Shown here one piece after another: positions 1 through 64,000 of a stretch of DNA of 64,000 nucleotides. The stretch covers positions 143,098,001 through 143,162,000 of the forward strand of contig NC_086097.1 in the NCBI RefSeq assembly GCF_963921235.1, in the 5' to 3' direction. The notes under the pieces were generated by a model that saw only the letters and a program-made list of their open reading frames with translations, made no database searches and was not told where the DNA came from. The stretch comes from Mobula hypostoma. Its lineage: Eukaryota. The translations under genes were made by a program, and so were the position numbers. Each line of letters begins with the position of its first letter. Position 1 is the first letter of the stretch.

Positions 1-215
1 TGTGCCTCTGCAAAGCTTCTATATCCTTCTGGTAATACTGCAACCAGAACTGGACACTTCTCCAAATGTGGCTGAAACAAAGTTTGTACACAGCTGCAAC
101 CTGACTTGCCAAGTTTCACACTCAGTGTCCTTATCTATGAAGGCAGGCATGCCATATGACTTTTTTTTAAAAAACTACTTGGGTTGCAACTTTCAGGGAG
201 CTATGGACCTGCATT
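1..215 (-). mobile_element. CR1 LINE ORF2 C-terminal fragment, decayed
   Basis: The reverse strand resembles the CR1 segment LQLYK.L..PHLE.CVQFW. Confidence 0.7.
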
Positions 216-742
216 TCATGTTGCTAATTAGACAACATACAGATCATGCAGATCATTTATTTAGATTAAGATCAGAGGCCCCTTTTAGCCCTCATGTTTC
301 TCTGCTGAAGTTCTTTCCAGCTTCCTTTATACTCTTCAGGGACCTTATCTGATTTTAGCTCTCTAAACTTTACATATGGTTCCCTTTGTTTTTGACTAAA
401 CTTACAGCAGTTCTTGTTATCCAAGGTCCTTGAACCTTGCCATTGTCAGCACAAGGACTGCAGTAGTAATCCTTACCACCTCCACTTAGGAACTAGGAAA
501 GTTGGCAGTAAATTTCAGGCAGCGATTCTGAAACCAGACTTTAGATAGAACTGCAGATTAATTCCAGAGTTTTGCATCCAAGCTCAGAGTTCATTTTATT
601 ATTCAGTGAATCTCAGTAATGGTAAACATGTGTGACTGTTGAGCTAGTCTCAATGCCTACCAAATCTAGTACAATTTCTGTGCCCCACAGCAGCAATTTC
701 TGAGTTCTCTATAATTCAATAGTACTGTCCCAGCCTATATAT

Positions 743-1485
743 ATAGGATTCTGGTTAAAATTGTCTTGGTCCCTCAGTTAATTTGGGACGACGCTTAAAG
801 GAAACAAAAACCTGAACATAGCTGGGATTCCCTTTGTTTATTTGGAATACTATGCCACGTAATTGGGACTGGAGACTGCTGTTAAACCGTTTTTAAACAG
901 GCATTACTGTGCTTAGAGTGATAAGTTTTTAAATAGCGTCAGTTGAATGTGTTTGTTTTCAAAAAGCAGTGACTTCTGTCACTGACAGCTGGTGTTAGAA
1001 GTAAGCAGTAAGAGAATTCAGGATTGTTTTGCTCATTGTAGTTTAAGCATTCAGGCTTTAGGAAGTTAGATAATGGCTGGGAGTGAAAATGAAACGATTT
1101 CACTACATCAAGTTAGAAGCTATGGAGAATTAAGGTATCAGCAGTCATCCTGAACATTACAATGAAAATGAAGATTTGGAGGATGAAATTGTCGACAACA
1201 TTATATCATGTACACTAGGCGTCTGCGATGATTTTGTTCATTTACAATCAAAAGAATGCGGCATAGTTGAATTCCTCCCTTTGTAAATATTAAGAGCTAA
1301 TAGCACTGTTTCATAGGGCTGAAATAGCATTGATTGTGTTCAAATTTGTTTTGTATTTCATTTAAATACATCATTTGTTACTTAGTTGGTCTTTTTTATA
1401 CCTTTTTAACTATTTTCATGAAACTTCAGCTAATTGGGGATAAATGTACGGCACCTGATGAGCCCCAATTAACTGGAATCCACTG
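743..1485 (+). mobile_element. Tigger/pogo-like non-autonomous DNA transposon
   Basis: The right end ttaactggaatccactg+TA is inverted relative to a degenerate left end (taggattctggttaa). Internal remnants read DSW..EVSSKRIQDCFAHC and acidic ENEDLEDEIVD, typical of a pogo/Tigger transposase C-terminus. Confidence 0.65.
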
Positions 1486-1759
1486 TATTTACTAACCAAT
1501 ACTGAAAAAACAATTTAATCAGTCTTTTATCTGATCTGTATATGTAGGTCCATTCCTCTATTTAAGGGCAGTTTGAGGAGACACTTTGCTCAACTTCCAC
1601 CTTATTTCAATTCATGGAGAAGATTTTGATGCAGATTTTCATCTTTTCTTTTGCTTGGCTGCCAAAATATTTCATAGCTCAATCCTTGGCTGAAAAGCAA
1701 ATTAACCAAAATCCAAAAAAGCAAAGGATAATTTAGATAATGATGATAATAGCATGCAC

Positions 1760-1921
1760 CTGCAGATTATAATGAGGAACTTTATCAGGAGGAGTGCTTG
1801 TCCAAGGCCTGCCTCAGCCTCCTCAGTCGATAATCTCTGTACACATTGACTCAATTGATGGCTCAGAACTTGCAGCACATTGCCTGGCAACAGTGGAATC
1901 TCTGCAGTCATCTCTTCAGGC
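1760..1921 (-). CDS. nbeal2: Neurobeachin-like protein 2, coding exon (probably exon 3), 162 nt, phase 2/2
   Basis: Splice context is ttgttacttctag|G CCT GAA...TGC AG|gtgcat. Translation is (R)PEEMTAEIPLLPGNVLQVLSHQLSQCVQRLSTEEAEAGLGQALLLIKFLIIIC(R), matching the NBEAL family motif RPEE..E.PLLP...QALLL.K..II.CR. AG from the previous exon plus G makes an in-frame Arg. Confidence 0.92.
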
Positions 1922-2334
1922 CTAGAAGTAACAAGAAAATACAGAGGATTGAAACCATAGCAACGAAACATAAATCAGATCAGGCCTTGAGCAAGAAACT
2001 TGCGCTGGCCTCCCCTTCTATGAAGCGAAACGTGATATAATTACTGTGTTTCTTTTAAAGCACTTCAGAGGTTCCACAACTGCTTATTTTTAAAAAAGTA
2101 AACATACTACACAGCTACTCTTGCAGTGATAAATGCAAAATAAGAGCAAGCTCCAACTAAGTATTTTCTCAGAATACTGAGCTGGAATACACAAGCCCTT
2201 ATAAAGGTCACCTCAAATCCCTTCTAACCTGTTTTAATTGATTAAGCTGTGTCATTTGTCACTTATTCTCCCAAATTAGTTCTTAGCACTCTCTAAAAAT
2301 TTAAGACAATTTAACAAGGCACCCAAGTGCAGTA

Positions 2335-2625
2335 TTGAGGAAGAATTGCACCATTGGGGTGAAATATTTTCTGCGTGATGTCAAACTAAACCTCCATCTA
2401 CTGTCTCAGCTGGATTCAAAAATTTCCCGTATTATTTTGAAACTGAATGGTGAAGTTATACCTGCTACCCCACCTATTTTTATCATTAATAAATAGGTCT
2501 GATTGGAGCTTGCTGTGTGCAATCTGGTCACCATTTTTATTACAACTCCAAAGGAGTTCATTGGCTTTTCATTGGGAATGGCCTGAGGTAATGAAAGGTG
2601 GAGTGTAAATATAAAAGTCACTTTA
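2335..2625 (+). mobile_element. DeuSINE-like (SacSINE1/AmnSINE1-related) ancient SINE, decayed
   Basis: Blocks agtgcagtattgagg, ggagcttgctgtgtgcaa, gttcattggct and cctgaggtaatgaaagg...taaat resemble the Deu core and tail as recalled. Similar remnants lie near 22480-22610 (-), 47035-47300 (+), 47870-47935 (-) and 50885-51170 (+). Confidence 0.55.
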
Positions 2626-3564
2626 ATTGAATAGTTGAGGGGAGACAAGTTGTGAATGAGGTGAGGGTCGGAAACTTCCAAAAAAGGAACACCAGGAAAA
2701 CCAGAAGCAAATGTCCAGCATTTGAGAAGGGATATTAATGCAAGCATGCTCCCTTGGTTTTAGTGCTCTTTGCATACCTTCTCGCAGCTTTAGAAGAGGA
2801 TGTAGGATGTGACAAACAAAATACAGCAAATGCAAGAACAAAATAAGATTCAGAATTTCAATTTATAGGACTGGTGTATAATACCGGGACAAGAAGAATT
2901 ATGACCATCATTCCAAATTGAGCAGCTTGTTCTTTGTCATTTTTAGTTAGAACGACTGTATGAGAGACCTGGAATTCTGTGGCTACAGATCTGAGGTAGG
3001 ACTTAGTTCCCATACACACTCACTCCATGGCAATCCTTGTCCACCCGGGTCCTCAGGGCTCACTAATATCTGGCTTTCAGCCCAGAGATTCCACAGTATC
3101 GGTGGGCATGGTTCTATTTAACTTTGAGGTACAGTACACATAGGCACCAGTTTACCCCAAGAACATTAGGATGCAATGGTGGCAAATGAAGATCTGTCAC
3201 TGTGCAACTCTGGGTTACATGAAAGATATACAAGACATCTAGACAGTCATTTAGGTAGGCAAGGTATAAAAGAATATGGAGCCTAGAGTCTCCAGAATGG
3301 CCAGAAAAGTTGGTGTGGACATGACATGATGAGTCAAAGGGGCTGTTTATGTGCTGTTCGATTGTAGGACTACAGGTGGGTCACCATATAACACTTCAGC
3401 AATTTTATGGCAAGTGTAGGTTTCTCACTGGGATTAACTATAATTTCAAGGTGCTCTTCTAAAGATCTGTTACAGGCTCATGGGTTTTGATCATTTGTGG
3501 AATGATCGTCCTTTCCCCATCCATCTCCAGCTTTAATTTTATTAGTGGCAGAAACCTATCCACA

Positions 3565-3665
3565 CTCAAGATGCTGGTGGAACTCTGCAGGTCAGGCAGC
3601 ATCTAAGGGAATCAATAAAGAGTCGATGTTTTGGGCTGAGACCCTTCATCAGGACTGGAGAGGAA
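3565..3665 (-). mobile_element. Penelope-like terminal repeat (pLTR) fragment with inactivated hammerhead (GAAA to AAAA)
   Basis: The minus strand reads CCAGTC CTGATGA AGGGTCTCAGCCC AAAA CA TC GACT, followed by gatgctgcctgacctgc, the same repeat family as 48887-50290. Confidence 0.8.
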
Positions 3666-4319
3666 GGGGTGGTGGGGGGGGGGCGGTGGGGAAGATGCCA
3701 GAACTTGAGCTTCAGGAATTGCTAAATAAAGCAAAGTGACTACTACAGGTGTATAGGGACGAAAAACATCCTGACTTTTGATCTCCTCACCTCCCATCTA
3801 GAGGGGAAGATGTGAACAACAAACTTTTTTTAAATAAACAAAATATAAAGTGTTATACTTTTTTCTGAAGGACTGGGAATGTTGCCTTTAGGAGTTTACA
3901 TTTGCTTGAGGTAAACTCCTAGTGACTGTTGATTTTGATTGGAGCAGTGAGCAGGCAGTGAGAACAAAAGCAACATAACTGCACACAGATCATTTTAGTC
4001 ACGTGTGGTACAAATGCAATATATTTTTCATAAGGGTCTCTAGGAAGTAGATTGGATTGTAAAGCTAGTCCACCTTACAGAAAGGTATTGTGCTTCCAAG
4101 CTGGAAAATACTTGCAATCCATCCTGTTATTCATTAATTGTAAATGTGGGTTACTTTGTCTGTGGCTCTTAAAATAATACAATTTTGAAAAAATCTGAAA
4201 CTATGTAGTCCTTTTGTATTTGGGTTGCTGACTCTGTTCTGGGGAAAGAGGCTCTGCTACTTTGAAAGTGTTGCTGCATTCATAAAATGGGGAGAAATGC
4301 AATACACGTGGTGAATTAC

Positions 4320-4414
4320 CTTCGCTGAAGTGGCTCAAAGGAGCTGATGTCAATAATTCGCTCAAAGGATGTGACAAAAGCTTCAAGCCATTGCTGAAGA
4401 TAGTGAGGATCCTT
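4320..4414 (-). CDS. nbeal2: Neurobeachin-like protein 2, coding exon (probably exon 2), 95 nt, phase 0/2
   Basis: The minus strand reads tttatttacag|AAG GAT...CGA AG|gtaatt and translates to [31 protein letters not shown](R). This matches the NBEAL2 segment KDLGYLQQWLKAFV...SSLEPRR as recalled, and is closer to NBEAL2 than NBEAL1. This frame is absent from the ORF track. Confidence 0.92.
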
Positions 4415-5415
4415 CTGTAAATAAAGAACAAGAATGATTAATTCCAGCAAATCCTCAAGGCTTTGAATCTCACTCAGAATTTTGAGTGGACCTCATACAG
4501 AAAGCAGGTCACTAAACTGCAAGCTTTCCTCCCTAGAAAGACCCCTAGCTTCAGTCTATATTGTTGCTGTCAAATTTTTGTTTGCAGTGGAACTTGATCA
4601 TTTGACATCGTCTTGCTTGCCCACTGGCCTTTGTGTTGCAGGGCTTTTTCGGGATTTTCATTTTAAATTCGCCATTCCGCTCAATCGATACTATTTAGCT
4701 GGCCTGGGTACATGCAAAAGAATAATCACAATGTTCTTGATTTTCTGGGCCAAGGAACTGTCTGGATTCACAAAGAGCAAAGGCAGCATCCAGGTGCAAT
4801 GATACTTCACTTAAACTCTTTTTATTGCCCTCAAGAGCAGAACACACAACGCTACCCCATAACAAAAGGGAAAGTACTGCAGCTATTTGTTAGATCATTA
4901 TTGAATTTCAAAGCCATCCACACCATTCCCTTCTGGATATTTTTGTTAATAATAACAATAATTGGCCATACTTGCCTGCAATAGCTGGAAATATTTTTGC
5001 AACATCATTTGTAATATTTTCCTGACAAATACGCTGTGGTGAATTCTAGCCATTTACATGATTTCCAAAAATCACTTCTGCTAAATTATAGAGCCTATTT
5101 TGCTTTAACCACAATCTCTTATTTCTGAATTTCTGGGCCAATATTATCAGTATTTAATTATTTTTTTGTAGTTAAGGAAATTAATTTAACATGTTTAAAA
5201 AAAGAATAAATGATATCCTATAATGCTTTAGCACTGGACATAGATAATTTCGATTTAAATCTAGGATACCGATTGTCATAGAGCACTGCTGGCAGCCACC
5301 TTGCCAAGGTTGGATACAGCTGAGAAGAGTCACAAATGTCCATTCATTACTTATACTTAAATTTACCTGTTTATGTTGGTTCTGGCTTCTGATCAGGGAG
5401 TTGTCTCCACCTCCA

Positions 5416-5950
5416 GAATCAGAATCAGGTTTACTGTCACCAGCATATGTTGTGAAATTTGTTAACTTAGCAGTAGCAGTACAATGCAATACACGATAGA
5501 TATAGAAAAAAAAAGAATTACGGTAAGTTTACTTATATTAAATAGCTACATTAAAAATAATACTGCAAAAACAGAAATGATAAAAAAGCGAGGTAGTGTC
5601 CATGGGTTTAATGTCCATTTAGAAATTGGATGGCAGAGGGGAAGAAGCTGTACCTGAATCGCTGAGTGTGTGCCTTTAGGCTTCTGTACCTCCTTCCTGA
5701 CAGTAACGATGAGAAGGGGGCATGTGCTGCGTGATGGGGGTCCCTAATAATGGACGTCGCCTTTCTGAGGCACCACTCCTTGAAGATGTCTTGGATACTA
5801 TGGAGGCTAGTACCCATGATGGAGCTGACTAATTTTACAACTTTCTGTAGCTTCTTTCGATCCTGTGCAGTAAGTCCACCACCCCAACCCTCATACCATA
5901 CAGTGATGCAGCCCGTCAGAATGTTCTCTACAGTATATCTCTAGAAGTTT
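5416..5950 (-). mobile_element. Rex1/Babar-clade LINE 3' fragment
   Basis: ORF 5608..5817 (SIIRDPHH..H..F..L.SGRRYRSL...T.RF..SFFP.AI) and a tail taaacctgattctgattc on the minus strand. Confidence 0.8.
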
Positions 5951-6694
5951 GAGTGACATGAAGATATCTCCATATTCTGCTGAGGTACCTGCACTCCTCT
6001 TAATCTGGCCACTTATATTACTCTTCAGATTAGGTGAATAGGCCTTTTGTGGAGAAGCCTCCAAATTTTCCCTGAAGCCTCATCATGATTCATGCTTTGC
6101 TCTAAACTGTTTAAAATCTGCCTCTTGATCAATTTCTTAGTCATCTGCTCACACTGATCCCCATGAATGATCATATTCTTGGGTTGATTTGGTCTATAGT
6201 AAAGGCAAGGCAATAGAAGCAAACGTTCTATGTTTTTAAATGAAGTAATTGAACCAGTTAGATGTGAGTACATCATCTGCATTCTATGGCACAAAACCTC
6301 TAACCTCATTCCGCTGTTCGAAGCATACTCACGCCCACTCTTCTACTCACATTTTTCATTTTCACTGCACTTTTTTGTCCTTGCATCCACTAACTGCTAC
6401 CACAATCCCCTCCTCTAGTTCTAGTGCACTTGGTAATTAATTAATCAACTTATAAATTCTTACAAAATTAACTTCTAGAACATTAATTAACTTGCTACTT
6501 AATGCACTTACCCTCACTGACTGCATTGTGCCCACTGTGGAAACAAGTACAAAAACCAAGACACCCTGCGCAGTTAACCGTTACTGAACCGTTTCTGTTA
6601 TAAACAACAGAAATACATCTACACCAAGAGATGGAGAGTTAGAAACATCCCTGGACTGAGTACGACTGCTATTCCAGCAGATGCTGCATCTCTG

Positions 6695-6810
6695 AAGTAA
6701 AAACAGAGAATGCAAGAAACCCTCAGCAGGTCAGATCGCAGCTGTGGAAAGAGAAACACGTCAGGTTTCAGGTCTAGGAGCCTTCATCAGAACTGGGTAA
6801 GAGAGAAAAA
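6695..6810 (-). mobile_element. Penelope-like pLTR fragment, old
   Basis: ctcagcaggtcag...tttcaggtctaggagccttcatcagaactgg is a degenerate reverse pLTR with a CTGATGA...GAAA remnant. Confidence 0.6.
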
Positions 6811-7403
6811 GAAGTTTATTTTCCGTAGCCAAGAATTTGGGGGAGGGACAATTAGAACAAGAAGAATATTTCTGATAGGCTGTGACCAAGTGAGTTAATA
6901 GGAGCAGTCAGGTCGAGTAGCATGCTACTACTTCGTGTAATATGTTGTTAATAGCAACGCTGTGGGATGTGTCCTGCAAGCCAGGACATATTCATAGAAA
7001 TAGAAAAATAGCTCAAATAAAGATAAGTGGAAATGGCCAGTTCTGATCCAGACAGAAAGAAAGAGCATTAACTAAAGTCAGAGACTTGATAAATCTAGAA
7101 GCTATACAGCAAAGGACACAGGCTCCACCTTCTCCCATGACGGAGGGGTCATGGGCCTCCTGCCCTCTGCTGTGGTCTTGAGCAATTATTCAACACCTCA
7201 ATTGCCATGTTGCTCTGTGGAGAATTCCAGGACATAGATATCCTGAGCTTTCAGCTGCTCCTCTTTCCGATATGATCAAAGGGCATTTCTTTGGAAAATC
7301 TCTGCTTTTCCCCATTCTCCTCCCCATTTCTTATTTTGCACCTCATGTGCGCCTTCCACCTGGTAAGGTCCTAAACCACCCCTTCAAACACAATCAATGT
7401 CAA

Positions 7404-7580
7404 TATTATGTTTGTGGTACTGAGAAGCCACACACAGGAGACGGAAAGTTGAGTTGCAGCTGTTTACTTTGCACGTAAGCCATCTACTCAGAATGTTCTG
7501 TCCCATTATGTTCAGTCCGTAATGCACAGGGAGGCTTGACAGCTACATGCAAGGTTCAAAATATACAAAACATACATATT
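7404..7580 (-). repeat. 3' LTR of the 7404-12699 Gypsy
   Basis: Diverged direct repeat of 12509-12699, adjacent to the polypurine tract. Confidence 0.65.
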
Positions 7581-10500
7581 CTTTCTCTCTTATTTTAAAT
7601 GCTTCTCTCCCTTCCCATATATAGACTGAACATTCAATGGTGTAATCATCAAATTCAACCAACAATTAAAAAAACATTTATTTTCTAAACTAGGAAAGAG
7701 TGTCTCTATTCCCAGATACTCTGGGGAATTATTCTGCTCCATATGCTAAGGGATAGTCACTAAACTAGAGATTCAATCTGACTGGAGGCTGCCTGTTCCA
7801 GTGAGGGTACCAACAACTTGAGGAGGACGCCAAAGTCATTTCATCTCTTGGTGGTGTATGTATAGATCTTGGCTTGGGTACTCCACTGCTATCAGGGGGC
7901 AACCCCCCCCCCCCCAGAAAACACAGGTGATGTGGGAGAACTGGCTGTGTCATTTGATCTTAATGGAGGTTCTGCAGTTGATGTTTCAGAGTCCTGTCCC
8001 ATTTCTACAATAGGATCTGGATTGGGCAGTTTGTGTTGGTTTTCAGTTGCGTCAGAAGTGGGCAACACCTGATCAACATGCCTTCTTCAGATGCTGTGGT
8101 AACTAGTTTCTGCTGTGTATGACACAGGACCAGTTTGTGCCACCACCATTCCAGGTATCCACTTTGTTCCATAGATGCACTTCAGAGCAAGCACTCTCTC
8201 TCCTGCTGTACTGAGTTTTGGCACATCCTTTTTGCTTGGGTTTTCTGTTCATTTAGCAAAATCTGCTTTACATTTGGGGGTCTAAGCAGGTCAAGCTGGA
8301 TGCAAAGCTGTCTGTTCATCAGCGCAGTGACTGGAGCAATTCAGCCGGTGGCGTCAGGCACGTTGTGGTATGTCAGCAAAGAAGTGTGAAGATGCAGGTT
8401 AAGAGATTCACTTCCCACTAAAATCTTGAGAGATTGTTTCATTGTTTGTACAAATCATTCAGCAAGGCCATTAGTGGCTGGATGAAATGGTGCTGACTTG
8501 ATGTGCTGAATACCGTTAGCTTCTGTAAATGCCTTGAACTCTTCAGACTGTATTTGTACACCATTATCACTTAACAAGCTGTTGAGGAAGCACAAAATGG
8601 CTAAAGGTGGGACATTGTTCCTCAATACTTTTTCCTCAGATATAAAGCTCTTCATGATGGCAAACTCAGGTCATTTGCTGTGTGTGTCCACTATGACCGA
8701 GGACACGTGGCCCTCTACAGGTCCTGCAAAATCCATGTGAATCCTCTGCCATGCTTCTTCAGGCCATTCCCATGGATGCAAAGGAACAAATTGAGGAATA
8801 TTTCTCGCTCGCTGACAACGTGGGCATGCTTTGGCCTTCCCTTTGATGGCTAAATCCAGTCCTGGCCACCATAAGTAGATGCACTATGCCACAGTGTCCA
8901 GCATGTAGCTCGTCAAGCACTTGCTTTCTAATGGTGGAGGAATGACAACATGGTAGGCCCACAGCAAACAGCCTGATTGGACTGTCAGCTCCTTCCATTG
9001 AGCCATCGAGCCTGATAAGGTGTCAATTCTACGGTTGGCTCTCCTATCTATTCATAAGTTAACTATGTACCCTACTTTAAATAGAACAGGGTCAATATGG
9101 GCATGCTTCCAGACTTGCACGGCAGTTATCAGAGCTTTAAGTATTTCCTTCAAGTAAAAGCTCTCTTTTGGGGATGGCTCTGGAGCAGAAACAGTTAAGG
9201 GAAGCCTGGATAGTCCACAGCATTCGAATGGTGCTCAGACCTCCGTGCTTTATATTGTACCTATGTGCAGATAGTAACAGAACCCAGTGTGGCATTTGAC
9301 TAGCAGCCAGGGCGATGATCTGTCGGTAGTGTAGGTCATCAACCGAAGAGGAATTAATGGAATTTCGTAACTCCAAAGACAACTGCTCCTGCTCCTGCTC
9401 AATCTGGGCATGGTGGCTTTCTGCCTTGCTTAATGTCCTTGGTGCGAAAGTGACTGGATGCTCTTCACCTGACGGCATAATGTGCGATAACTGCCGTGAC
9501 GCTGCGTGATGCATCGCAGGCCAACTGTATGGGCAATGACAGGAAGAAGTATGTGGGTGTTTCAGATTATGACAAAGCTGTTTCGGTCTTTTTAAAAGCC
9601 TCTTCACAGCGATCTGTCCACTGCCAGCATGGTGATTTATTTAAAATCTCATGGAGTGGTTTCATGCTAGCTAAGTTAGGAACAAACTTTGTGTAGAATG
9701 TTCGTAGTCCTAAGAAAGATTTTAATCGACTTGCATTCTGTGGTGATGGAGCCTCCATGATTGACTTCACCTTTGATGGTGCCTTGTGAAGTCATACATT
9801 GTCAATGGAGTGCACTGAGGATGGACCAAATGAAGGTTGGACGTACTCACACCTGTCCGTCAGGACCCTTAGCCCATATTCCTTGAGTCTTTGCAGTGAG
9901 GCATCCAGGTTTTGTAGGTACTCATGCTCATTTTCCCAGTAATCAGCAACTCATCCAAATAACATTGCACCCCTATCAACCTGCTCAAGATATGGCCCAT
10001 TGCTCACTGGAAAAGTGCAGGAGCCGAGCTGATACCAAATGGTCAGTACTGAACATTCCTTTGTGAGTTACTATGGTCAACATTTCCTGTGACTCTGGTT
10101 CCACATGCATCTCTAAGTACACTTGACAGAAGTCAATCTTGCTAAAAGTCTGGCTAATCCTGCAAAAAGTTTATTAATGAGGGGGAAGAGGGTATTGTTC
10201 AACCGCAAGAACTGGGTTAATGGTCACATTGAAGTCTCCACAAAGCCTTAAAGATCCAACCCTTTTTAGGACAGGAAGCACTGGAGTTGCCCGTTTGCTT
10301 ACACACATTGGTCCAGAGTAGGGTATTGGAACCACTTTTTCAAAATCAGCCTCTTCCTTCGGTTTGAGGGCGTATCGAGCTGGTCTTTCCTGAAGGCATT
10401 TGGGTGTTGTGTTGGATTTAGCAGCCAGCTTAACAGAGACTTCTTTCACTCTGCCCAAATCTCTGTTGAATATTTCTGTGTGTTTCTTCAATACCTCTTG

Positions 10501-10792
10501 TAGACCAGTGCTCCCAATAATCAAGTGCACTTCGTGTGAGTAGACTTTGAGCTGCTTCAGCCACGAGCGGTGCAGAAGAGCTGGGTAACAGTGGAAGTTT
10601 CTTTCTCTGTTTGTTCATCTTCACTGTAACATGTACTACTCCCCTCACTGGAACAACCTCACCAGTGTAACTCTTTAAAGTCAACCTTGCCCGTTCTGGG
10701 TTGAGATGCTACAATTTCTCCTTGTAAACGAGCTCTGACACCAGCGATCCTGCAGTACCCATGTCCACCTGCATCCTCACCATAGCCCCATC

Positions 10793-11445
10793 ATAGGAAG
10801 GAGGAGAAGATGGCGGCGTGACGCAGCGCGCGCGGCCATTCCGAATGATATCGATATGTGTTAACTAGGGGGCCGTGCACAATCCTGATTTGATAGAGAC
10901 AGCCGTGAGAAGCACGGAGGAACACCTGGAGAAACTTCTGAAATGCCTGTTTCGCTGCCGCTGCTACTGTGCAATCAAGAATCTCCGGGGGGGAAGGCCC
11001 CAAATCCTCGGCTTTGCCTATTGCCTGTTGCCGGGGCTGGGATTGAAGCGCTCGGCAGAGATGGTGCTCGGTGCTCGGTGTCGAATAGCTGGTCGGAGGC
11101 TCGGAGTTTTCAGACGGACTCGGAATTGGATTGTGGTCGGATGCTTCCAGGATGCTGCATCGGCAAGTTTGCAGCGCTGGAGGTTCACTGTCTGCATGAG
11201 ATGATGGGATTTTCGAGAGACTTTGAGACTTTTACCGTGCCCATGGTCTGTTCTTATCAAATTACGGTATTGCTTTAGACTATTGCAACTATATGTTATA
11301 ATTATGTGGTTTTTGTCAGTTTTTCAGTCGGTTTGTCATGTGTTTCCGTGATATCATTCTAGAAAAACATTGTATAATTTCTTAATGCATGCGTTACTAA
11401 ATGACAATAAAAGAGGACTGCATGTCCTCATAATCTAATCTAATC
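10793..11445 (+). mobile_element. Young CpG-rich non-autonomous retroposon inserted in the Gypsy protease
   Basis: Removing it restores the protease frame LQLDGAM, with ATC duplicated. It starts near AAGATGGCGGCG and ends with AATAAA, a GAGGAC-TGCAT-GTCCTC stem-loop and (TAATC)3. Confidence 0.8.
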
Positions 11446-12508
11446 TAGCTGTAGGGTCACCCAATAGCTGTTTTTGTGTTCTGAAACAGATAAAACACGC
11501 AAAGCTTCTTCAACCAGAGTGATGGTCACTCAGTCCATCTTCAGTACACTCCATCTTGTTCACGTTGTCTTTTCACTTTCACAGGCGTGTTCAATATGTC
11601 CCCTTTTTGCCAATCTAAATCCGTATTCCAGCATTCTTTTCTTGAATACCCTGTTTTGCCACAATGGTAACACTGATTGCTAATAGGCGTCTTATTCCTA
11701 AAGTCAGTAGAAACTTTATGAACTTGGGAAGACTTAACAGCTGTGCTTCTTTAGTTGTCATCTCCATTGCTTCCTGTAATGTCAGTCTGTCTTCTGCAAG
11801 CAAACATTTCTAAATTGCCTCACTACGCAAACCACATGCGAGTCTATCATGTAATGTGTTATTCAGTGACTTCCCAAAATCAGTATTCAGACAATTGCTT
11901 CAGCACTGCCACAAATTGTGAAATAGACTTGCCTTCCTCTTGATTCCTTTTGTGAAATCTAAACCTATCAGGAATAATCAAATGTTTAGATGAATAGTGG
12001 TCCTTTAAGACTCAAACTATGTCCTCTTCAGGCTTATCGCCAGGCTCAGCAGGTTGCACTAGATTGTGTAATAAATTAAACGTTTTTGCACCCAACACAA
12101 AGACAGAAAAATTGGAAATTGAATATCACCTGAAATTTGATTTGCCAGTGCAAAATATTCAAATCTTTCAGTATATGAATTTCATTGTTCTGTCGTTTTG
12201 TCATACAACCCCATATTTCCAAACATTGTCACCATTTCCAAACATTGTCACCATTTTCAAACACAGTCATGTGCCAGAAAAGTTACTGATTTATCTGTCT
12301 TCCTCTCCCTTCCTTAGCTATTTTATTTAACCTTCACATTCTCGTTCTCTCCCCTCAGATCCTTCACTTGCCACGCTTCTTGTGGCTGTTTTCTTTTCAT
12401 TCACCCCCATTACACAGTGGTGTACGGTCAGCATTGCATACAGACTTTTCTTGCCGACTGGAACAAAACAATAAATACCACATGAGGATTTGTCATCTCA
12501 TTGCCCGT

Positions 12509-12699
12509 TGTTAGGTCTGTGGTATTGGGAAGGCTGCTGGCCGTCAGTAGCACACAAACGAGAGACAGAGAAGTGAGGAACAAACGGGTAGCTGCTGATT
12601 TTGAAGTCCGAATGCCCCCTCACATTACGTTCAGTACCTAACACACACGGAAGCTTGACAGCAATGTGTAAGGGTCAAAATATACATGAATACATGACA
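12509..12699 (-). repeat. 5' LTR of the 7404-12699 Gypsy
   Basis: TG...CA ends. Shares blocks (tgtggta, catta.gttcagt, gcttgacagc, tcaaaatataca) with 7404-7580. Confidence 0.7.
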
Positions 12700-13340
12700 A
12701 TAAAAGCCAGAAATAAAGCAGCTCTGATCTTCTGTCAGTGGTTGGAACTATAGGCCTTAGCTATATTTTCCTTTGCGTGAAGGTCCTCTAAGGGTCACAG
12801 GAGATTTTTCCGACAAGGTTCTCCCAAAGACTCACTCAACACCTGGTGAAACTGCCACTCCACGTTCATTCCTTGTGATTCTGATGAAGAAGTGCAAATT
12901 TTGGCAAAGCTCCACCACAAACAGACCTGTATTTTCAGCACACAAAAGTGTGGAATTTCACATCACAAGGGAGAAGGATCCCTCACCTGCACTGGGCTCA
13001 TACTAGTCAGCAAGAGGAAAATACTAATTTTGTATTGTATTTTCCAAATTCTTGGCTTTATTTAGCAACCTTGTGCAATACATTCTAGTTTGTACACCTT
13101 AATGCGGTGTGGGGGAGGTCTGAAGGTTCAGTGGCTTAGAACTTAATGTGTTAGTGTAGACTTAAAAGGATAAAAGCTTGAAGTAAACAAAAATGTTGGG
13201 TAATGGATATAAAGAGTAGGAGAATAGAAGTAATTGTATAGCTCTACTAAAGAGGCAGGACACGTATGACAGAACAAATTGCATTTGTTGTGTGATCCAT
13301 GATTGAATAATATTCAAAACACAAGTTTAAAAGTAACATA

Positions 13341-14100
13341 TACTCAGTGACTGCTTTATTACGTACCTCCTGTACTTAAAGCGGCTACTGAGTATATATT
13401 TGTGGTCATCTACTGCAGTAGCCCAGTGGTCCCCAACCACCAGGCTGCGAGGAAACGATATGATTTGGCGATATGAAACGATATATGCAGCTGCACCTTT
13501 CCTCATTCCCTGTCACGCACTGTTGAACTTGAACGGGCCCCCCCCCCACCCGCCCGGTCGGCCGGTCCGCAAGAATATCGTCAATATTAAACTGGTCTGC
13601 GGTGCAACAAAGATTGGGGACCCTTGCAGTAGCCCATTCACTTCAAGGTTTGAGATGTTGTGCACTCAGAGATGCTCTTCTGCACACCACTGTTGTAAGG
13701 TGTGGTTATTTGAGTTACTGTTGCCTTCCTGTCTGCTTTGACCATTCTGGCCATTCTCCTCTGACCTTTCTCATTAACAAAGTGTTTACACTCACAGAAC
13801 CGCTGCTCACTAGATGTTTCTGTTTTATGTGTCATTCTACAACCACCAGAGACCGTTGTGTGTGAAAGTCCCAGGAGATCAGCAGATTTTGAGATACTCA
13901 AATCACCCCATCAATCATTCCACAATCAAAGTCACTTAGATCACATTTCTTTCCCATTCTGATGTTTGGTCTGAACAACAACTGAACTTCTTGACCATGT
14001 TTGCATGTTTTTATGCATTAAATTGCTGCTGCATGATTGGCTGTTAGATATTTGCATTATAAGCAGCTGTACAGGTACACCTAACAAAGTGGCCACAGCG
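13341..14100 (-). mobile_element. Tc1/mariner deletion derivative
   Basis: Flanked by TA with TIRs of type cactcagtggccactttatta. ORF 13638..13901 (SISKSADLLGLSHTTVS...RRMARMVKADRKATVTQIT) is a Tc1 transposase HTH region. Confidence 0.85.
13424..13626. mobile_element. hAT (Charlie-like) MITE nested in the Tc1 element
   Basis: TIRs cagtggtccccaac / gattggggacccttg and a perfect 8-bp TSD CAGTAGCC (13416-13423 and 13627-13634). Confidence 0.9.
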
Positions 14101-14109
14101 TATTGTTAC

Positions 14110-15280
14110 AGACCTTTCAACCCAACTTTTCTACTTTGACCTGGATGTCTGTGCAAGCTATTTTCATTTGGCCTACATCCTTCTAGGTATTGTCTATTGA
14201 CGTACATGTCCAAATGCCTTTTAACCACTGTAATTGTATCTGCCTCTTCAGCTTCCTCTGTAGCACATTGCATTTACCCAACACCCCGAGTGAAAAGATG
14301 CTGCTCAGGTCCTTTTTAAATCTTAAACCCACGCCTGAAGTCTTTGTCCTCTAGTTTTGACTCTCCTATCCAGGAAAAGGATTGGGAAAATCCACTTTAC
14401 CAACCTTTTAGAATAGGGGTTCCCAACACAAGGTCCATAGTCCCCTTGCATAATGGTCCATGGCATAAAAAAGGTTCAGAACCCTTGCTCTATAAGGCCA
14501 TTTCTCAGCCGCCGATGCTCCAGGGTAAAAAGTCCCTGCCTTTCCAGTTTCTCCTTGTAACTCAAGTCTCTAGCTCTAGTAACATCTTTGTCAATTATTT
14601 TTTTCACCTTTTCCAGGATATCCTTCCCATTTCTGGGCAATGACAACCGCACACAATACTCCAAGAGTGGTCTCACCAATGACGTACACAGCTGTAACAC
14701 AATGTCCCAAGTCCTGCACTCAATATCTTGACCAATGAAGGCAAGTGTGACAAATACCTTCTTTATCAGCTTTTTAACTGTGTCATCCCTTTCAAGGAAT
14801 TATGTATCTGTGTCCCTTCATCTCTCTGTTGCACAATGTTATGCTGGGCTGTACTATTTACTCTGAATTTGATGTCCTGGTTTAACTGAGCAAAGTGCAT
14901 ACCTTGCAGTTGTCTGAGTTAAATTCTATCTGCCATTCCTTGGTCCACTTTTGCAGTTATCGGGATCCTGTTGCAATCTTAGATAATCTTCTTCATTGTC
15001 CACAATGCCCCTAAATTTGGCAATATCAAACTTACTAATCATATTTACAAGATAGTCATACAAATTGGTAAGACAGAAGACAACACTGGACCCTGCACTG
15101 ATTCCCGTGGCACACCATTGGTCACAGATCTCCTATCGAAATAATAATTTTCCTCTTCCACTCCTATCCTCTACCTCCTTTCGCCAAGCCAATATGCTAG
15201 TTCACCCTTGATTGCACATGATCTAATCTTCCAGAGTAGCCGATCAATGTAGGATCTTGTCAAAGGTCTGGCTAAACTTC
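14110..15280 (-). mobile_element. CR1 LINE 3' portion, old
   Basis: ORF 14476..14700 (LVRPLLEYCV...LSYKEKLERQGLFTLEHRRLR) and RT remnants further right. Confidence 0.8.
14414..14487. mobile_element. Tiny hAT-like MITE (~74 bp) inside the CR1
   Basis: Ends taggggttcccaac / ggttcagaacccttg. The flanks ttttagaa and ctctataa only partly match. Confidence 0.55.
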
Positions 15281-15774
15281 TGGTACTGCAACTTTGAGAC
15301 AAGTGCCTATTGTTTGACAGGATATTGACCGAAAAGATTAATCTTATTTCTCTCTTTAGATGCTGCCTGCTATGCTGAATATTTTGAGAAGTTATTGTTT
15401 TTATATCAAAATGAAAAATGGTAGAAATATATTGCTGATGCCACCTTGCTCTTTGAGGTACATTTCTGCTTCTCTATTTTCCTCATCTCTAGTTCACTTC
15501 TGTTCACTGAATTCTCCCTCACGCTGTCTTCCTAAGCCTCCCTTCCTGCCCGCCATTGGATTTGTTCTCCCTTGCTTCATTCTTGTACATCCATCTCACA
15601 ATCCCCTCTCCCCAAATCTTACCATCAGATCAGTATACAGAGATGACTGCATTTTCTATGCCCTACAAGTGGCCCAAGCTCTTGTGATAATATTTGCTTT
15701 AAAGGGTAAAAAATCCCAATGGTGGTGTTTAAGTTATTATTGATTAATGGTTTATCAAAAGTGCAATTGCATCA

Positions 15775-16078
15775 AACAGCATGGAAACATGCTGTTCAGC
15801 CCGTTGAGTTGGTGCTGACTTCAAACACTCATTTATACTAATTCTACTTTACTCTCCTCACATTCCCATTAACAGTCCTCATTTTCTTTCCACTTGGGGT
15901 GGGGGGGTGGCGGCGGGGAGTGTTGCACGTCTCTGGAATGCAGGACGAAATAAGAGCTCTCAGAGGAAAGCCACACAGTGCAAACTCCACTCAGAGAGCA
16001 GCAGAGGATAGTATTGAATCCAGGTCGATGGAGGAGCAAGGCAGGAGCTCCAGCTGCTGTGCCACAGTGCTGACCCCA
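15775..16078 (-). mobile_element. tRNA-derived SINE (HE1-like) with CR1-like tail
   Basis: Minus-strand head gtggcacagcag...gacctggattcaat (A/B boxes), core gtggagtttgca, tail gggctgaacagcatgtttccatgctg. Confidence 0.65.
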
Positions 16079-16380
16079 GGGTGTGAGGTCAAACACCCTG
16101 CCTCGCAATGCAAGTCAAACAGCCGCAGAGTGGGAAGTATGGCCAGTGACACTGGGGCAGGTGGTACCACTGAGACCATTCTCCCAGACTGGAATTGGCC
16201 GTGCTCCCAGTCAACTCTCAATTCACTGAACGATTTCTAGAAGACTGTTATATAGGCCACATCCAGTGACTAGCTGCAGTCCAGATGCAATCAGAGACAG
16301 AAGTCAGTGTATGGAAATAATATGAGCTCCCTTTGGAGTTGAGGCTGTGTGTTTCCAGTGTGAGAGTCAAGCCCAGAAAC

Positions 16381-16416
16381 AGGACACGGACACGGACACA
16401 CACACACACACACACA
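16381..16416. repeat. (GGACAC)3-(AC)n microsatellite
   Basis: Seen directly in the sequence. Confidence 0.9.
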
Positions 16417-16909
16417 ACTTTCAGTTCACATTAACCATGCAGGCACCTTGACACGATTACTTAATTTGTCCCACTTCCTCCTTGCAACATGACACCACAT
16501 TTTTTTTCTTTTGCAAGTGTATTTCCAATTCTCTTTTGAATCTGATTTCACCACCTTTTCAAATGGTGCACTCCAGATCTTAATAACATGCTGTATTTAA
16601 AAAAAAACAGCTTTTCTCCTTTTACCCTTTAGAAAAATTATCCTAAACTTTTAATCTCTCTTCATCAAGCTGCCTGCTGGCAGAGATAACTAGTTTTTTC
16701 CCCACTTTAGTCTTTACAAAACTCCTCATATTTTTAAGCCCCTGTTAATCTGCTCACCTTTAGGACAGAAAATTTCAGTGTTTCTCAACTTCCCACAAAG
16801 CTTCGTTCTGGCAGGTCTCCTCTATACCATCTCCAATACACAAGCTGATGACTAAACAGTAAACTATAAAGATTTAGAATTGAAGAGCAATGAATTCACA
16901 CTATACCAG

Positions 16910-17145
16910 AGATACATGAGATTCTGCAGATGCTGGAAATCTTGTGTGGAACACATACAAAATGCTGGAGGGAACTCAGCAGGTCAGGCAGCATCTACGG
17001 AAGGAAATAAACAGTCAAAATTTTGGGCTGAGACCTTTCATCAGGAGATCCTGTGAAGAGTCTTAGCGTGAAACATCAACTGTTCACCTTCCTCCCTATA
17101 CGCTGCCTGACCTACTCAGTCCTCCAGCATAGTGCGTATGTTGCC
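16910..17145. mobile_element. Penelope-derived fold-back element (two inverted pLTR arms)
   Basis: The left arm gcagatgctgg...tttcatcagga is joined by gat to an inverted arm cctgtgaagagtc...cctccagcat...gttgc. Confidence 0.8.
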
Positions 17146-17968
17146 AAAGTCATACTACATCACTGCTTACAAAGTGAAGGATTCCACTTACATTTCAACC
17201 AGCAATATCTAAAAGGTGTGACCTCACTCCTGTCCTCGCTGGAAGTTAAGGACACTTACAAATACGAGTCTAAACATTGAACATCAGTGGCACCATGTAG
17301 CTAGATGCACAATGTACAACTAATGTTCATGCCTCTAGGATAACTTGGGAATTCAATTCCCTCATCCTCCTTGGTCCCATGGTTAAGGAGGTCAATGATA
17401 GCACATTCACCATGATACTGACTGGGATCAGCTTACTCTGCGTAACCTGACTTCTGAAAGCCAAGCCTTTCTTCCTAAGGGTTGAACTTCAACCTCACCA
17501 ATTAGACAATCATACAATAAAAATAACTCATCCCTTTGAGAACACCATTCCATGTGTCTTGTAAGAGCTGTCTCTGCAGAATTCTCAAGAGTTCCCTCAC
17601 TGAACAAACCCAACTCTCCATTTTCCACCCCTTCTTTTAGAATGGGCCACTGGGATTAGGCTTCCTTATCAATAACTTGCCTCCAGACTGACCTGATAAC
17701 CTTTTGATCAAGACATTGAAAATCCCTGAGGCAGATTTTAATCAATTAAAATTATTAAGTCAAAAATGTCAATGTATTTTAAATACACTTATTATTAAGA
17801 GATGAAGTCATTATAAGGGAATTAAATAATCCAGGTCAGGAACATCATTTTGATTTATCAGATTGTGTGAGGTATGCTGACCATTGTTTGAAGGGGCAGA
17901 TCCACAGTATACTGAACCCTTCACTCAACATAACCATTGTTCCACCCTGGGCAATGTCGAGTGGAGGA

Positions 17969-18205
17969 TCATAAACATAAGAGATTCTGCAGATGGTAGC
18001 AATCCACAGCAGCACACATAGAATGCTGGAGAAACTTCGCAGGTCAGGCAGAATTTATGGAGAGGATAAAACAGTTGACATTTTGGGCCGAGATCTGATG
18101 AAAGGTCCTGACAAATAGTCTCAACCCACAACATTGACTATTTATTCCTCTCCATAGATGCTGCCTGACCTGCTGAGTTCCTCCAGCCTTTTGTGTGCGT
18201 TTCTG
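17969..18205. mobile_element. Penelope-derived fold-back element
   Basis: Inverted pLTR arms meet at gggccgagat-ctgatgaaag-gtcctgac. Confidence 0.8.
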
Positions 18206-18689
18206 TTGACCCCAGACGGCCAGAGGTGTAGTGCGTATCTGCACAGGACTCTGAGCAAGTGGTCCCAGGTTCTCCTGCATGTTGCATGTTCCAAGGCGTA
18301 ACATGCGGGCACAGTACTGTGAATGCACTAACCAATGCAATTGTGTTAACAGTGAGCTGGCTCTTGAACCGCCTACTGAGGAAGACATGACCTGGGCCAA
18401 ATAAATGGCGTTGTGAGAAACTAACTCAAAAGACAGAGTAACTTGTCTCAGGATGTGACTTATTTTTGAAACACACTGCATTGTTGTGCACCCCAGCCTT
18501 GGTTTGACACATACCCTCATGCCCAAACTGGATGACACATTAGGTTGTTTCAAAAAGCAATTGAGAATCAACCACACTGACATGAAACCAATTATTTGTA
18601 GGCCAAACGAAGCAATGTCAGCAAAATTGTTTCTTAACTTATAAAAGTCAGAATTGTTTTTATAACCTGACAACTTTGTTTTTTTTTGT

Positions 18690-21390
18690 TGAGAGATAGA
18701 GCACAGTAATGGGCCTTTAGAACTTAGAACATAGAAATTTAAAGCACATTACAGGCCTTTCGGCCCACAATTTTGTGCCGACCATGTAACCTACTCTAGA
18801 GACTGCCTAGAATTTCCCTAGCACATAGCTCTCTATTTTTCAAAGCTCCATGTATCTATCTAAGAGGCTCTTAAAAAACCCTGTTGTATCCTCTTCCATC
18901 ACTATCACTGGCAGTGCATTCCACGCACCCACCACTCTCTGTGTGGAAAAAGTTACCCCTGACACGCCCTCCATACCTATTTCCAAGCACCTTAAAACTA
19001 TGCCCCCTTGTGTTAGCCATTTCAGCCCTGGGAAAAAGCCTCTGGCTATCCACACGATCAATGCCCCTCATCATCTTATACACCTCTATCAGGTCACCTC
19101 TCATCCTCCGTTGCTCCAAGGAGAAAAGGCCAAGTACACTCAACCTATTCTCATAAGGTACGCCCTCCAATCCAGGCAACATATTTGTAAATTCCTCTGC
19201 ACTCTCTCGATACTATCCACATCCTTCCTGCAGTGAGGTGGCCAGAACTGAACACAGTACTCCAAGTGGGGTCTGACCAAGGTCTTATATAGCTGTAACA
19301 TTACCTCATTGCTTTTGAACTCAATCTAGGGTTGATGAAGGCCAACACACCATATGCCTTCTTAACAACACTGTCAACCGGTGCAGCAGCTTTGAGTGTC
19401 CTATCGACACAGACCCTAAGATCTCTCAGATTCTCCACACTGCCAAAAGTCTTACGTTTATATTATATTCTGTCTTCAAATTGGACCTTCCGAAATGAGC
19501 CACTTCACACTTACCTGGGTTGAAGTCCATCTGCCACTTCTCAGCCCAGTTCTGCATCCTATCGATGTTCTGCTGTAACCTCTGACAACCCAGAGGTTGT
19601 TAAAATCCACAACACTCCCAACCTTTGTGTCATCAGCAAGCTTACTAACCCACCCTTCTAATTCTTCATCCAGGTCATTTATAAAAATCACAAAGAGGAG
19701 GGGTCCCAGAACAGATCCCTGTGGAACACCACTGGTCACCAACCTCCATGCAGAATAGGAACCATCTACAACCACCTTTGCCTTCTGTGGGCAAACGAAT
19801 TTTGGATCCACAAAGCAAGGTCTCCTTGGATCCGATGCCTCATTACCTTCTGAAGAAGCCTTGCATGGTGAAACTTATCGAATACCTTACTGAAATCCAT
19901 ATAAACTACATCCACTGCTCTACCTTCATCAGTGTGTTTTGTTACATCCTCAAAGAAATCAATCAGGCTCGTAAGGCAAGACATGCCCTTGACAAAGCCA
20001 TACTGACTATCCCTAATCATATTATGTCTCTCCAAATGCTCAGAAATCCTGCCTCTCAGGATTTTCTCCAACAGCTTTCCCACCACTGAATTCAGACTCA
20101 CTGGTCTATAATTTCCTGGGTTATCTCTACTTACTTTCTTGAACAAGGGAACAACGTTTGCAACACTCCAATCCTCCGGTACTTCTCCCAACCCCATTGT
20201 TGATGCAAAGATTATCGCTAGAGGCTCAGCAATCTCCTCCCTCACCTCCCACAGTAGCCTGGGGTATATCTCATCTAGTCCCGATGACTTATCTAACTCC
20301 ATGCTTTTCAAAAGCTCCAGCACATCCTCTTTCTTAATGTCTGTATGCTCAAGCATTTCAGTCCGCTATAAGTCATCCCAACAACTGTCAAGGTCTTTTT
20401 CCCTGGTGAATACTGAAGCAAAGTATTCATTAAGTACCTCTGCTACCTCCTCCGACTCCATGCTCACGTTTCCACTATCACACCTGATCGGTCCTATTCT
20501 CACATGGCTCATCCTCTTGCTCTTCACATACTTGTAGAATGCCTTGGGGTTTTCCTTAATCCTGCTCACCAAGACCTTCTCATGGCCCCTTCTGGCTCTC
20601 CTAGTTCCTTTCTTAAGCTCCTTCCTAGCAACCTTGTATTTTTCTAGAGCTCCAACAGTAACTAGTTTCTTGAACCTTTCGTAAGCTTTTTTTTTCTTCT
20701 TAACTAGATTTTCTACATACTTTGTACACCATGGTTCTTTAACCCTACCATCATTTCCCTGCCTCAATAGACATACCTGTGCAGAACTCCATGCAAATTT
20801 TTCCTGAACATTTGCCACATTTATGCCGTGCATTTCACTGAGAACATCTGCTCCCAATTTATGCTCCCAAGTTCCTACCTAATAGCGTCATATTTCCCCC
20901 TAACCCAATTAAATGTTTCCCCAAATTGTCTGCTTCTATCCCTCTCCAGCACTATGGTGAAAGAGATAGAGTTGTGGTCACTACCTCCAAAATAATCTCC
21001 CACTGAGAGATCTGACACCTGACCAGGTTCATTTCCCAATACCAGATCAAGTACAGTCTCTTCTCTAGTAGGTTTATCTACATATTGTGTCAGGAAACCT
21101 TCCTGACCACACTTAACAAATTCCACCCCATCTAAACCCCTTGTGCTAAGGAGATGCTAATCAATATTAGGAAAGTTAAAATCTCCCTGGCCAAATGTTT
21201 CTGGCCTGGCGAACCCACGCCAGTCAGTTCCACCCATGTGACCAATTAACCTACTAACCTGTACATCTTTGGAATATGGGAGGAAATTGGAGCTCCTGGA
21301 GGAAACCCAGGTGGTCATGGGGAGAACATCCAAACTCCTTACAGACAGTGATAGAATTGAACCAGGTAACTGTTACACTACCATGTTGTC
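18690..21390 (-). mobile_element. tRNA-derived SINE split by the CR1 insertion (pieces ~18690-18717 and ~21200-21390)
   Basis: The SINE tail agatagagcacagtaatgggcctt continues after the CR1 as ctggcc...ttaacctactaacc...tttggaat.tgggaggaaa...ggggagaac..caaactcc. Confidence 0.65.
18718..21190 (-). mobile_element. CR1 LINE, 5'-truncated (~2.5 kb), endonuclease C-terminus to 3' tail
   Basis: ORFs 20875..21126, 20366..20857, 19766..20356 (PGNYRPVSL, QYGF, VDVVYMDFSK), 19476..19811 ([16 protein letters not shown]) and 18871..19182, with a (ttcta) tail. Confidence 0.95.
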
Positions 21391-22864
21391 CCTTTATTGA
21401 TACTAAACTTTTTTTAAAAATTGATTCAAATGATCAATGTTTGATGAAATCCGGACAAAAACATCCTGCATTATTAGTTTAGATCTCTAAATACTACATG
21501 GCCAAACTCCATTAATAAATGAGTGATTCAAAGTAAACCATTTGCTTATAAATTCAGCAGATGAAGGAACCTGTTTTATTTATAGTTTGTTTCTGCCCAC
21601 ATCCTGAAAATCTTTATTACTTTCAGAGTATATTAACAGCAACAACACATTTTGGAGGTTTAGATTTCAGAATATTTTACTCTTCTCCTGCCTTACATCT
21701 TCATTATGTTGAATTCAAGAATCTCTTCACCTACCTCATTCTCTCTGCACTACAATCCTTTAGGCAAGACATTAAGCCTGAACCTGTCCGATATGTGAAT
21801 TGTTTATGGCATCACACAAGGCAAAGACAACCTGCCCATAAGATACACAAAGACAAAATTACTGAAGTATTTCCTGGGGCAGTACGATCCCAGAATGTCT
21901 TCACAGAAAAGAAAAAAAAGCACTTGATAATGTTAGTCCTCACTACAAGTTCTTGTATTCAACAGCATAAAATAATATTTTGTGCATTTGGATTTTCTAA
22001 GTAAAACTTATAATGAAGCATGAGACGTTATGTCGCTCTTCACTCTCAGTGCAACCATGTCTTTTCATATCACAGATCCTTTGGTCAAGTTTTCACAGAG
22101 AAAAACAAAAGAAAAATATATAGCCTGACATCTAAATATCAGTCAATAGTTTTAAAGTTCTGTGCAATAAAAGGAATTGAATTTCTATTGCCATGTTTAC
22201 ATATTGGACATCACTAGAATGGTTGTTTGGATTGTTCACTTATGAAGTTTTTATTTCAGAGCAAACAGTCAGCTTTCAAGAGCTTTTCCATTATCATCAC
22301 TGCTAATTTTAGAATCAAACATTATTATCTGAGGAGACAGTAGAGATTTACGTTCTTCCCAATTTGTTAAACCTGGATGTTTCACTGCACAGTGGACCTA
22401 CGCCCAGGTTTAAGAAACAAGATGAGGTATTTGTAATGATTTAATCTCTTCATTAAACTGAAGTGCCTCAGGGGTTTACACAGTGAACAAACTCCCCAGG
22501 TCCTGCACTGAAGTGTCAGATGAGATCATGTACTCAAGTCTTGAAATGAACCTTGAACTCACGTCCTTCTAACTCAAGAATTGAGTGAATTATAACAAAG
22601 CCAAGATTGACAGAGAAATACATCTAACAACTAGGGACATACTTTAGTTATGTCTCATGTTTGATTCCCTCGGTGACTTAACTCTATAATCTTCTCCACC
22701 TATACTGAGTCATGAGGCACATTAGATATTATATTGATTTATCACATCATTTGGCTGAAGGTCCACACCTTAGTGTTAACTGCTGATTAATATGTTGGCA
22801 ACATACAGCAAAAGCAACAGCAAAATCCCAAACACTGGCAAACTGAACGACCAGTTGACCTGGA

Positions 22865-25430
22865 GACTCAAGAGACAACAGATGCTGGAATTTGGAGCAA
22901 CAAACAAACTGCTGGAAGCAAATCGTCATCATTTTGGGTCAAGATCCTGCATCAGGGCTGAGTGTAGAGCAGTATAAAGAGGTGATATCGGGTGGAAAGG
23001 AAGTGCCTGGCAGGTGATGGGTGGAACCAGGTGAGGAGGGAGATGATGGACAAATGGAACGAAGTGGGGAGGGATGGGGTCAGGAAACAGCGGGGTGGGT
23101 GACAGGTAGAAACTGATAGTGGGGATGAAAGGGGGAAGATAGAGCCATGTGGGGCAGCTCCAACAGAATCCCACAGCCAGTCACACATTCATCTCACCAC
23201 CGCTTTCTGTTTTCCACAGGAACCGGTTTCTCTGTGACTTCCTGGTTCACTTGTCCCTTCCCAACCACACCTCCACCTCCCTAGAAACTTTCCCCTGCAA
23301 CCCTAGGCAATGCAATCTCCTCCCTCACCACCATCTAGAACCCAAACAGCTTCTCCAGCTCAGGCATAAATTCGTGAGCACCACCTTGTCTACTGCATTC
23401 GGTGCTGTTGATATGGACTCTTATATGTTGGCAAGACCAGGTGTAGACTGGACAACCATTTCATGGAAAACTTGTTCCCTGCCCACGATGGCCATCCTGA
23501 CCTCCCTGTTGCATACCATGTCAACTCCTCCTTCCATTCCCACATGAACCTGTCCATCCTTAGCCTTCTCCACAGCCATGGTGAGGTAAACACAAACTAA
23601 AAGAATACTCCACATCTTAGATTGTTTGCAACCTAATTCCATGAACATGGAATTTTCCAACTTCTGGTAACCCACAGCTCCTGTGCTTTTTTCTCTCTCC
23701 TTCTGGTCTCTCCTTGCCCCAAATCACCATCTTCATTCCACCCCCCCATATGGTTTCATCTGCCATCGTGCTTCCATTTGTCATACGTATTAATTATCAA
23801 ATTCCATAATCTGCAGTATCTTGTTTCCACTTATCACCTTCCAGCCTCTTGTACCCATCTCTACCCTCCCTCCCCCACCTAGCTCCATCCACCCCCATTA
23901 CATTCCTCCTCACCTAGTTCAAGTTCAAATGTATTGTCATTCAATCATATACATGTATACCAACAAACGAAACTATGTTCCTCCAGGACAAGATGCACAA
24001 CACAGTTCATATAACTCAAACATAATACAAAGGTAATATACATCTGGAGAAGAAGGATGCTTATGTGAGAATGCTGTTCTTGGACTCCAGTTCAGCATTC
24101 AACACCATAATTCCATCCGGACTCAACAAGAAGCTCAGAGACCTGCCTTGTGCAGCTGGAGCCTATCAGATCGCCAGCAGATGGTAAGAGTGGGCTCCCT
24201 CACTTCTGGCCCTCTGACCCTCAACACAGGTGCCCCTCAGGGCTGTGTCCTAAGCCCCCTCCTTTACGTTCTGTATACCCATGACTCTGTCGCCACCCCA
24301 CAGCTCCAATCTGCTAATTAAATTTGGTGACGACACTACACTGATTGGCCTAATCTCAAATAATAATGAGGTAGCCTACAGAGAAGAAGTCATCACCCTG
24401 ACACAGTGGTGTCAAGAAAACAATCTCTCCCTCAATGTCGCAAAAACAAAGGAGCTGGTTGTGGATTACAGGAGGAATGGAGACAGGCTAACCCCTATTG
24501 ACATCAATGGATCTGGGGTTGAGAGAGTGAACAGCTTTAAGTTCCTCAGCATACACATCACTGAGGATCTCACGTGGTCTGTACATATCAGCTGTGTGGT
24601 GAATAAAGCACAACAGCACCTCTTTCACCTCAGACGGCTGAAGAAATTTGGTATGGGCCCCCAAATCCTAAGAACATTCTACAGGGGCACAATCGAGAGC
24701 ATCCTGACTAGCTGCATCACTGCCTGGTGTGGGAATCTGTACTTCCTTCAATTGCAGGACTCTGCAGAGAGTAGTGTGGGCAGCCCAGCGTGTCTGTAGA
24801 TGTGAACTTCACACTATTCAGGACATTTAGAAAGACAGGTGTGTAAAAAGGGCCCGTAGGATCATTGGGAAACCGAGTCACCCCAACCACAATCTATTCC
24901 TGCTGCTACCATCGGGGAAATTGTACTGTAGCTTAAAAGCCAGGACCAACAGGCTCCGGGACAGCTTCTTCCACCAGGCCGTCAGACTGATTAATTCATG
25001 CTGACACAACTGTATTTCTATGTTATATTGAGTGTCCTGTTGTACATACTATTTATTACAAATTACTATAAATTGTACATTGCACATTTAGATGGAGACA
25101 TAACATTAAGATTTTTACTCCTCGTGTACATGAAGGATGCTAGTAATAACATCAATTCAATTACCACAAATAAATTAACAAATTATAAGGTACATTCATG
25201 ACCCAAGTCAAAACGCAATAACAGTATACATTACTTGATGGGACCTTGGGAGTTCTGTCGTCTCACAGCCAACCTCTTGCCTGCCAGCCCTTGCTTCACC
25301 CCTCCCCAACACCTATACTGGGCACTCTCAGTCCTAATTCAGGGTCCTGACCTAAAATGTCAATTCTTCATTTGCCTCCACAGATACTGCTTGACCTGCT
25401 GAGTTCCCCAGCAATGTGGTTTCTGATCTG
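22865..25430 (+). mobile_element. Penelope-like element (inverted 5' pLTR, GIY-YIG remnant, 3' pLTR), interrupted at ~23916-25255
   Basis: Remnants FPCNPRQC, VYCIRC..GLLYVGKTRCRL..HF.E and NMEFSNF. The 3' pLTR resumes at ~25256 and ends with ctgcttgacctgctgagttccccagca. Confidence 0.8.
24043..25160 (+). mobile_element. Rex1/Babar LINE 3' fragment (RT)
   Basis: [40 protein letters not shown] and LNVAKTKELVVDYRR (ORF 24281..24799), followed by a 3' UTR. Confidence 0.9.
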
Positions 25431-25796
25431 TTAATGAACCAATTAAGACAGAAATGCTGAGATTATGAACAATTCTCAACTCTTGCTGTACATTTTGACC
25501 AAAGAAGTTTTTTTTAAAAGTAGGAAATCCAATATTCATCTCCACATTGACTGTTACATTGTAACTTTGGTTACCATCCTAATGGTGAGGTAATCTAAAA
25601 TTGGTGTCTTTTGGGGTTTTAGCATAAAGACCCAAGGTATGTTTTGCGAGCCTAGTTCTTTTTCTGTCAAGAAAGCTCCAGTGCTGCAACTTTGAGAGGT
25701 CAGATATAACAAAGAAGGTAAACTTGAGAATGAAGTCTTTGAAGTGAAACCGCAGAGAATATGGGCCTTGTGTAGGAAGGAAGGCCTGGTTTGGTT

Positions 25797-26128
25797 AGGA
25801 CATCTTCAAAAACTGATACCTCAAGAACGGATCTATCGTTAGGGACTGCCACCATTCAGTACATGTCCTCTCCTCATTTCTACCATCAGGGGGAGGTACA
25901 GGAGCCCGAGGATGGACACGAGGTGTTTTTGGAGCAGCTGCTTTCCCTCCACCATCAGACCTCTGAACTGCCCATGAACCCATCAACACTACCTCATCAT
26001 TCTGCTCTCCTTTGGCAGTATTTATTTAATGTTCCTTATTCGAACCCATCGTGTTTTTTTTTGTCTGCTGCTGCAAAACAACCAATTTGACGACATATGT
26101 CAGTGACAATAAACCTGATTCTGATTCA
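25797..26128 (+). mobile_element. Rex1/Babar LINE 3' end, old
   Basis: LPSG.RYR remnant and tail gacaataaacctgattctgattc. Confidence 0.7.
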
Positions 26129-27029
26129 TTAATTTGGCGTAGCATCGTGGGCTGAAGGACTTGTTCCTGTGTTGTACTGTTCCATGTTCAAAAACTGGTT
26201 GCTTATATCGATTGCAAAAGATCTAAAATGCAGAATATGACTAATTTAAGATGTGACAGTAGGCGTACATATTTGTGAGCAATAAATAATTTTAGATCCA
26301 AATTCCTAGATGTTCAATTGGATAACTTTATTATTGTAACATGAAGATTTTTATAATTGTTTCTCCCTGTTTCTGGGTTTTAATTCAGCATAGAAATTTG
26401 ATTGGCACCGGTAGACATGACTAATCTTTACACCTTTGATACAATTTCCACATCAGGTTTGCTTTGGCCAATAGCATTTCCTTTTGCAATGCTTGTGGGG
26501 CAGATTGTTCCAGAGGCCACCATCATAAAGCCTTCGAGAATCAACCTAATCTCCTCACTGTGGAGTTGTAGGAGGAATGCAATGAGGCAGGACACTTGTA
26601 CTGTGTCCTCCTGGCTTCCCCAACTCCTCTTTCCAACACTTTAAAAAGCCCTCACCTCACTGCCAAATCTTGCTTCTGACACCTCGAGGAAAGGTCCTAA
26701 CACACCTGATCACCCCAATCTCTCAACTGCCTTGACCAGCAACAACATAAACCCCCAAAGTCTCTCTCCTTTCCCCACTTCTGTCCATCTATCATTGCAG
26801 CTCCCACGTCCCAATGTCTCCCACCACAGGCCTCGAATGTCTCCACCATCTTCCAGCCCCACGTACTGCTTCTACGCCTCCAACTCCTGGCTTCAGCACA
26901 GGGTTTAAAACCAAACACTGACAAAAGCACCAAACTCACAGGTGAGCGTAACTACCCTTGACATCAAGGCAGCATTTGATCGAGTATAGCGTGTGCTGTG
27001 ACCTTCTTGCGCAAGTGCATGGTTCTATG

Positions 27030-27945
27030 ATGATTCAAGCTGGGTGGCAGTGTGAAATGTGAGGAGGATGTTATGAGAATGCAGGGTGACTTGAACAGAT
27101 TGGGTGAGTGGGCAGATGCATGGCAGATGCAGTTTAATGTGGATAAATGTGAGGTAAATGTGTGGCAAGAACAGGAAGGTAGATTACTATCTGAATGGTG
27201 TCAAGTTAGGAAAAGGGGAAATACAATGAGATCTAGGTGTCCTTGTTCATCAGTCACTGAAAGTAAGCATGCAGGTACAGCAGGCAGTGAAGAAAGCTAA
27301 TGGCATGCTGGCCTTCATAACAAGGGGAGTTGAGTATAGAAGCAAAGAGGTCCTTCTGCAGTTGTACAGGGCACTGGTGAGACCACACCTGGAGTATTGT
27401 GTACAGTTTTGGTCTCCAATTTTGAGGAAGGATATTCTAGCTATTGAGGGAGTGCAGCGTATGTTCACAAGGTTAATTCCCAGGATGGCAGGATGTCATA
27501 TGCTGAAAGATTGGAGCGACTGGACTTGTATACACTGGAATTTAGAAGGATGAGAGGGGATTTGATTGAAACATACAAGATTATTAAGGGATTGGACACG
27601 CTAGAGGCAGGAAACATGTTCCCGATGTTGGGGGAGTCCAGAACCAGAGGCCACAGTTTAAGAATAAGGGGTAGACCATTTAGAACGGAGTTGAGGAAAA
27701 ACTTTTTCACACAGAGGGTTGTGGTTCTGTGGAATGCTCTGCCTCAGAAGGCAATGCGGCCAATTCTCTGGATTCTTTCAAGAAAGAGTTAGATAGAGCT
27801 CTTAAAGATAGCGGAGTCAAGGGATATGGGGAGAAGGCAGGAAAAGGGTACTGATTGTGGATGATCAGCCATGATCACAGTGAATGGCGGTGCTGGCTCG
27901 AAGGGCCAAATGGCCTACTCCTGCACCTATTGTCTATTGTTTATT
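27030..27945 (+). mobile_element. CR1 LINE 3' fragment
   Basis: ORFs 27052..27300, 27269..27553 (LVRPHLEYCVQFWSP) and 27493..27792, with a (ctattgt) tail. Confidence 0.92.
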
Positions 27946-28069
27946 ATCTATTAATTGATTCTCATCCAGATGAAGGATCCAGACTCAAAATATTAATTGT
28001 CCATTTCCTTTCACTGGTGGTGAGTTCCTCCAGCAGCTTGTTTGTTGTTTCATATTCTAGCACCTTCAA

Positions 28070-29600
28070 TCTACTCTTGATCATCAGCAAAAGGATGGAA
28101 GGGAATAATAAGGTGCACTCACTCAGCAACAGCAGGCTTGCAGAAGCTCAGCTTGGGTTCACACAAAGACACTCTGCACACGACTCCAGTAGCCTCAGTC
28201 TAAACCAGAAGGAAAGAGCTTAATTCCAGAGATGAGGCAAGAGTAGCTGTCTTAACATTGAGACAGCACTTAATTGATTATGACATTATGGAGTCCTGGC
28301 TAAACTGGAGTCAATGGGAATGGGGAGAGGGGCTCCACTGCGGTGGAGTTGTCGCTAAGTCAAAACAAGATAGTTGTAGTGACTAGAGGGCAATAATCTC
28401 AGAAAGAAAGAGACAAAGATTAGCTTTATTTGTCACGTGTATATCGAAACATAGGGTGAAATGCATTGTTTGCGTCAAATCAAATAAGCAAGGATTATGC
28501 TGAGCAGCCAGCAAGTGTCGTCATGATTTCAGCCCCCCAACATAGAGTGGCCAGAATTCATGAACCCCAATCACAGGCCTTTGGAATGTGGGAGGAAACT
28601 GGAGCACCTGGAGGAAACCCGTGCAGTAATGGGAAGAATGTACTAACTTCTTGGTGCTATAAAGCATTGTGCTAAGTGTTGCACTACAGTGCTGCCCCGT
28701 AGGACATCGCTGCAGGAGGCCCTGCCACCTTCATGACGGCACCATGTTCAGAACCATTTGTGACTCCTAGATAATGTAACGATCCACAATCCAATGCAAC
28801 AAGATATGGCCAATATCCTGACCTGGGCCAAAGTGTGACAAGTAACACAGTGATGATATCCAGCAACAGAAAAACCTGCCATAACCCCCTAAACTTCAAT
28901 ATCTATACCATCACTGTCGATATGCTGGGTTTTACCATTGACCAGAAACTGAACTGGAGAAGCCATATGGCTAAGAGATTAGGCTTTGCTTTACAGAAAA
29001 CCAATCAATTGTACTGTGGATTTGGCACAAAACACTCAGATATATCATTTAATGCCAACTGCAAAGAATCTACTCAGAGTTAAGAAAGTTAAACAAAACA
29101 TTGAGGAAAACACTTGTATTCATGCTGCATACCTTAAATTTTGAAAAATCTCACACAAACTAGAACATAGGAACATATCTGGACAAGTAACTTACCTCAT
29201 ACCTTTCCAAACCCTGTCTACCACCTACAAGACTCAAGTCCAGAGTATGATAGAACACTCTCTGCCATCCCGATCAGTGCAACTTCAAGAACACGAGGAG
29301 GAGCTTGCTACCATATAGGACACCCCATCCACAACCACTTACTCATTCTCACATCGATGCACAGTGGCAGCATTTTTGTACCATCTATGACTGCTCATCA
29401 AGACTTCTTAGACAGCACCACCCAAACTCATGATCTCCACCAGCTAGGAGGACAAGGGTAGCAAATACACGGGAACACCACTGTCTGAATTTGCCCTCCA
29501 AACCATCCACCATGCTGACTTGGAAATACATAGAAATTCCTTCAATGACACCGAGTCAAAATCCTGGAAGTGTCTCTCCAACACCTCATCTCCAAAACCA
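28070..29600 (+). mobile_element. Ancient CR1/L2-superfamily LINE remnants, interrupted by a SINE
   Basis: Decayed RT blocks (AQLGF...HS, KELNSR.E, LAKLESMG, LGFTIDQKLNW, TYKTQV). Related remnants lie at ~26950-26990 and ~58135-58830. Confidence 0.5.
28415..28700 (-). mobile_element. tRNA-derived SINE with a non-CR1 tail (gtgacaaataaagctaatc)
   Basis: Core tttggaatgtgggaggaaactggagcacctggaggaaacc is shared with the other SINEs, but the 3' tail differs. Confidence 0.7.
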
Positions 29601-29616
29601 CAGTGGTCCAAGAAGG

Positions 29617-29905
29617 TAAAGATTAGGTTTATTCGTCACCATGTATATCAAAACATTGAGACATTTGCATCAATGGCCAACACATTGCAAGGATGTACTG
29701 GAGGCAGCCTGCAAGTGTCGTTGTTCTTCCAGCACCCACATGGCATGCCCACAACTAACGAACCCTCACCCATACAGGAGCAGATTGGAGATCCCAGGCG
29801 AAACCCGTGTACTAATGGGGAGAAAGTACAATCTTCCTACAGACAGCAGCAGGAATCAAATCCCAGTCACTGGCGTTGTAAAGTGTTACGCTCCGTGCCA
29901 CCCGC
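29617..29905 (-). mobile_element. Second SINE of the 28415-28700 type
   Basis: Shares aaagattag.tttatt.gtcac, gcagcc.gcaagtgtcg and aaacccgtg..taatggg. Confidence 0.65.
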
Positions 29906-31559
29906 CTTCCAGCAGGTAGTTCTCAAAGGCAAGTACTGATGGGCAATTAAATACTAGGCTGGCCTGGGGAGCCCAAATCTCTTCAATGAATGCTTTTTTA
30001 AAAGTTCAGAACAAAAGCAATCTATAAAGCTTGTGCTTTATGATCAAAATATTTTTGTTTCTACAATGGTTCATATATGAAACAAGCAGTCTGAGAAAAG
30101 AGTGGAATCAGATACAATTACTATGTTTAAAATGTGTTTAGACTGACATTTAAATAGGCAGAGGTATGGTCCTATTGCTGGCAAATAGAATTAATGAAGA
30201 TTGGCACAAAGGTCAGCATATGGTGGATGGGAGGGCTCATTTCTATGTAGTGCAACTCTATGGGACATCAGGTCAGCTGCAGAGGTTGGATCTATAATTT
30301 CTTGATCCCTGATGAAGCAAATCTAGTTGTTTACCACAAACATATTAACATTTCTGTCATGGTGTTGCATTGATGACAATGTTTTGTGGGTCAACTGTCA
30401 TGTTTTGTGGTGACCAAGACAGCAAATTAAGTGTTCAAATCAATTATACTCATTGACGAAAATGTGATGATTAGTAGTACAACAGCTTAGATACAGATAC
30501 AGTCCAATGTTCAGATGTGCCTATTTGCCTCTTCAAAGATTCTGAGGCAGTTATTGCCACTGCCACAAAGCAGAACCAATGGCTGGAAAGCACAGCTGGA
30601 CACTCTTCGCTGCATCTTCTGCCTAAAGAATGGAATTCGGTGGAGAGTCGCTCTCCACCAAAGAAGGTAAGTTCGCACAAACACTGTCCATGAGGTAGCT
30701 TTGACCAGCTTCCTAGCCTCTGAGTTCTATCTCCGACTGTTCTTTTCTGAGAGGGTGCCAGCAATGGATTTATCTGCAGGTCTTCAAAGAAGAGGTGGAG
30801 AAAACGTGTTTCAGGGAACTTTAATAACTATGTCACTGCAGGTGTGTTTACAAACACTTGCCAGCTGAGAAACACAGGTTGATTTGAATAGCACTGTGAA
30901 TAGCTGTGTAGATAGCACTTGATGCAGTTGCATAAGACAGTGGCTAGAAATTCCAGTGCAGCAAAGAGTGAACTCGTGCTTTGTTCTGCAGCAATGAGAC
31001 AATAATTGTTTCAACGGCATATTTTCGTTGATGAAAATGCACAACCCAGGTTTAGGGAATAGTGCTGGCTGAGCAGCAGGGGTCGGGAAAGTGGTGTTGA
31101 CCTGATTGGGGTCAAATTTGAAGTTGGGTAGGGATGGCATATAAAAATACTCAGCTGTGTGCTGTGGATCAGAGAGCGTCAGGGTGGGAGATGAGACATC
31201 CAGAATTATTGTTGGAAATCGGGAGGGGAGATGAAGGGAGATGAAATAAGTGAAGTTAGGTGTTCAGGTGCCCTGAGGTTCAGGACGTTGAAGGATGGGC
31301 AGAGGAGGGAGGAGACTCACCCCAGGAAACACGCAGACAAATTTCTGCATTGATGCAAAATTACTCCAATATCATGTTTAACAAAAGCAAATTGCAATTT
31401 TATAACAGTGGTGATGGGGGTGGGGAGAAAAAGTCTTCTTCTCTGTATTAGTCAAAAGCAAGACAATGGGGTTATGTCATTTAGCACATCAAACAAGGTT
31501 ACTAGTTGGAATGTTTGTGCACTCAGAGAGTTAGCCCTCACAGCTTTGAGTGTAAATGC

Positions 31560-32380
31560 ATTAAAATGACTTTATTCCTTACATCCTTCAGATACCTGAG
31601 GATAAAAACCTTTACCTTACGTCTCCCTCTAAATGTGCAATCGTAGTAATTTATAATAATTTATAATAAATAGAACAGTCAATGCAATGTAGAATACACT
31701 CAAATCAACATGAGTTAATCAGTCTGATGACAAGAAACTGTCCTGGAGCCTGTTGGTCAGCTTTTAAGGTGCGGTACCATTTCCCAGATGATATCAGCTG
31801 GAATAGATTGTGGTTGGGGTGACTCGGGTTCCCAATGATCCTACAGACCCTTTTTACACACCTGTCCTTGTAAATGTCCTGAATCATGGGAAGTTCACAA
31901 CTACAGATGTGCTGGGCTGTCCGCACCACTCTCTGCAGGATCCTATGATCAAGGGAGGTACAGTTCCCATACCAGGCAGTGATGCAGCCAGTCAGGATGC
32001 TCTCAGTTGTTCCCCTATAGAAAGTTCTTAGGATTTGGGGGCCCATACCAAACTTCCTTGACCGTCTGAGGTGAAAGAGGCGCTGTTGTGCCTTTTTCAC
32101 CACACAACTAGTGTGTACAAACCAAGTGCGGTCCTCGGTGACGTGGATGCCGAGGAACTTAAAGCTGTTTACCCTCTCAGCCCCAGATCCATTGATGTCA
32201 ATAGGGGTTAGCCCATCTCCATTCCTCCTGTAATCCACAACCAGCTCCTTTGTTTTTGCAACATTGAGGGAGAGGTTGTTTTCTTGATACCACTGCGTCA
32301 GAGGGATGACTTCTTCCCTGTAGGCCAACTCGTTATTGTTTGAGATAATGCCAATCAATGTAGTGTCGTTAGCAAATTTG
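31560..32380 (-). mobile_element. Rex1/Babar LINE 3' fragment, same family as 24043-25160
   Basis: ORF 31705..32358 is near-identical in protein to 24281..24799, and the 3' UTR is similar. Confidence 0.92.
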
Positions 32381-32661
32381 GGACTTCTGTTTGGGACTTC
32401 TATTGCCAGAAGTATTTAAGACCATCTGTGTGAGTTACTTTGTCCAGCAAAGGTAACTGGAAAACATATGCAGATTATGTCATCTCGTAGAAAATAGTAT
32501 AAATTTCAGAAACATTGGGGATTGCTATGAATGATGAGGAGACTGATAGAAAGATGAGATTACAGAAAGAAGTCCACCAGTATATTTGTAGGACAGCAGG
32601 ACTCATACATTAGGCTAAGCTGTCTGTTTAGGAGAATGAGGGATGATTCCATTGAAACATG

Positions 32662-33195
32662 CACTCAGTGGCCACTTTATTACGTACACCTGTACACTTG
32701 CTTGTTATTGAAAATATCTAATCAGCAAATCAATGCATAAAGCATGCTGATGTGGCTAACAGGTTCAGTTGTTGTTCAGACCAAACATCAGCATGAGGAA
32801 GAAATATGATCTTAATGACTTTGACTGTGGAATGGTTGGTGGTGTCAGATGGGGCGGTTAGAGTATCTCAGAAACTGCTGATCTCCTGGGATTTTCATGC
32901 ACAATAGTCTCTCGAGTTTACAGAGAATGGTGCAAAAAACAAAAAAAAAGGCACATCCATTGAGTGGCAGCTCTGTGGATGAAAATGCCTTGTTAATGAG
33001 AAAGGTCAGAGGAGAATGGCCAGACTGGTTCAAGCAGTCAGGAAGGTGACAGTAACTCAAATAACCATGCGTTACAACAGTGATGTACGGAAAAGCATCA
33101 CTGAATGCACAACACATTAAACCTTGAAGTGAATGGGCTACAGGAACAGAAGACCACAAACACACACTCAGTGGCCACTTTATCAGGTAAGGGAG
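32662..33195 (+). mobile_element. Tc1/mariner deletion derivative, same family as 13341-14100
   Basis: TIR cactcagtggccactttatta and remnants LSISETADLLGFS, RRMARLVQ. The TIR recurs in direct orientation at ~33165. Confidence 0.85.
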
Positions 33196-33444
33196 GTGAA
33201 CCTCTAGATATTTTTGCCCCAGATGCACAAATTGCTGAATATATTGAGGAAGGAGTTAAATAAATTCCTCAAAACAAAGAGCATTATAAAGTGAGGAGAG
33301 AGGACAAGAATACGCTGTTTTAGGCAGTTTTAAGACTCATTGCCAAAGCCCTATATAAATTGTGCAATGAACTTCAGAAATCTGCAGCTGAGGTGTAGGC
33401 AAGATGGACAAAATAGCAGGAAAATTATATTTTGTTATTTGTGG

Positions 33445-34334
33445 TGTGACGAGAATACACATAAATTAAGATGTTAGCTGGCCTGGGCTGGCACCAGTGG
33501 GATCAGCAGTTGGTCTGCCACCTGTCTTCAGGAGAAAGAGAGATAAGGAAAACAATGGAGCAGCATTTGGAGATGTTAATGAAGGGACGGGAGAGAGTAA
33601 CGGAAGGAGAGCTGTCAAGATCGGCTCCCCCTTTGAACCCTGAACTGTTTGAAGTGATGGACAGGCGATACCCCAGCAGGGGGATAAAAAGGGACAGGTT
33701 CGCTAAGGCAAGACACATGACACCCCGAGGTAACGAGACTCTGGAAGTGGTGCGTCTCCCACAAGTCAGTGGGAAGTTTTGGACGGCTGATCGCGGGATC
33801 AAGCCATAGACGCACAGGGTGGAAAGGCACGATTGGCGGGAACCTGGTGTGTGTCCACCCTTGCCTGGGTGCCAGGTTCACCGCAGAGAAATGATTGTAT
33901 TTGGAAACGGAGGGGGTCACGGTCGGTGACCTCAGATGACATCACAAAGGGCTCGCCCGAAAGCTGACTGCGAAGGTCTGTGTGGAAGCTGTTTGAATAT
34001 TCATTCATTTTGCTCTCTCCCTCCTTCCCCCCACTGTCCATCTCCCACGGCAGCGATTACTGCGAACTGAACTGAACTAAATTGAACTGAACTTTGCGTC
34101 ACTTTGGAACTGATCATTTACCCCTAGACAACAATAGAGCTTAATTGATCCTGTTATCTTAATTCTGTGTACATGTGTGTTTATTATTGCTGAACTGTTG
34201 CATTTATTATCCGTTTGATTAGAGTACTGTGTTGCTTGTTTCTTTAATAAAACTTTCTTAGTTCTAGTAATCCAGACTCCAACTGAGTGATCCATTTCTG
34301 CTGGTTTGGCAACCCAGTTGCGGGGTACGTAACA
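33445..34334 (+). mobile_element. Solo LTR (890 bp), young, probably Gypsy-type
   Basis: Inverted termini TGTGACG...CGTAACA and a 4-bp TSD GTGG on both sides. TATA-like gataaaaa lies near 33683 and AATAAA near 34246. CpGs are retained. Confidence 0.88.
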
Positions 34335-34529
34335 GTGGTTACTTTCAAATGCTACAGGCATATTCCTCTCTGGGGAAGGGAGGAGGCAGTTTGAACTTGA
34401 GCAATTTTTATTTTATGTTCTTTATTTAGCCATTAATTCTGTACAGCAATTTCACCAGAGCATTATTTTTCTAACTGACATCCCAGGGATATTTTGCTAC
34501 AATCCAGCAAAGTGATTTGTTTTGGTTCA

Positions 34530-37500
34530 CGGACTATTCAGCAGGTCAGGAAGGACCTGCATAGAGAGCAGCAGAATTAGCTTGGGCTGGAGAATTGAAG
34601 TGACAGGCTGCTGACAGCTCATGGACAAAACGGAGGAGTCCTGTGGAGGGAACCACATCCTGAGCACTTACCGCAGTACACTACATTGGAAGTCGTACAA
34701 GCGAATTGCTGGTTCACCTTGGTAGGAATGCTTGGATCTATGGATGATGGAAAGGGAAGAGGCATTGTGGCAGGTATTGCCTCTCCTATGATTGCAGGGA
34801 ATGGTGCTATGAAAGGGGGAGTGAATGTTAGTGGACATGGAAGAGTGAACCATGGAACTGCAATGGAAACAGTCCCACAAAAGGCTGACAAAAAGAGAGA
34901 AGGGGATTGTTTAGCAGTGACAGAAGTTATGGCTGGTAATGCATTGAATGTGGAAGTAGGCGAGTATGTAAGAAAAGAACAAAGGAAACTAAAAGAATGA
35001 AAAATTCCTTACAGTAAGCAGGTCGGAGATGTAGTGAAGGTAACTCGGAGACTGTGGGCTTGCCGTGGATATTGATTGCTAACCCTGACCCTGAGATGGA
35101 GCTACAGGAGTTGGGAAATGAAAGCACAATTGGACCATGCTGAAGTGAAAGCAGTGTTACAAATTTCCAAATGTGTTTTGTTTCTCCAATTTTGAGGTGG
35201 TCACATTTTGAAAACCAAATGCAACATATTAGATTGGGTGATCAGTTTGCAGAACGCCTGCATTCAGTCCACATCCAGTAACTCTAACCTTCTCGTTGCC
35301 TACAGTTATGTCCTGTAACTCTAAAACATTAGACTAATTGAAAGGAAAACAAAGGGAGCCGGGAGTAAACTTGTGTACATTCTTAGATTTTCTTTAAGCA
35401 AGCCATGCGCGTACCACGAGGTGGTGTAATGATGTATGCAATTCACTTATTTTTACGTATAACCCATAATTAATTATTTAAACAAAATGAGTTTACAGTA
35501 TTACTCAAATACTACTGAAATACTAAATACACAACATTTCCTCCCTGCTTAGCTATAAACTCCATCTCAATATAGAATGTATCTCAACTGTATACATCGT
35601 ATACTATACGATACAACTACTACACAGACATCCACAGCATAGTAAATTTTTAAATTATCTCATTCAGTCCTGAAGATTTAATCGCTTTGGGCCTTTCCTG
35701 ACAAGGGGGATCACTCTGCTTGGCAGGTGAGACTTGTGGCTGTGAAACATTCTCAGGTTTTGGGGCCTCCTCCATGGTGGTTGTAGGAGTTGACTCTGGA
35801 ACTGCAGGAAATGGTTCTGCTTTTCCCAGCCTTTCTCTTTGGATCTACTACAGTCCTTGCTTCTCTCTTGGTCCAGGCTTCTTCCTCTCTCCCTATCCCT
35901 TTCTTGATCTGTATCATGGTCTTGTTCATGTTCTTTCTCTCTACCTCTTCTTTCCTTTTCAACTTCTTGTCTTCCTTTTTCTTGTTTACTTTTCCTCCTT
36001 CATAGGATTTACGTCTTGATTTTGGAAAAGTGCATTTAGTTCACTGGAGTATTCTCCTATTAATCCTTCTATTGCTCCCTTTATAATCTGATCTGTCCTC
36101 TTGGTTTCTTCGTTTTCAATATCCTCTGTTTTCGTACCTCCATTGACTCCTATCTTTTTGGCCTTCCATTTATCCAGCTGGGCTGTGCTCTTTGTATCTA
36201 CTTTTACAAGCACTTTTTTGTCTCCCCCTTGAAGTTCACACAATAACCTTTAATCAAACTAAGATGATTCTGTTTTTTTTTTATACTCACAAAAGTCAAA
36301 TGCTTGCAACTTTCCTTAAACTCCCTGAACTCCCTTCCAGCTTAAAACCAAGCCACATTTTGCAAGTAATTACCTGATCAGCATATCAGAGGCTTTCTCA
36401 GATATATTGCCTACAAAATTGTTATTGTTGGACCACTGCTTTTATCTCTTTAATGATTCCTCTGTGTAGCATGATCCTTCATTGTTACAATATACTTTCC
36501 AACCAGAGGCACAGAGGATGGCACCAACACCTTTTCACCTTCTGTTGAGCCACGGTTCATGGTTACATCATGGAGACAGTTGTGGCATCACCTAGTGCCT
36601 TTCTTCATTCTCTTTCAGTTGACTTTTGCAGGAGATGTGGCACATAACTGGGGGATGAATCTCCAATCAAGCTGTAGTTATCTCAGTCAATCACATCCTC
36701 ACAATGATGGCCCTCCTGATTGTACCACATACAAGCTCAATGTGGCTTGTTGGTAATTGTATTTCACTTTTACCAATGGCATTCTCAAAGGAATTACCTT
36801 TTCTCCAGAATAAGTTTAGCTGGATATCTACACGCTTCAGTTTAGTATCTTTGAAATGCAGTTCTTGTGGAATGACTGAAACAACTGAGCCAGTGTCCAA
36901 TTCCATTTTAATTAATTTACTGTTCACTTCTTGTTTAAGCCATATTGATGTCTATTGTTAGGTTTCATATTGTAAATCTCAGGGTTTCCCAGTCCTGTGT
37001 CCCTCTCATCATTATTAGATTTTTCATCAACAGCATGCAGATTCAAAAAGAGCACTAATCTGCAAATTTAATTTTTAATCTTCATCTCTTCCAGGGCAGT
37101 CCATTTATTTTTGTTTGCCCAAGATACTCCTTGTATGTGTTCTTCTTTGGGGCATTTTCTGCAAGTTTCACCTTTAAATCTGCATTAGTCTGGTGTATGT
37201 GAGGCCCTACCACAATGGTTATACAATTTGTTCAGCCAAGGTGGTTTTGGTTTAGATGCTGCATTTTTGTTTATGTTCATTGCTGCAACTCAATTGCATC
37301 TCTGTCTGCTGTTTCCATTGATTCAGCTACTTTATCTACTCCTTAAAATGTAAGTTGTGCTTCAGTTAGAGCTGTATTTGAATGCTTTCCTGTAAGATTC
37401 CACAAACTAAACAATATCTTAGTGCATTATTAAGCTCATTACCAAACTCAGAATGCTCAGAAAACTTCTTCATTTCAGCTACGTACGCTGAAATAGACTC

Positions 37501-38765
37501 CCTATTTTGATTCCGCTTATGAAACCTAAAATATTCTGCAAACAGCAATGGTCTTCATTCTAAATGTTCTTGCATTACTATTACGATATTAGCAAAGCTC
37601 ATTTCAGTTAGTTTGGTTGGAGAAGTTAAATTTCTAAACAATCTGTATGCCTTTAAACCCAATGCACTCAGTAAAATTGGCACTTGCTTCTGATTGGCTA
37701 TTACATTTGCTTTCAAATACTGCTCAGTTAGCACAGTATACATGAGCCAGTATCCATTGAGCAATTAAACACATCAATCTTTCTGAAGTAGCTAGCCATT
37801 TGCTGGTTCTTTATGAACCTGTGAATTCTTCCATTTTCTGCTTTTGTTAAACTTAATCGGCCCAGTCTCCTTTTCTGGCGAGACCAGTGTTATGTTGTTT
37901 TTTTTTTAACTCAACTGTTTTGTTTTGTTTTCTGAAAAATCAAATGTCTCACTGTGCTTCAACAGGTAGGTAGTCATCTTAGGTTCATTTTAAAATACTT
38001 CATCACCAATTACATTTTGTAACTCGAAAGTATTAGACTAATTAAAAGGAAAATAAGGGAGCCAGGTGGTAACTCGTGTTTGTTCTTAAGTTTTACTTTA
38101 AGCAAGGTGCGCGTGTATCATGTGACAGCATAATGACGTTTGCAAGTCACTTATTTTTACATATGCTGTGATCCATAATGGCTTATTTAAACAAGAAAGC
38201 TTAATCAAATAATATATTTACAATATTCCTCAAATATTAAATACACACACCTACCACTTGAATTCACAAACCATTCCCACTCTGGTACTTCGGTCTGTGT
38301 CCTCCTGCACTGCACTGTTATAACAAACTCCAACATAACTCTGACAAACAACACCTCATCTTTCACCAGAGCACACTGAGTCAGCAGGATCCACTACTGA
38401 ATTTTCCAACCTTAGTTAGCTCACTTTTCCCGTATCAGAGCTGGCTATTTTTGTCAGAATTGTTTTCTCCTCCCACATTCATGTAATCTAGTCTGCTGGG
38501 CATGTCCTAGAGGATGGACTACACAAGATTGCACAGACTTCACAACATAAGCTACACATTGCAACGACAAGGGAACTTAACTGCCCCATCAGTTCACCTT
38601 TTCTGAGAAATGTCCTTTGTTACAGTAGTGGCTTCTTCACCTCTGCTGCCTACACTAGTTTCCTTCATTTACAGTTCTAATGAAAGGTTCTGACCTGAAA
38701 TATTAACTGCTGCTTTTTCCACAGAAGTAGTTTGATTCTCGAGTTTTTCCAGCATGTACTGTTTC
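34530..38765. mobile_element. Old Penelope-like element split by a Gypsy insertion (pieces ~34530-35303 and ~38250-38765)
   Basis: Minus-strand FACTTSNVVYCGKCSGCG. Plus-strand RLGDQFAE.L.SV continues after the Gypsy as HLNS...QHLIF...EFSNL. A pLTR lies at ~38670-38765. Confidence 0.65.
35304..38249 (-). mobile_element. Internally deleted Gypsy element with two LTRs (35304-35536 and ~38009-38249)
   Basis: 5-bp TSD CCTAC (35299-35303 and 38250-38254), LTR direct repeats, PBS-like tggtgatgaag and PPT aagcagggaggaaa. Gag (AEYFRFHKRNQ..ESISAYVAE) and protease (KMELDTGSVVSVI) remnants are present; the RT/RH/INT core is missing. Confidence 0.88.
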
Positions 38766-41700
38766 CTAACAGTTCAGTTAGCCTCCACTCTATTCTGAAG
38801 CCCCTCAGCTTTCATCTTTGACAAATCTCTAATCTTTTGCATCTACAACGTTAAATGGTTCCAGCCTTCCTGAGCATGGTCGACATGGAAGCCAATCGTT
38901 CTGGCCTGCTCTGCTTATGCCATCATTCTGTTTGGCTATGCTTCATCTGAACCTCAAACCTTTTAACCAGTCCTTGAAATCCACTTCCATTTCATTTTAT
39001 TTGTGCTAAAGACTTTCTTTTTCTCAGCTAAAATTACAAAATCTAAAGTGCACAGCTATTATGCCAAATACATTGTAAAATACCATTAAATTAAACCATT
39101 AGAATCTAAAATACCTCGTTAAGATCTCTCATTGGTGTCCCTTTCCCGGATGTGAACATTCCCAGTGCCCGGAGATGCTTCTTGCTGTATTGGGCACCTG
39201 TTCCAAGTGTGCCCCTGTGCTGTGCCCTCTCCTGTAACAAGATGTCCCTTCTGCTTATGCGCAAAACAGCAAGATTTGCGAAATAATTTCTGAAATACTC
39301 TGATACAAATGCAACATCCTTTATATCTTACAACACTTTAAATCCAAACATTGTGGCGCTTGACTTTTATTTGATTGTCAACCTGCTCCTGGCAAATCAC
39401 AGTTACTTGCAGAGGCTCATCATAATATCAAGTCCAATGCAGAAATAGATCAACTGGCCCAACACGTCAATGTCCTATGCTAAGGGATGTTGGGGGTTCA
39501 CACTTATCTTTCCATCCCTTCCTACTTAATCCATACGGCTCAACCTCTTATGCTTTTACATGTGATACATGCTTCTCATGAATTCATGAAAAATCACAAG
39601 GAATTACTGATTTATTGACATCCAGTTCTAATTTCTCTGCAGAGAGAAACATTTTTTCTGTATTTACTATATCAATTGCTGTCAAAATTTTCAAGCCCAT
39701 CACAAGGTCAATCTTTCCGAAAAATATTCTCTCGCTTTGCTATCATTCCTGTGAATTTAATACTTTGTCGGCATCTCAGGAGCCATTCAGTAATTATTTT
39801 TGTTCCTCAGTTTACATGCTTGTAATTCATCTAGTCGAGTGAGGTTTGACTTACTAGCCAGAGATTCAGGAGAAGGAAACAACGATTGCATAGCTCTTTA
39901 GTTAGTGTCACTGACAATCCGCGCCCAGATTGTGGCACAATCTATGGCACAAAGCTTTGCAAGGGGGAAGGGAGGAGTGGGGATGAAGTGAAGTTCTGCA
40001 GAAGGAAAGGGATAAGGACAGATTGCCAGCAGAGGAATGGAGGATTAATTTATCATAATGCAAATCAAAAGAAGTGATTAAAACAAATTTAAAGAATGAG
40101 CTGTGGGTGGCAGGGGTGGGGTATGTGAAATCTGTTAAGCAAGAAACAGAACTGGGGGAAAAGAAAACATTCAATCTCTGGACAAAAAAGGGTGGAGTCA
40201 AGACAAAAGATAAGCAAATTAAACAATTAAATATTTAACTTCTGAGCTGAAATGCTGTGCCTAGAACTAAGTGAAGAAAATAAGCACCTTTATGAAAATG
40301 CCCAAAGTTAAATTGATGTTTCACAGACAGAACACCAAATGCTGAATAGGCCCATTTACTTCAATTAATCTAATCCTTTTACCTGTTTCCTCATATCACT
40401 TTTAACTCTCCCTCTCAACATAGACTGTTCCATTTCTTCAGGCTGGGACAGGGTTAGGATCCTCAATGTACCAAACACCCAGACTTTGGGGGATTAGAAT
40501 CAAACTCCTCCTGCCACACAGCCGTCCCCACCCACCCCCACCTGACTTCAAACCACCATCAACGGTGGGGCATTCAGCTTTGGGCAAGGCAAAAAGCACC
40601 AAATTTTTCCACCATTTAAAGTACTTTAACCCTTTCATATTTATAGAGTTCTTGGTTTCACATGTAAGTGACAAAATCCCCATCAGGCCCAATCTTTTCA
40701 TGTTTAGGTTTATTTTAGCATCAGTAATAAACCACCAAAAATCACACAAGGCCAACAAAAGAAAAAGTGTTTTCCAAAAAATCCATTCAAATTACAAATG
40801 TACTTTAAATTACTTGCTGCTTATTACAAGGTGATTGATTCTAAGCTGTACACAGGTACAAAATTGAAACCCAACCTGACTGTAACAACCAGAAACCTAA
40901 CACCAGCACTTCTCATACCAGGCTTGACCTTACCACATTTTCTATTATTGCATCAAACACTGACGTCAAATCAATGTCTACGGAAAGCGCTCCTAATCAG
41001 GTGAAGGATCCTATCCACCACCATGGGCAGAAGCCATCACTGGGGCAAATCTAAAGTTGATACCTAGGAAGGTGCTGACCCACCCCAAGTGACATTTGCT
41101 GTCCAGTTCCAAGATGGATATCGTATCATCTGGGGTACTAAATCAAATGTGAAACAAGAATCTTAAAAAAAGCATATCCCTGGCTCAAACAAAATCCCTG
41201 AGTTGTGGGACCTTTGAAAAATCAATTAGTCACTTTTCTTAAGGCCTCAGGATGAAACTTGTCTTCAGACTTGTCAATCTGCAACTGCAAAAATTTGCTC
41301 ACTATTGCTGACCTGTTTATAATAACTTTTCTAGAGCTCCTCCTTCCCTTCTAATTTCCAGTTACTCACATCTCCCATAAGGTGGGCTGGCCCATCAGCA
41401 GACAAAAGCGAGGAGCAACATCTTAGAAGGCACTGTGGACCTCGAAGCTCTCTAGGGCATGTGAAAGCCCAGATAAAACAATGGAATGAGCACATCACGT
41501 CACATTCAACCCAACTACTTGTCCTCTCCAGCACCTCCCGCAGGACCCTCTTCAGCCTCCCCAGGACCTAGAACCAGACTAGAGGAAGGCCAGTCTTACT
41601 CCCAGGAATGACTGAAGAAGTATTAGTGGCACTCACCTCTGAGCCCACTGAAAAGGCTCACGCACAAGCTGCCATCTAAGTTGATACTCCAATGTGATAT

Positions 41701-41919
41701 TGAAGGAATATTCTCAGATGTGCAAGGAATATCATTAGAAAGCATTTTAATCCCATTTGAAATCTCTCAAAGACAAATAAAAATATTGTGTACACAGAGA
41801 GCAAAAAGAATGGTGACCTCATTTGTACCCAGGCCAATGCTCAGCCTTCAATCACCACAATTGTGTAAGATTTTGTCTGCTGCCTTCCCTATGCTGCACA
41901 CGTGACCACATCAAAAACT

Positions 41920-42022
41920 TCAAACACAAGAGAGTGTGCAGATGCTGAAAATCCAGAGCAACCTTCATTTCCATAGATGTGACCTGACCTGCCGAGTTCC
42001 TCCAGCATTTTGTGTGTTTTAC
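41920..42022. mobile_element. Collapsed Penelope-derived fold-back remnant (centre deleted)
   Basis: gcagatgctgaaaatccagagcaac is joined to ccatagatg.gacctgacctgc.gagttcctccagcattttgtgtg. Confidence 0.7.
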
Positions 42023-42114
42023 TTCAATAATTTTATTGTTCTGCTTTAACACAATCTGACAACTTCATTATTACTGATAAAAGAAGTCAATTTTCAAATT
42101 GTTACAACAAAATT

Positions 42115-42510
42115 CAACCTTCCCTCCACTGACTCCATCTACACTTTCCAATCCCTCGGGTAAGCAAGTAACATAATCAAGGGTCTCTCCCATCCCAGTC
42201 ACTCTATTTTCTTCCCTTTGCCGTCAGGCCTGAGAACGCAGACCACTGGGTTCAAGGACATCTTCTACCCCACTGTTATCAAACGGACATCTCACACGCT
42301 AAAAGGTGAATTCACAGCATCGTGGCCCTTGCACTGAACCTGTCTACCTTCACTTGAATTACATTGTAAGTATAGCACTACATTTTGCATTCTGTCTTGT
42401 TTTTACTACTTAGATGGAATTATGTACAGCACGATCTGTCTGTAAGGCATGCAAAACAAAGGTTTTCCATTGGATTGTGGTACATATGACAAGAGCAAAC
42501 CTATATCAAA
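42115..42510 (+). mobile_element. Rex1/Babar LINE 3' end, old
   Basis: NIIK..SHPSHS.F.PLPSG and T..FKD.FYP.VI remnants with a gtacatatgaca tail. Confidence 0.65.
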
Positions 42511-43894
42511 TTCTCAAATAGCATGAGATTTGAAATCCATTTTGCTTAGATAACTAAGAGGGGAATGTAATGGACAGAAGAGCATTTAAGGTAGGCTTAA
42601 TTCAGTCATTATCAAAGTGAATGGCAGGGAATGGCCTACTGCTTCCTATTTTCTGGTGTACAGTGTAATGGGTACGTTCCCATTTTAGCGACCAAGACTG
42701 CAATAACTAACCTTCTTGCAAAAAATTTCCACAAAGCATTGAATAAAAAGTATTTTTAAACCATTACTGGGAACATCTGAAAATGATGGACAGTGGAAAA
42801 AAAACCCAGCTGTTCCCACAAACCAGTGCCAAATTCAGAGTGTTGATCAGTGAGTTTGATGGCAAGTTCCGTGGCAAAGGGCCAGAAATATTGAAGTTAA
42901 GAAGTCAGACGTGCCTAAGCGGGGTCCCTGTGCACAGCACTGTTAAACTGAACTATTATGTGTGAGTAACAGTGGTCACTATTGGAACAAAAGTCTAACT
43001 TCCATGACAACAATCTAAAAAGGACCAATGAACAGTGTCTTTCCATCCTCTAACGGATGATGCTAGGAGGCCCATGTGACATCAGGAGCACACACTTACT
43101 TCTTGTCTGATTGAAATCCAATCAGGTTCGTAGCCATGTTTTGTTCTGGAAAAAGACCATTTTCAATCTTTTAGCACTGAAACAAAGAGGACTCTGCAAT
43201 TAACTTCTTTGGCCATTCAGCAGGGTAATATCTGAAACATGCAGTCAGAGGAAGAGAAGAAAGTACATGGGGTACATGTGAGAAAAACAAGTCACTCAGA
43301 GATAAAAGGTTCTTAAATTATCTCTGACATATGTTATGAAATTTGTTGTTTTGCAGCAGTACAATGCAATACATAAATTACTATATATACTATGTACTAC
43401 ATGGCCTTTCAACCTACAACATCCACGCTGACTATTTTGGCCTATTTGCCTGCATTTGGACTGTATCCTTCTATGCCTTATCTATACATCGTATGTGTCC
43501 AAATGCCTCTTAAGCATAATAATTGTACCTGACTCCACTATCTCCTCTGCAAGTGTGTTCCAGATATCAACTGAATAAAACTCACCTGAAATCTTCTTTA
43601 AATCTCTTACCTCTCGCTTTAAACCTCTTGATATTGATACCACTACCATGAGAAAAGAAATTGACTATCTTCACCCTCTCATAATCTTAGATACTCCAAG
43701 GAAAACAATCCCAGTCAGTCAATCTAATCTCTCTTGATAAGTAAAGTTCTTTAATCCAAAAAACTCCTGGAGAATGTACTCTCTCTGTGCATTCTCCTTT
43801 AATATGGTGAAGAACTCTGAATGCAGCTCAGTGTTTATTAAAGTTGCAACATCATGTCCTAACTCTTATATTCTCTGCCCTGACATTTGATGAC

Positions 43895-45190
43895 CAGAAG
43901 ACAAGAAGACATAGGAGCAAAATTAAGCTATTCAGCCCTTCAAATCTGCCCCACCATTCCATCATGGCTGATTTATTATCCCTCTCAACCTTATTCTCCT
44001 GTCTTCTTCCCATAATATTTGATGCCCTTACTAATGAAGAACCTAACAGCCTCCATTTTAAATATACCCACAGACTTGACCTCCACAGCTTCTGAGGCAA
44101 TGAATTCCACAGATTCACCACCCTCTGGCTAAACAAATTCCTCCTCATCTCTGTTCTAAAGGGATGTCCTTCTATTCTGAGGCTGTGCTCTCTGGTCCTG
44201 GAGTCCCCCACTACAGAAAATATCCTCTCCACATCCACTCTATCTAGGCCTTTCAATATCTGATAAGTTTCAATGAGATAGATAGATACTTTATTGATTC
44301 CAAAGGAAATTATGGTGTGTCACAGTAGCATTACACATGCACAGATATAAATATTAGAAGAGAGATAGAAAGAATAAAAAATAAGTTAACATAAACAGTC
44401 TAACAGGAGGAGATCATCACTTCCCTAGCTACAGGTTGACTCATTATAGAGCCTAATGGCCGAGGGTAAGAATGACCTCATACAGTGCTCTTTGGAACAG
44501 CGCTGTTATCTTAGTCAGAGATTCCCCTTCTTTCTTTTAAACTCCAGTGAGTACAGGCCCAGAGCCATCAAACACTCATGTGTTAACCCTTTCATTTCCA
44601 GAATAATTCTCATGAACCTCCTCTGGACCATCTCCAATGCCAGCACATCTTTTCTTAGATAAGGGCCCAAATCCTCTCACAATGCTTTATAAACCCTCAG
44701 CATTACATCCTTGCTTTTGTATTCTAGTCCTCTTGAAATGAATGATAACATTGCATTTGCCTTCCTCACCACTGACTCAACCTGCAAGTTAAACTTTAGG
44801 GCAAGTCCCTTTGCATCTTGAATTTTGAAATTTTCTCCCCATTTAAATACACTTTGTTCCTTCTACCAAACTGCATGATCATACACTTCACACCACTGTA
44901 TTCCATCTGCCACTCCCTTACCATTCCCCTAATCTCTCTCCGTCCTTCTGCAGATTCCTTGCTTCCCCAACACTACCTGGCCCTTCACCTATCTTCAAAT
45001 AATCTGCAAATTTGGCCACAAAGCCATCGTATTTGTCATCTAAGTCATTCACATATAATATGAAAGGACGTAATCCCAACACTGACCCCCGTAGAACACC
45101 ACTAGTCACCGGTAGCCAACCAGAAAAGGCTCTCTTTATTCCCACTCTTTGCCTCCTGTCAGTCAGCCAGCCAATCTTCTATCCTTGCTG
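43895..45190 (-). mobile_element. CR1 LINE 3' portion (an older CR1 remnant adjoins at ~43400-43880)
   Basis: ORFs 44918..45145 (VTSGV..GSVLG...KFAD) and 43852..44256. Confidence 0.9.
44280..44517 (-). mobile_element. Rex1-type LINE 3' tip with (TATC)n tail nested in the CR1
   Basis: TSD GAGAT (44275-44279 and 44518-44522). The minus strand encodes RSFLPSAIRLYN. Confidence 0.75.
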
Positions 45191-45744
45191 GATGACAGGC
45201 AAGATGAATATACACAAATCTTCCTCACCACTATTGACCTTTCTTGTCACTTTCAGGGAACAATGGAAGAGATTAATTGGCAGAATTTATCAAAAAATGG
45301 TGTCAGAGTAGACTGCATTCTTTGAAATTGTCTATTCCAACCAGATAAATATCAGTAAAAACCATTTTAACCTTGTACAGGGTTTCGACCATGATAGCAA
45401 GAACACCTTTGCCAAAAACGTACTTTAATAGACATAAACCTTCACCTTGTTTTTTTATCTGAAAAACTCGACAAGATTATAAACACTCCATGTTTCCCAA
45501 GCTATTGTTCAATGTGAGAATATTGTGACATCCAAAGCTCAACAGGAAGAATGTGTGATGCTTACAGGAAGTGTAGACCAAATGCAAATCATTAACGAAT
45601 AAAATTCCTATGAAGTAGCCTACATTTAGTTGATGAATCAATTGTTTTCATATTTCAATTAGTAGTTAAGTCACTACAAAAAGCCATTGACCATGGCCTC
45701 AAACTATTGTCCAGTAATTTAGCATAATTCAATGACAATTAGTT

Positions 45745-45900
45745 GGCTGGTGGTGCAGTTGCATCAGCACTGTACTTTGAGGTGAATGATCTCGGGTTCG
45801 AATCCTAGCGGCTCTCTGCACGCTTCCCATCCATGCTGGGTTGAGCATCAAGCTAGCAACTTGGCCTCGTTAAAAAAAGACAAGAGCTAAGGAAATGGCA
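45745..45900 (+). mobile_element. tRNA-derived SINE (different family)
   Basis: A-box tggtgcagttgc and B-box ggttcgaatcc, followed by an unrelated body and A-rich end. Confidence 0.65.
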
Positions 45901-46779
45901 AACATGCATTTCTGGACAGGAAGGAAATGTAAGACTCTCTACATCCTACACACATTTTGACTTCCACTCGAAATAGGGTTTGGGTTGGCAGAATGGCTGA
46001 ACTCTTCTCCCCCGAGTGAGTGTTGCTGTATGGTATGGATTTCATTCGAATGTCATTGGTACTCACAGGATGCCTGGGATAATTGGACAACAACTTACAG
46101 AACACAGAAAGGGACATACAACTTCGGAATGAATCAGGAATCTTTGGCACCTCTGCTGTGCTTATGGACAGGATGATGGAAACAGCATTCTCCATTGGCC
46201 TGTCTTTTTCCTCCTACTTGCTTTTCCATGTTTCTCCCTGATATTGGTCCCAAATTGTTGATTACATTTCATAGTTTCTGGTAGGAGGCAAGAACCAACA
46301 GTTCCATTTACTGAACATTGCAATGTTGTTGAAGCCCCCATCGGTCACCATAGTGTTACAATCAAAGAAATTGCTTTGAGAAAACTGGGGAGTTCAGTGA
46401 TTTTAAATGATACAGCTGTTCATCTTCTCGAGATGAAAAATATTCCTCACAATATCCATTTATTAAATAATTCCAACCGCCAAGATTCAAGAATAGCAGA
46501 TCTTGCCTTTTTGTAAAAAACATTTAATTAGCCTTCACTAATTTGACCCCATGATCCCCTAAATCACTCTCACAACATCAGTTGAGAGAATACACTGAAT
46601 TTTCTCATTCCTCGCTGTGCCTTCTCTTATTTACGTCACTGAATAGGTTCACAATTGATTTTTTGTAACTCAAGTGCCTAACCCATTATTCCTGGCTGTC
46701 CATAACTATTCTATCCTGCAATATGGAAGTATGCTTTACTGTTCCCGGATGCTCGTTTTCTCAACTGATACAACGTGCC

Positions 46780-46986
46780 TAAAATGCTCAAGGAATGCAG
46801 CAGCTGGGGTGGCATTTTTGGAAGGAAATAAATAGCCAATGCGTCAGGACAAGGCCTGATGACAGAGTCTCAGCACAAAACGTTGACTGTTTATTTCCCT
46901 CCATAGATGCTGTCTAACCTGCTGAGTATCTCTCGTGGTTTGTGTGTTGTTCTAGATTTCCAGTAGCTGCAGAATCTCTTGTATCT
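46780..46986. mobile_element. Penelope-derived fold-back element, old
   Basis: Inverted arms meet at gcgtcaggacaaggcctgatgacagagtctc. The right arm carries the long tail ttccagtagctgcagaatctcttgt. Confidence 0.75.
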
Positions 46987-48988
46987 TCACCATCTCCAAT
47001 TTCACCCCATTCCCTCTTGGGATAACTTGCATATCTGTTTGGATATGCAAAAGATCCCATGGCACCATTCAAAGACTAGGAAGCTCTTCCAATGATGATG
47101 GGTCAATACTGCCATGAATCAACACCATCATAGTGTTTAGAATTTCTGATCATTTACTTATTAGCTGCTTGAAGGATGTTGCTTTGAAAATGACAAAATT
47201 ACTCTCAAGTTTGTCCCTAAAATAGTGATTGCAATTTAAATGTAAATGTAATCTGTTGCTCAGGTTCTAATATAGCCATGCTCAATACAGATATAACAAG
47301 AATGTTAATTATATAAATCTATTAACACATCCCAAGGCATTTCACAGGGGGGGGGGGGGTAATATATCAAAAATTGACACCAGGCCAAAGGAAGAAATAT
47401 TAGATGGGTGGGGGACAAGTTTTGAGCAGCATTAAGGAGAGGTAGTGCAGAATATTGGGGAAGAAAGTCCAGAGTTTATGGCCGTAAACACTTTACCCTC
47501 AGTTACATGAAATGGAAGCGCACATTGATAATGGGCTACACCAGGAGCTAAGTGATTTCATGGAGGTGATTCATGTAGAGAGGAGGAAGTTCTAATAAAA
47601 CGAGTAGTTGGCTATGGGAATCAGGAGATGATGACTACTGAGGATAAGTATCTCAAATACAAAGTATTGCTAAATAATCAAATTCTAAAGGCATGGCATT
47701 GGGTGAAAAGGATTGTCAGCTGGCTAAGTTACAAGAACCCCTCAAGCTTCTAATAGTCCTTTCAAAATAATAGCTCCACTTGACTTTCTCTTCTTCATTA
47801 TGCCGCTCTGCAAATGATACTATGGCAGCTTTTATAACCACCCAAGAGTGCAACAGAACTTCCTTTAACATCTTGCCTTGAAGATGGCACCTGAGTAACT
47901 ACAGAATTCCCTCATTACTGCAGTTAAGTATCAAGCAATATTGTAGAACCATATCCATTTTTTTTTCCAAGTCAGGATATCTCCTTGTACAATAAAACAG
48001 CCATGGTTGCATTTCCTTGCTCTTTCTCCAAAACCCTGCCAAATTTATCTTCAGTGTTTATCCAATTTCCCCTTTGAAAATGCTAACTTAATATTCTGAA
48101 TCATAACTATTTGCTGCATAAACTGGATAGATTTCCAGTTAATTTAAAGCTGACCTCTGGCCTTTGACTTCTCTGCAAATAAGGATATTTTCTATTTACC
48201 CTTTCCAACTCAGCTTCATTTGTCCACATTTATTAAGCCTTATAGCCAATATATTATTTTATCATATGCACTGCCGGATTCGCCTTCCACGCAAGTGTCC
48301 GTTGTGAGAGTTGTGTTATTTATTGCTCATCTGTCTGACATCATCACATTTTAGAGATTGAAAACAATCTCTCCCTTCCATCTCTGTCCATGCAACAATG
48401 ATCAGGTTCAGAGGAGAGTGAAGGCACGTGTCAGTGAAGACAGACTCAAGCAAACCAAGATGGCAAATAGATTGAACGTTTCATTTGCAGTTTGGAGGTT
48501 AACTACAACCTTTGGTGCACTACCACTCCATTCAGTGAAGGTCCACAGGTGATTAGCTCAATGTGGGATTGTGCAAGCATCCTCAGTAACTTCAGAAAGA
48601 GAGGGAGATAAATGGAAATAGCTATCTTTCCTGTTCCTCTTTGTTCTAGAATATAGAATGTCTAGGATCAATTCTTGCTACAGTGCCCAGCGTAGCCAAA
48701 CAGCTATCTTACACATTTAAATCTGAAGAATGGATCCTTTAACGAAGATGGGGTTGCTCACTCTATTGAACTGTATACCAGATTAGAAAACTGTTAGTTG
48801 GGGAAAAATATGGAATATTGTTGTCTAGGGTGCAATGCGATTGAAGTATTTAAGATTATGTGACAGGATAGACTGGGATGTTTTAAAACGCAAACAACAG
48901 GAATTCTGCAGATGCTGGAAATTCAAGCAACACACATCAAAGTTGCTGGTGAACACAGCAGGCCAGGCAGCATCTCTAGGAAGAGGTA

Positions 48989-49026
48989 CAGTCGACGTTT
49001 CAGGCCGAGACCCTTCGTCAGGACTG
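48989..49026 (-). ncRNA. Minimal type-I hammerhead ribozyme, intact
   Basis: 5'-CAGUC CUGACGA AGG-GUCUCGG-CCU GAAA CG UC^GACUG-3'. It has the CUGANGA and GAAA boxes, stem II AGG/CCU, a perfect stem I CAGUC/GACUG, a GUC triplet, and palindromic ACGU in place of helix III. Confidence 0.85.
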
Positions 49027-50190
49027 AACTGGAGTTCAGGCAGGCATGAACTTCAGATTGCCTCTGCCATTGATCTTGCCGGCTCCAACACCTCAGGGCA
49101 TATTCGAAACCCGGACTCCAGCAATGACCATGGACACTTTCAAAGCGATTGCACAACCACCAACTGCGACTCCAGCCTCGAACTCCAGGCCGGGTCTTTA
49201 TGTGCTGCTATTGTGACTCCCATCTCCCCTTCCCCCACCAATACTCTGCAATCCCATCTCCCTCAGATCCCATCGTCAGCTCCTGGGTACTCAGAGGCTC
49301 CATCTTCCTCTCACTACAACCCTCCCCACCCCACTGACACCCCCAGCCTCCCCCCCGATCCCAGCTCTCATCCGTGCTGGGTCTTCACCATCCCCTTCGA
49401 CCTTCAACTGTCAGAGGCAGAACGCTCTGTCCTCAGTAAGGGCCTCACCCCTGTCCCCCTTTGCCCACACCTCAGTGAGTTCCGTGTTCTTCCGCCGTCT
49501 CCGTCTCCGAGCCTACTTCTTCGGCAAGGACTCTTCCACCCCCACTGATGACCCCTTCTCCCGTCTTCAATCCTCCTTTTCTTCATGGACACCCCGCTCT
49601 GGTCTTCTGCCTGCTCTGGATCTCTTTATCGCTAATTGCCGACGGGACATCAACCGTCTCGACTTCACCGCACCTTGTTCCCATTCCAACCTCACTCCTT
49701 TGGAACGCTGTGCTCTCCACTCCCTCCGCACTAATCCTAACCTTATTATTAAACCCGCCGATAAGGGGGGGTGCTGTTGTAGTCTGGCGGACTGACCTCT
49801 ACCTTGCCGAGGCACAGCGACAACTCGCTGATACCTCCTCTTATTTACCCCTCGATCATGACCCCACGAAGGAGCACCAGGCCATTGTCTCCCACACCAT
49901 CACCGACTTTATCCACTCAGGGGATCTCCCATCCACTGCTACCAACCTTATAGTTCCCACACCCCGCACTTCCCGTTTCTACCTCCTACCCAAGATCCAC
50001 AAACCTGCCTGTCCTGGCAGACCTATTGTCTCAGCTTGCTCCTGCCCCACTGGACTCATTTCTGCATACCTCGACACAGTTTTATTCCCCCTTGTTCAAT
50101 CCCTTCCTACCTATGATCGTGACACTTCTCACGCTCTTAAACTTTTCGATGATTTTAAGTTCCCTGGCCTCCACCGCTTCATTTTCACCT

Positions 50191-50227
50191 AGTCCTGACG
50201 AAGGGTCTCGGCCTGAAACGTCAACTG
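50191..50227 (+). ncRNA. Minimal type-I hammerhead ribozyme, core intact, one stem-I mismatch
   Basis: AGUC CUGACGA AGGGUCUCGGCCU GAAA CG UC^AACUG, with G to A just 3' of the cleavage site (CpG-type change). Confidence 0.75.
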
Positions 50228-53168
50228 TACCTCTTCCCAGAGATGCTGCCTGGCCTGCTGCGTTCACCAGCAACGTTGATGTGTGTTGCTGGGATGTTTT
50301 AACAAGGGTTTAACTTTTATCTATGACCCTTGTTATAATGGGTAAACCCAAGTGATTCAGATTAATACTGTAAGCCTGAGAATCTTCACAGAGATTTGAG
50401 AGGCTACAGATTCACTTCTCAGTTTAGTCATTGGTGAACTATGTCATATTCAATATTGAGTTGGATGGATTGATGGAATGTCATGTTTTGGGAAAAGGGA
50501 AAATAATTTGAATGAAGGTTGCATAGTTGCTGAGACAAATAGCCTTTTTCAATATTTTGACTTCTAAGTGTTCGTTTTCTAATTGAGAAAATACTTGTGG
50601 TGAAGTCAGGATTAACTCTGGTGATATGTTACCATCATCTACAGGCTGGAATCTTTTATGAAAATGGTCAATAGTCATTTTTGTAAAGCATCAATGGCTG
50701 GGGCTGCAAATAAAAAAAGCATCTCAGAGATGCTGAGAAATTAAGCCATGGAAAAATAAAATGGGTTGCATTTTTGACCTAATGCACCATGAAGTGGTAC
50801 TGAACGCCTTACATGTCAGCTGATTTTGAAGGCTCTGGCAGCCAAAGGCATTATCTGTGATCACTGCCATTTTGTGCATGACAGTGTCAGCTATGACTCA
50901 GTCAGAAGCAAGAACATAATCTGGAGCAGCACTGAAGGTTGATGATACACCGAGATTAGACTTTTAGATGTACAGTACGTGTATATTTACATGTACACAT
51001 GATTAGCACCAGACCGGGAATGTAGTGTATTTTGGCCCGTATGTGTCGGTCTGTCAATCAGCATCACCTGAGAAAGATAAGCTGGCTATCATCACAATAT
51101 TGTTTATGAGACTATGCTGTGTCAAAATGGCTGCTGCCTCTTCTAAATAAGCAGAGCAGCTAGACTTTGTATTTCAAAATATCAATCTGCTGGAGGAACT
51201 GTAGCATGTGTAGAGGCAAAAGGATGGTTGACATTTTGGATCAAGTAATCATCCCTTTGCAACCACAGAAGTTACCTGACCTACTGAGTCTCTCTGATGG
51301 TTTTATTTTGTTTCTAGTTTGTTCCACATTCCAGCATCTGCTATTTCTTGTGTCTCTATTGGAAGCATCTCATCCTTGGGATAAAAAGGTGGTGCAAATT
51401 TTCAGGGTTTTCATTGGTTAAAAAGAATCAGATATTTAAAAAGAATTTTGGGTGCAGTGAGGCTGATGTCCTTGCTACCCAGGGTGGTATAGATGCACTC
51501 CATGACTGATCTCAAGCATTGCAGAGCAGTGCTGAGCAGGCACTTTGATAAGCCAGCACCAGTTCATTATCTGCCAGTTCAAGTCAGTGTTAAAGATCTC
51601 GTGGCTGCATTCGGGATATAGAGACACAGTGAATTTCAGAGGCCACAGGATGAGTGGTTCAGTAGTCGAGAACTATTAAACCAGAGAAATTCTACAACTG
51701 TAGTTCAAAAAGATGAATTCAGGTTTAAAACCCAGGAAGCAAAAAAGCTGGCAATAAGTAAAGACAGTTGTCAGATAAAAAGAACTCATCTTGTTTAGTG
51801 CCATCTTCTGTGGAAGGATTGTATCTTGTCTAATTGGCCTCTGAAATGCCAAACTATATGGTATTCCAGGGAAAGGTTGCCTTCTTAGAGCACCTGTGTA
51901 CGGGACACCCATATCCCAGGAAAAATCAATTGCAAATAATAGCCCCTATGTAGCTCCACAGATTAACTCGTCAACTGTCTGTCACATACTGCTGGTTGTT
52001 ACGGAGAACAAATGCTGTACTTCCTTATAGACCAACTGTTAACAGCTATTCAGTAGGTGAAAAGCTTCAGGACAAGAGTGAAAGGGTCTCAGACATACGC
52101 AAATACAAACACAGAACTATTTGTGCCATTTACCATCAAAAGATCACATCGCGATGATTAGAACAGTTTAAAAGCAGGTACCAAAAGTAGCTTCAGTTTA
52201 AAGACTGATGTGTATACACTCCAAAAATAAAAATGGCCAGCTTTTAAAAAAGTCTATTCATGATCCATTCTTGAGCAGTAAAAATAACTGGCTTATCTCC
52301 ACACAATTGAAGTTTTAATACTTCCTGAAAAGCACAAGAATAAAAACAACTGAATTTACAATTTCATTACCTCGGATGCTGGCAAAAGAGGCTGAGAAAT
52401 GGATAAGTCCATTATCTGCCCACTTGCAGCAGCTCTCCTGAAGAATGTGTGTAGAGGGAGGCAATTGGTAACAGTGATGAGTGATGGCTGTTTGCACAGT
52501 GGGCTCTCGACAGGCTCCCTGCGACACAGGACTCCATGATATACTGAACTCCAAGCAGATCAGACAAGCCAGGAAGTGGCAAGTTACACAGACAAGACAG
52601 CTATATGCTTCCTCTCTCTCTCTCGCTCTTTGTGCTAATCTCTATCTTGTTGAATCAACAAGCTTATGAAGGATGTGGCAAATCGTTTTGTGCCCTGTCT
52701 ACAAACAAAACAAAAGTAATAGATATATTCTTCCCTTTCTGAAACCATTCTAACATGCCAGAATGGCCTGAATTTGTGGACAGAGTATCCTTACAGACAG
52801 TATTATAGTTGAACCCAGTGCAATCTTGCACAGGGACACAAGGCAAAATATAAAATCTCTATTAGCACTTTAGTTCAAATCACAATTCTATTTGATGAGC
52901 AACCTTGCTCGTGGCTACTTCACTATAACAAGACAACAGAATGCATTGCAGAACTTACACTTCTCTGATCAGGCTCTTAATAGCTCCTGAGTAATTTCAG
53001 AGCTATCATCTCTACCACCAAGGAGAGAGCAGCAGTACAACGGGAACAGCATCACTTCAATGTTCTCTAAAAGTCTCACACCATCTTGTCTTGTATGCAT
53101 CCAATCAATAGTAACAGCATTCCAGCATTCCAGTTCTTCAAGTGGCATCTATGTGAGAGCCTCCTTTT

Positions 53169-53377
53169 CATAGAACATAGAAACCTAGAAAACCTACAGC
53201 ACAATACAGGCCCCTCGGCCCACAAAGCTGTGCCGAACAAGTCCCTATCTTAGAACTACCTAGGCTTTACCCATAGCTCTATATTTTTCTAAGCTCCATG
53301 TAACCATCCAGGAGTCTCTTAAAAGATCCTATCGTTTCCGCCTCCACCGCTGGCGGCGGCAACCCATTCCACGCACA
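53169..53377 (-). mobile_element. CR1 3' tail, young
   Basis: (catagaa)n-type tail, cagcacaatacaggcccctcggcccaca and cattccacgcac, similar to the end at 18718. Confidence 0.8.
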
Positions 53378-53569
53378 TTGAATGGAGAAAGTCCACCAAC
53401 TTCTCCTCAAGGTAAACAAGTGACTTTCATTAAAATATTTCTTCAAAGTAAATACTTAGCAAGCATGCACCTGGGAATTAAACCCATTATATAACCCCCC
53501 CCCAGCAAAATTCATAGAAGGAATAATTTGCAAGTTTAAGAACAAACCTTTTAAACAGAAAAATATTTT

Positions 53570-56500
53570 ACATAGTCATAGAGCAGTACAGCTCAGGTAC
53601 AGGCCCTTCAGCCCAATGAGCCTCAACCACTTCCTCTGGAACTCACTTCATATATACACTACCCTCCTTTGCCCCTGATGTCTTTTTCAAAATCTTTCCC
53701 CTTTTACCTTAAACCTATGCTCCCTAGTTTTAGAATCCCCAACTCTGAGGAAAAGACTTTTACCATCCATCTTATCCATGCCTTTCATAATTTTAAACAT
53801 TTCATACCTCTTTCAGGGTTGGCCCTCATTCTCCAATGCTCCAAGGAATAAAGACCTAACCTGCTGAGTCTCTCCCGATAACTCGGGGCCTCTAATCCTG
53901 CCACATCCGCATTTATCTTTGCAGTTTAACTGTGTCTTTCACATAATGAGACACACAAAACTATACTTAATTCAGCCTCATTCATAACTTGTATAACTAC
54001 AGCATAATATTCTAAATCCTTAGTCAGTGCCATGAATGAGGAAGACTAGCATGCTTTTTCATTGCCCCTTCTATTGGTGATGCTACTTTCAATGAACTAT
54101 TCACTTGTACTCTTAGGTCCCTCTATCCCATTACACTCCTAGGGGCCCTACCATTCACTGTATGTCCTATCCTAGTTTGATCTTCCAAAATGCAATACCT
54201 CATATTTATCTGGATTGCAAGTCATTTGCTGGTCCTCAGTCCACTTCCCCAACTGATCAAGAGACCCTGTAATCCAAGCTAACCTTCTTCACTATCAACA
54301 ACACTTACTAATTTTGTGTCATCCATAAACTTACTGATCAAGCCTTTAGCATTCGCATCCTGATCTTTTCTATAAATAGGGAACAGCAAGGGTCGTAACA
54401 TTAACCCCTGCACCACAAAACTAGTCACTGGCCTTCATTCCAAGAAACACTTCAACCACCACCGCCTGCTTCCCAACTTGAGCCAATTTTGAATCCAACT
54501 AGCCAACTCTCCCTGGATTCCAGGAGACTTAACCTTTCTGACCAGCCGACCATACTGGTCCTCGTCAAAAGCCTTGCCAACACCAACTATCTTATCCTTA
54601 TCTAGCTGTTGGGTTTTACTTCTTAAAAGAACTTTAAAAGTTCATCAAGCACGACTTCCCATGCACAAAGTCATGCTGACTCTTCCTGAACCGATTCTAT
54701 CTATCTAAGTGCTGGTAGATCCCATCTTACAGAGTTCCCCCCAGGAACTCACCCACTATTGATGTCAGGCTGACTGATTTGTGTTTCCCTGGCTTCCCCC
54801 TGCTACCTTTCTTAAATAATAGGACAACCTCAGTCACCTTCCTGTCTTTCGGAACATTACTGGATAGCTAATGATGAAGCAAATATCTTCTCAAGATCAT
54901 CCAGAATTTCTCTTTGGCTCTCCACAAAATACAAGGCTGTATTTGGTCAAGGGACTCTCTCTCTCTCTCTCCCTACCCACCCTTTCACTCTTAATAAGGT
55001 GCTGGAACTTTTTGGATACTTTCCTAAACTTTACCTGCCAGACTCATCTCATACCCTTTCTCTGACCTCCTCATTTCCCTCTTAAGTATCCTTAATCAGT
55101 TTATAATTGTTAAGGGATTCATCTGATCCTGATATCCTAAACCCATTGAATGCTTTCTTCTTTTCCTTGACCAAAGCTTCAATATCTAATTTTAGCCACT
55201 ATTCCCTAAACTTGCCAACTTTACCCTTCACTCTAACAAGAATACAATGCTTCTGGACTCTTGATATGAAACTCTTAAAGCTCCCCACTTGTCATTCATT
55301 CCTTTCCTTTCAAACAGACCCACCTAGTCAACTTCTGCTAGATCCCATTTAATTCCCCAAAATCAACTCTGCTCCAGTTCAGGATCCTTTACGCTGGATC
55401 TTTTCCAGCAATATCTTAAAACTAATAGAATGATGCACACTGGAGTCAAAGTGCTTCCTGACTGCCACTTCAATTACTTACCCTACTTTGTTCCCCAACA
55501 GGAGGTTCAGTATTGCACCTTCTTGAGCAGACCCTCAATATACGGACTCGGAAAACTTTCCTGGACAATTTTCACAAATACCACCCTTCTAGGCTCTTAA
55601 CACTCTGCCTCACCCAGTCAATACTGGGGAAATTAAAATTTACCATTAACACAACCCTACTATTCTTGCAACTATGAGCAATTTCTCTGCACACCTCAAG
55701 TTTCCACTGACTATTGGGTGGGTCCATAATACAGGCTCACTACAGGGACCCTCCCCTTCTTGTTTCTAATTCAGAGCCTCGTTGAATGTTCCCCTAAGGA
55801 TGTCATCTCAAAACATTGCTGTTACATCCTCCCTGGTCAAAAAGGTACACTCTCGTCACTGACCTGCACCTGTCATGCCTACGGCATCTGTATCCCGGAA
55901 TGCTGAGCAGACAGTCCTGCTTTCCTCCCAGGCAGGTTTCCATTATGGGTATAATATCCCAGTCCTCAGATCCAATCCACACTCCAGCTTCATCCTTCTT
56001 ACCTACTAAACCGCGAGCATTGGAATAGTGTTCCTTTCTCTGCCTTTACTGTAACCCTGGCTATCCTGATTACTACACTTACTCTCACTGGCTACTGCTT
56101 TATCCAATGACTTGCTCCTGCTCCAGGTCTCATACCCCTTCCAAATTACTTTAAGTCCTCCTGTGCAGCACAGTCAAATTTTCCGACAAGGATATTAGTC
56201 CCTCTCTAGTTCAAGTGCAATTTGAGCCTCTTCTAATGGCTGCTTCTGTTCCAGAAGAGATTGCAATGGTCCAAGAACTTGATTCCCTGCCTCCTGCACC
56301 CACTCCTCAGTCACAAATTCATCTGGACAATGCTTCAATTTCTGACCTTGTGAGCATGTGGCACTGGGAGTCATCCGGAAATTATTACCCTCAAGGTCCG
56401 GCTTCTTAACTTCTTACCCAAGTCTTTACTTTCTGTTCTGTAGTCTCACCTAATGGAAACATCTACATAAAGTGGTAGATACAGCCCAGTCCATCAAAAG

Positions 56501-57170
56501 CAAAGCCCTCCCCACTGCTGAAACATTTTATGAGCAGCACTGCCCCAAGAAAGAAGTATCCATCATCAAGGACCCCTACCATCCAGACCACGCTCTCTAC
56601 TCACTACTATCATTGGGCAGGAGATACAGCAGCCTTAGGTTCCACTCCACCAAAGTCATGAACAATTATTACCTTACAACCATAGGCCTCCTGAACCGGT
56701 AAGGACTTCACTCATCTCAACTCGGAACTGATTCCACAACCTACAGACTCACTTTCAAAGATCCACCACTCGTGTTCTCAGTATTGTTTGTCTTTTTCTT
56801 TGCACAATTTTTCTTCTTTTGCACATTGATTTCTGTTTTTGTTTATGCTTAGTTTTTCATACACACTATTCTCCTTTATTTTCCTGTAAATGTCTGCAAG
56901 AAAATGAATCTTAAGGTAGTATATGGTGACACATATGTAATTTGACAATAAATTGACTTTAACTAAAACTCCCTCTACTCATTCCGCAGCACCCCATCAT
57001 TTATTCTACTGATGTTACTTGTACCAACATGTATAATGACCTCTGACTGTTTACCCTCCCCCCTGAGTACTTTCTATAGCTACTCAGAAACTTCCTTCAC
57101 TCTGGAACCCAGGAGGCATACACCATCTTACCACCTTTTCTGCAGCCAAAGAAATATATCCAAATCAGTT
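53570..57170 (-). mobile_element. Old CR1 LINE spanning ORF1 (esterase-like), endonuclease, RT and tail, with deletions
   Basis: Minus-strand remnants VIIHVGT, GKKLRSRT.RVIISG, G.FNFPSIDW, SGL.QG, K.MDDTKI and CR1 tail gggctgaagggcctgtacctgagctgtac. Confidence 0.8.
56450..56960 (+). mobile_element. Rex1/Babar 3' fragment nested in CR1 ORF1
   Basis: ORF 56472..56702 (SIIKDPYHPDHALYSLLSLGRRYSSL) and tail gacaataaattgacttt. Confidence 0.8.
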
Positions 57171-58849
57171 TTAAATAAACTCAGTGACCACATCTCCACA
57201 GTCCCCTGGGTGTGAAGACTTTGGAAGTTCATCACCTTCTGAGTGAAGAAACTTTTCTCACATTAGCACTTAATTACCCATCTTCCCGACTAGAATAATT
57301 CCCTTCAGCCAAGGGAAACACCTCCATTCATCACAAAGCTGCTCGGCTCCGGAAAATTAGCTGGCATCATCCATTAATGTCAAATTTTCCCTCATTTTTT
57401 GTAATTTCAGATATCTACAACTATCATCAGAACTTGCATTTATGTCCCACTGTTTACACAATAAATTACTCAAGACGTATCACTAAAGTGTTACTGAACA
57501 AAGTTGCACATCAAATAGCAGCATATGAGGATAGAAAAGATCAGAAATGTGGTTTAAGTGTTAAGTTTTAGAGACCATCTTAAGAAAGAGACAGAGATAA
57601 ATGCTTAGAGAGGGAAGTTCAGAGTTTGGTGCTTGGCACCTGAAAGTATAGCAACAGCTGGTAGAAAGATTAAAGTCTGGGATATGCAGGACAGCAAGAT
57701 TTCAGGAAGAGCTTAAGCTGGTTACTGTAACTGAGAGAAGCAAATATACTTAGTTAGTCAGTTAACCATTTATTTAGAGATACAGCTCAAAACATGCCCT
57801 TCCTACCCTTTGAGCGTTGCCGCCTAGCAACCCACTGCTTTCACCCTAGCCTAATCACATGGAGACTGCTCACACTTAAAGCAATGAATGTCTCACTTCC
57901 TCTTTATCAGGATTTATATCCCACATACTGAATGTTGGCAAAAAAAACAATCTTTTGATTGACATTGATGAAGTCTACACATACACTTTTGAGAACTGAG
58001 TGTACCTTAAACTATGATCTGAATTCATTGGATTACCAGAAACAACTATTTTATTTGGGAATAGCTGCTTTTATTCACAAATGTTCTGTGGTACCTGGGT
58101 GACAGAACTTGCAGCAAAAACCATCCTTCAAATTAGCACTCATTCCATCTGCTGTCAATCATCAGCAAAGTTTACATAGGTATGATAAGTTGCTGACTGA
58201 TCTGTTTTGGGCTTCATCAGGACATTCTGCTCGACACCTCATCACAGTCTTGGTCCAAAGAGTGAACTGGCTACTTCTGACATCATGGGCAACATTAACT
58301 CACCACTCTATACAAGAAGTGTGGCATCATGAAGCTCTGGTCGAACTTAAGTGAATTGGTATCAAGAGAAAAATACTTCAATGCAGGAGTTAAACCTCAG
58401 TCAATGGAAGATTTTGATGGTGTTCAATTAACATCACAAGAATTCCTTGGGGCAGTATTTGAGGCTGCTTCATTAAGATGTTCCTACCAAATAAATGTCA
58501 GAAAGTGGTATTCATATTTACTTACTCAATGTTTGATGTCATTCTCAACTCCTCAGGAAATCAAGAAAACATTAAGGAATGAGCTGATAAGTGAAAAGCA
58601 ATATTTATGCTATACATGCCAGGCAATAACCATGTCAAGGAGTGTTTAATCAGCCAGACCCAATACCTAAAAGCACTGCTTTACTAGGCCACCCACCACT
58701 AACAGTCTTAGAGACTCAAATGGGCCAACCACAGATACTGTGATAACAAGAACAAGTTACAGAAACTGTTACAATGACTTACCCCATGAGAGCCCATATA
58801 TACCACATGGCACATCAAGAATGTAACAGAAATACTATCCACTAGCCTG

Positions 58850-59160
58850 CTGTATAGAATGAGACCCTTTGGCCCATAAAGGTCTACACTGACCATCAGG
58901 TACCTACTTGCATTAAACATACACTAGGCCATTAAATCCTCCCAACATTCCAACTACCACTTGCATTAAACTGGGACAATTTGGTTTCTAGTGGACATAC
59001 TAAACCTGGTCTTTGGGATGTGGAGGGAAACCAGAACATATTAAGGTAACCCACACAGACACAAGGAGAACATGCAAACTCAACACAGAGGCTGGGATTG
59101 ACTCTGGGCTGCTGAAGCTGAGAGACAATAATTCTACACCCTTCACTACTCTGCCGCCCC
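58850..59160 (-). mobile_element. tRNA-derived SINE (HE1-like)
   Basis: Minus strand agagtcaatcc (B-box-like), gagtttgcatgttctcc core and CR1-like tail. Confidence 0.65.
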
Positions 59161-59334
59161 GAATTCTCAAGCTGTTTGATCCCCCTTCCACCATCATCAA
59201 CATTCATTTCTTCCACCACTGCTTGTGTTTACAATTTCTACCAGTTAAAAAAATGCACTGTAGTGATTCATTCAGGCTACTGTGATGTCACCTCCAAATC
59301 CAGCAACTCCACCAAAGATGAGCACTTCAGACAA

Positions 59335-60420
59335 ACTGCTAGAAGAATTCAGTGGGTCAAAAAGCATCTGAAGGGGAAAAGGGATGATTGACAGTTTGGG
59401 TCAAGATCCTGCATGAGGACTAATGGAAGACAGTATGCACACATAAGTGAGAAATGAGACAGAGGCCGGAGAGAGATAGATGGAAATAGATGAGGTGGGG
59501 GGCGGGGGGAGGGAGAATAATATGTAGGTAGAGCCAGGTGAGGGGCAAGGAGAGGAACAAATTAGTTTTGAGACAGAGGTGACAACAGCAAAGAGGAAAT
59601 AAGAAATAAAATCTTCCAGATATTTGAAACCGATGGAGAAGGCTTGAAAAAGAGGCTGTTATGTGACAGATTGACCAGATGAAGAATAGATGGGTAGATG
59701 AAACCAGGTGAAGCATCAAGATAAAGGGATGGCTTTCTTTCAGATGGTAAGGGGAGTAGTTGGTGGTATGAGAGTCAATAGATTTGTAGCCGTTATCAGT
59801 GGTTGCTTGCCTTTTGAGATGGCAGAAGTAGTCAAGATAAACTTCAGGCCAGAGTGGAAGTGGTACTTAAAATGGTAAAGGTGACAAGTTCTGCACAAGT
59901 GTTGGTAGAAACACCAATGCAGTCATCACTGTAGCAGAGAAAGATTTGGGGCTATTTGTCAGAGTAGGTTTGGAATAAGGGCCATTATTTATAAGCCATC
60001 AAAAGGACAGATATAACTGGGGTCATACAGATGTCTGTGGCAACACATTTGATTTGTGGAAAGGGGGAGGAATTGAAAGAGAATTTAATGAGGTTGATGA
60101 GAGATTTAGTAGAGGGAACTGGAAGATGTTAAGATGTTGGAAGACACGAGAGATGTCCTTGAAGGAGAGGGGAAGAGACTGAACAAGGAAAGACAGGATA
60201 GAATCAAGTTATTAAGTCATAACTTTGATGTGGCAAGGACAGGCAGAAAGAACAGGTCCACCGGACAGTCCTCCTGTGGGTCTTAGATAAAAACTGGCAG
60301 AGGGTGTTTAGGGCAGTATCAGATCGGATGCTGTGGAAAGGAGATCCCTGATGTGATTAAATTTGTAATTTATACAATGCCCTCGTGGTCATAGGAGTCA
60401 TGGTCTTGGAGAAGGCAAGA
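59335..60420 (-). mobile_element. Old Penelope-like element: pLTR plus RT remnants
   Basis: Reverse pLTR at ~59340-59420. Minus-strand remnants resemble VA....M.PSY.C.F.G and Y.DDCIG. Confidence 0.6.
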
Positions 60421-61613
60421 AGAAGCATTCATGATCCACCACTACAAGATGTTGGAAAGTACTGCAAGAGTATTTTAGCCAGAAGGACTGCAGCTGTTCA
60501 AGGTAGTGGCTCAACAGATAATTGAATTCCTAACACCTAATGTGGTCTAGAATCTTAAGTTTAACACCTGAAATTGAAATTGAAAAAAGAATGATATATC
60601 AACTTGGTATGACTTCAATGTACCCGATAAAAATAAACACAGCAAATCCTGACACACTGCAACCTTTGAAATTGGTTACAATTTGGAGCATCATTGATTA
60701 ATTAGGTGACACAAGATTTGGATAAATTTGCTCCTTAAGTTGAATGAAGTATCCATTTTATCAAAGACGCCAATTATTACCTGCCTCACCACCAGCAACT
60801 ATCTCTACCCTCTTATCTACCAGGTCCCTGCTATTCAAATCAAAAACTTTCGTATCTACCTTTTCCCAGCTCTGATGAAGGGCCACCAACATCTAAGTTT
60901 CTTTTGTATGCCGCCTGACATACTAAGTATTTGCAAAATGTTTCCATTTTATTTCACATTTCCAGCATTCACTAAAATCTACCAATGCTTTACTAAGAAC
61001 CTTCCTTCTTATCATATGTAGAAACACCTACTGATGATTGTGTTCTTCATTTGCATTTGTAGCTCAGAGGATGCATTATTTTACAGTCACGCAGTAATTC
61101 AGGTATGGGCAGACACGTGGCACAAAGTGCAGACAACAATCACCTTCGACAGCATTCCGGCATCTTACCCTTCACATTCAAAAGTATTACAATTTCTCCA
61201 GCTTTAACTTATTTGGCTGGGATGATCGTTTATAACTGGAGATTCAAGCAGACTAGCAATATGGAAATTCTGAGTGCTTGGACAGGTAAGAGGCTGGGTA
61301 TCCTGACAGGATGCTTTCTCTCCAATTTGCCAAAGTCTCTTCACCATATGCACATGTCAAGAGAGTGATGTGTAGCCTATTTTGCACTTTATTCTGGAAT
61401 ATTACATAACTCACAGTCTTGGAACACCAAGGAAACGTCTGGATTTGTGAACTTTAAAGCATGATATATTCAAGGATACAATAAAATGACACAGTTTAAG
61501 ATAGTGACCCCACAGACATTAAACTACAAGAAACAAGCCAAGATATACATCCCTCATTCCATCTATTGACAAAAAGGACAAGAGGTACAGGCCCAAAGGA
61601 ACACCTTCTTTTG

Positions 61614-61843
61614 GAGCAACACACATCAAAGTTGCTGGTGAACGCAGCAGGCCAGGCAGCATCTCTAGGAAGAGGTACAGTTGACATTTCAGGCCGAGAC
61701 CCTTCCTCAGGACTGGCAAAGGGTCTCGGCCTGAAACGTCGACTATACCTCTTTCCTAGAGATGCTGCCTGGCCTGCTGCGTTCACCAGCAATTTTGAAG
61801 TGTGTTGCTTGAAATTCCAGCATCTGCAGAATTCCTCGTGTTT
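61614..61843. mobile_element. Young 230-bp Penelope-derived fold-back element
   Basis: 11-bp TSD ACCTTCTTTTG (61603-61613 and 61844-61854). Two ~95-bp inverted arms are nearly identical to the arms of 48887-50290. No coding sequence. Confidence 0.93.
61678..61715 (-). ncRNA. Minimal hammerhead motif, partly mutated
   Basis: CAGUC CUGAGGA AGGGUCUCGGCCU GAAA UG UC^AACUG. The boxes are retained, but the ACGU palindrome and first stem-I pair are altered. Confidence 0.6.
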
Positions 61844-62102
61844 ACCTTCTTTTGCAAGTTCAGTCCTGTGAAAGAATCTAGTACCTTTCACCCTCTGTAT
61901 CTGAATCTAAGTCTAGGAACTCTGTATCCGATAGTACTGTGGGAACACCTTCACCAAAAGGACTGCAGTGATTCAAGAAAGCAGTTTGTCATCACATTCA
62001 AGTGCAATTTGAAATCAGTAATAAATGTTGGCCTTAGCTGGTGTCAACTATGAATAAGAAATTTGTGTACAAAGACAAATTTAGATTTAGTGAAAATGTA
62101 AT

Positions 62103-62159
62103 GAATCTGTTCTCCTTACACTTGAACCCAATATGGTCAAGTGTAAGGAGAACAGATTC
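62103..62159. repeat. Perfect 23-bp inverted repeat with an 11-nt spacer
   Basis: gaatctgttctccttacacttga (62103-62125) and tcaagtgtaaggagaacagattc (62137-62159). Confidence 0.95.
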
Positions 62160-62944
62160 TCACATCTTCACACAAATAGACATTCATGCTATTATTTTAG
62201 TAAAAGCTTAAGTGGGCACCAATGTCAGCATGGACTGTTTGGGCTGAATTGCCTGAATATATGATGTATTGCTCCATGACCTCATAACTCTGCACCTCCC
62301 TAAAGCCTTGGGATTCTTCAAAAATTATGACATCCTGAGCTGAAAGCAATTCTACAGCTGAGGCAATTAGTGCCTTACATTTTAAAATATTACTTTACAC
62401 CTTGTGTTGAGAATTGTATGGTACTGTTTATAAAGCTTAGAAATGTCTACCTTTATTTTAAAAAAGAAAGCTTTTCAAATGGCCCTGCCACATTGAAAGC
62501 ATTCCACATGAAAGCCATGAAGCCTCTCGGTTCCTATCTCCCTTTAAAATGGAACCGTGTAGATTGTAAATTGCTGCCACTATTTCTTCTTAACAAATTG
62601 CATCAGTTTGTACATTTCACTTTCTATCCAAACATATATTTAACCAGTGCCACGGCCTCCAAAATCTGTTACCATTGTCCTCATTGTTTATAACAGTTCT
62701 GAGTTAAGTGTCATCTACAAACTTTGAGATTACTCTCTGTTTACCAAAGTCAAGGTCATTCACGCACACTAACAAGAATTGCCCTAGTACTTGCATACTT
62801 CCTTCTTCTGAGAAAGTTTCATTTACGACAATCTTCTGCTTTCTGTAATAACCTCATTTTTTTCATCCACTCTCCCTTTAATGACAAGCCTTTAAACTCT
62901 GTCAATTGCTGTCTTCTGTGGGTATTCTGGAAATCTAGAACTAA

Positions 62945-63800
62945 AACACAAAATGTAAAAAATAAACTTGGGTCAGGCAGCAATCACGGAAAGGGAAACA
63001 GTTAACATTTCAGGTCTGAAGCTTTTCACCAGAAATATTTTTTTTAAAAATTACTCTCAGTAACAGAAGAGAAGGGATAGGGCGAAGTGTGAAACCAGGG
63101 GCTTTTCTCAAATGGAATGAATATTGGGCCAGTTATGCTAAGGTTAAGCTTCATTTGAGTAAATGTATTGCTAACGTTGTACTGTACAGTTTCAGTATTG
63201 TGGAGCAGTTGCACAGTTTAAATGTGAAAAAAAGAGGAGACAAAAGAAAAAAAGATTGCAGGCTAAATGGGCAGTTGTCGTGAAAACAGAAAGAGCAAGC
63301 TAGCTAAAGTTCAAAAATTCAATATCGCGTCCTACGGGCTGCAAGGTGCCCTGATGGAAGGCAAGGTGTTACTCCTTAAACTTGCCTAGGACCTACGTTG
63401 TCACAGTGTCAAAAATCACAGCTAAAAAGTTGGAGTGGGATGGTGAATCAAAGCTCAGGATTGTTCCTAAGAATGGAGGACAGGCACTCCGCAAAATAAT
63501 CACTGAGTTGCATTCAATTTCTCAAATGCAAAGCAGAGCACATTTTGAACACTAAATAGAATATATTTGCAAGAACTGCAAGTAAATTGCTGCCTCATCT
63601 AGGAAAACATTTTGGGTGCCCGAATGAAGGGGAGGGGAAATCGGAGAAAGGACAGGTGTAGCACCTCCCAGTGAAGTGCCAAAGGATGAGTAGATGAGAT
63701 GAGTGCAGGCAGTTATCAAAGAACCAATTTCTTCTAAATGCTTAAAGGGAAGGAGAAGAAAATACATATCTGGTGGTGGAATCTAATTGGACCTAGTGGA
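62945..63800 (-). mobile_element. Old Penelope-like element remnants (pLTR and GIY-YIG C-terminus)
   Basis: Reverse pLTR at ~62950-63035. The minus strand near 63310-63370 reads HLAFHQGTLQPVGRDIEFLNF. Confidence 0.6.
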
Positions 63801-63819
63801 AGTTGCAAAGACTGATCAG

Positions 63820-64000
63820 TTGAGTGCAGAGACTTAGACAAACTTCTATAATGTACTGTATATTGACTTGTTGAATCATGGCATGGTATGGAAACACCAA
63901 TGCCCTTGCATGGGAAACCCAACAAGTAGTAGTGATTATAGCCCAGTGCAACATGGGTAAATCCCTCCCTACCATTGAGTATATCCACATAGAGCATTGT
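63820..64000 (+). mobile_element. Rex1/Babar fragment running off the window
   Basis: AWYGNTNA...AQ...GKSLPTIE remnant. Confidence 0.65.

Follow-up and report, generated by a model that had tools for sequence, protein, structure and literature searches.

A minimal hammerhead of a young, broken PLE insertion in nbeal2 intron 1, predicted to pair with its own antisense arm

Does a hammerhead ribozyme with an intact core, lying inside an intron of nbeal2, act on the pre-mRNA of its host gene, or is it one more copy of a mobile element? The question is raised by a 38-nt motif in the window, that is, the whole 64,000-nt stretch of Mobula hypostoma DNA analyzed here. The present analysis makes it highly probable that the motif is the minimal hammerhead (min-HHR) of a young, broken Penelope-like element (PLE) in nbeal2 intron 1, likely a neutral passenger, which is predicted to form a duplex of ~100 bp with its antisense arm and would not cut the pre-mRNA.

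The hammerhead motif and its host gene

Read on the minus strand, the motif has the following parts.

48989..49026, minus strand: minimal type-I hammerhead, from the core read on this strand, folding, copy alignment and shuffles
49026-49022 / 48993-48989, minus strand: stem I, 5 bp, CAGUC / GACUG
49021-49015, minus strand: core CUGACGA
49014, minus strand: bulged A, the unpaired base ahead of stem II
49013-49010 / 49005-49002, minus strand: stem II, GGGU/GCCU, 4 bp with G10.1·U11.1, loop CUCG
49001-48998, minus strand: GAAA
48998-48995, minus strand: palindrome ACGU, without a helix III loop
48994, minus strand: C17, with the predicted cut between 48994 and 48993

Along its 38 nt the motif runs through stem I, CUGACGA, a 13-nt stem II region, GAAA, CG and UC. 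The core CUGANGA ... GAAA ... UH is thus present in type-I topology, together with the helix I of 4-5 bp, the unpaired base between positions 9 and 10.1, and the palindromic 15.1-16.1 without a helix III loop that characterize PLE min-HHRs. The G10.1-C11.1 pair, which is described for this class as "highly conserved" and not as obligatory, is absent from the window copy and from the dominant subfamily of its family, both of which have the pair-keeping variant G·U. Judged by these sequence features, the motif is a minimal type-I hammerhead of a PLE terminal repeat, in agreement with the original prediction as regards the class with its palindromic ACGU, the core, stem I and the position of C17 at 48994 on the minus strand. 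The core pattern occurs twice in the 64-kb window and in none of 100 shuffles. The folding energy of the hairpin is unexceptional (z of -1.63, with 13 of 200 shuffles equally good), and a scan of positions 44000-54000 against Rfam at E<=10 gave eight weak matches, none of which is a hammerhead; the identity of the motif therefore rests on the conserved core and on its place in the element.

The register of stem II differs from the AGG/CCU pairing proposed originally, which has to be rejected. The register with the bulged A, in which the pairs are G10.1·U11.1, G-C, G-C and U·G closed by the CUCG loop, is 1.4 kcal/mol more stable in the folding calculations, and the A-U pair of the AGG/CCU register is lost in 48 of 94 copies of the family, as compared to the G-Y pair, which is retained in 86 of the 94. 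Young copies have an unpaired A between positions 9 and 10.1 in 38 of 39 cases and old copies in 51 of 52, and the min-HHR consensus in the main account of PMC4209133 likewise has an unpaired base ahead of stem II, matching the bulged-A register.

The host gene is laid out around the motif as follows.

Window-equivalent 90903-90853, minus strand, outside the window: nbeal2 exon 1, read in the neighbouring DNA, with a GT following
Window-equivalent 90852 (G000:C1:143188852) to 4415, minus strand: nbeal2 intron 1, 86.4 kb, with GT..AG ends
4320..4414, minus strand: nbeal2 coding exon 2
1759..1923 (ends approximate), minus strand: nbeal2 coding exon 3, from protein matches

The protein search with exon 3 returned 10 matches, four of which are named Neurobeachin-like 2 or NBEL2, and the exon product matches a catshark protein at 93%. 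Exons 1-3 all lie on the minus strand, and the hammerhead is therefore in the sense orientation within nbeal2 intron 1; the placement on the sense strand of the intron, as originally proposed, is borne out by the protein matches of exon 3 and by exons 1 and 2 with their GT..AG ends.

The motif has company in the gene. Within introns 1 and 2 of nbeal2, either strand carries older, decayed copies of the terminal repeat (pLTR) of related lineages (at about 3570-3657, 6766-6806, 16921-17056, 17973-18204, 25327, and 46852-46975), and fragments at 19476-21156, 24254-24799, 27230-27792, and 31705-32415 presumably resemble other LINE-type retrotransposon ORFs. A second young insertion of the same family, at 61615..61843 (no strand assigned), also lies in intron 1 and is a head-to-head palindrome in which both hammerheads are damaged.

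The PLE insertion, its family and its junctions

The motif is part of a 1.4-kb unit bounded by a 14-bp target-site duplication (TSD).

48873..48886, plus strand: left copy of the TSD, 14 bp
48887..49033, minus strand: left arm, an inverted, 5'-truncated pLTR that ends at the ribozyme 5' edge and includes the optional tail
48887..48920, minus strand: PLE tail of ~35 nt, on the left arm only
49024..49039, no strand assigned: fold-back filler at the inversion junction, a 7-bp perfect inverted repeat with a 2-nt loop, read from the sequence
49040..50189, plus strand: frameshifted PLE ORF fragment, antisense to nbeal2; the family ORF alignment begins at 49040
50190..50288, plus strand: right arm, a pLTR without the tail, beginning at the first base of stem I
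50190-50227, plus strand: right-arm hammerhead, in which G>A at 50223 breaks the stem I pair adjoining the cleavage site
50289..50302, plus strand: right copy of the TSD, 14 bp

The two arms are 94% complementary over 105 nt and are 1165 nt apart, and the antisense partner that had been placed about 1.2 kb away is thus real. The ORF fragment comprises the N-terminal region, DKG motif included, and the first part of the RT, the remaining RT and the endonuclease being missing, and it matches 80 proteins, several of which have RT and GIY-YIG domains. The family copy L064 has an endonuclease ORF directly upstream of the same ribozyme, with a C-x4-C-x2-C linker and 38% identity to P0059. In another family copy, L008, the pLTR runs straight into the beginning of the PLE ORF, both having one orientation, a tandem layout that displays the 5' region of the element. 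The ribozyme accordingly sits within the PLE pLTR, after the endonuclease ORF in L064 and before the ORF in L008. No Pfam family was assigned to two window ORF fragments or to the L064 endonuclease, and the PDB sequence search gave chance matches only.

Between them, the fragment and L064 supply the single ORF of EN+ PLEs, in which a DKG motif and RT are followed by a GIY-YIG endonuclease at the C-terminus, and the inverted pLTRs, the one-sided tail of 30-40 bp and the TSD agree with their layout, which has been described as an inverted, truncated pLTR with a 30-40 bp tail on one side and a TSD (PMC8557442, PMC3846280). The linker that joins RT and EN suggests, from sequence, that the element belongs to the Neptune clade, for which CX2-5CxxC is the motif definition given in PMC8557442, the linker being not exclusive to Neptune, as Nematis also has a linker zinc finger. 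Members of the family often occur as inverted pLTR pairs. At 33 of 90 family loci there are flanking repeats of 10-16 nt, with most of them 13-15 nt long, and the 3' ends cluster near +100 and at +135-140.

From the published biochemistry of PLEs, one can propose how such a unit would arise. The GIY-YIG endonuclease of the element would nick both strands ~14 bp apart, and reverse transcription would be primed at two internal start sites, at about +100 and +137. One cDNA would stop near the ribozyme 5' edge, the other would switch to an internal ORF position, and the two would be united head to head through a short fold-back filler. It is likely that the filler at 49024-49039 reflects snap-back synthesis during this joining.

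The family is very large. Exact matches to the 38-mer with U as first letter and U11.1 number 29,805 in the genome, followed by 4,395 for U first with C11.1, 1,096 for the window copy itself (C first, U11.1) and 143 for C first with C11.1; these four variants, which differ by one or two letters, total 35,439 exact matches, and the reversed sequence of each gives none. The 46-mer just downstream of the ribozyme occurs 30,839 times. The window left arm departs from the young-copy majority at two aligned positions and has one extra base, namely the C with which stem I begins. The CAGUC/GACUG pairing proposed for stem I thus stands, and its first C is not the letter of the family: C49026 aligns as a one-base insertion near the arm junction, and the first letter of stem I is U in 29,805 exact copies versus C in 1,096. 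We also considered U11.1 as the product of CpG decay in the window copy, a reading that is rejected, since copies with U11.1 outnumber those with C11.1 about 7 to 1.

A sample of 1.064 Mb (the window with 200 kb of flank and 80 spaced 10-kb pieces) contains 129 pLTR matches, 46 young, 81 old and two too short to be classed. Of the 98 copies spanning the entire ribozyme, 41 are young and 57 old; by our own criteria, 18 of the young and 2 of the old ones are intact, and extrapolation of these 20 gives roughly 65,000 intact hammerheads genome-wide. The motif had been singled out as intact, which is correct as far as the complete core and palindrome are concerned; the state is not special and reflects youth, 18 of the 41 young copies being equally intact. 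The old copies decay through the catalytic core, with G12>A in 29 of 52. They have G10.1-C11.1 as the majority pair, in contrast to the G10.1·U11.1 of the most amplified subfamily (29,805 versus 4,395 exact copies).

Covariation of stems I and II across genomic copies had been named as a check of the original prediction. The outcome is negative: for none of the stem pairs do two-sided changes in the 98 copies exceed the number obtained from column shuffles. Neutral copies are not expected to covary, and the negative outcome therefore counts against host selection on the copies and not against the fold. Between the majority sequences of the young and old lineages the core and the stems are retained, with only one-sided, pair-keeping differences. 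In old copies the non-CpG core positions vary less than the downstream positions (43/512 versus 421/2426), a difference that the selection of hits may favor. The pattern fits selection acting on the source elements and none on the inserted copies, as far as sequence comparison can tell.

Comparison with relatives likewise points to a young insertion. In sequencing runs X16 and X17, which come from other organisms, one contig each has an alignment that begins exactly at 50289, the first base of the right TSD; over about 900 nt of the right flank, 49 letters differ in X16 and 41 in X17, and at the 50289 side the contigs have a further 218 and 206 letters. Contigs of equal depth value (5.8 and 6.86) cover the left flank at 48800. 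The matching depths make it likely that both related organisms carry an empty site with one TSD copy.

The 5' junctions were compiled for 90 young copies anchored downstream of the ribozyme, taken from the first 100 of the 30,839 matches and lying in the first 8.3 Mb of C1; the loci examined include L051-L080 and L191-L250. On a scale that counts from the first base of stem I as 0 and puts cleavage at +32/+33, 23 of the 90 listed copies have their junction between -12 and +9, ~33 nt upstream of the cleavage site, as compared to 3 of 90 between +26 and +38 and 12 of 90 between -290 and -41, and 38 of 90 extend past -290. Per base at risk, this corresponds to 0.016, 0.0026 and 0.0011 junctions, respectively, for -12 to +9, +26 to +38 and -290 to -41 (binomial p of 5e-4 and 9e-14, the arms of one insertion being not independent). 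In the unbiased 1.064-Mb sample, none of the 46 young copies starts beyond +17, and both arms of the window insertion end at the ribozyme 5' edge (49026 and 50190). Because the junctions lie at the ribozyme 5' edge rather than at the cleavage site, the insertion template was likely uncleaved or re-ligated RNA.

Candidate causes of the pile-up are the start of transcription, a 3' splice site, an RT stop and palindrome trimming. Just 5' of stem I, in L064 (positions 1470-1505) and in other full pLTRs, there is a branch-point-like CTTACTNAC, a pyrimidine tract and CAG/TAG. By analogy with D. virilis Penelope, whose intron ends at helix I (PMC4209133), these signals are possibly a 3' splice site, and sense intronic copies that keep them could act as cryptic acceptors; the window left arm does not have them. 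An origin of the pile-up from spliced templates is unsupported, as the junctions near 0 share no upstream exon. In the papers on PLE hammerheads consulted, among them PMC4209133 and a 2026 preprint (bioRxiv 10.64898/2026.07.22.740005), we found no description of such a pile-up.

Predicted masking and possible roles in nbeal2

In the energy model, the core and the cleavage triplet are paired with each other in the best structure of the monomer, which makes up 73% of the ensemble, and folds with an open core have a probability of only 0.0001-0.001. The active homodimer is calculated at -14.1 to -14.7 kcal/mol, as compared to -25.2 kcal/mol for two folded monomers. When the whole insertion is folded on the strand of the gene, the probability of stem I is 0.0 and the arm duplex has an energy of -211 kcal/mol, whereas in the local context without the partner arm stem I reaches 0.6-0.9. 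It should be noted that nearest-neighbor energies omit tertiary contacts, Mg2+ and proteins, and that equilibrium folding ignores the co-transcriptional kinetics over 1.2 kb.

The right arm is antisense to nbeal2, and its complement is therefore transcribed ahead of the ribozyme. As nbeal2 is transcribed, the arm complementary to the ribozyme (50288 to 50190) is predicted to emerge first and to pair with the ribozyme as the latter appears. The suggestion that the motif could be masked by its partner arm is thus supported as a prediction, the whole ribozyme being paired in the model. Since it is predicted to be locked by its own antisense arm, the window copy is likely silent and ordinary, and a role of the motif in nbeal2 is unlikely. 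If the motif has a function, it would lie with the RNA of the source element, through dimeric or protein-assisted cleavage, and not with the window copy.

Two observations count against silence. One is the intact core, palindrome and cleavage triplet, together with the stem I probability of 0.6-0.9 when the partner arm is left out. The other is a second intact sense hammerhead, L033, in the same unspliced intron:

Window-equivalent 87691-87654 (G000:C1:143185654-143185691), minus strand: L033, intact hammerhead in nbeal2 intron 1

L033 has G10.1-C11.1, the same ACGU palindrome and upstream splice-like signals, and no close inverted partner was seen; of the two sense copies, it is the stronger candidate for being active. 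The active dimer of the window copy with L033 is calculated at -15.7 kcal/mol versus -25.5 kcal/mol for the monomers, that is, ~10 kcal/mol less stable. A special status or likely activity of the motif is not supported; L033, the nearest other intact sense copy, lies 38.7 kb upstream, and the dimer is disfavored by this amount.

An alternative is that the ribozyme cleaves the nbeal2 pre-mRNA at a low rate, before the arms pair, as a dimer with another sense copy or with the help of the protein of the element, and thereby lowers or tunes nbeal2 output. The intact core on the sense strand would permit this, another intact sense copy 38.7 kb upstream carries an identical ACGU palindrome, the ~65,000 extrapolated intact copies mean that trans partners exist, and protein-assisted cutting has been demonstrated for another PLE. 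However, transcription yields the antisense arm ahead of the motif, all of which is predicted to be paired with that arm, and the active dimer, which would rely on a 4-bp helix III, is calculated to lose ~10 kcal/mol to inactive folds. In addition, G10.1·U11.1 replaces the conserved G-C, and the genomic copies are without sign of selection. We consider such tuning very unlikely. The same small probability is given to the wider scenario that, among the ~65,000 intact hammerheads of the family, many of them intronic, the sense copies pair via ACGU, or are switched on by the protein of the element, and cut host pre-mRNAs such as that of nbeal2. If true, this would constitute a transposon-controlled layer of intron cleavage, with the window copy and L033 as sense examples, and hence a new transposon-linked control of gene output; the evidence points against it.

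It is also conceivable that the feature relevant to the host is not the ribozyme but the intronic arm duplex of ~100 bp, as a substrate of A-to-I editing or of dsRNA processing. ADAR edits long intronic inverted repeats, and the 105-nt arms, with their 94% complementarity and spacing of 1165 nt, have a predicted pairing probability near 1. Inverted pairs are, however, common in the family, and editing would be a by-product. This option is rated as even less probable than cleavage at a low rate, a rating that covers a selected host function and not editing as such.

That the motif is a chance or non-catalytic hairpin merely resembling a hammerhead is hardly tenable: the modest fold z-score, the missing Rfam match and the lack of two-sided covariation in its own genome speak for it, but the complete core, the bulged base ahead of stem II and the palindrome occupy the pLTR position published for PLE hammerheads, the lineage majorities keep core and stems with one-sided, pair-keeping differences, and the non-CpG core of old copies varies less than the positions downstream, though hit selection may favor the latter.

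The preferred reading thus remains that of a young passenger copy predicted to be held in a duplex with its own antisense arm. The locus itself matters little, being one young copy among tens of thousands, and the family is of interest as a large natural data set on what PLE hammerheads do.

Comparison with known systems

The motif shares with the metazoan PLE min-HHRs described in the main account of PMC4209133 the type-I topology, the 5-bp helix I, the unpaired base before stem II, the palindromic 15.2-16.2 and the absence of a helix III loop, as well as the genomic distribution, in which copies are scattered and mostly solo or in pairs on opposite strands. The differences with respect to that account are the 4-bp helix II, as compared to 7-8 bp in Schistosoma, the G10.1·U11.1 of the dominant subfamily in place of G-C, and the tens of thousands of copies, as compared to about 4,000-9,000 in coelacanth and Xenopus. 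Cartilaginous fish are not named among the min-HHR hosts in the sections of that account compared here, and the supplements of PMC4209133 and of the 2026 preprint may list chondrichthyan families.

With regard to activity, single min-HHRs were reported not to cleave, and dimers to do so weakly (Cervera and De la Pena 2014, PMC4209133); dimeric hammerhead cleavage is also the subject of Lunse et al. 2017, as cited in PMC6765202. The hammerhead of an Anolis PLE is described as cleaving only with the protein of the element and as dispensable for insertion in vitro, the uncleaved RNA being the template, and no RNA-seq reads ended at its cleavage site (PMC11167929). The G·U pair in the most amplified subfamily and the junctions located away from the cleavage site both fit uncleaved RNA as the insertion template, as reported there.

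The inverted pLTRs, the tail on one arm, the internal deletion and the TSD are shared with the EN+ PLE units of PMC8557442, PMC3846280 and PMC11167929, and the two classes of 3' ends fit the two RT start sites described for such units. Compared to the rotifer EN+ PLEs in PMC8557442 and PMC3846280, the TSD is longer (13-15 bp versus 8-10 bp), and the endonuclease linker is of the Neptune and not of the Poseidon type. Non-LTR retrozymes, one chondrichthyan case included, carry type-I hammerheads derived from PLE pLTRs (bioRxiv 10.64898/2026.07.22.740005). According to that preprint they form head-to-tail tandem arrays, in contrast to the head-to-head arms with an ORF fragment and no tandem ribozymes seen here. 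A retrozyme reading of the insertion was rejected, as there is no tandem array.

Finally, hammerheads found in amniote introns, such as HH9 in RECK, are reportedly canonical, single-copy, conserved and active as monomers. The window copy has in common with HH9 its position on the sense strand of a long intron, but it is of the minimal type, belongs to a multi-copy family, is young and is probably missing from close relatives. A domesticated intronic hammerhead is rejected on sequence grounds, given the 35,439 exact copies of the 38-mer and the likely empty site in two relatives. By its sequence, the motif in nbeal2 is an ordinary member of the known PLE min-HHR class, in which G·U replaces G10.1-C11.1.

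Follow-up and report, generated by a model that had tools for sequence, protein, structure and literature searches.

Introduction

Insertions of Penelope-like elements (PLEs) typically combine an adjacent inverted, 5'-truncated copy with a one-sided tail of 30-40 bp, while the integration step is described as still undefined (PMC8557442). In the rotifer Adineta vaga, inverted pLTRs are accompanied by TSDs (target-site duplications) of 8-10 bp, a tail and palindromes at the junction (PMC3846280). For a PLE of the anole, in vitro work showed that both target strands are nicked and extended, that ribozyme cleavage is dispensable, and that reverse transcription starts at two internal sites bounding the tail, homology to the target not being required (PMC11167929). 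Metazoan PLEs carry minimal hammerhead motifs; in Schistosoma, dual minimal hammerheads lie on opposite strands about 100-700 bp apart (PMC4209133). Non-LTR retrozymes, in turn, consist of head-to-tail tandem units with an intact hammerhead in consecutive units (bioRxiv 10.64898/2026.07.22.740005).

Here, we analysed a fold-back insertion of 230 bp within a window of 64,000 nucleotides (the whole stretch of Mobula hypostoma DNA under study) and compared it with these systems. The fold-back represents the head-to-head arrangement already published for PLEs, in a minimal form. Like the head-to-head EN+ PLEs Pen2a_Av and Pen2_Av, it has a partner arm that is inverted and 5'-truncated, and only one of its ends carries a tail; the 30-40 bp given for the tail of those elements (PMC3846280, PMC8557442) are matched by the 34-nt tail found here (PMC8557442, PMC11167929). 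It also shares with them a TSD of about 10 bp and a short palindrome or overlap at the junction (PMC3846280). In contrast to both elements, it lacks an ORF between the arms, measures only 230 bp, resides in a vertebrate host and belongs to a very abundant family. Taken as a whole, the evidence makes it probable that the fold-back consists of two head-to-head PLE terminal pieces; it likely arose through a single insertion and is likely immobile in itself. Literature searches, whose coverage lay mostly outside subscription papers and Repbase/Dfam, retrieved neither a named ORF-free PLE fold-back or MITE-like family nor a report of a chondrichthyan PLE hammerhead.

Results

The insertion and its orthologous site

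Positions within the arms were numbered from the C of the CTGAnGA box of the hammerhead, which is +1. The locus comprises the following features:

61603-61613, plus strand: left TSD, 11 bp, ACCTTCTTTTG; exact repeat, present as a single copy at the empty site of run X8
61614-61843: fold-back insertion, 230 bp, bounded by exact 11-bp duplications
61615-61714, minus strand: tailless arm, PLE terminal region from -4 (or -5 if 61715 is counted) to +96
61679-61714, minus strand: minimal type-I hammerhead motif, complete, changed at +25 (helix III) and +29 (the helix-I pair beside the cut site)
61708-61715: head-to-head junction CAG-GA-CTG, with 2-3 nt of microhomology; perfect 3-bp inverted repeat with a 2-nt loop
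61713-61843, plus strand: tailed arm, spanning +1 to about +130 of the PLE terminal region
61713-61744, plus strand: broken hammerhead remnant, without the 5' strand of helix I and with two core positions changed (CTGGCAA)
61810-61843, plus strand: 34-nt PLE tail, on the tailed arm only and outside the inverted repeat by alignment
61844-61854, plus strand: right TSD, 11 bp, ACCTTCTTTTG; exact repeat

A first-pass annotation, made from the sequence alone, had proposed a 230-bp insert with an 11-bp TSD, and this was borne out both by the exact repeats and by a clean empty site in the contig of a relative. Among 200,000 random position pairs from within the window (241 bp apart, 3 nt slop), an exact 11-mer repeat was found for 20. 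In run X8 (organism D), record 25, a contig of 2044 nt, matched the window at 61305-61602 and then at 61844-62277, the two segments meeting at consecutive record positions 1103 and 1104 with one TSD copy; its flanks differed from the window by about 5.8%. No contig of runs X5 and X7 bridged the insertion site.

The check for orthologous empty sites suggested in the same annotation thereby gave one bridged site, that of X8, which was empty and held no longer insert. This argues against the alternative that the fold-back started out longer, resembling the two-armed insertion at 48.9-50.3 kb described below, and later lost its middle by microhomology-mediated deletion. Such a longer form with the same arms is indeed present in the window, the junction shows microhomology, and inverted repeats generally favour deletion. 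For such a deletion, nevertheless, both breakpoints would need to coincide with the edge of hammerhead helix I, where the arms of other insertions also stop, and we regard this reading as the least probable of those weighed here, and as very improbable in itself.

Arms, tail and junction

The insert had been described as being made only of inverted PLE terminal repeats. While its PLE origin and the inversion of its arms were upheld, the arms proved unequal, and the 34-nt tail has no counterpart within the repeat. The inverted arms are 94% and 91% complementary and differ from each other by 8 substitutions and 1 indel over 96 positions. In the alignment, the tailless arm (61615-61714) was identical at 97 of 101 positions to the tailed arm of a sister insertion (48887-49032), and base 61614 is an untemplated or mutated base. 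Comparison with both sister arms showed no derived change (0 in the alignment) common to the two focal arms, which fits independent decay since insertion. Both outer arm ends are family-wide: in run X1, loose ends fell at 61615 in 322 contigs and at 61843 in 493.

The arms were also thought to overlap at CTG. The junction indeed reads CAG-GA-CTG as described, but the overlap may amount to only 2 nt, depending on the source base at -5: with C at this position it is 3 nt (CTG), with T it is 2 nt (CT), and the sister arm at 50190 has T at position -5. The 2-nt loop of the junction is part of the tailless arm. Both inner arm ends coincide with the 5' edge of helix I and precede the cut site, predicted to follow +28 (hammerhead numbering), by about 30 nt. 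As the arms extend about 30 nt beyond the cut site, ribozyme cleavage was rejected as the cause of the junction.

The perfect 3-bp inverted repeat with its 2-nt loop could also point to a one-off insertion by self-priming at CAG-nn-CTG, perhaps on an antisense or extrachromosomal template, followed by EN-mediated integration that left one tail. Self-priming on an antisense template is the favoured reading of palindromic head-to-head junctions in PMC3846280, and PMC8557442 ascribes the tail to EN-mediated resolution. However, because the loop lies on the tailless arm, the tail cannot be the product of a single target-primed cDNA simply snapping back, and a target-primed first strand is not copyable into the tailed arm. 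Neither the other junctions of the window nor the RT fragment between the sister arms shows such symmetry, and the ends of the tail match the RT start sites determined in vitro (PMC11167929). We therefore consider self-priming unlikely and favour two separately primed pieces, as set out below.

Hammerhead motifs and the predicted hairpin

Hammerhead motifs were recognised by pattern and alignment; Rfam returned no hammerhead match to the insert at E values up to 1, and the motif pattern matched 0 stretches when viral, metagenome and prokaryote contigs were scanned. The focal motifs are of the kind described for minimal hammerheads of metazoan PLEs, that is, type I with a palindromic helix III that has no loop and with an additional base ahead of helix II (PMC4209133). 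In contrast to the hammerheads of that report, the focal motifs abut, one being truncated and mutated in its core and the other damaged. The earlier view of two ribozyme-bearing arms consequently had to be narrowed, as a complete motif was found on the minus arm only and is itself damaged, whereas the plus arm reads CTGGCAA and lacks the 5' strand of helix I.

The hairpin shape was confirmed by folding of both strands. Predicted energies were -177.6 kcal/mol (plus strand) and -183.5 kcal/mol (minus strand), with z-scores of -19 and -22, respectively, and 0 of 200 shuffles were as stable; about 90 of the hairpin pairs start in the left arm. In an approximate calculation, forcing the helices of the minus-arm hammerhead cost about 46 kcal/mol relative to the long hairpin. 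Owing to the changes in the motifs together with this competition, both hammerheads are predicted to be inactive: each is damaged, and the hairpin would enclose it. The sole Rfam matches were to miRNA precursors, below threshold and due to the hairpin shape, and we discarded the interpretation as a miRNA. Intronic dsRNA from the focal hairpin is a possibility and, if transcribed, such hairpins could be a large source of long dsRNA in cartilaginous fishes.

The insert further resembles non-LTR (animal) retrozymes in being non-coding and PLE-derived, in its type-I hammerhead and in its similar size (bioRxiv 10.64898/2026.07.22.740005). Classification as a non-LTR retrozyme was rejected, since the arms are inverted rather than tandem and no intact hammerhead is present.

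A sister insertion and the identity of the PLE family

The same window contains a second insertion of the same subfamily:

48873-48886 and 50289-50302: TSD of the sister insertion, 14 bp
48887-50288: sister insertion; an inverted arm with a tail and an arm without one enclose about 1.16 kb of RT coding sequence from a PLE (plus strand)
48887-49032, minus strand: tailed sister arm
49033-50190, plus strand: PLE RT fragment between the sister arms, identified by protein homology
50191-50288, plus strand: tailless sister arm

This sister insertion (48873-50302) is young. Its arms are those of the fold-back and flank the RT fragment at 49033-50190, which bears out the PLE origin proposed for the focal insert. 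The RT fragment had 573 homologous proteins, the best of them 89% identical and named from Mobula hypostoma. One relative, P0035 (57% identical), combines RVT_1 and GIY-YIG domains with a CX4CxxC linker. Elements with the same arms are hence linked to a PLE-type RT; GIY-YIG was seen in relatives, and the subfamily's own EN is absent from the window. According to PMC8557442, a CX2-5CxxC-type linker before GIY-YIG occurs in Neptune and Nematis and not in Penelope/Poseidon. Judged by the linker of P0035, a motif also present in Nematis, the family may be Neptune-type; in an older PLE copy of the window the linker before GIY-YIG is decayed.

At the helix-I edge, the tailless sister arm passes without intervening bases into sequence from midway through the RT coding region, which suggests a template jump after a stop at this edge. 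The PLE family is very abundant: the window holds about 22 arm-like matches (three weak ones left out), and 78,847 X1 contigs matched the stretch, a figure that is not a copy number. Taken together, the focal locus shows the features of an EN+ PLE insertion, namely a link to PLE RT, an inverted partner with one tail, a TSD with an empty site, and a minimal hammerhead motif.

MITEs carry terminal inverted repeats at both ends and have a TSD of fixed length. The fold-back is like them in being small, non-coding, hairpin-forming and flanked by a TSD. A MITE was rejected nonetheless: the repeat is not terminal on one side, where the 34-nt tail is located, the TSD measures 11 bp here and 14 bp in the sister insertion, and the sequence is derived from a retroelement.

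Older decayed PLE coding fragments (linker plus GIY-YIG region, RT region) were noted at 22875-23830, 34600-35010 (judged by eye only), 59815-60361 and 63727-63834.

Other two-armed insertions and their junctions

Six two-armed insertions were found in the window, at 16.9, 18.0, 41.9, 46.8, 48.9-50.3 and 61.6 kb. In addition to the focal and the sister insertion, these comprise four fold-back PLE insertions of greater age, no two of which share a junction:

16910-17150: older fold-back PLE insertion
17973-18204: older fold-back PLE insertion
41921-42030: older fold-back PLE insertion
46780-46984: older fold-back PLE insertion

The junctions were all different (6/6). A tailed arm was paired with a tailless one in five of the six insertions; in the sixth, one arm is tailed and decay obscures the state of the other. 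Two tails were found in none of them (0/6). Eight of the 12 arms start between -5 and +1, the starts having been set partly by eye (48.9 kb, 61.7 kb and decayed arms; three of the starts). A TSD search for the four older insertions and two wider pairings gave nothing convincing. Between the arms of the fold-back at 18.0 kb, the hammerhead box is present once more as a short additional copy.

In the read data, 271 distinct joints were recovered over 4 runs. No high-copy joint was present among the 15 best-supported of these 271; the 13 X1 joints among the 15 occurred in 1-6 contigs at a depth of 58-144, a single copy corresponding to about 15. Some joints reached 4-10 times single-copy depth. 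As the sides of the joints were short (18-33 letters) and the likeness threshold was 82, some of them may be misalignments. Among the contigs listed, seven cross the junction region in near register, two of them gap-free, at single-copy depth and with 9-18 letters different, and near-register junctions are present at other loci in two species.

These near-register contigs fit a breakpoint hot spot; an old small amplification fits them as well. Since the 5' ends of arms pile up at the helix-I edge, similar junctions can arise independently, and with such a hot spot identical junctions alone are no proof of amplification, for which shared derived mutations are needed. The pile of loose ends at 61714 mixes true breakpoints with natural upstream continuation and is thus no measure of the hot spot. 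Clustering of junctions, the check put forward earlier, therefore yielded different junctions and low-copy joints at the scale of the window and the read data, but as a test it is confounded by the pile-up at the helix-I edge.

The first-pass annotation had left two options, a minimal retrozyme-like unit that amplifies and a recurrent integration product. The second fits the evidence, the six window junctions all being different. The first found no support, given these differing junctions, the low-copy joints, the head-to-head arms and the lack of an intact hammerhead. More broadly, the 230-bp fold-back could be conceived of as a mobile non-coding unit, a retro-mobilised counterpart of a MITE, whose fixed-junction hairpin RNA is recopied in trans by the PLE protein. 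The near-register junctions in two species and the joints of elevated depth would suit such a unit, and pLTR sequences suffice for trans mobilisation in rotifer PLEs (PMC3846280). Yet not only the junction data speak against it: in RNA form, all of it except the tail would be sequestered in a hairpin of about -180 kcal/mol, keeping the tailless end fixed would call for an RNA 5' end precisely at that point, and tandem units and an intact ribozyme are absent. We consider a mobile unit highly improbable; the fold-back is likely a single truncated insertion rather than a member of a self-spreading family.

A model for the insertion

For this single insertion we propose that the GIY-YIG endonuclease of the PLE introduced a nick into each strand, at a spacing of about 11 bp, and that the RT used both 3' ends to prime a cDNA. 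One cDNA would have begun at the tail start (+130) and the other at the tailless start (+96). The template would have been uncleaved RNA. Synthesis of both cDNAs would have ended after 100-130 nt at the helix-I edge, a preferred stop that may be an RNA 5' end, a splice junction or a structural block. The two cDNAs would then have annealed by their 3' ends via 2-3 nt of microhomology, followed by fill-in, and the arms would have decayed independently after insertion. In L1 twin priming, as Ostertag and Kazazian reportedly set out in 2001, both nicked strands prime cDNA, the products are joined at microhomology and an inversion results within one TSD. The part inverted in L1 is a different upstream part of one RNA, whereas both focal arms copy the same region.

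In line with the proposed model, the tail of PAc (Poseidon of Anolis carolinensis) is bounded by two RT start sites situated about 100-135 nt 3' of the hammerhead box, and both strands are extended with uncleaved RNA being used (PMC11167929). The focal family differs in that it may be Neptune-type, and a fold-back product is not modelled in PMC11167929. In the same account the RT start site is alike on both strands in vitro; with no strand difference in RT start, the rule of one tail per insertion is not explained there.

With regard to the preferred stop, a YAG at -5 to -3 following a stretch of 60-90% pyrimidines was found at 9 of 11 hammerhead cores outside fold-back junctions:

3652, 6790, 22955, 25334, 38677, 49021, 50195, 59417 and 60872: YAG-preceded hammerhead boxes

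This arrangement resembles a splice acceptor, and it coincides with the breakpoint hot spot. In Drosophila virilis Penelope, the end of the intron is the 5' end of helix I (PMC4209133). Since the AG belongs to helix I as well and the copies share ancestry, the likeness to a splice acceptor is only a lead.

The locus itself is of little weight, being one of very many such insertions and in decay. Considered as a class, insertions with two arms and no ORF document the PLE integration step cleanly, and both the single tail per insertion and the preferred stop at the helix-I edge are testable in the existing in vitro system.

Host context and other features of the window

In 241 reading-frame segments, no host-gene domain was found at the curated Pfam cut-off, and matches were weak only; short exons would escape this search. 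The intronic position given in the first-pass annotation found no confirmation among these segments. The segments comprised 135 of 135 with at least 55 aa in 40-64 kb and 106 of 143 with at least 68 aa in 0-40 kb, where the 37 left out by eye lay mainly in or beside LINE, LTR and PLE remnants. LINE-like reverse-transcriptase fragments, recognised by eye from translations, are located at 19476-20878, 24254-24799, 31705-32415 and 43852-44319, and a decayed LTR-retrotransposon-like remnant with weak integrase matches at 8458-10614. A perfect 23-bp inverted repeat with an 11-nt loop is present at 62103-62159, in a region covered by contigs of all four runs.
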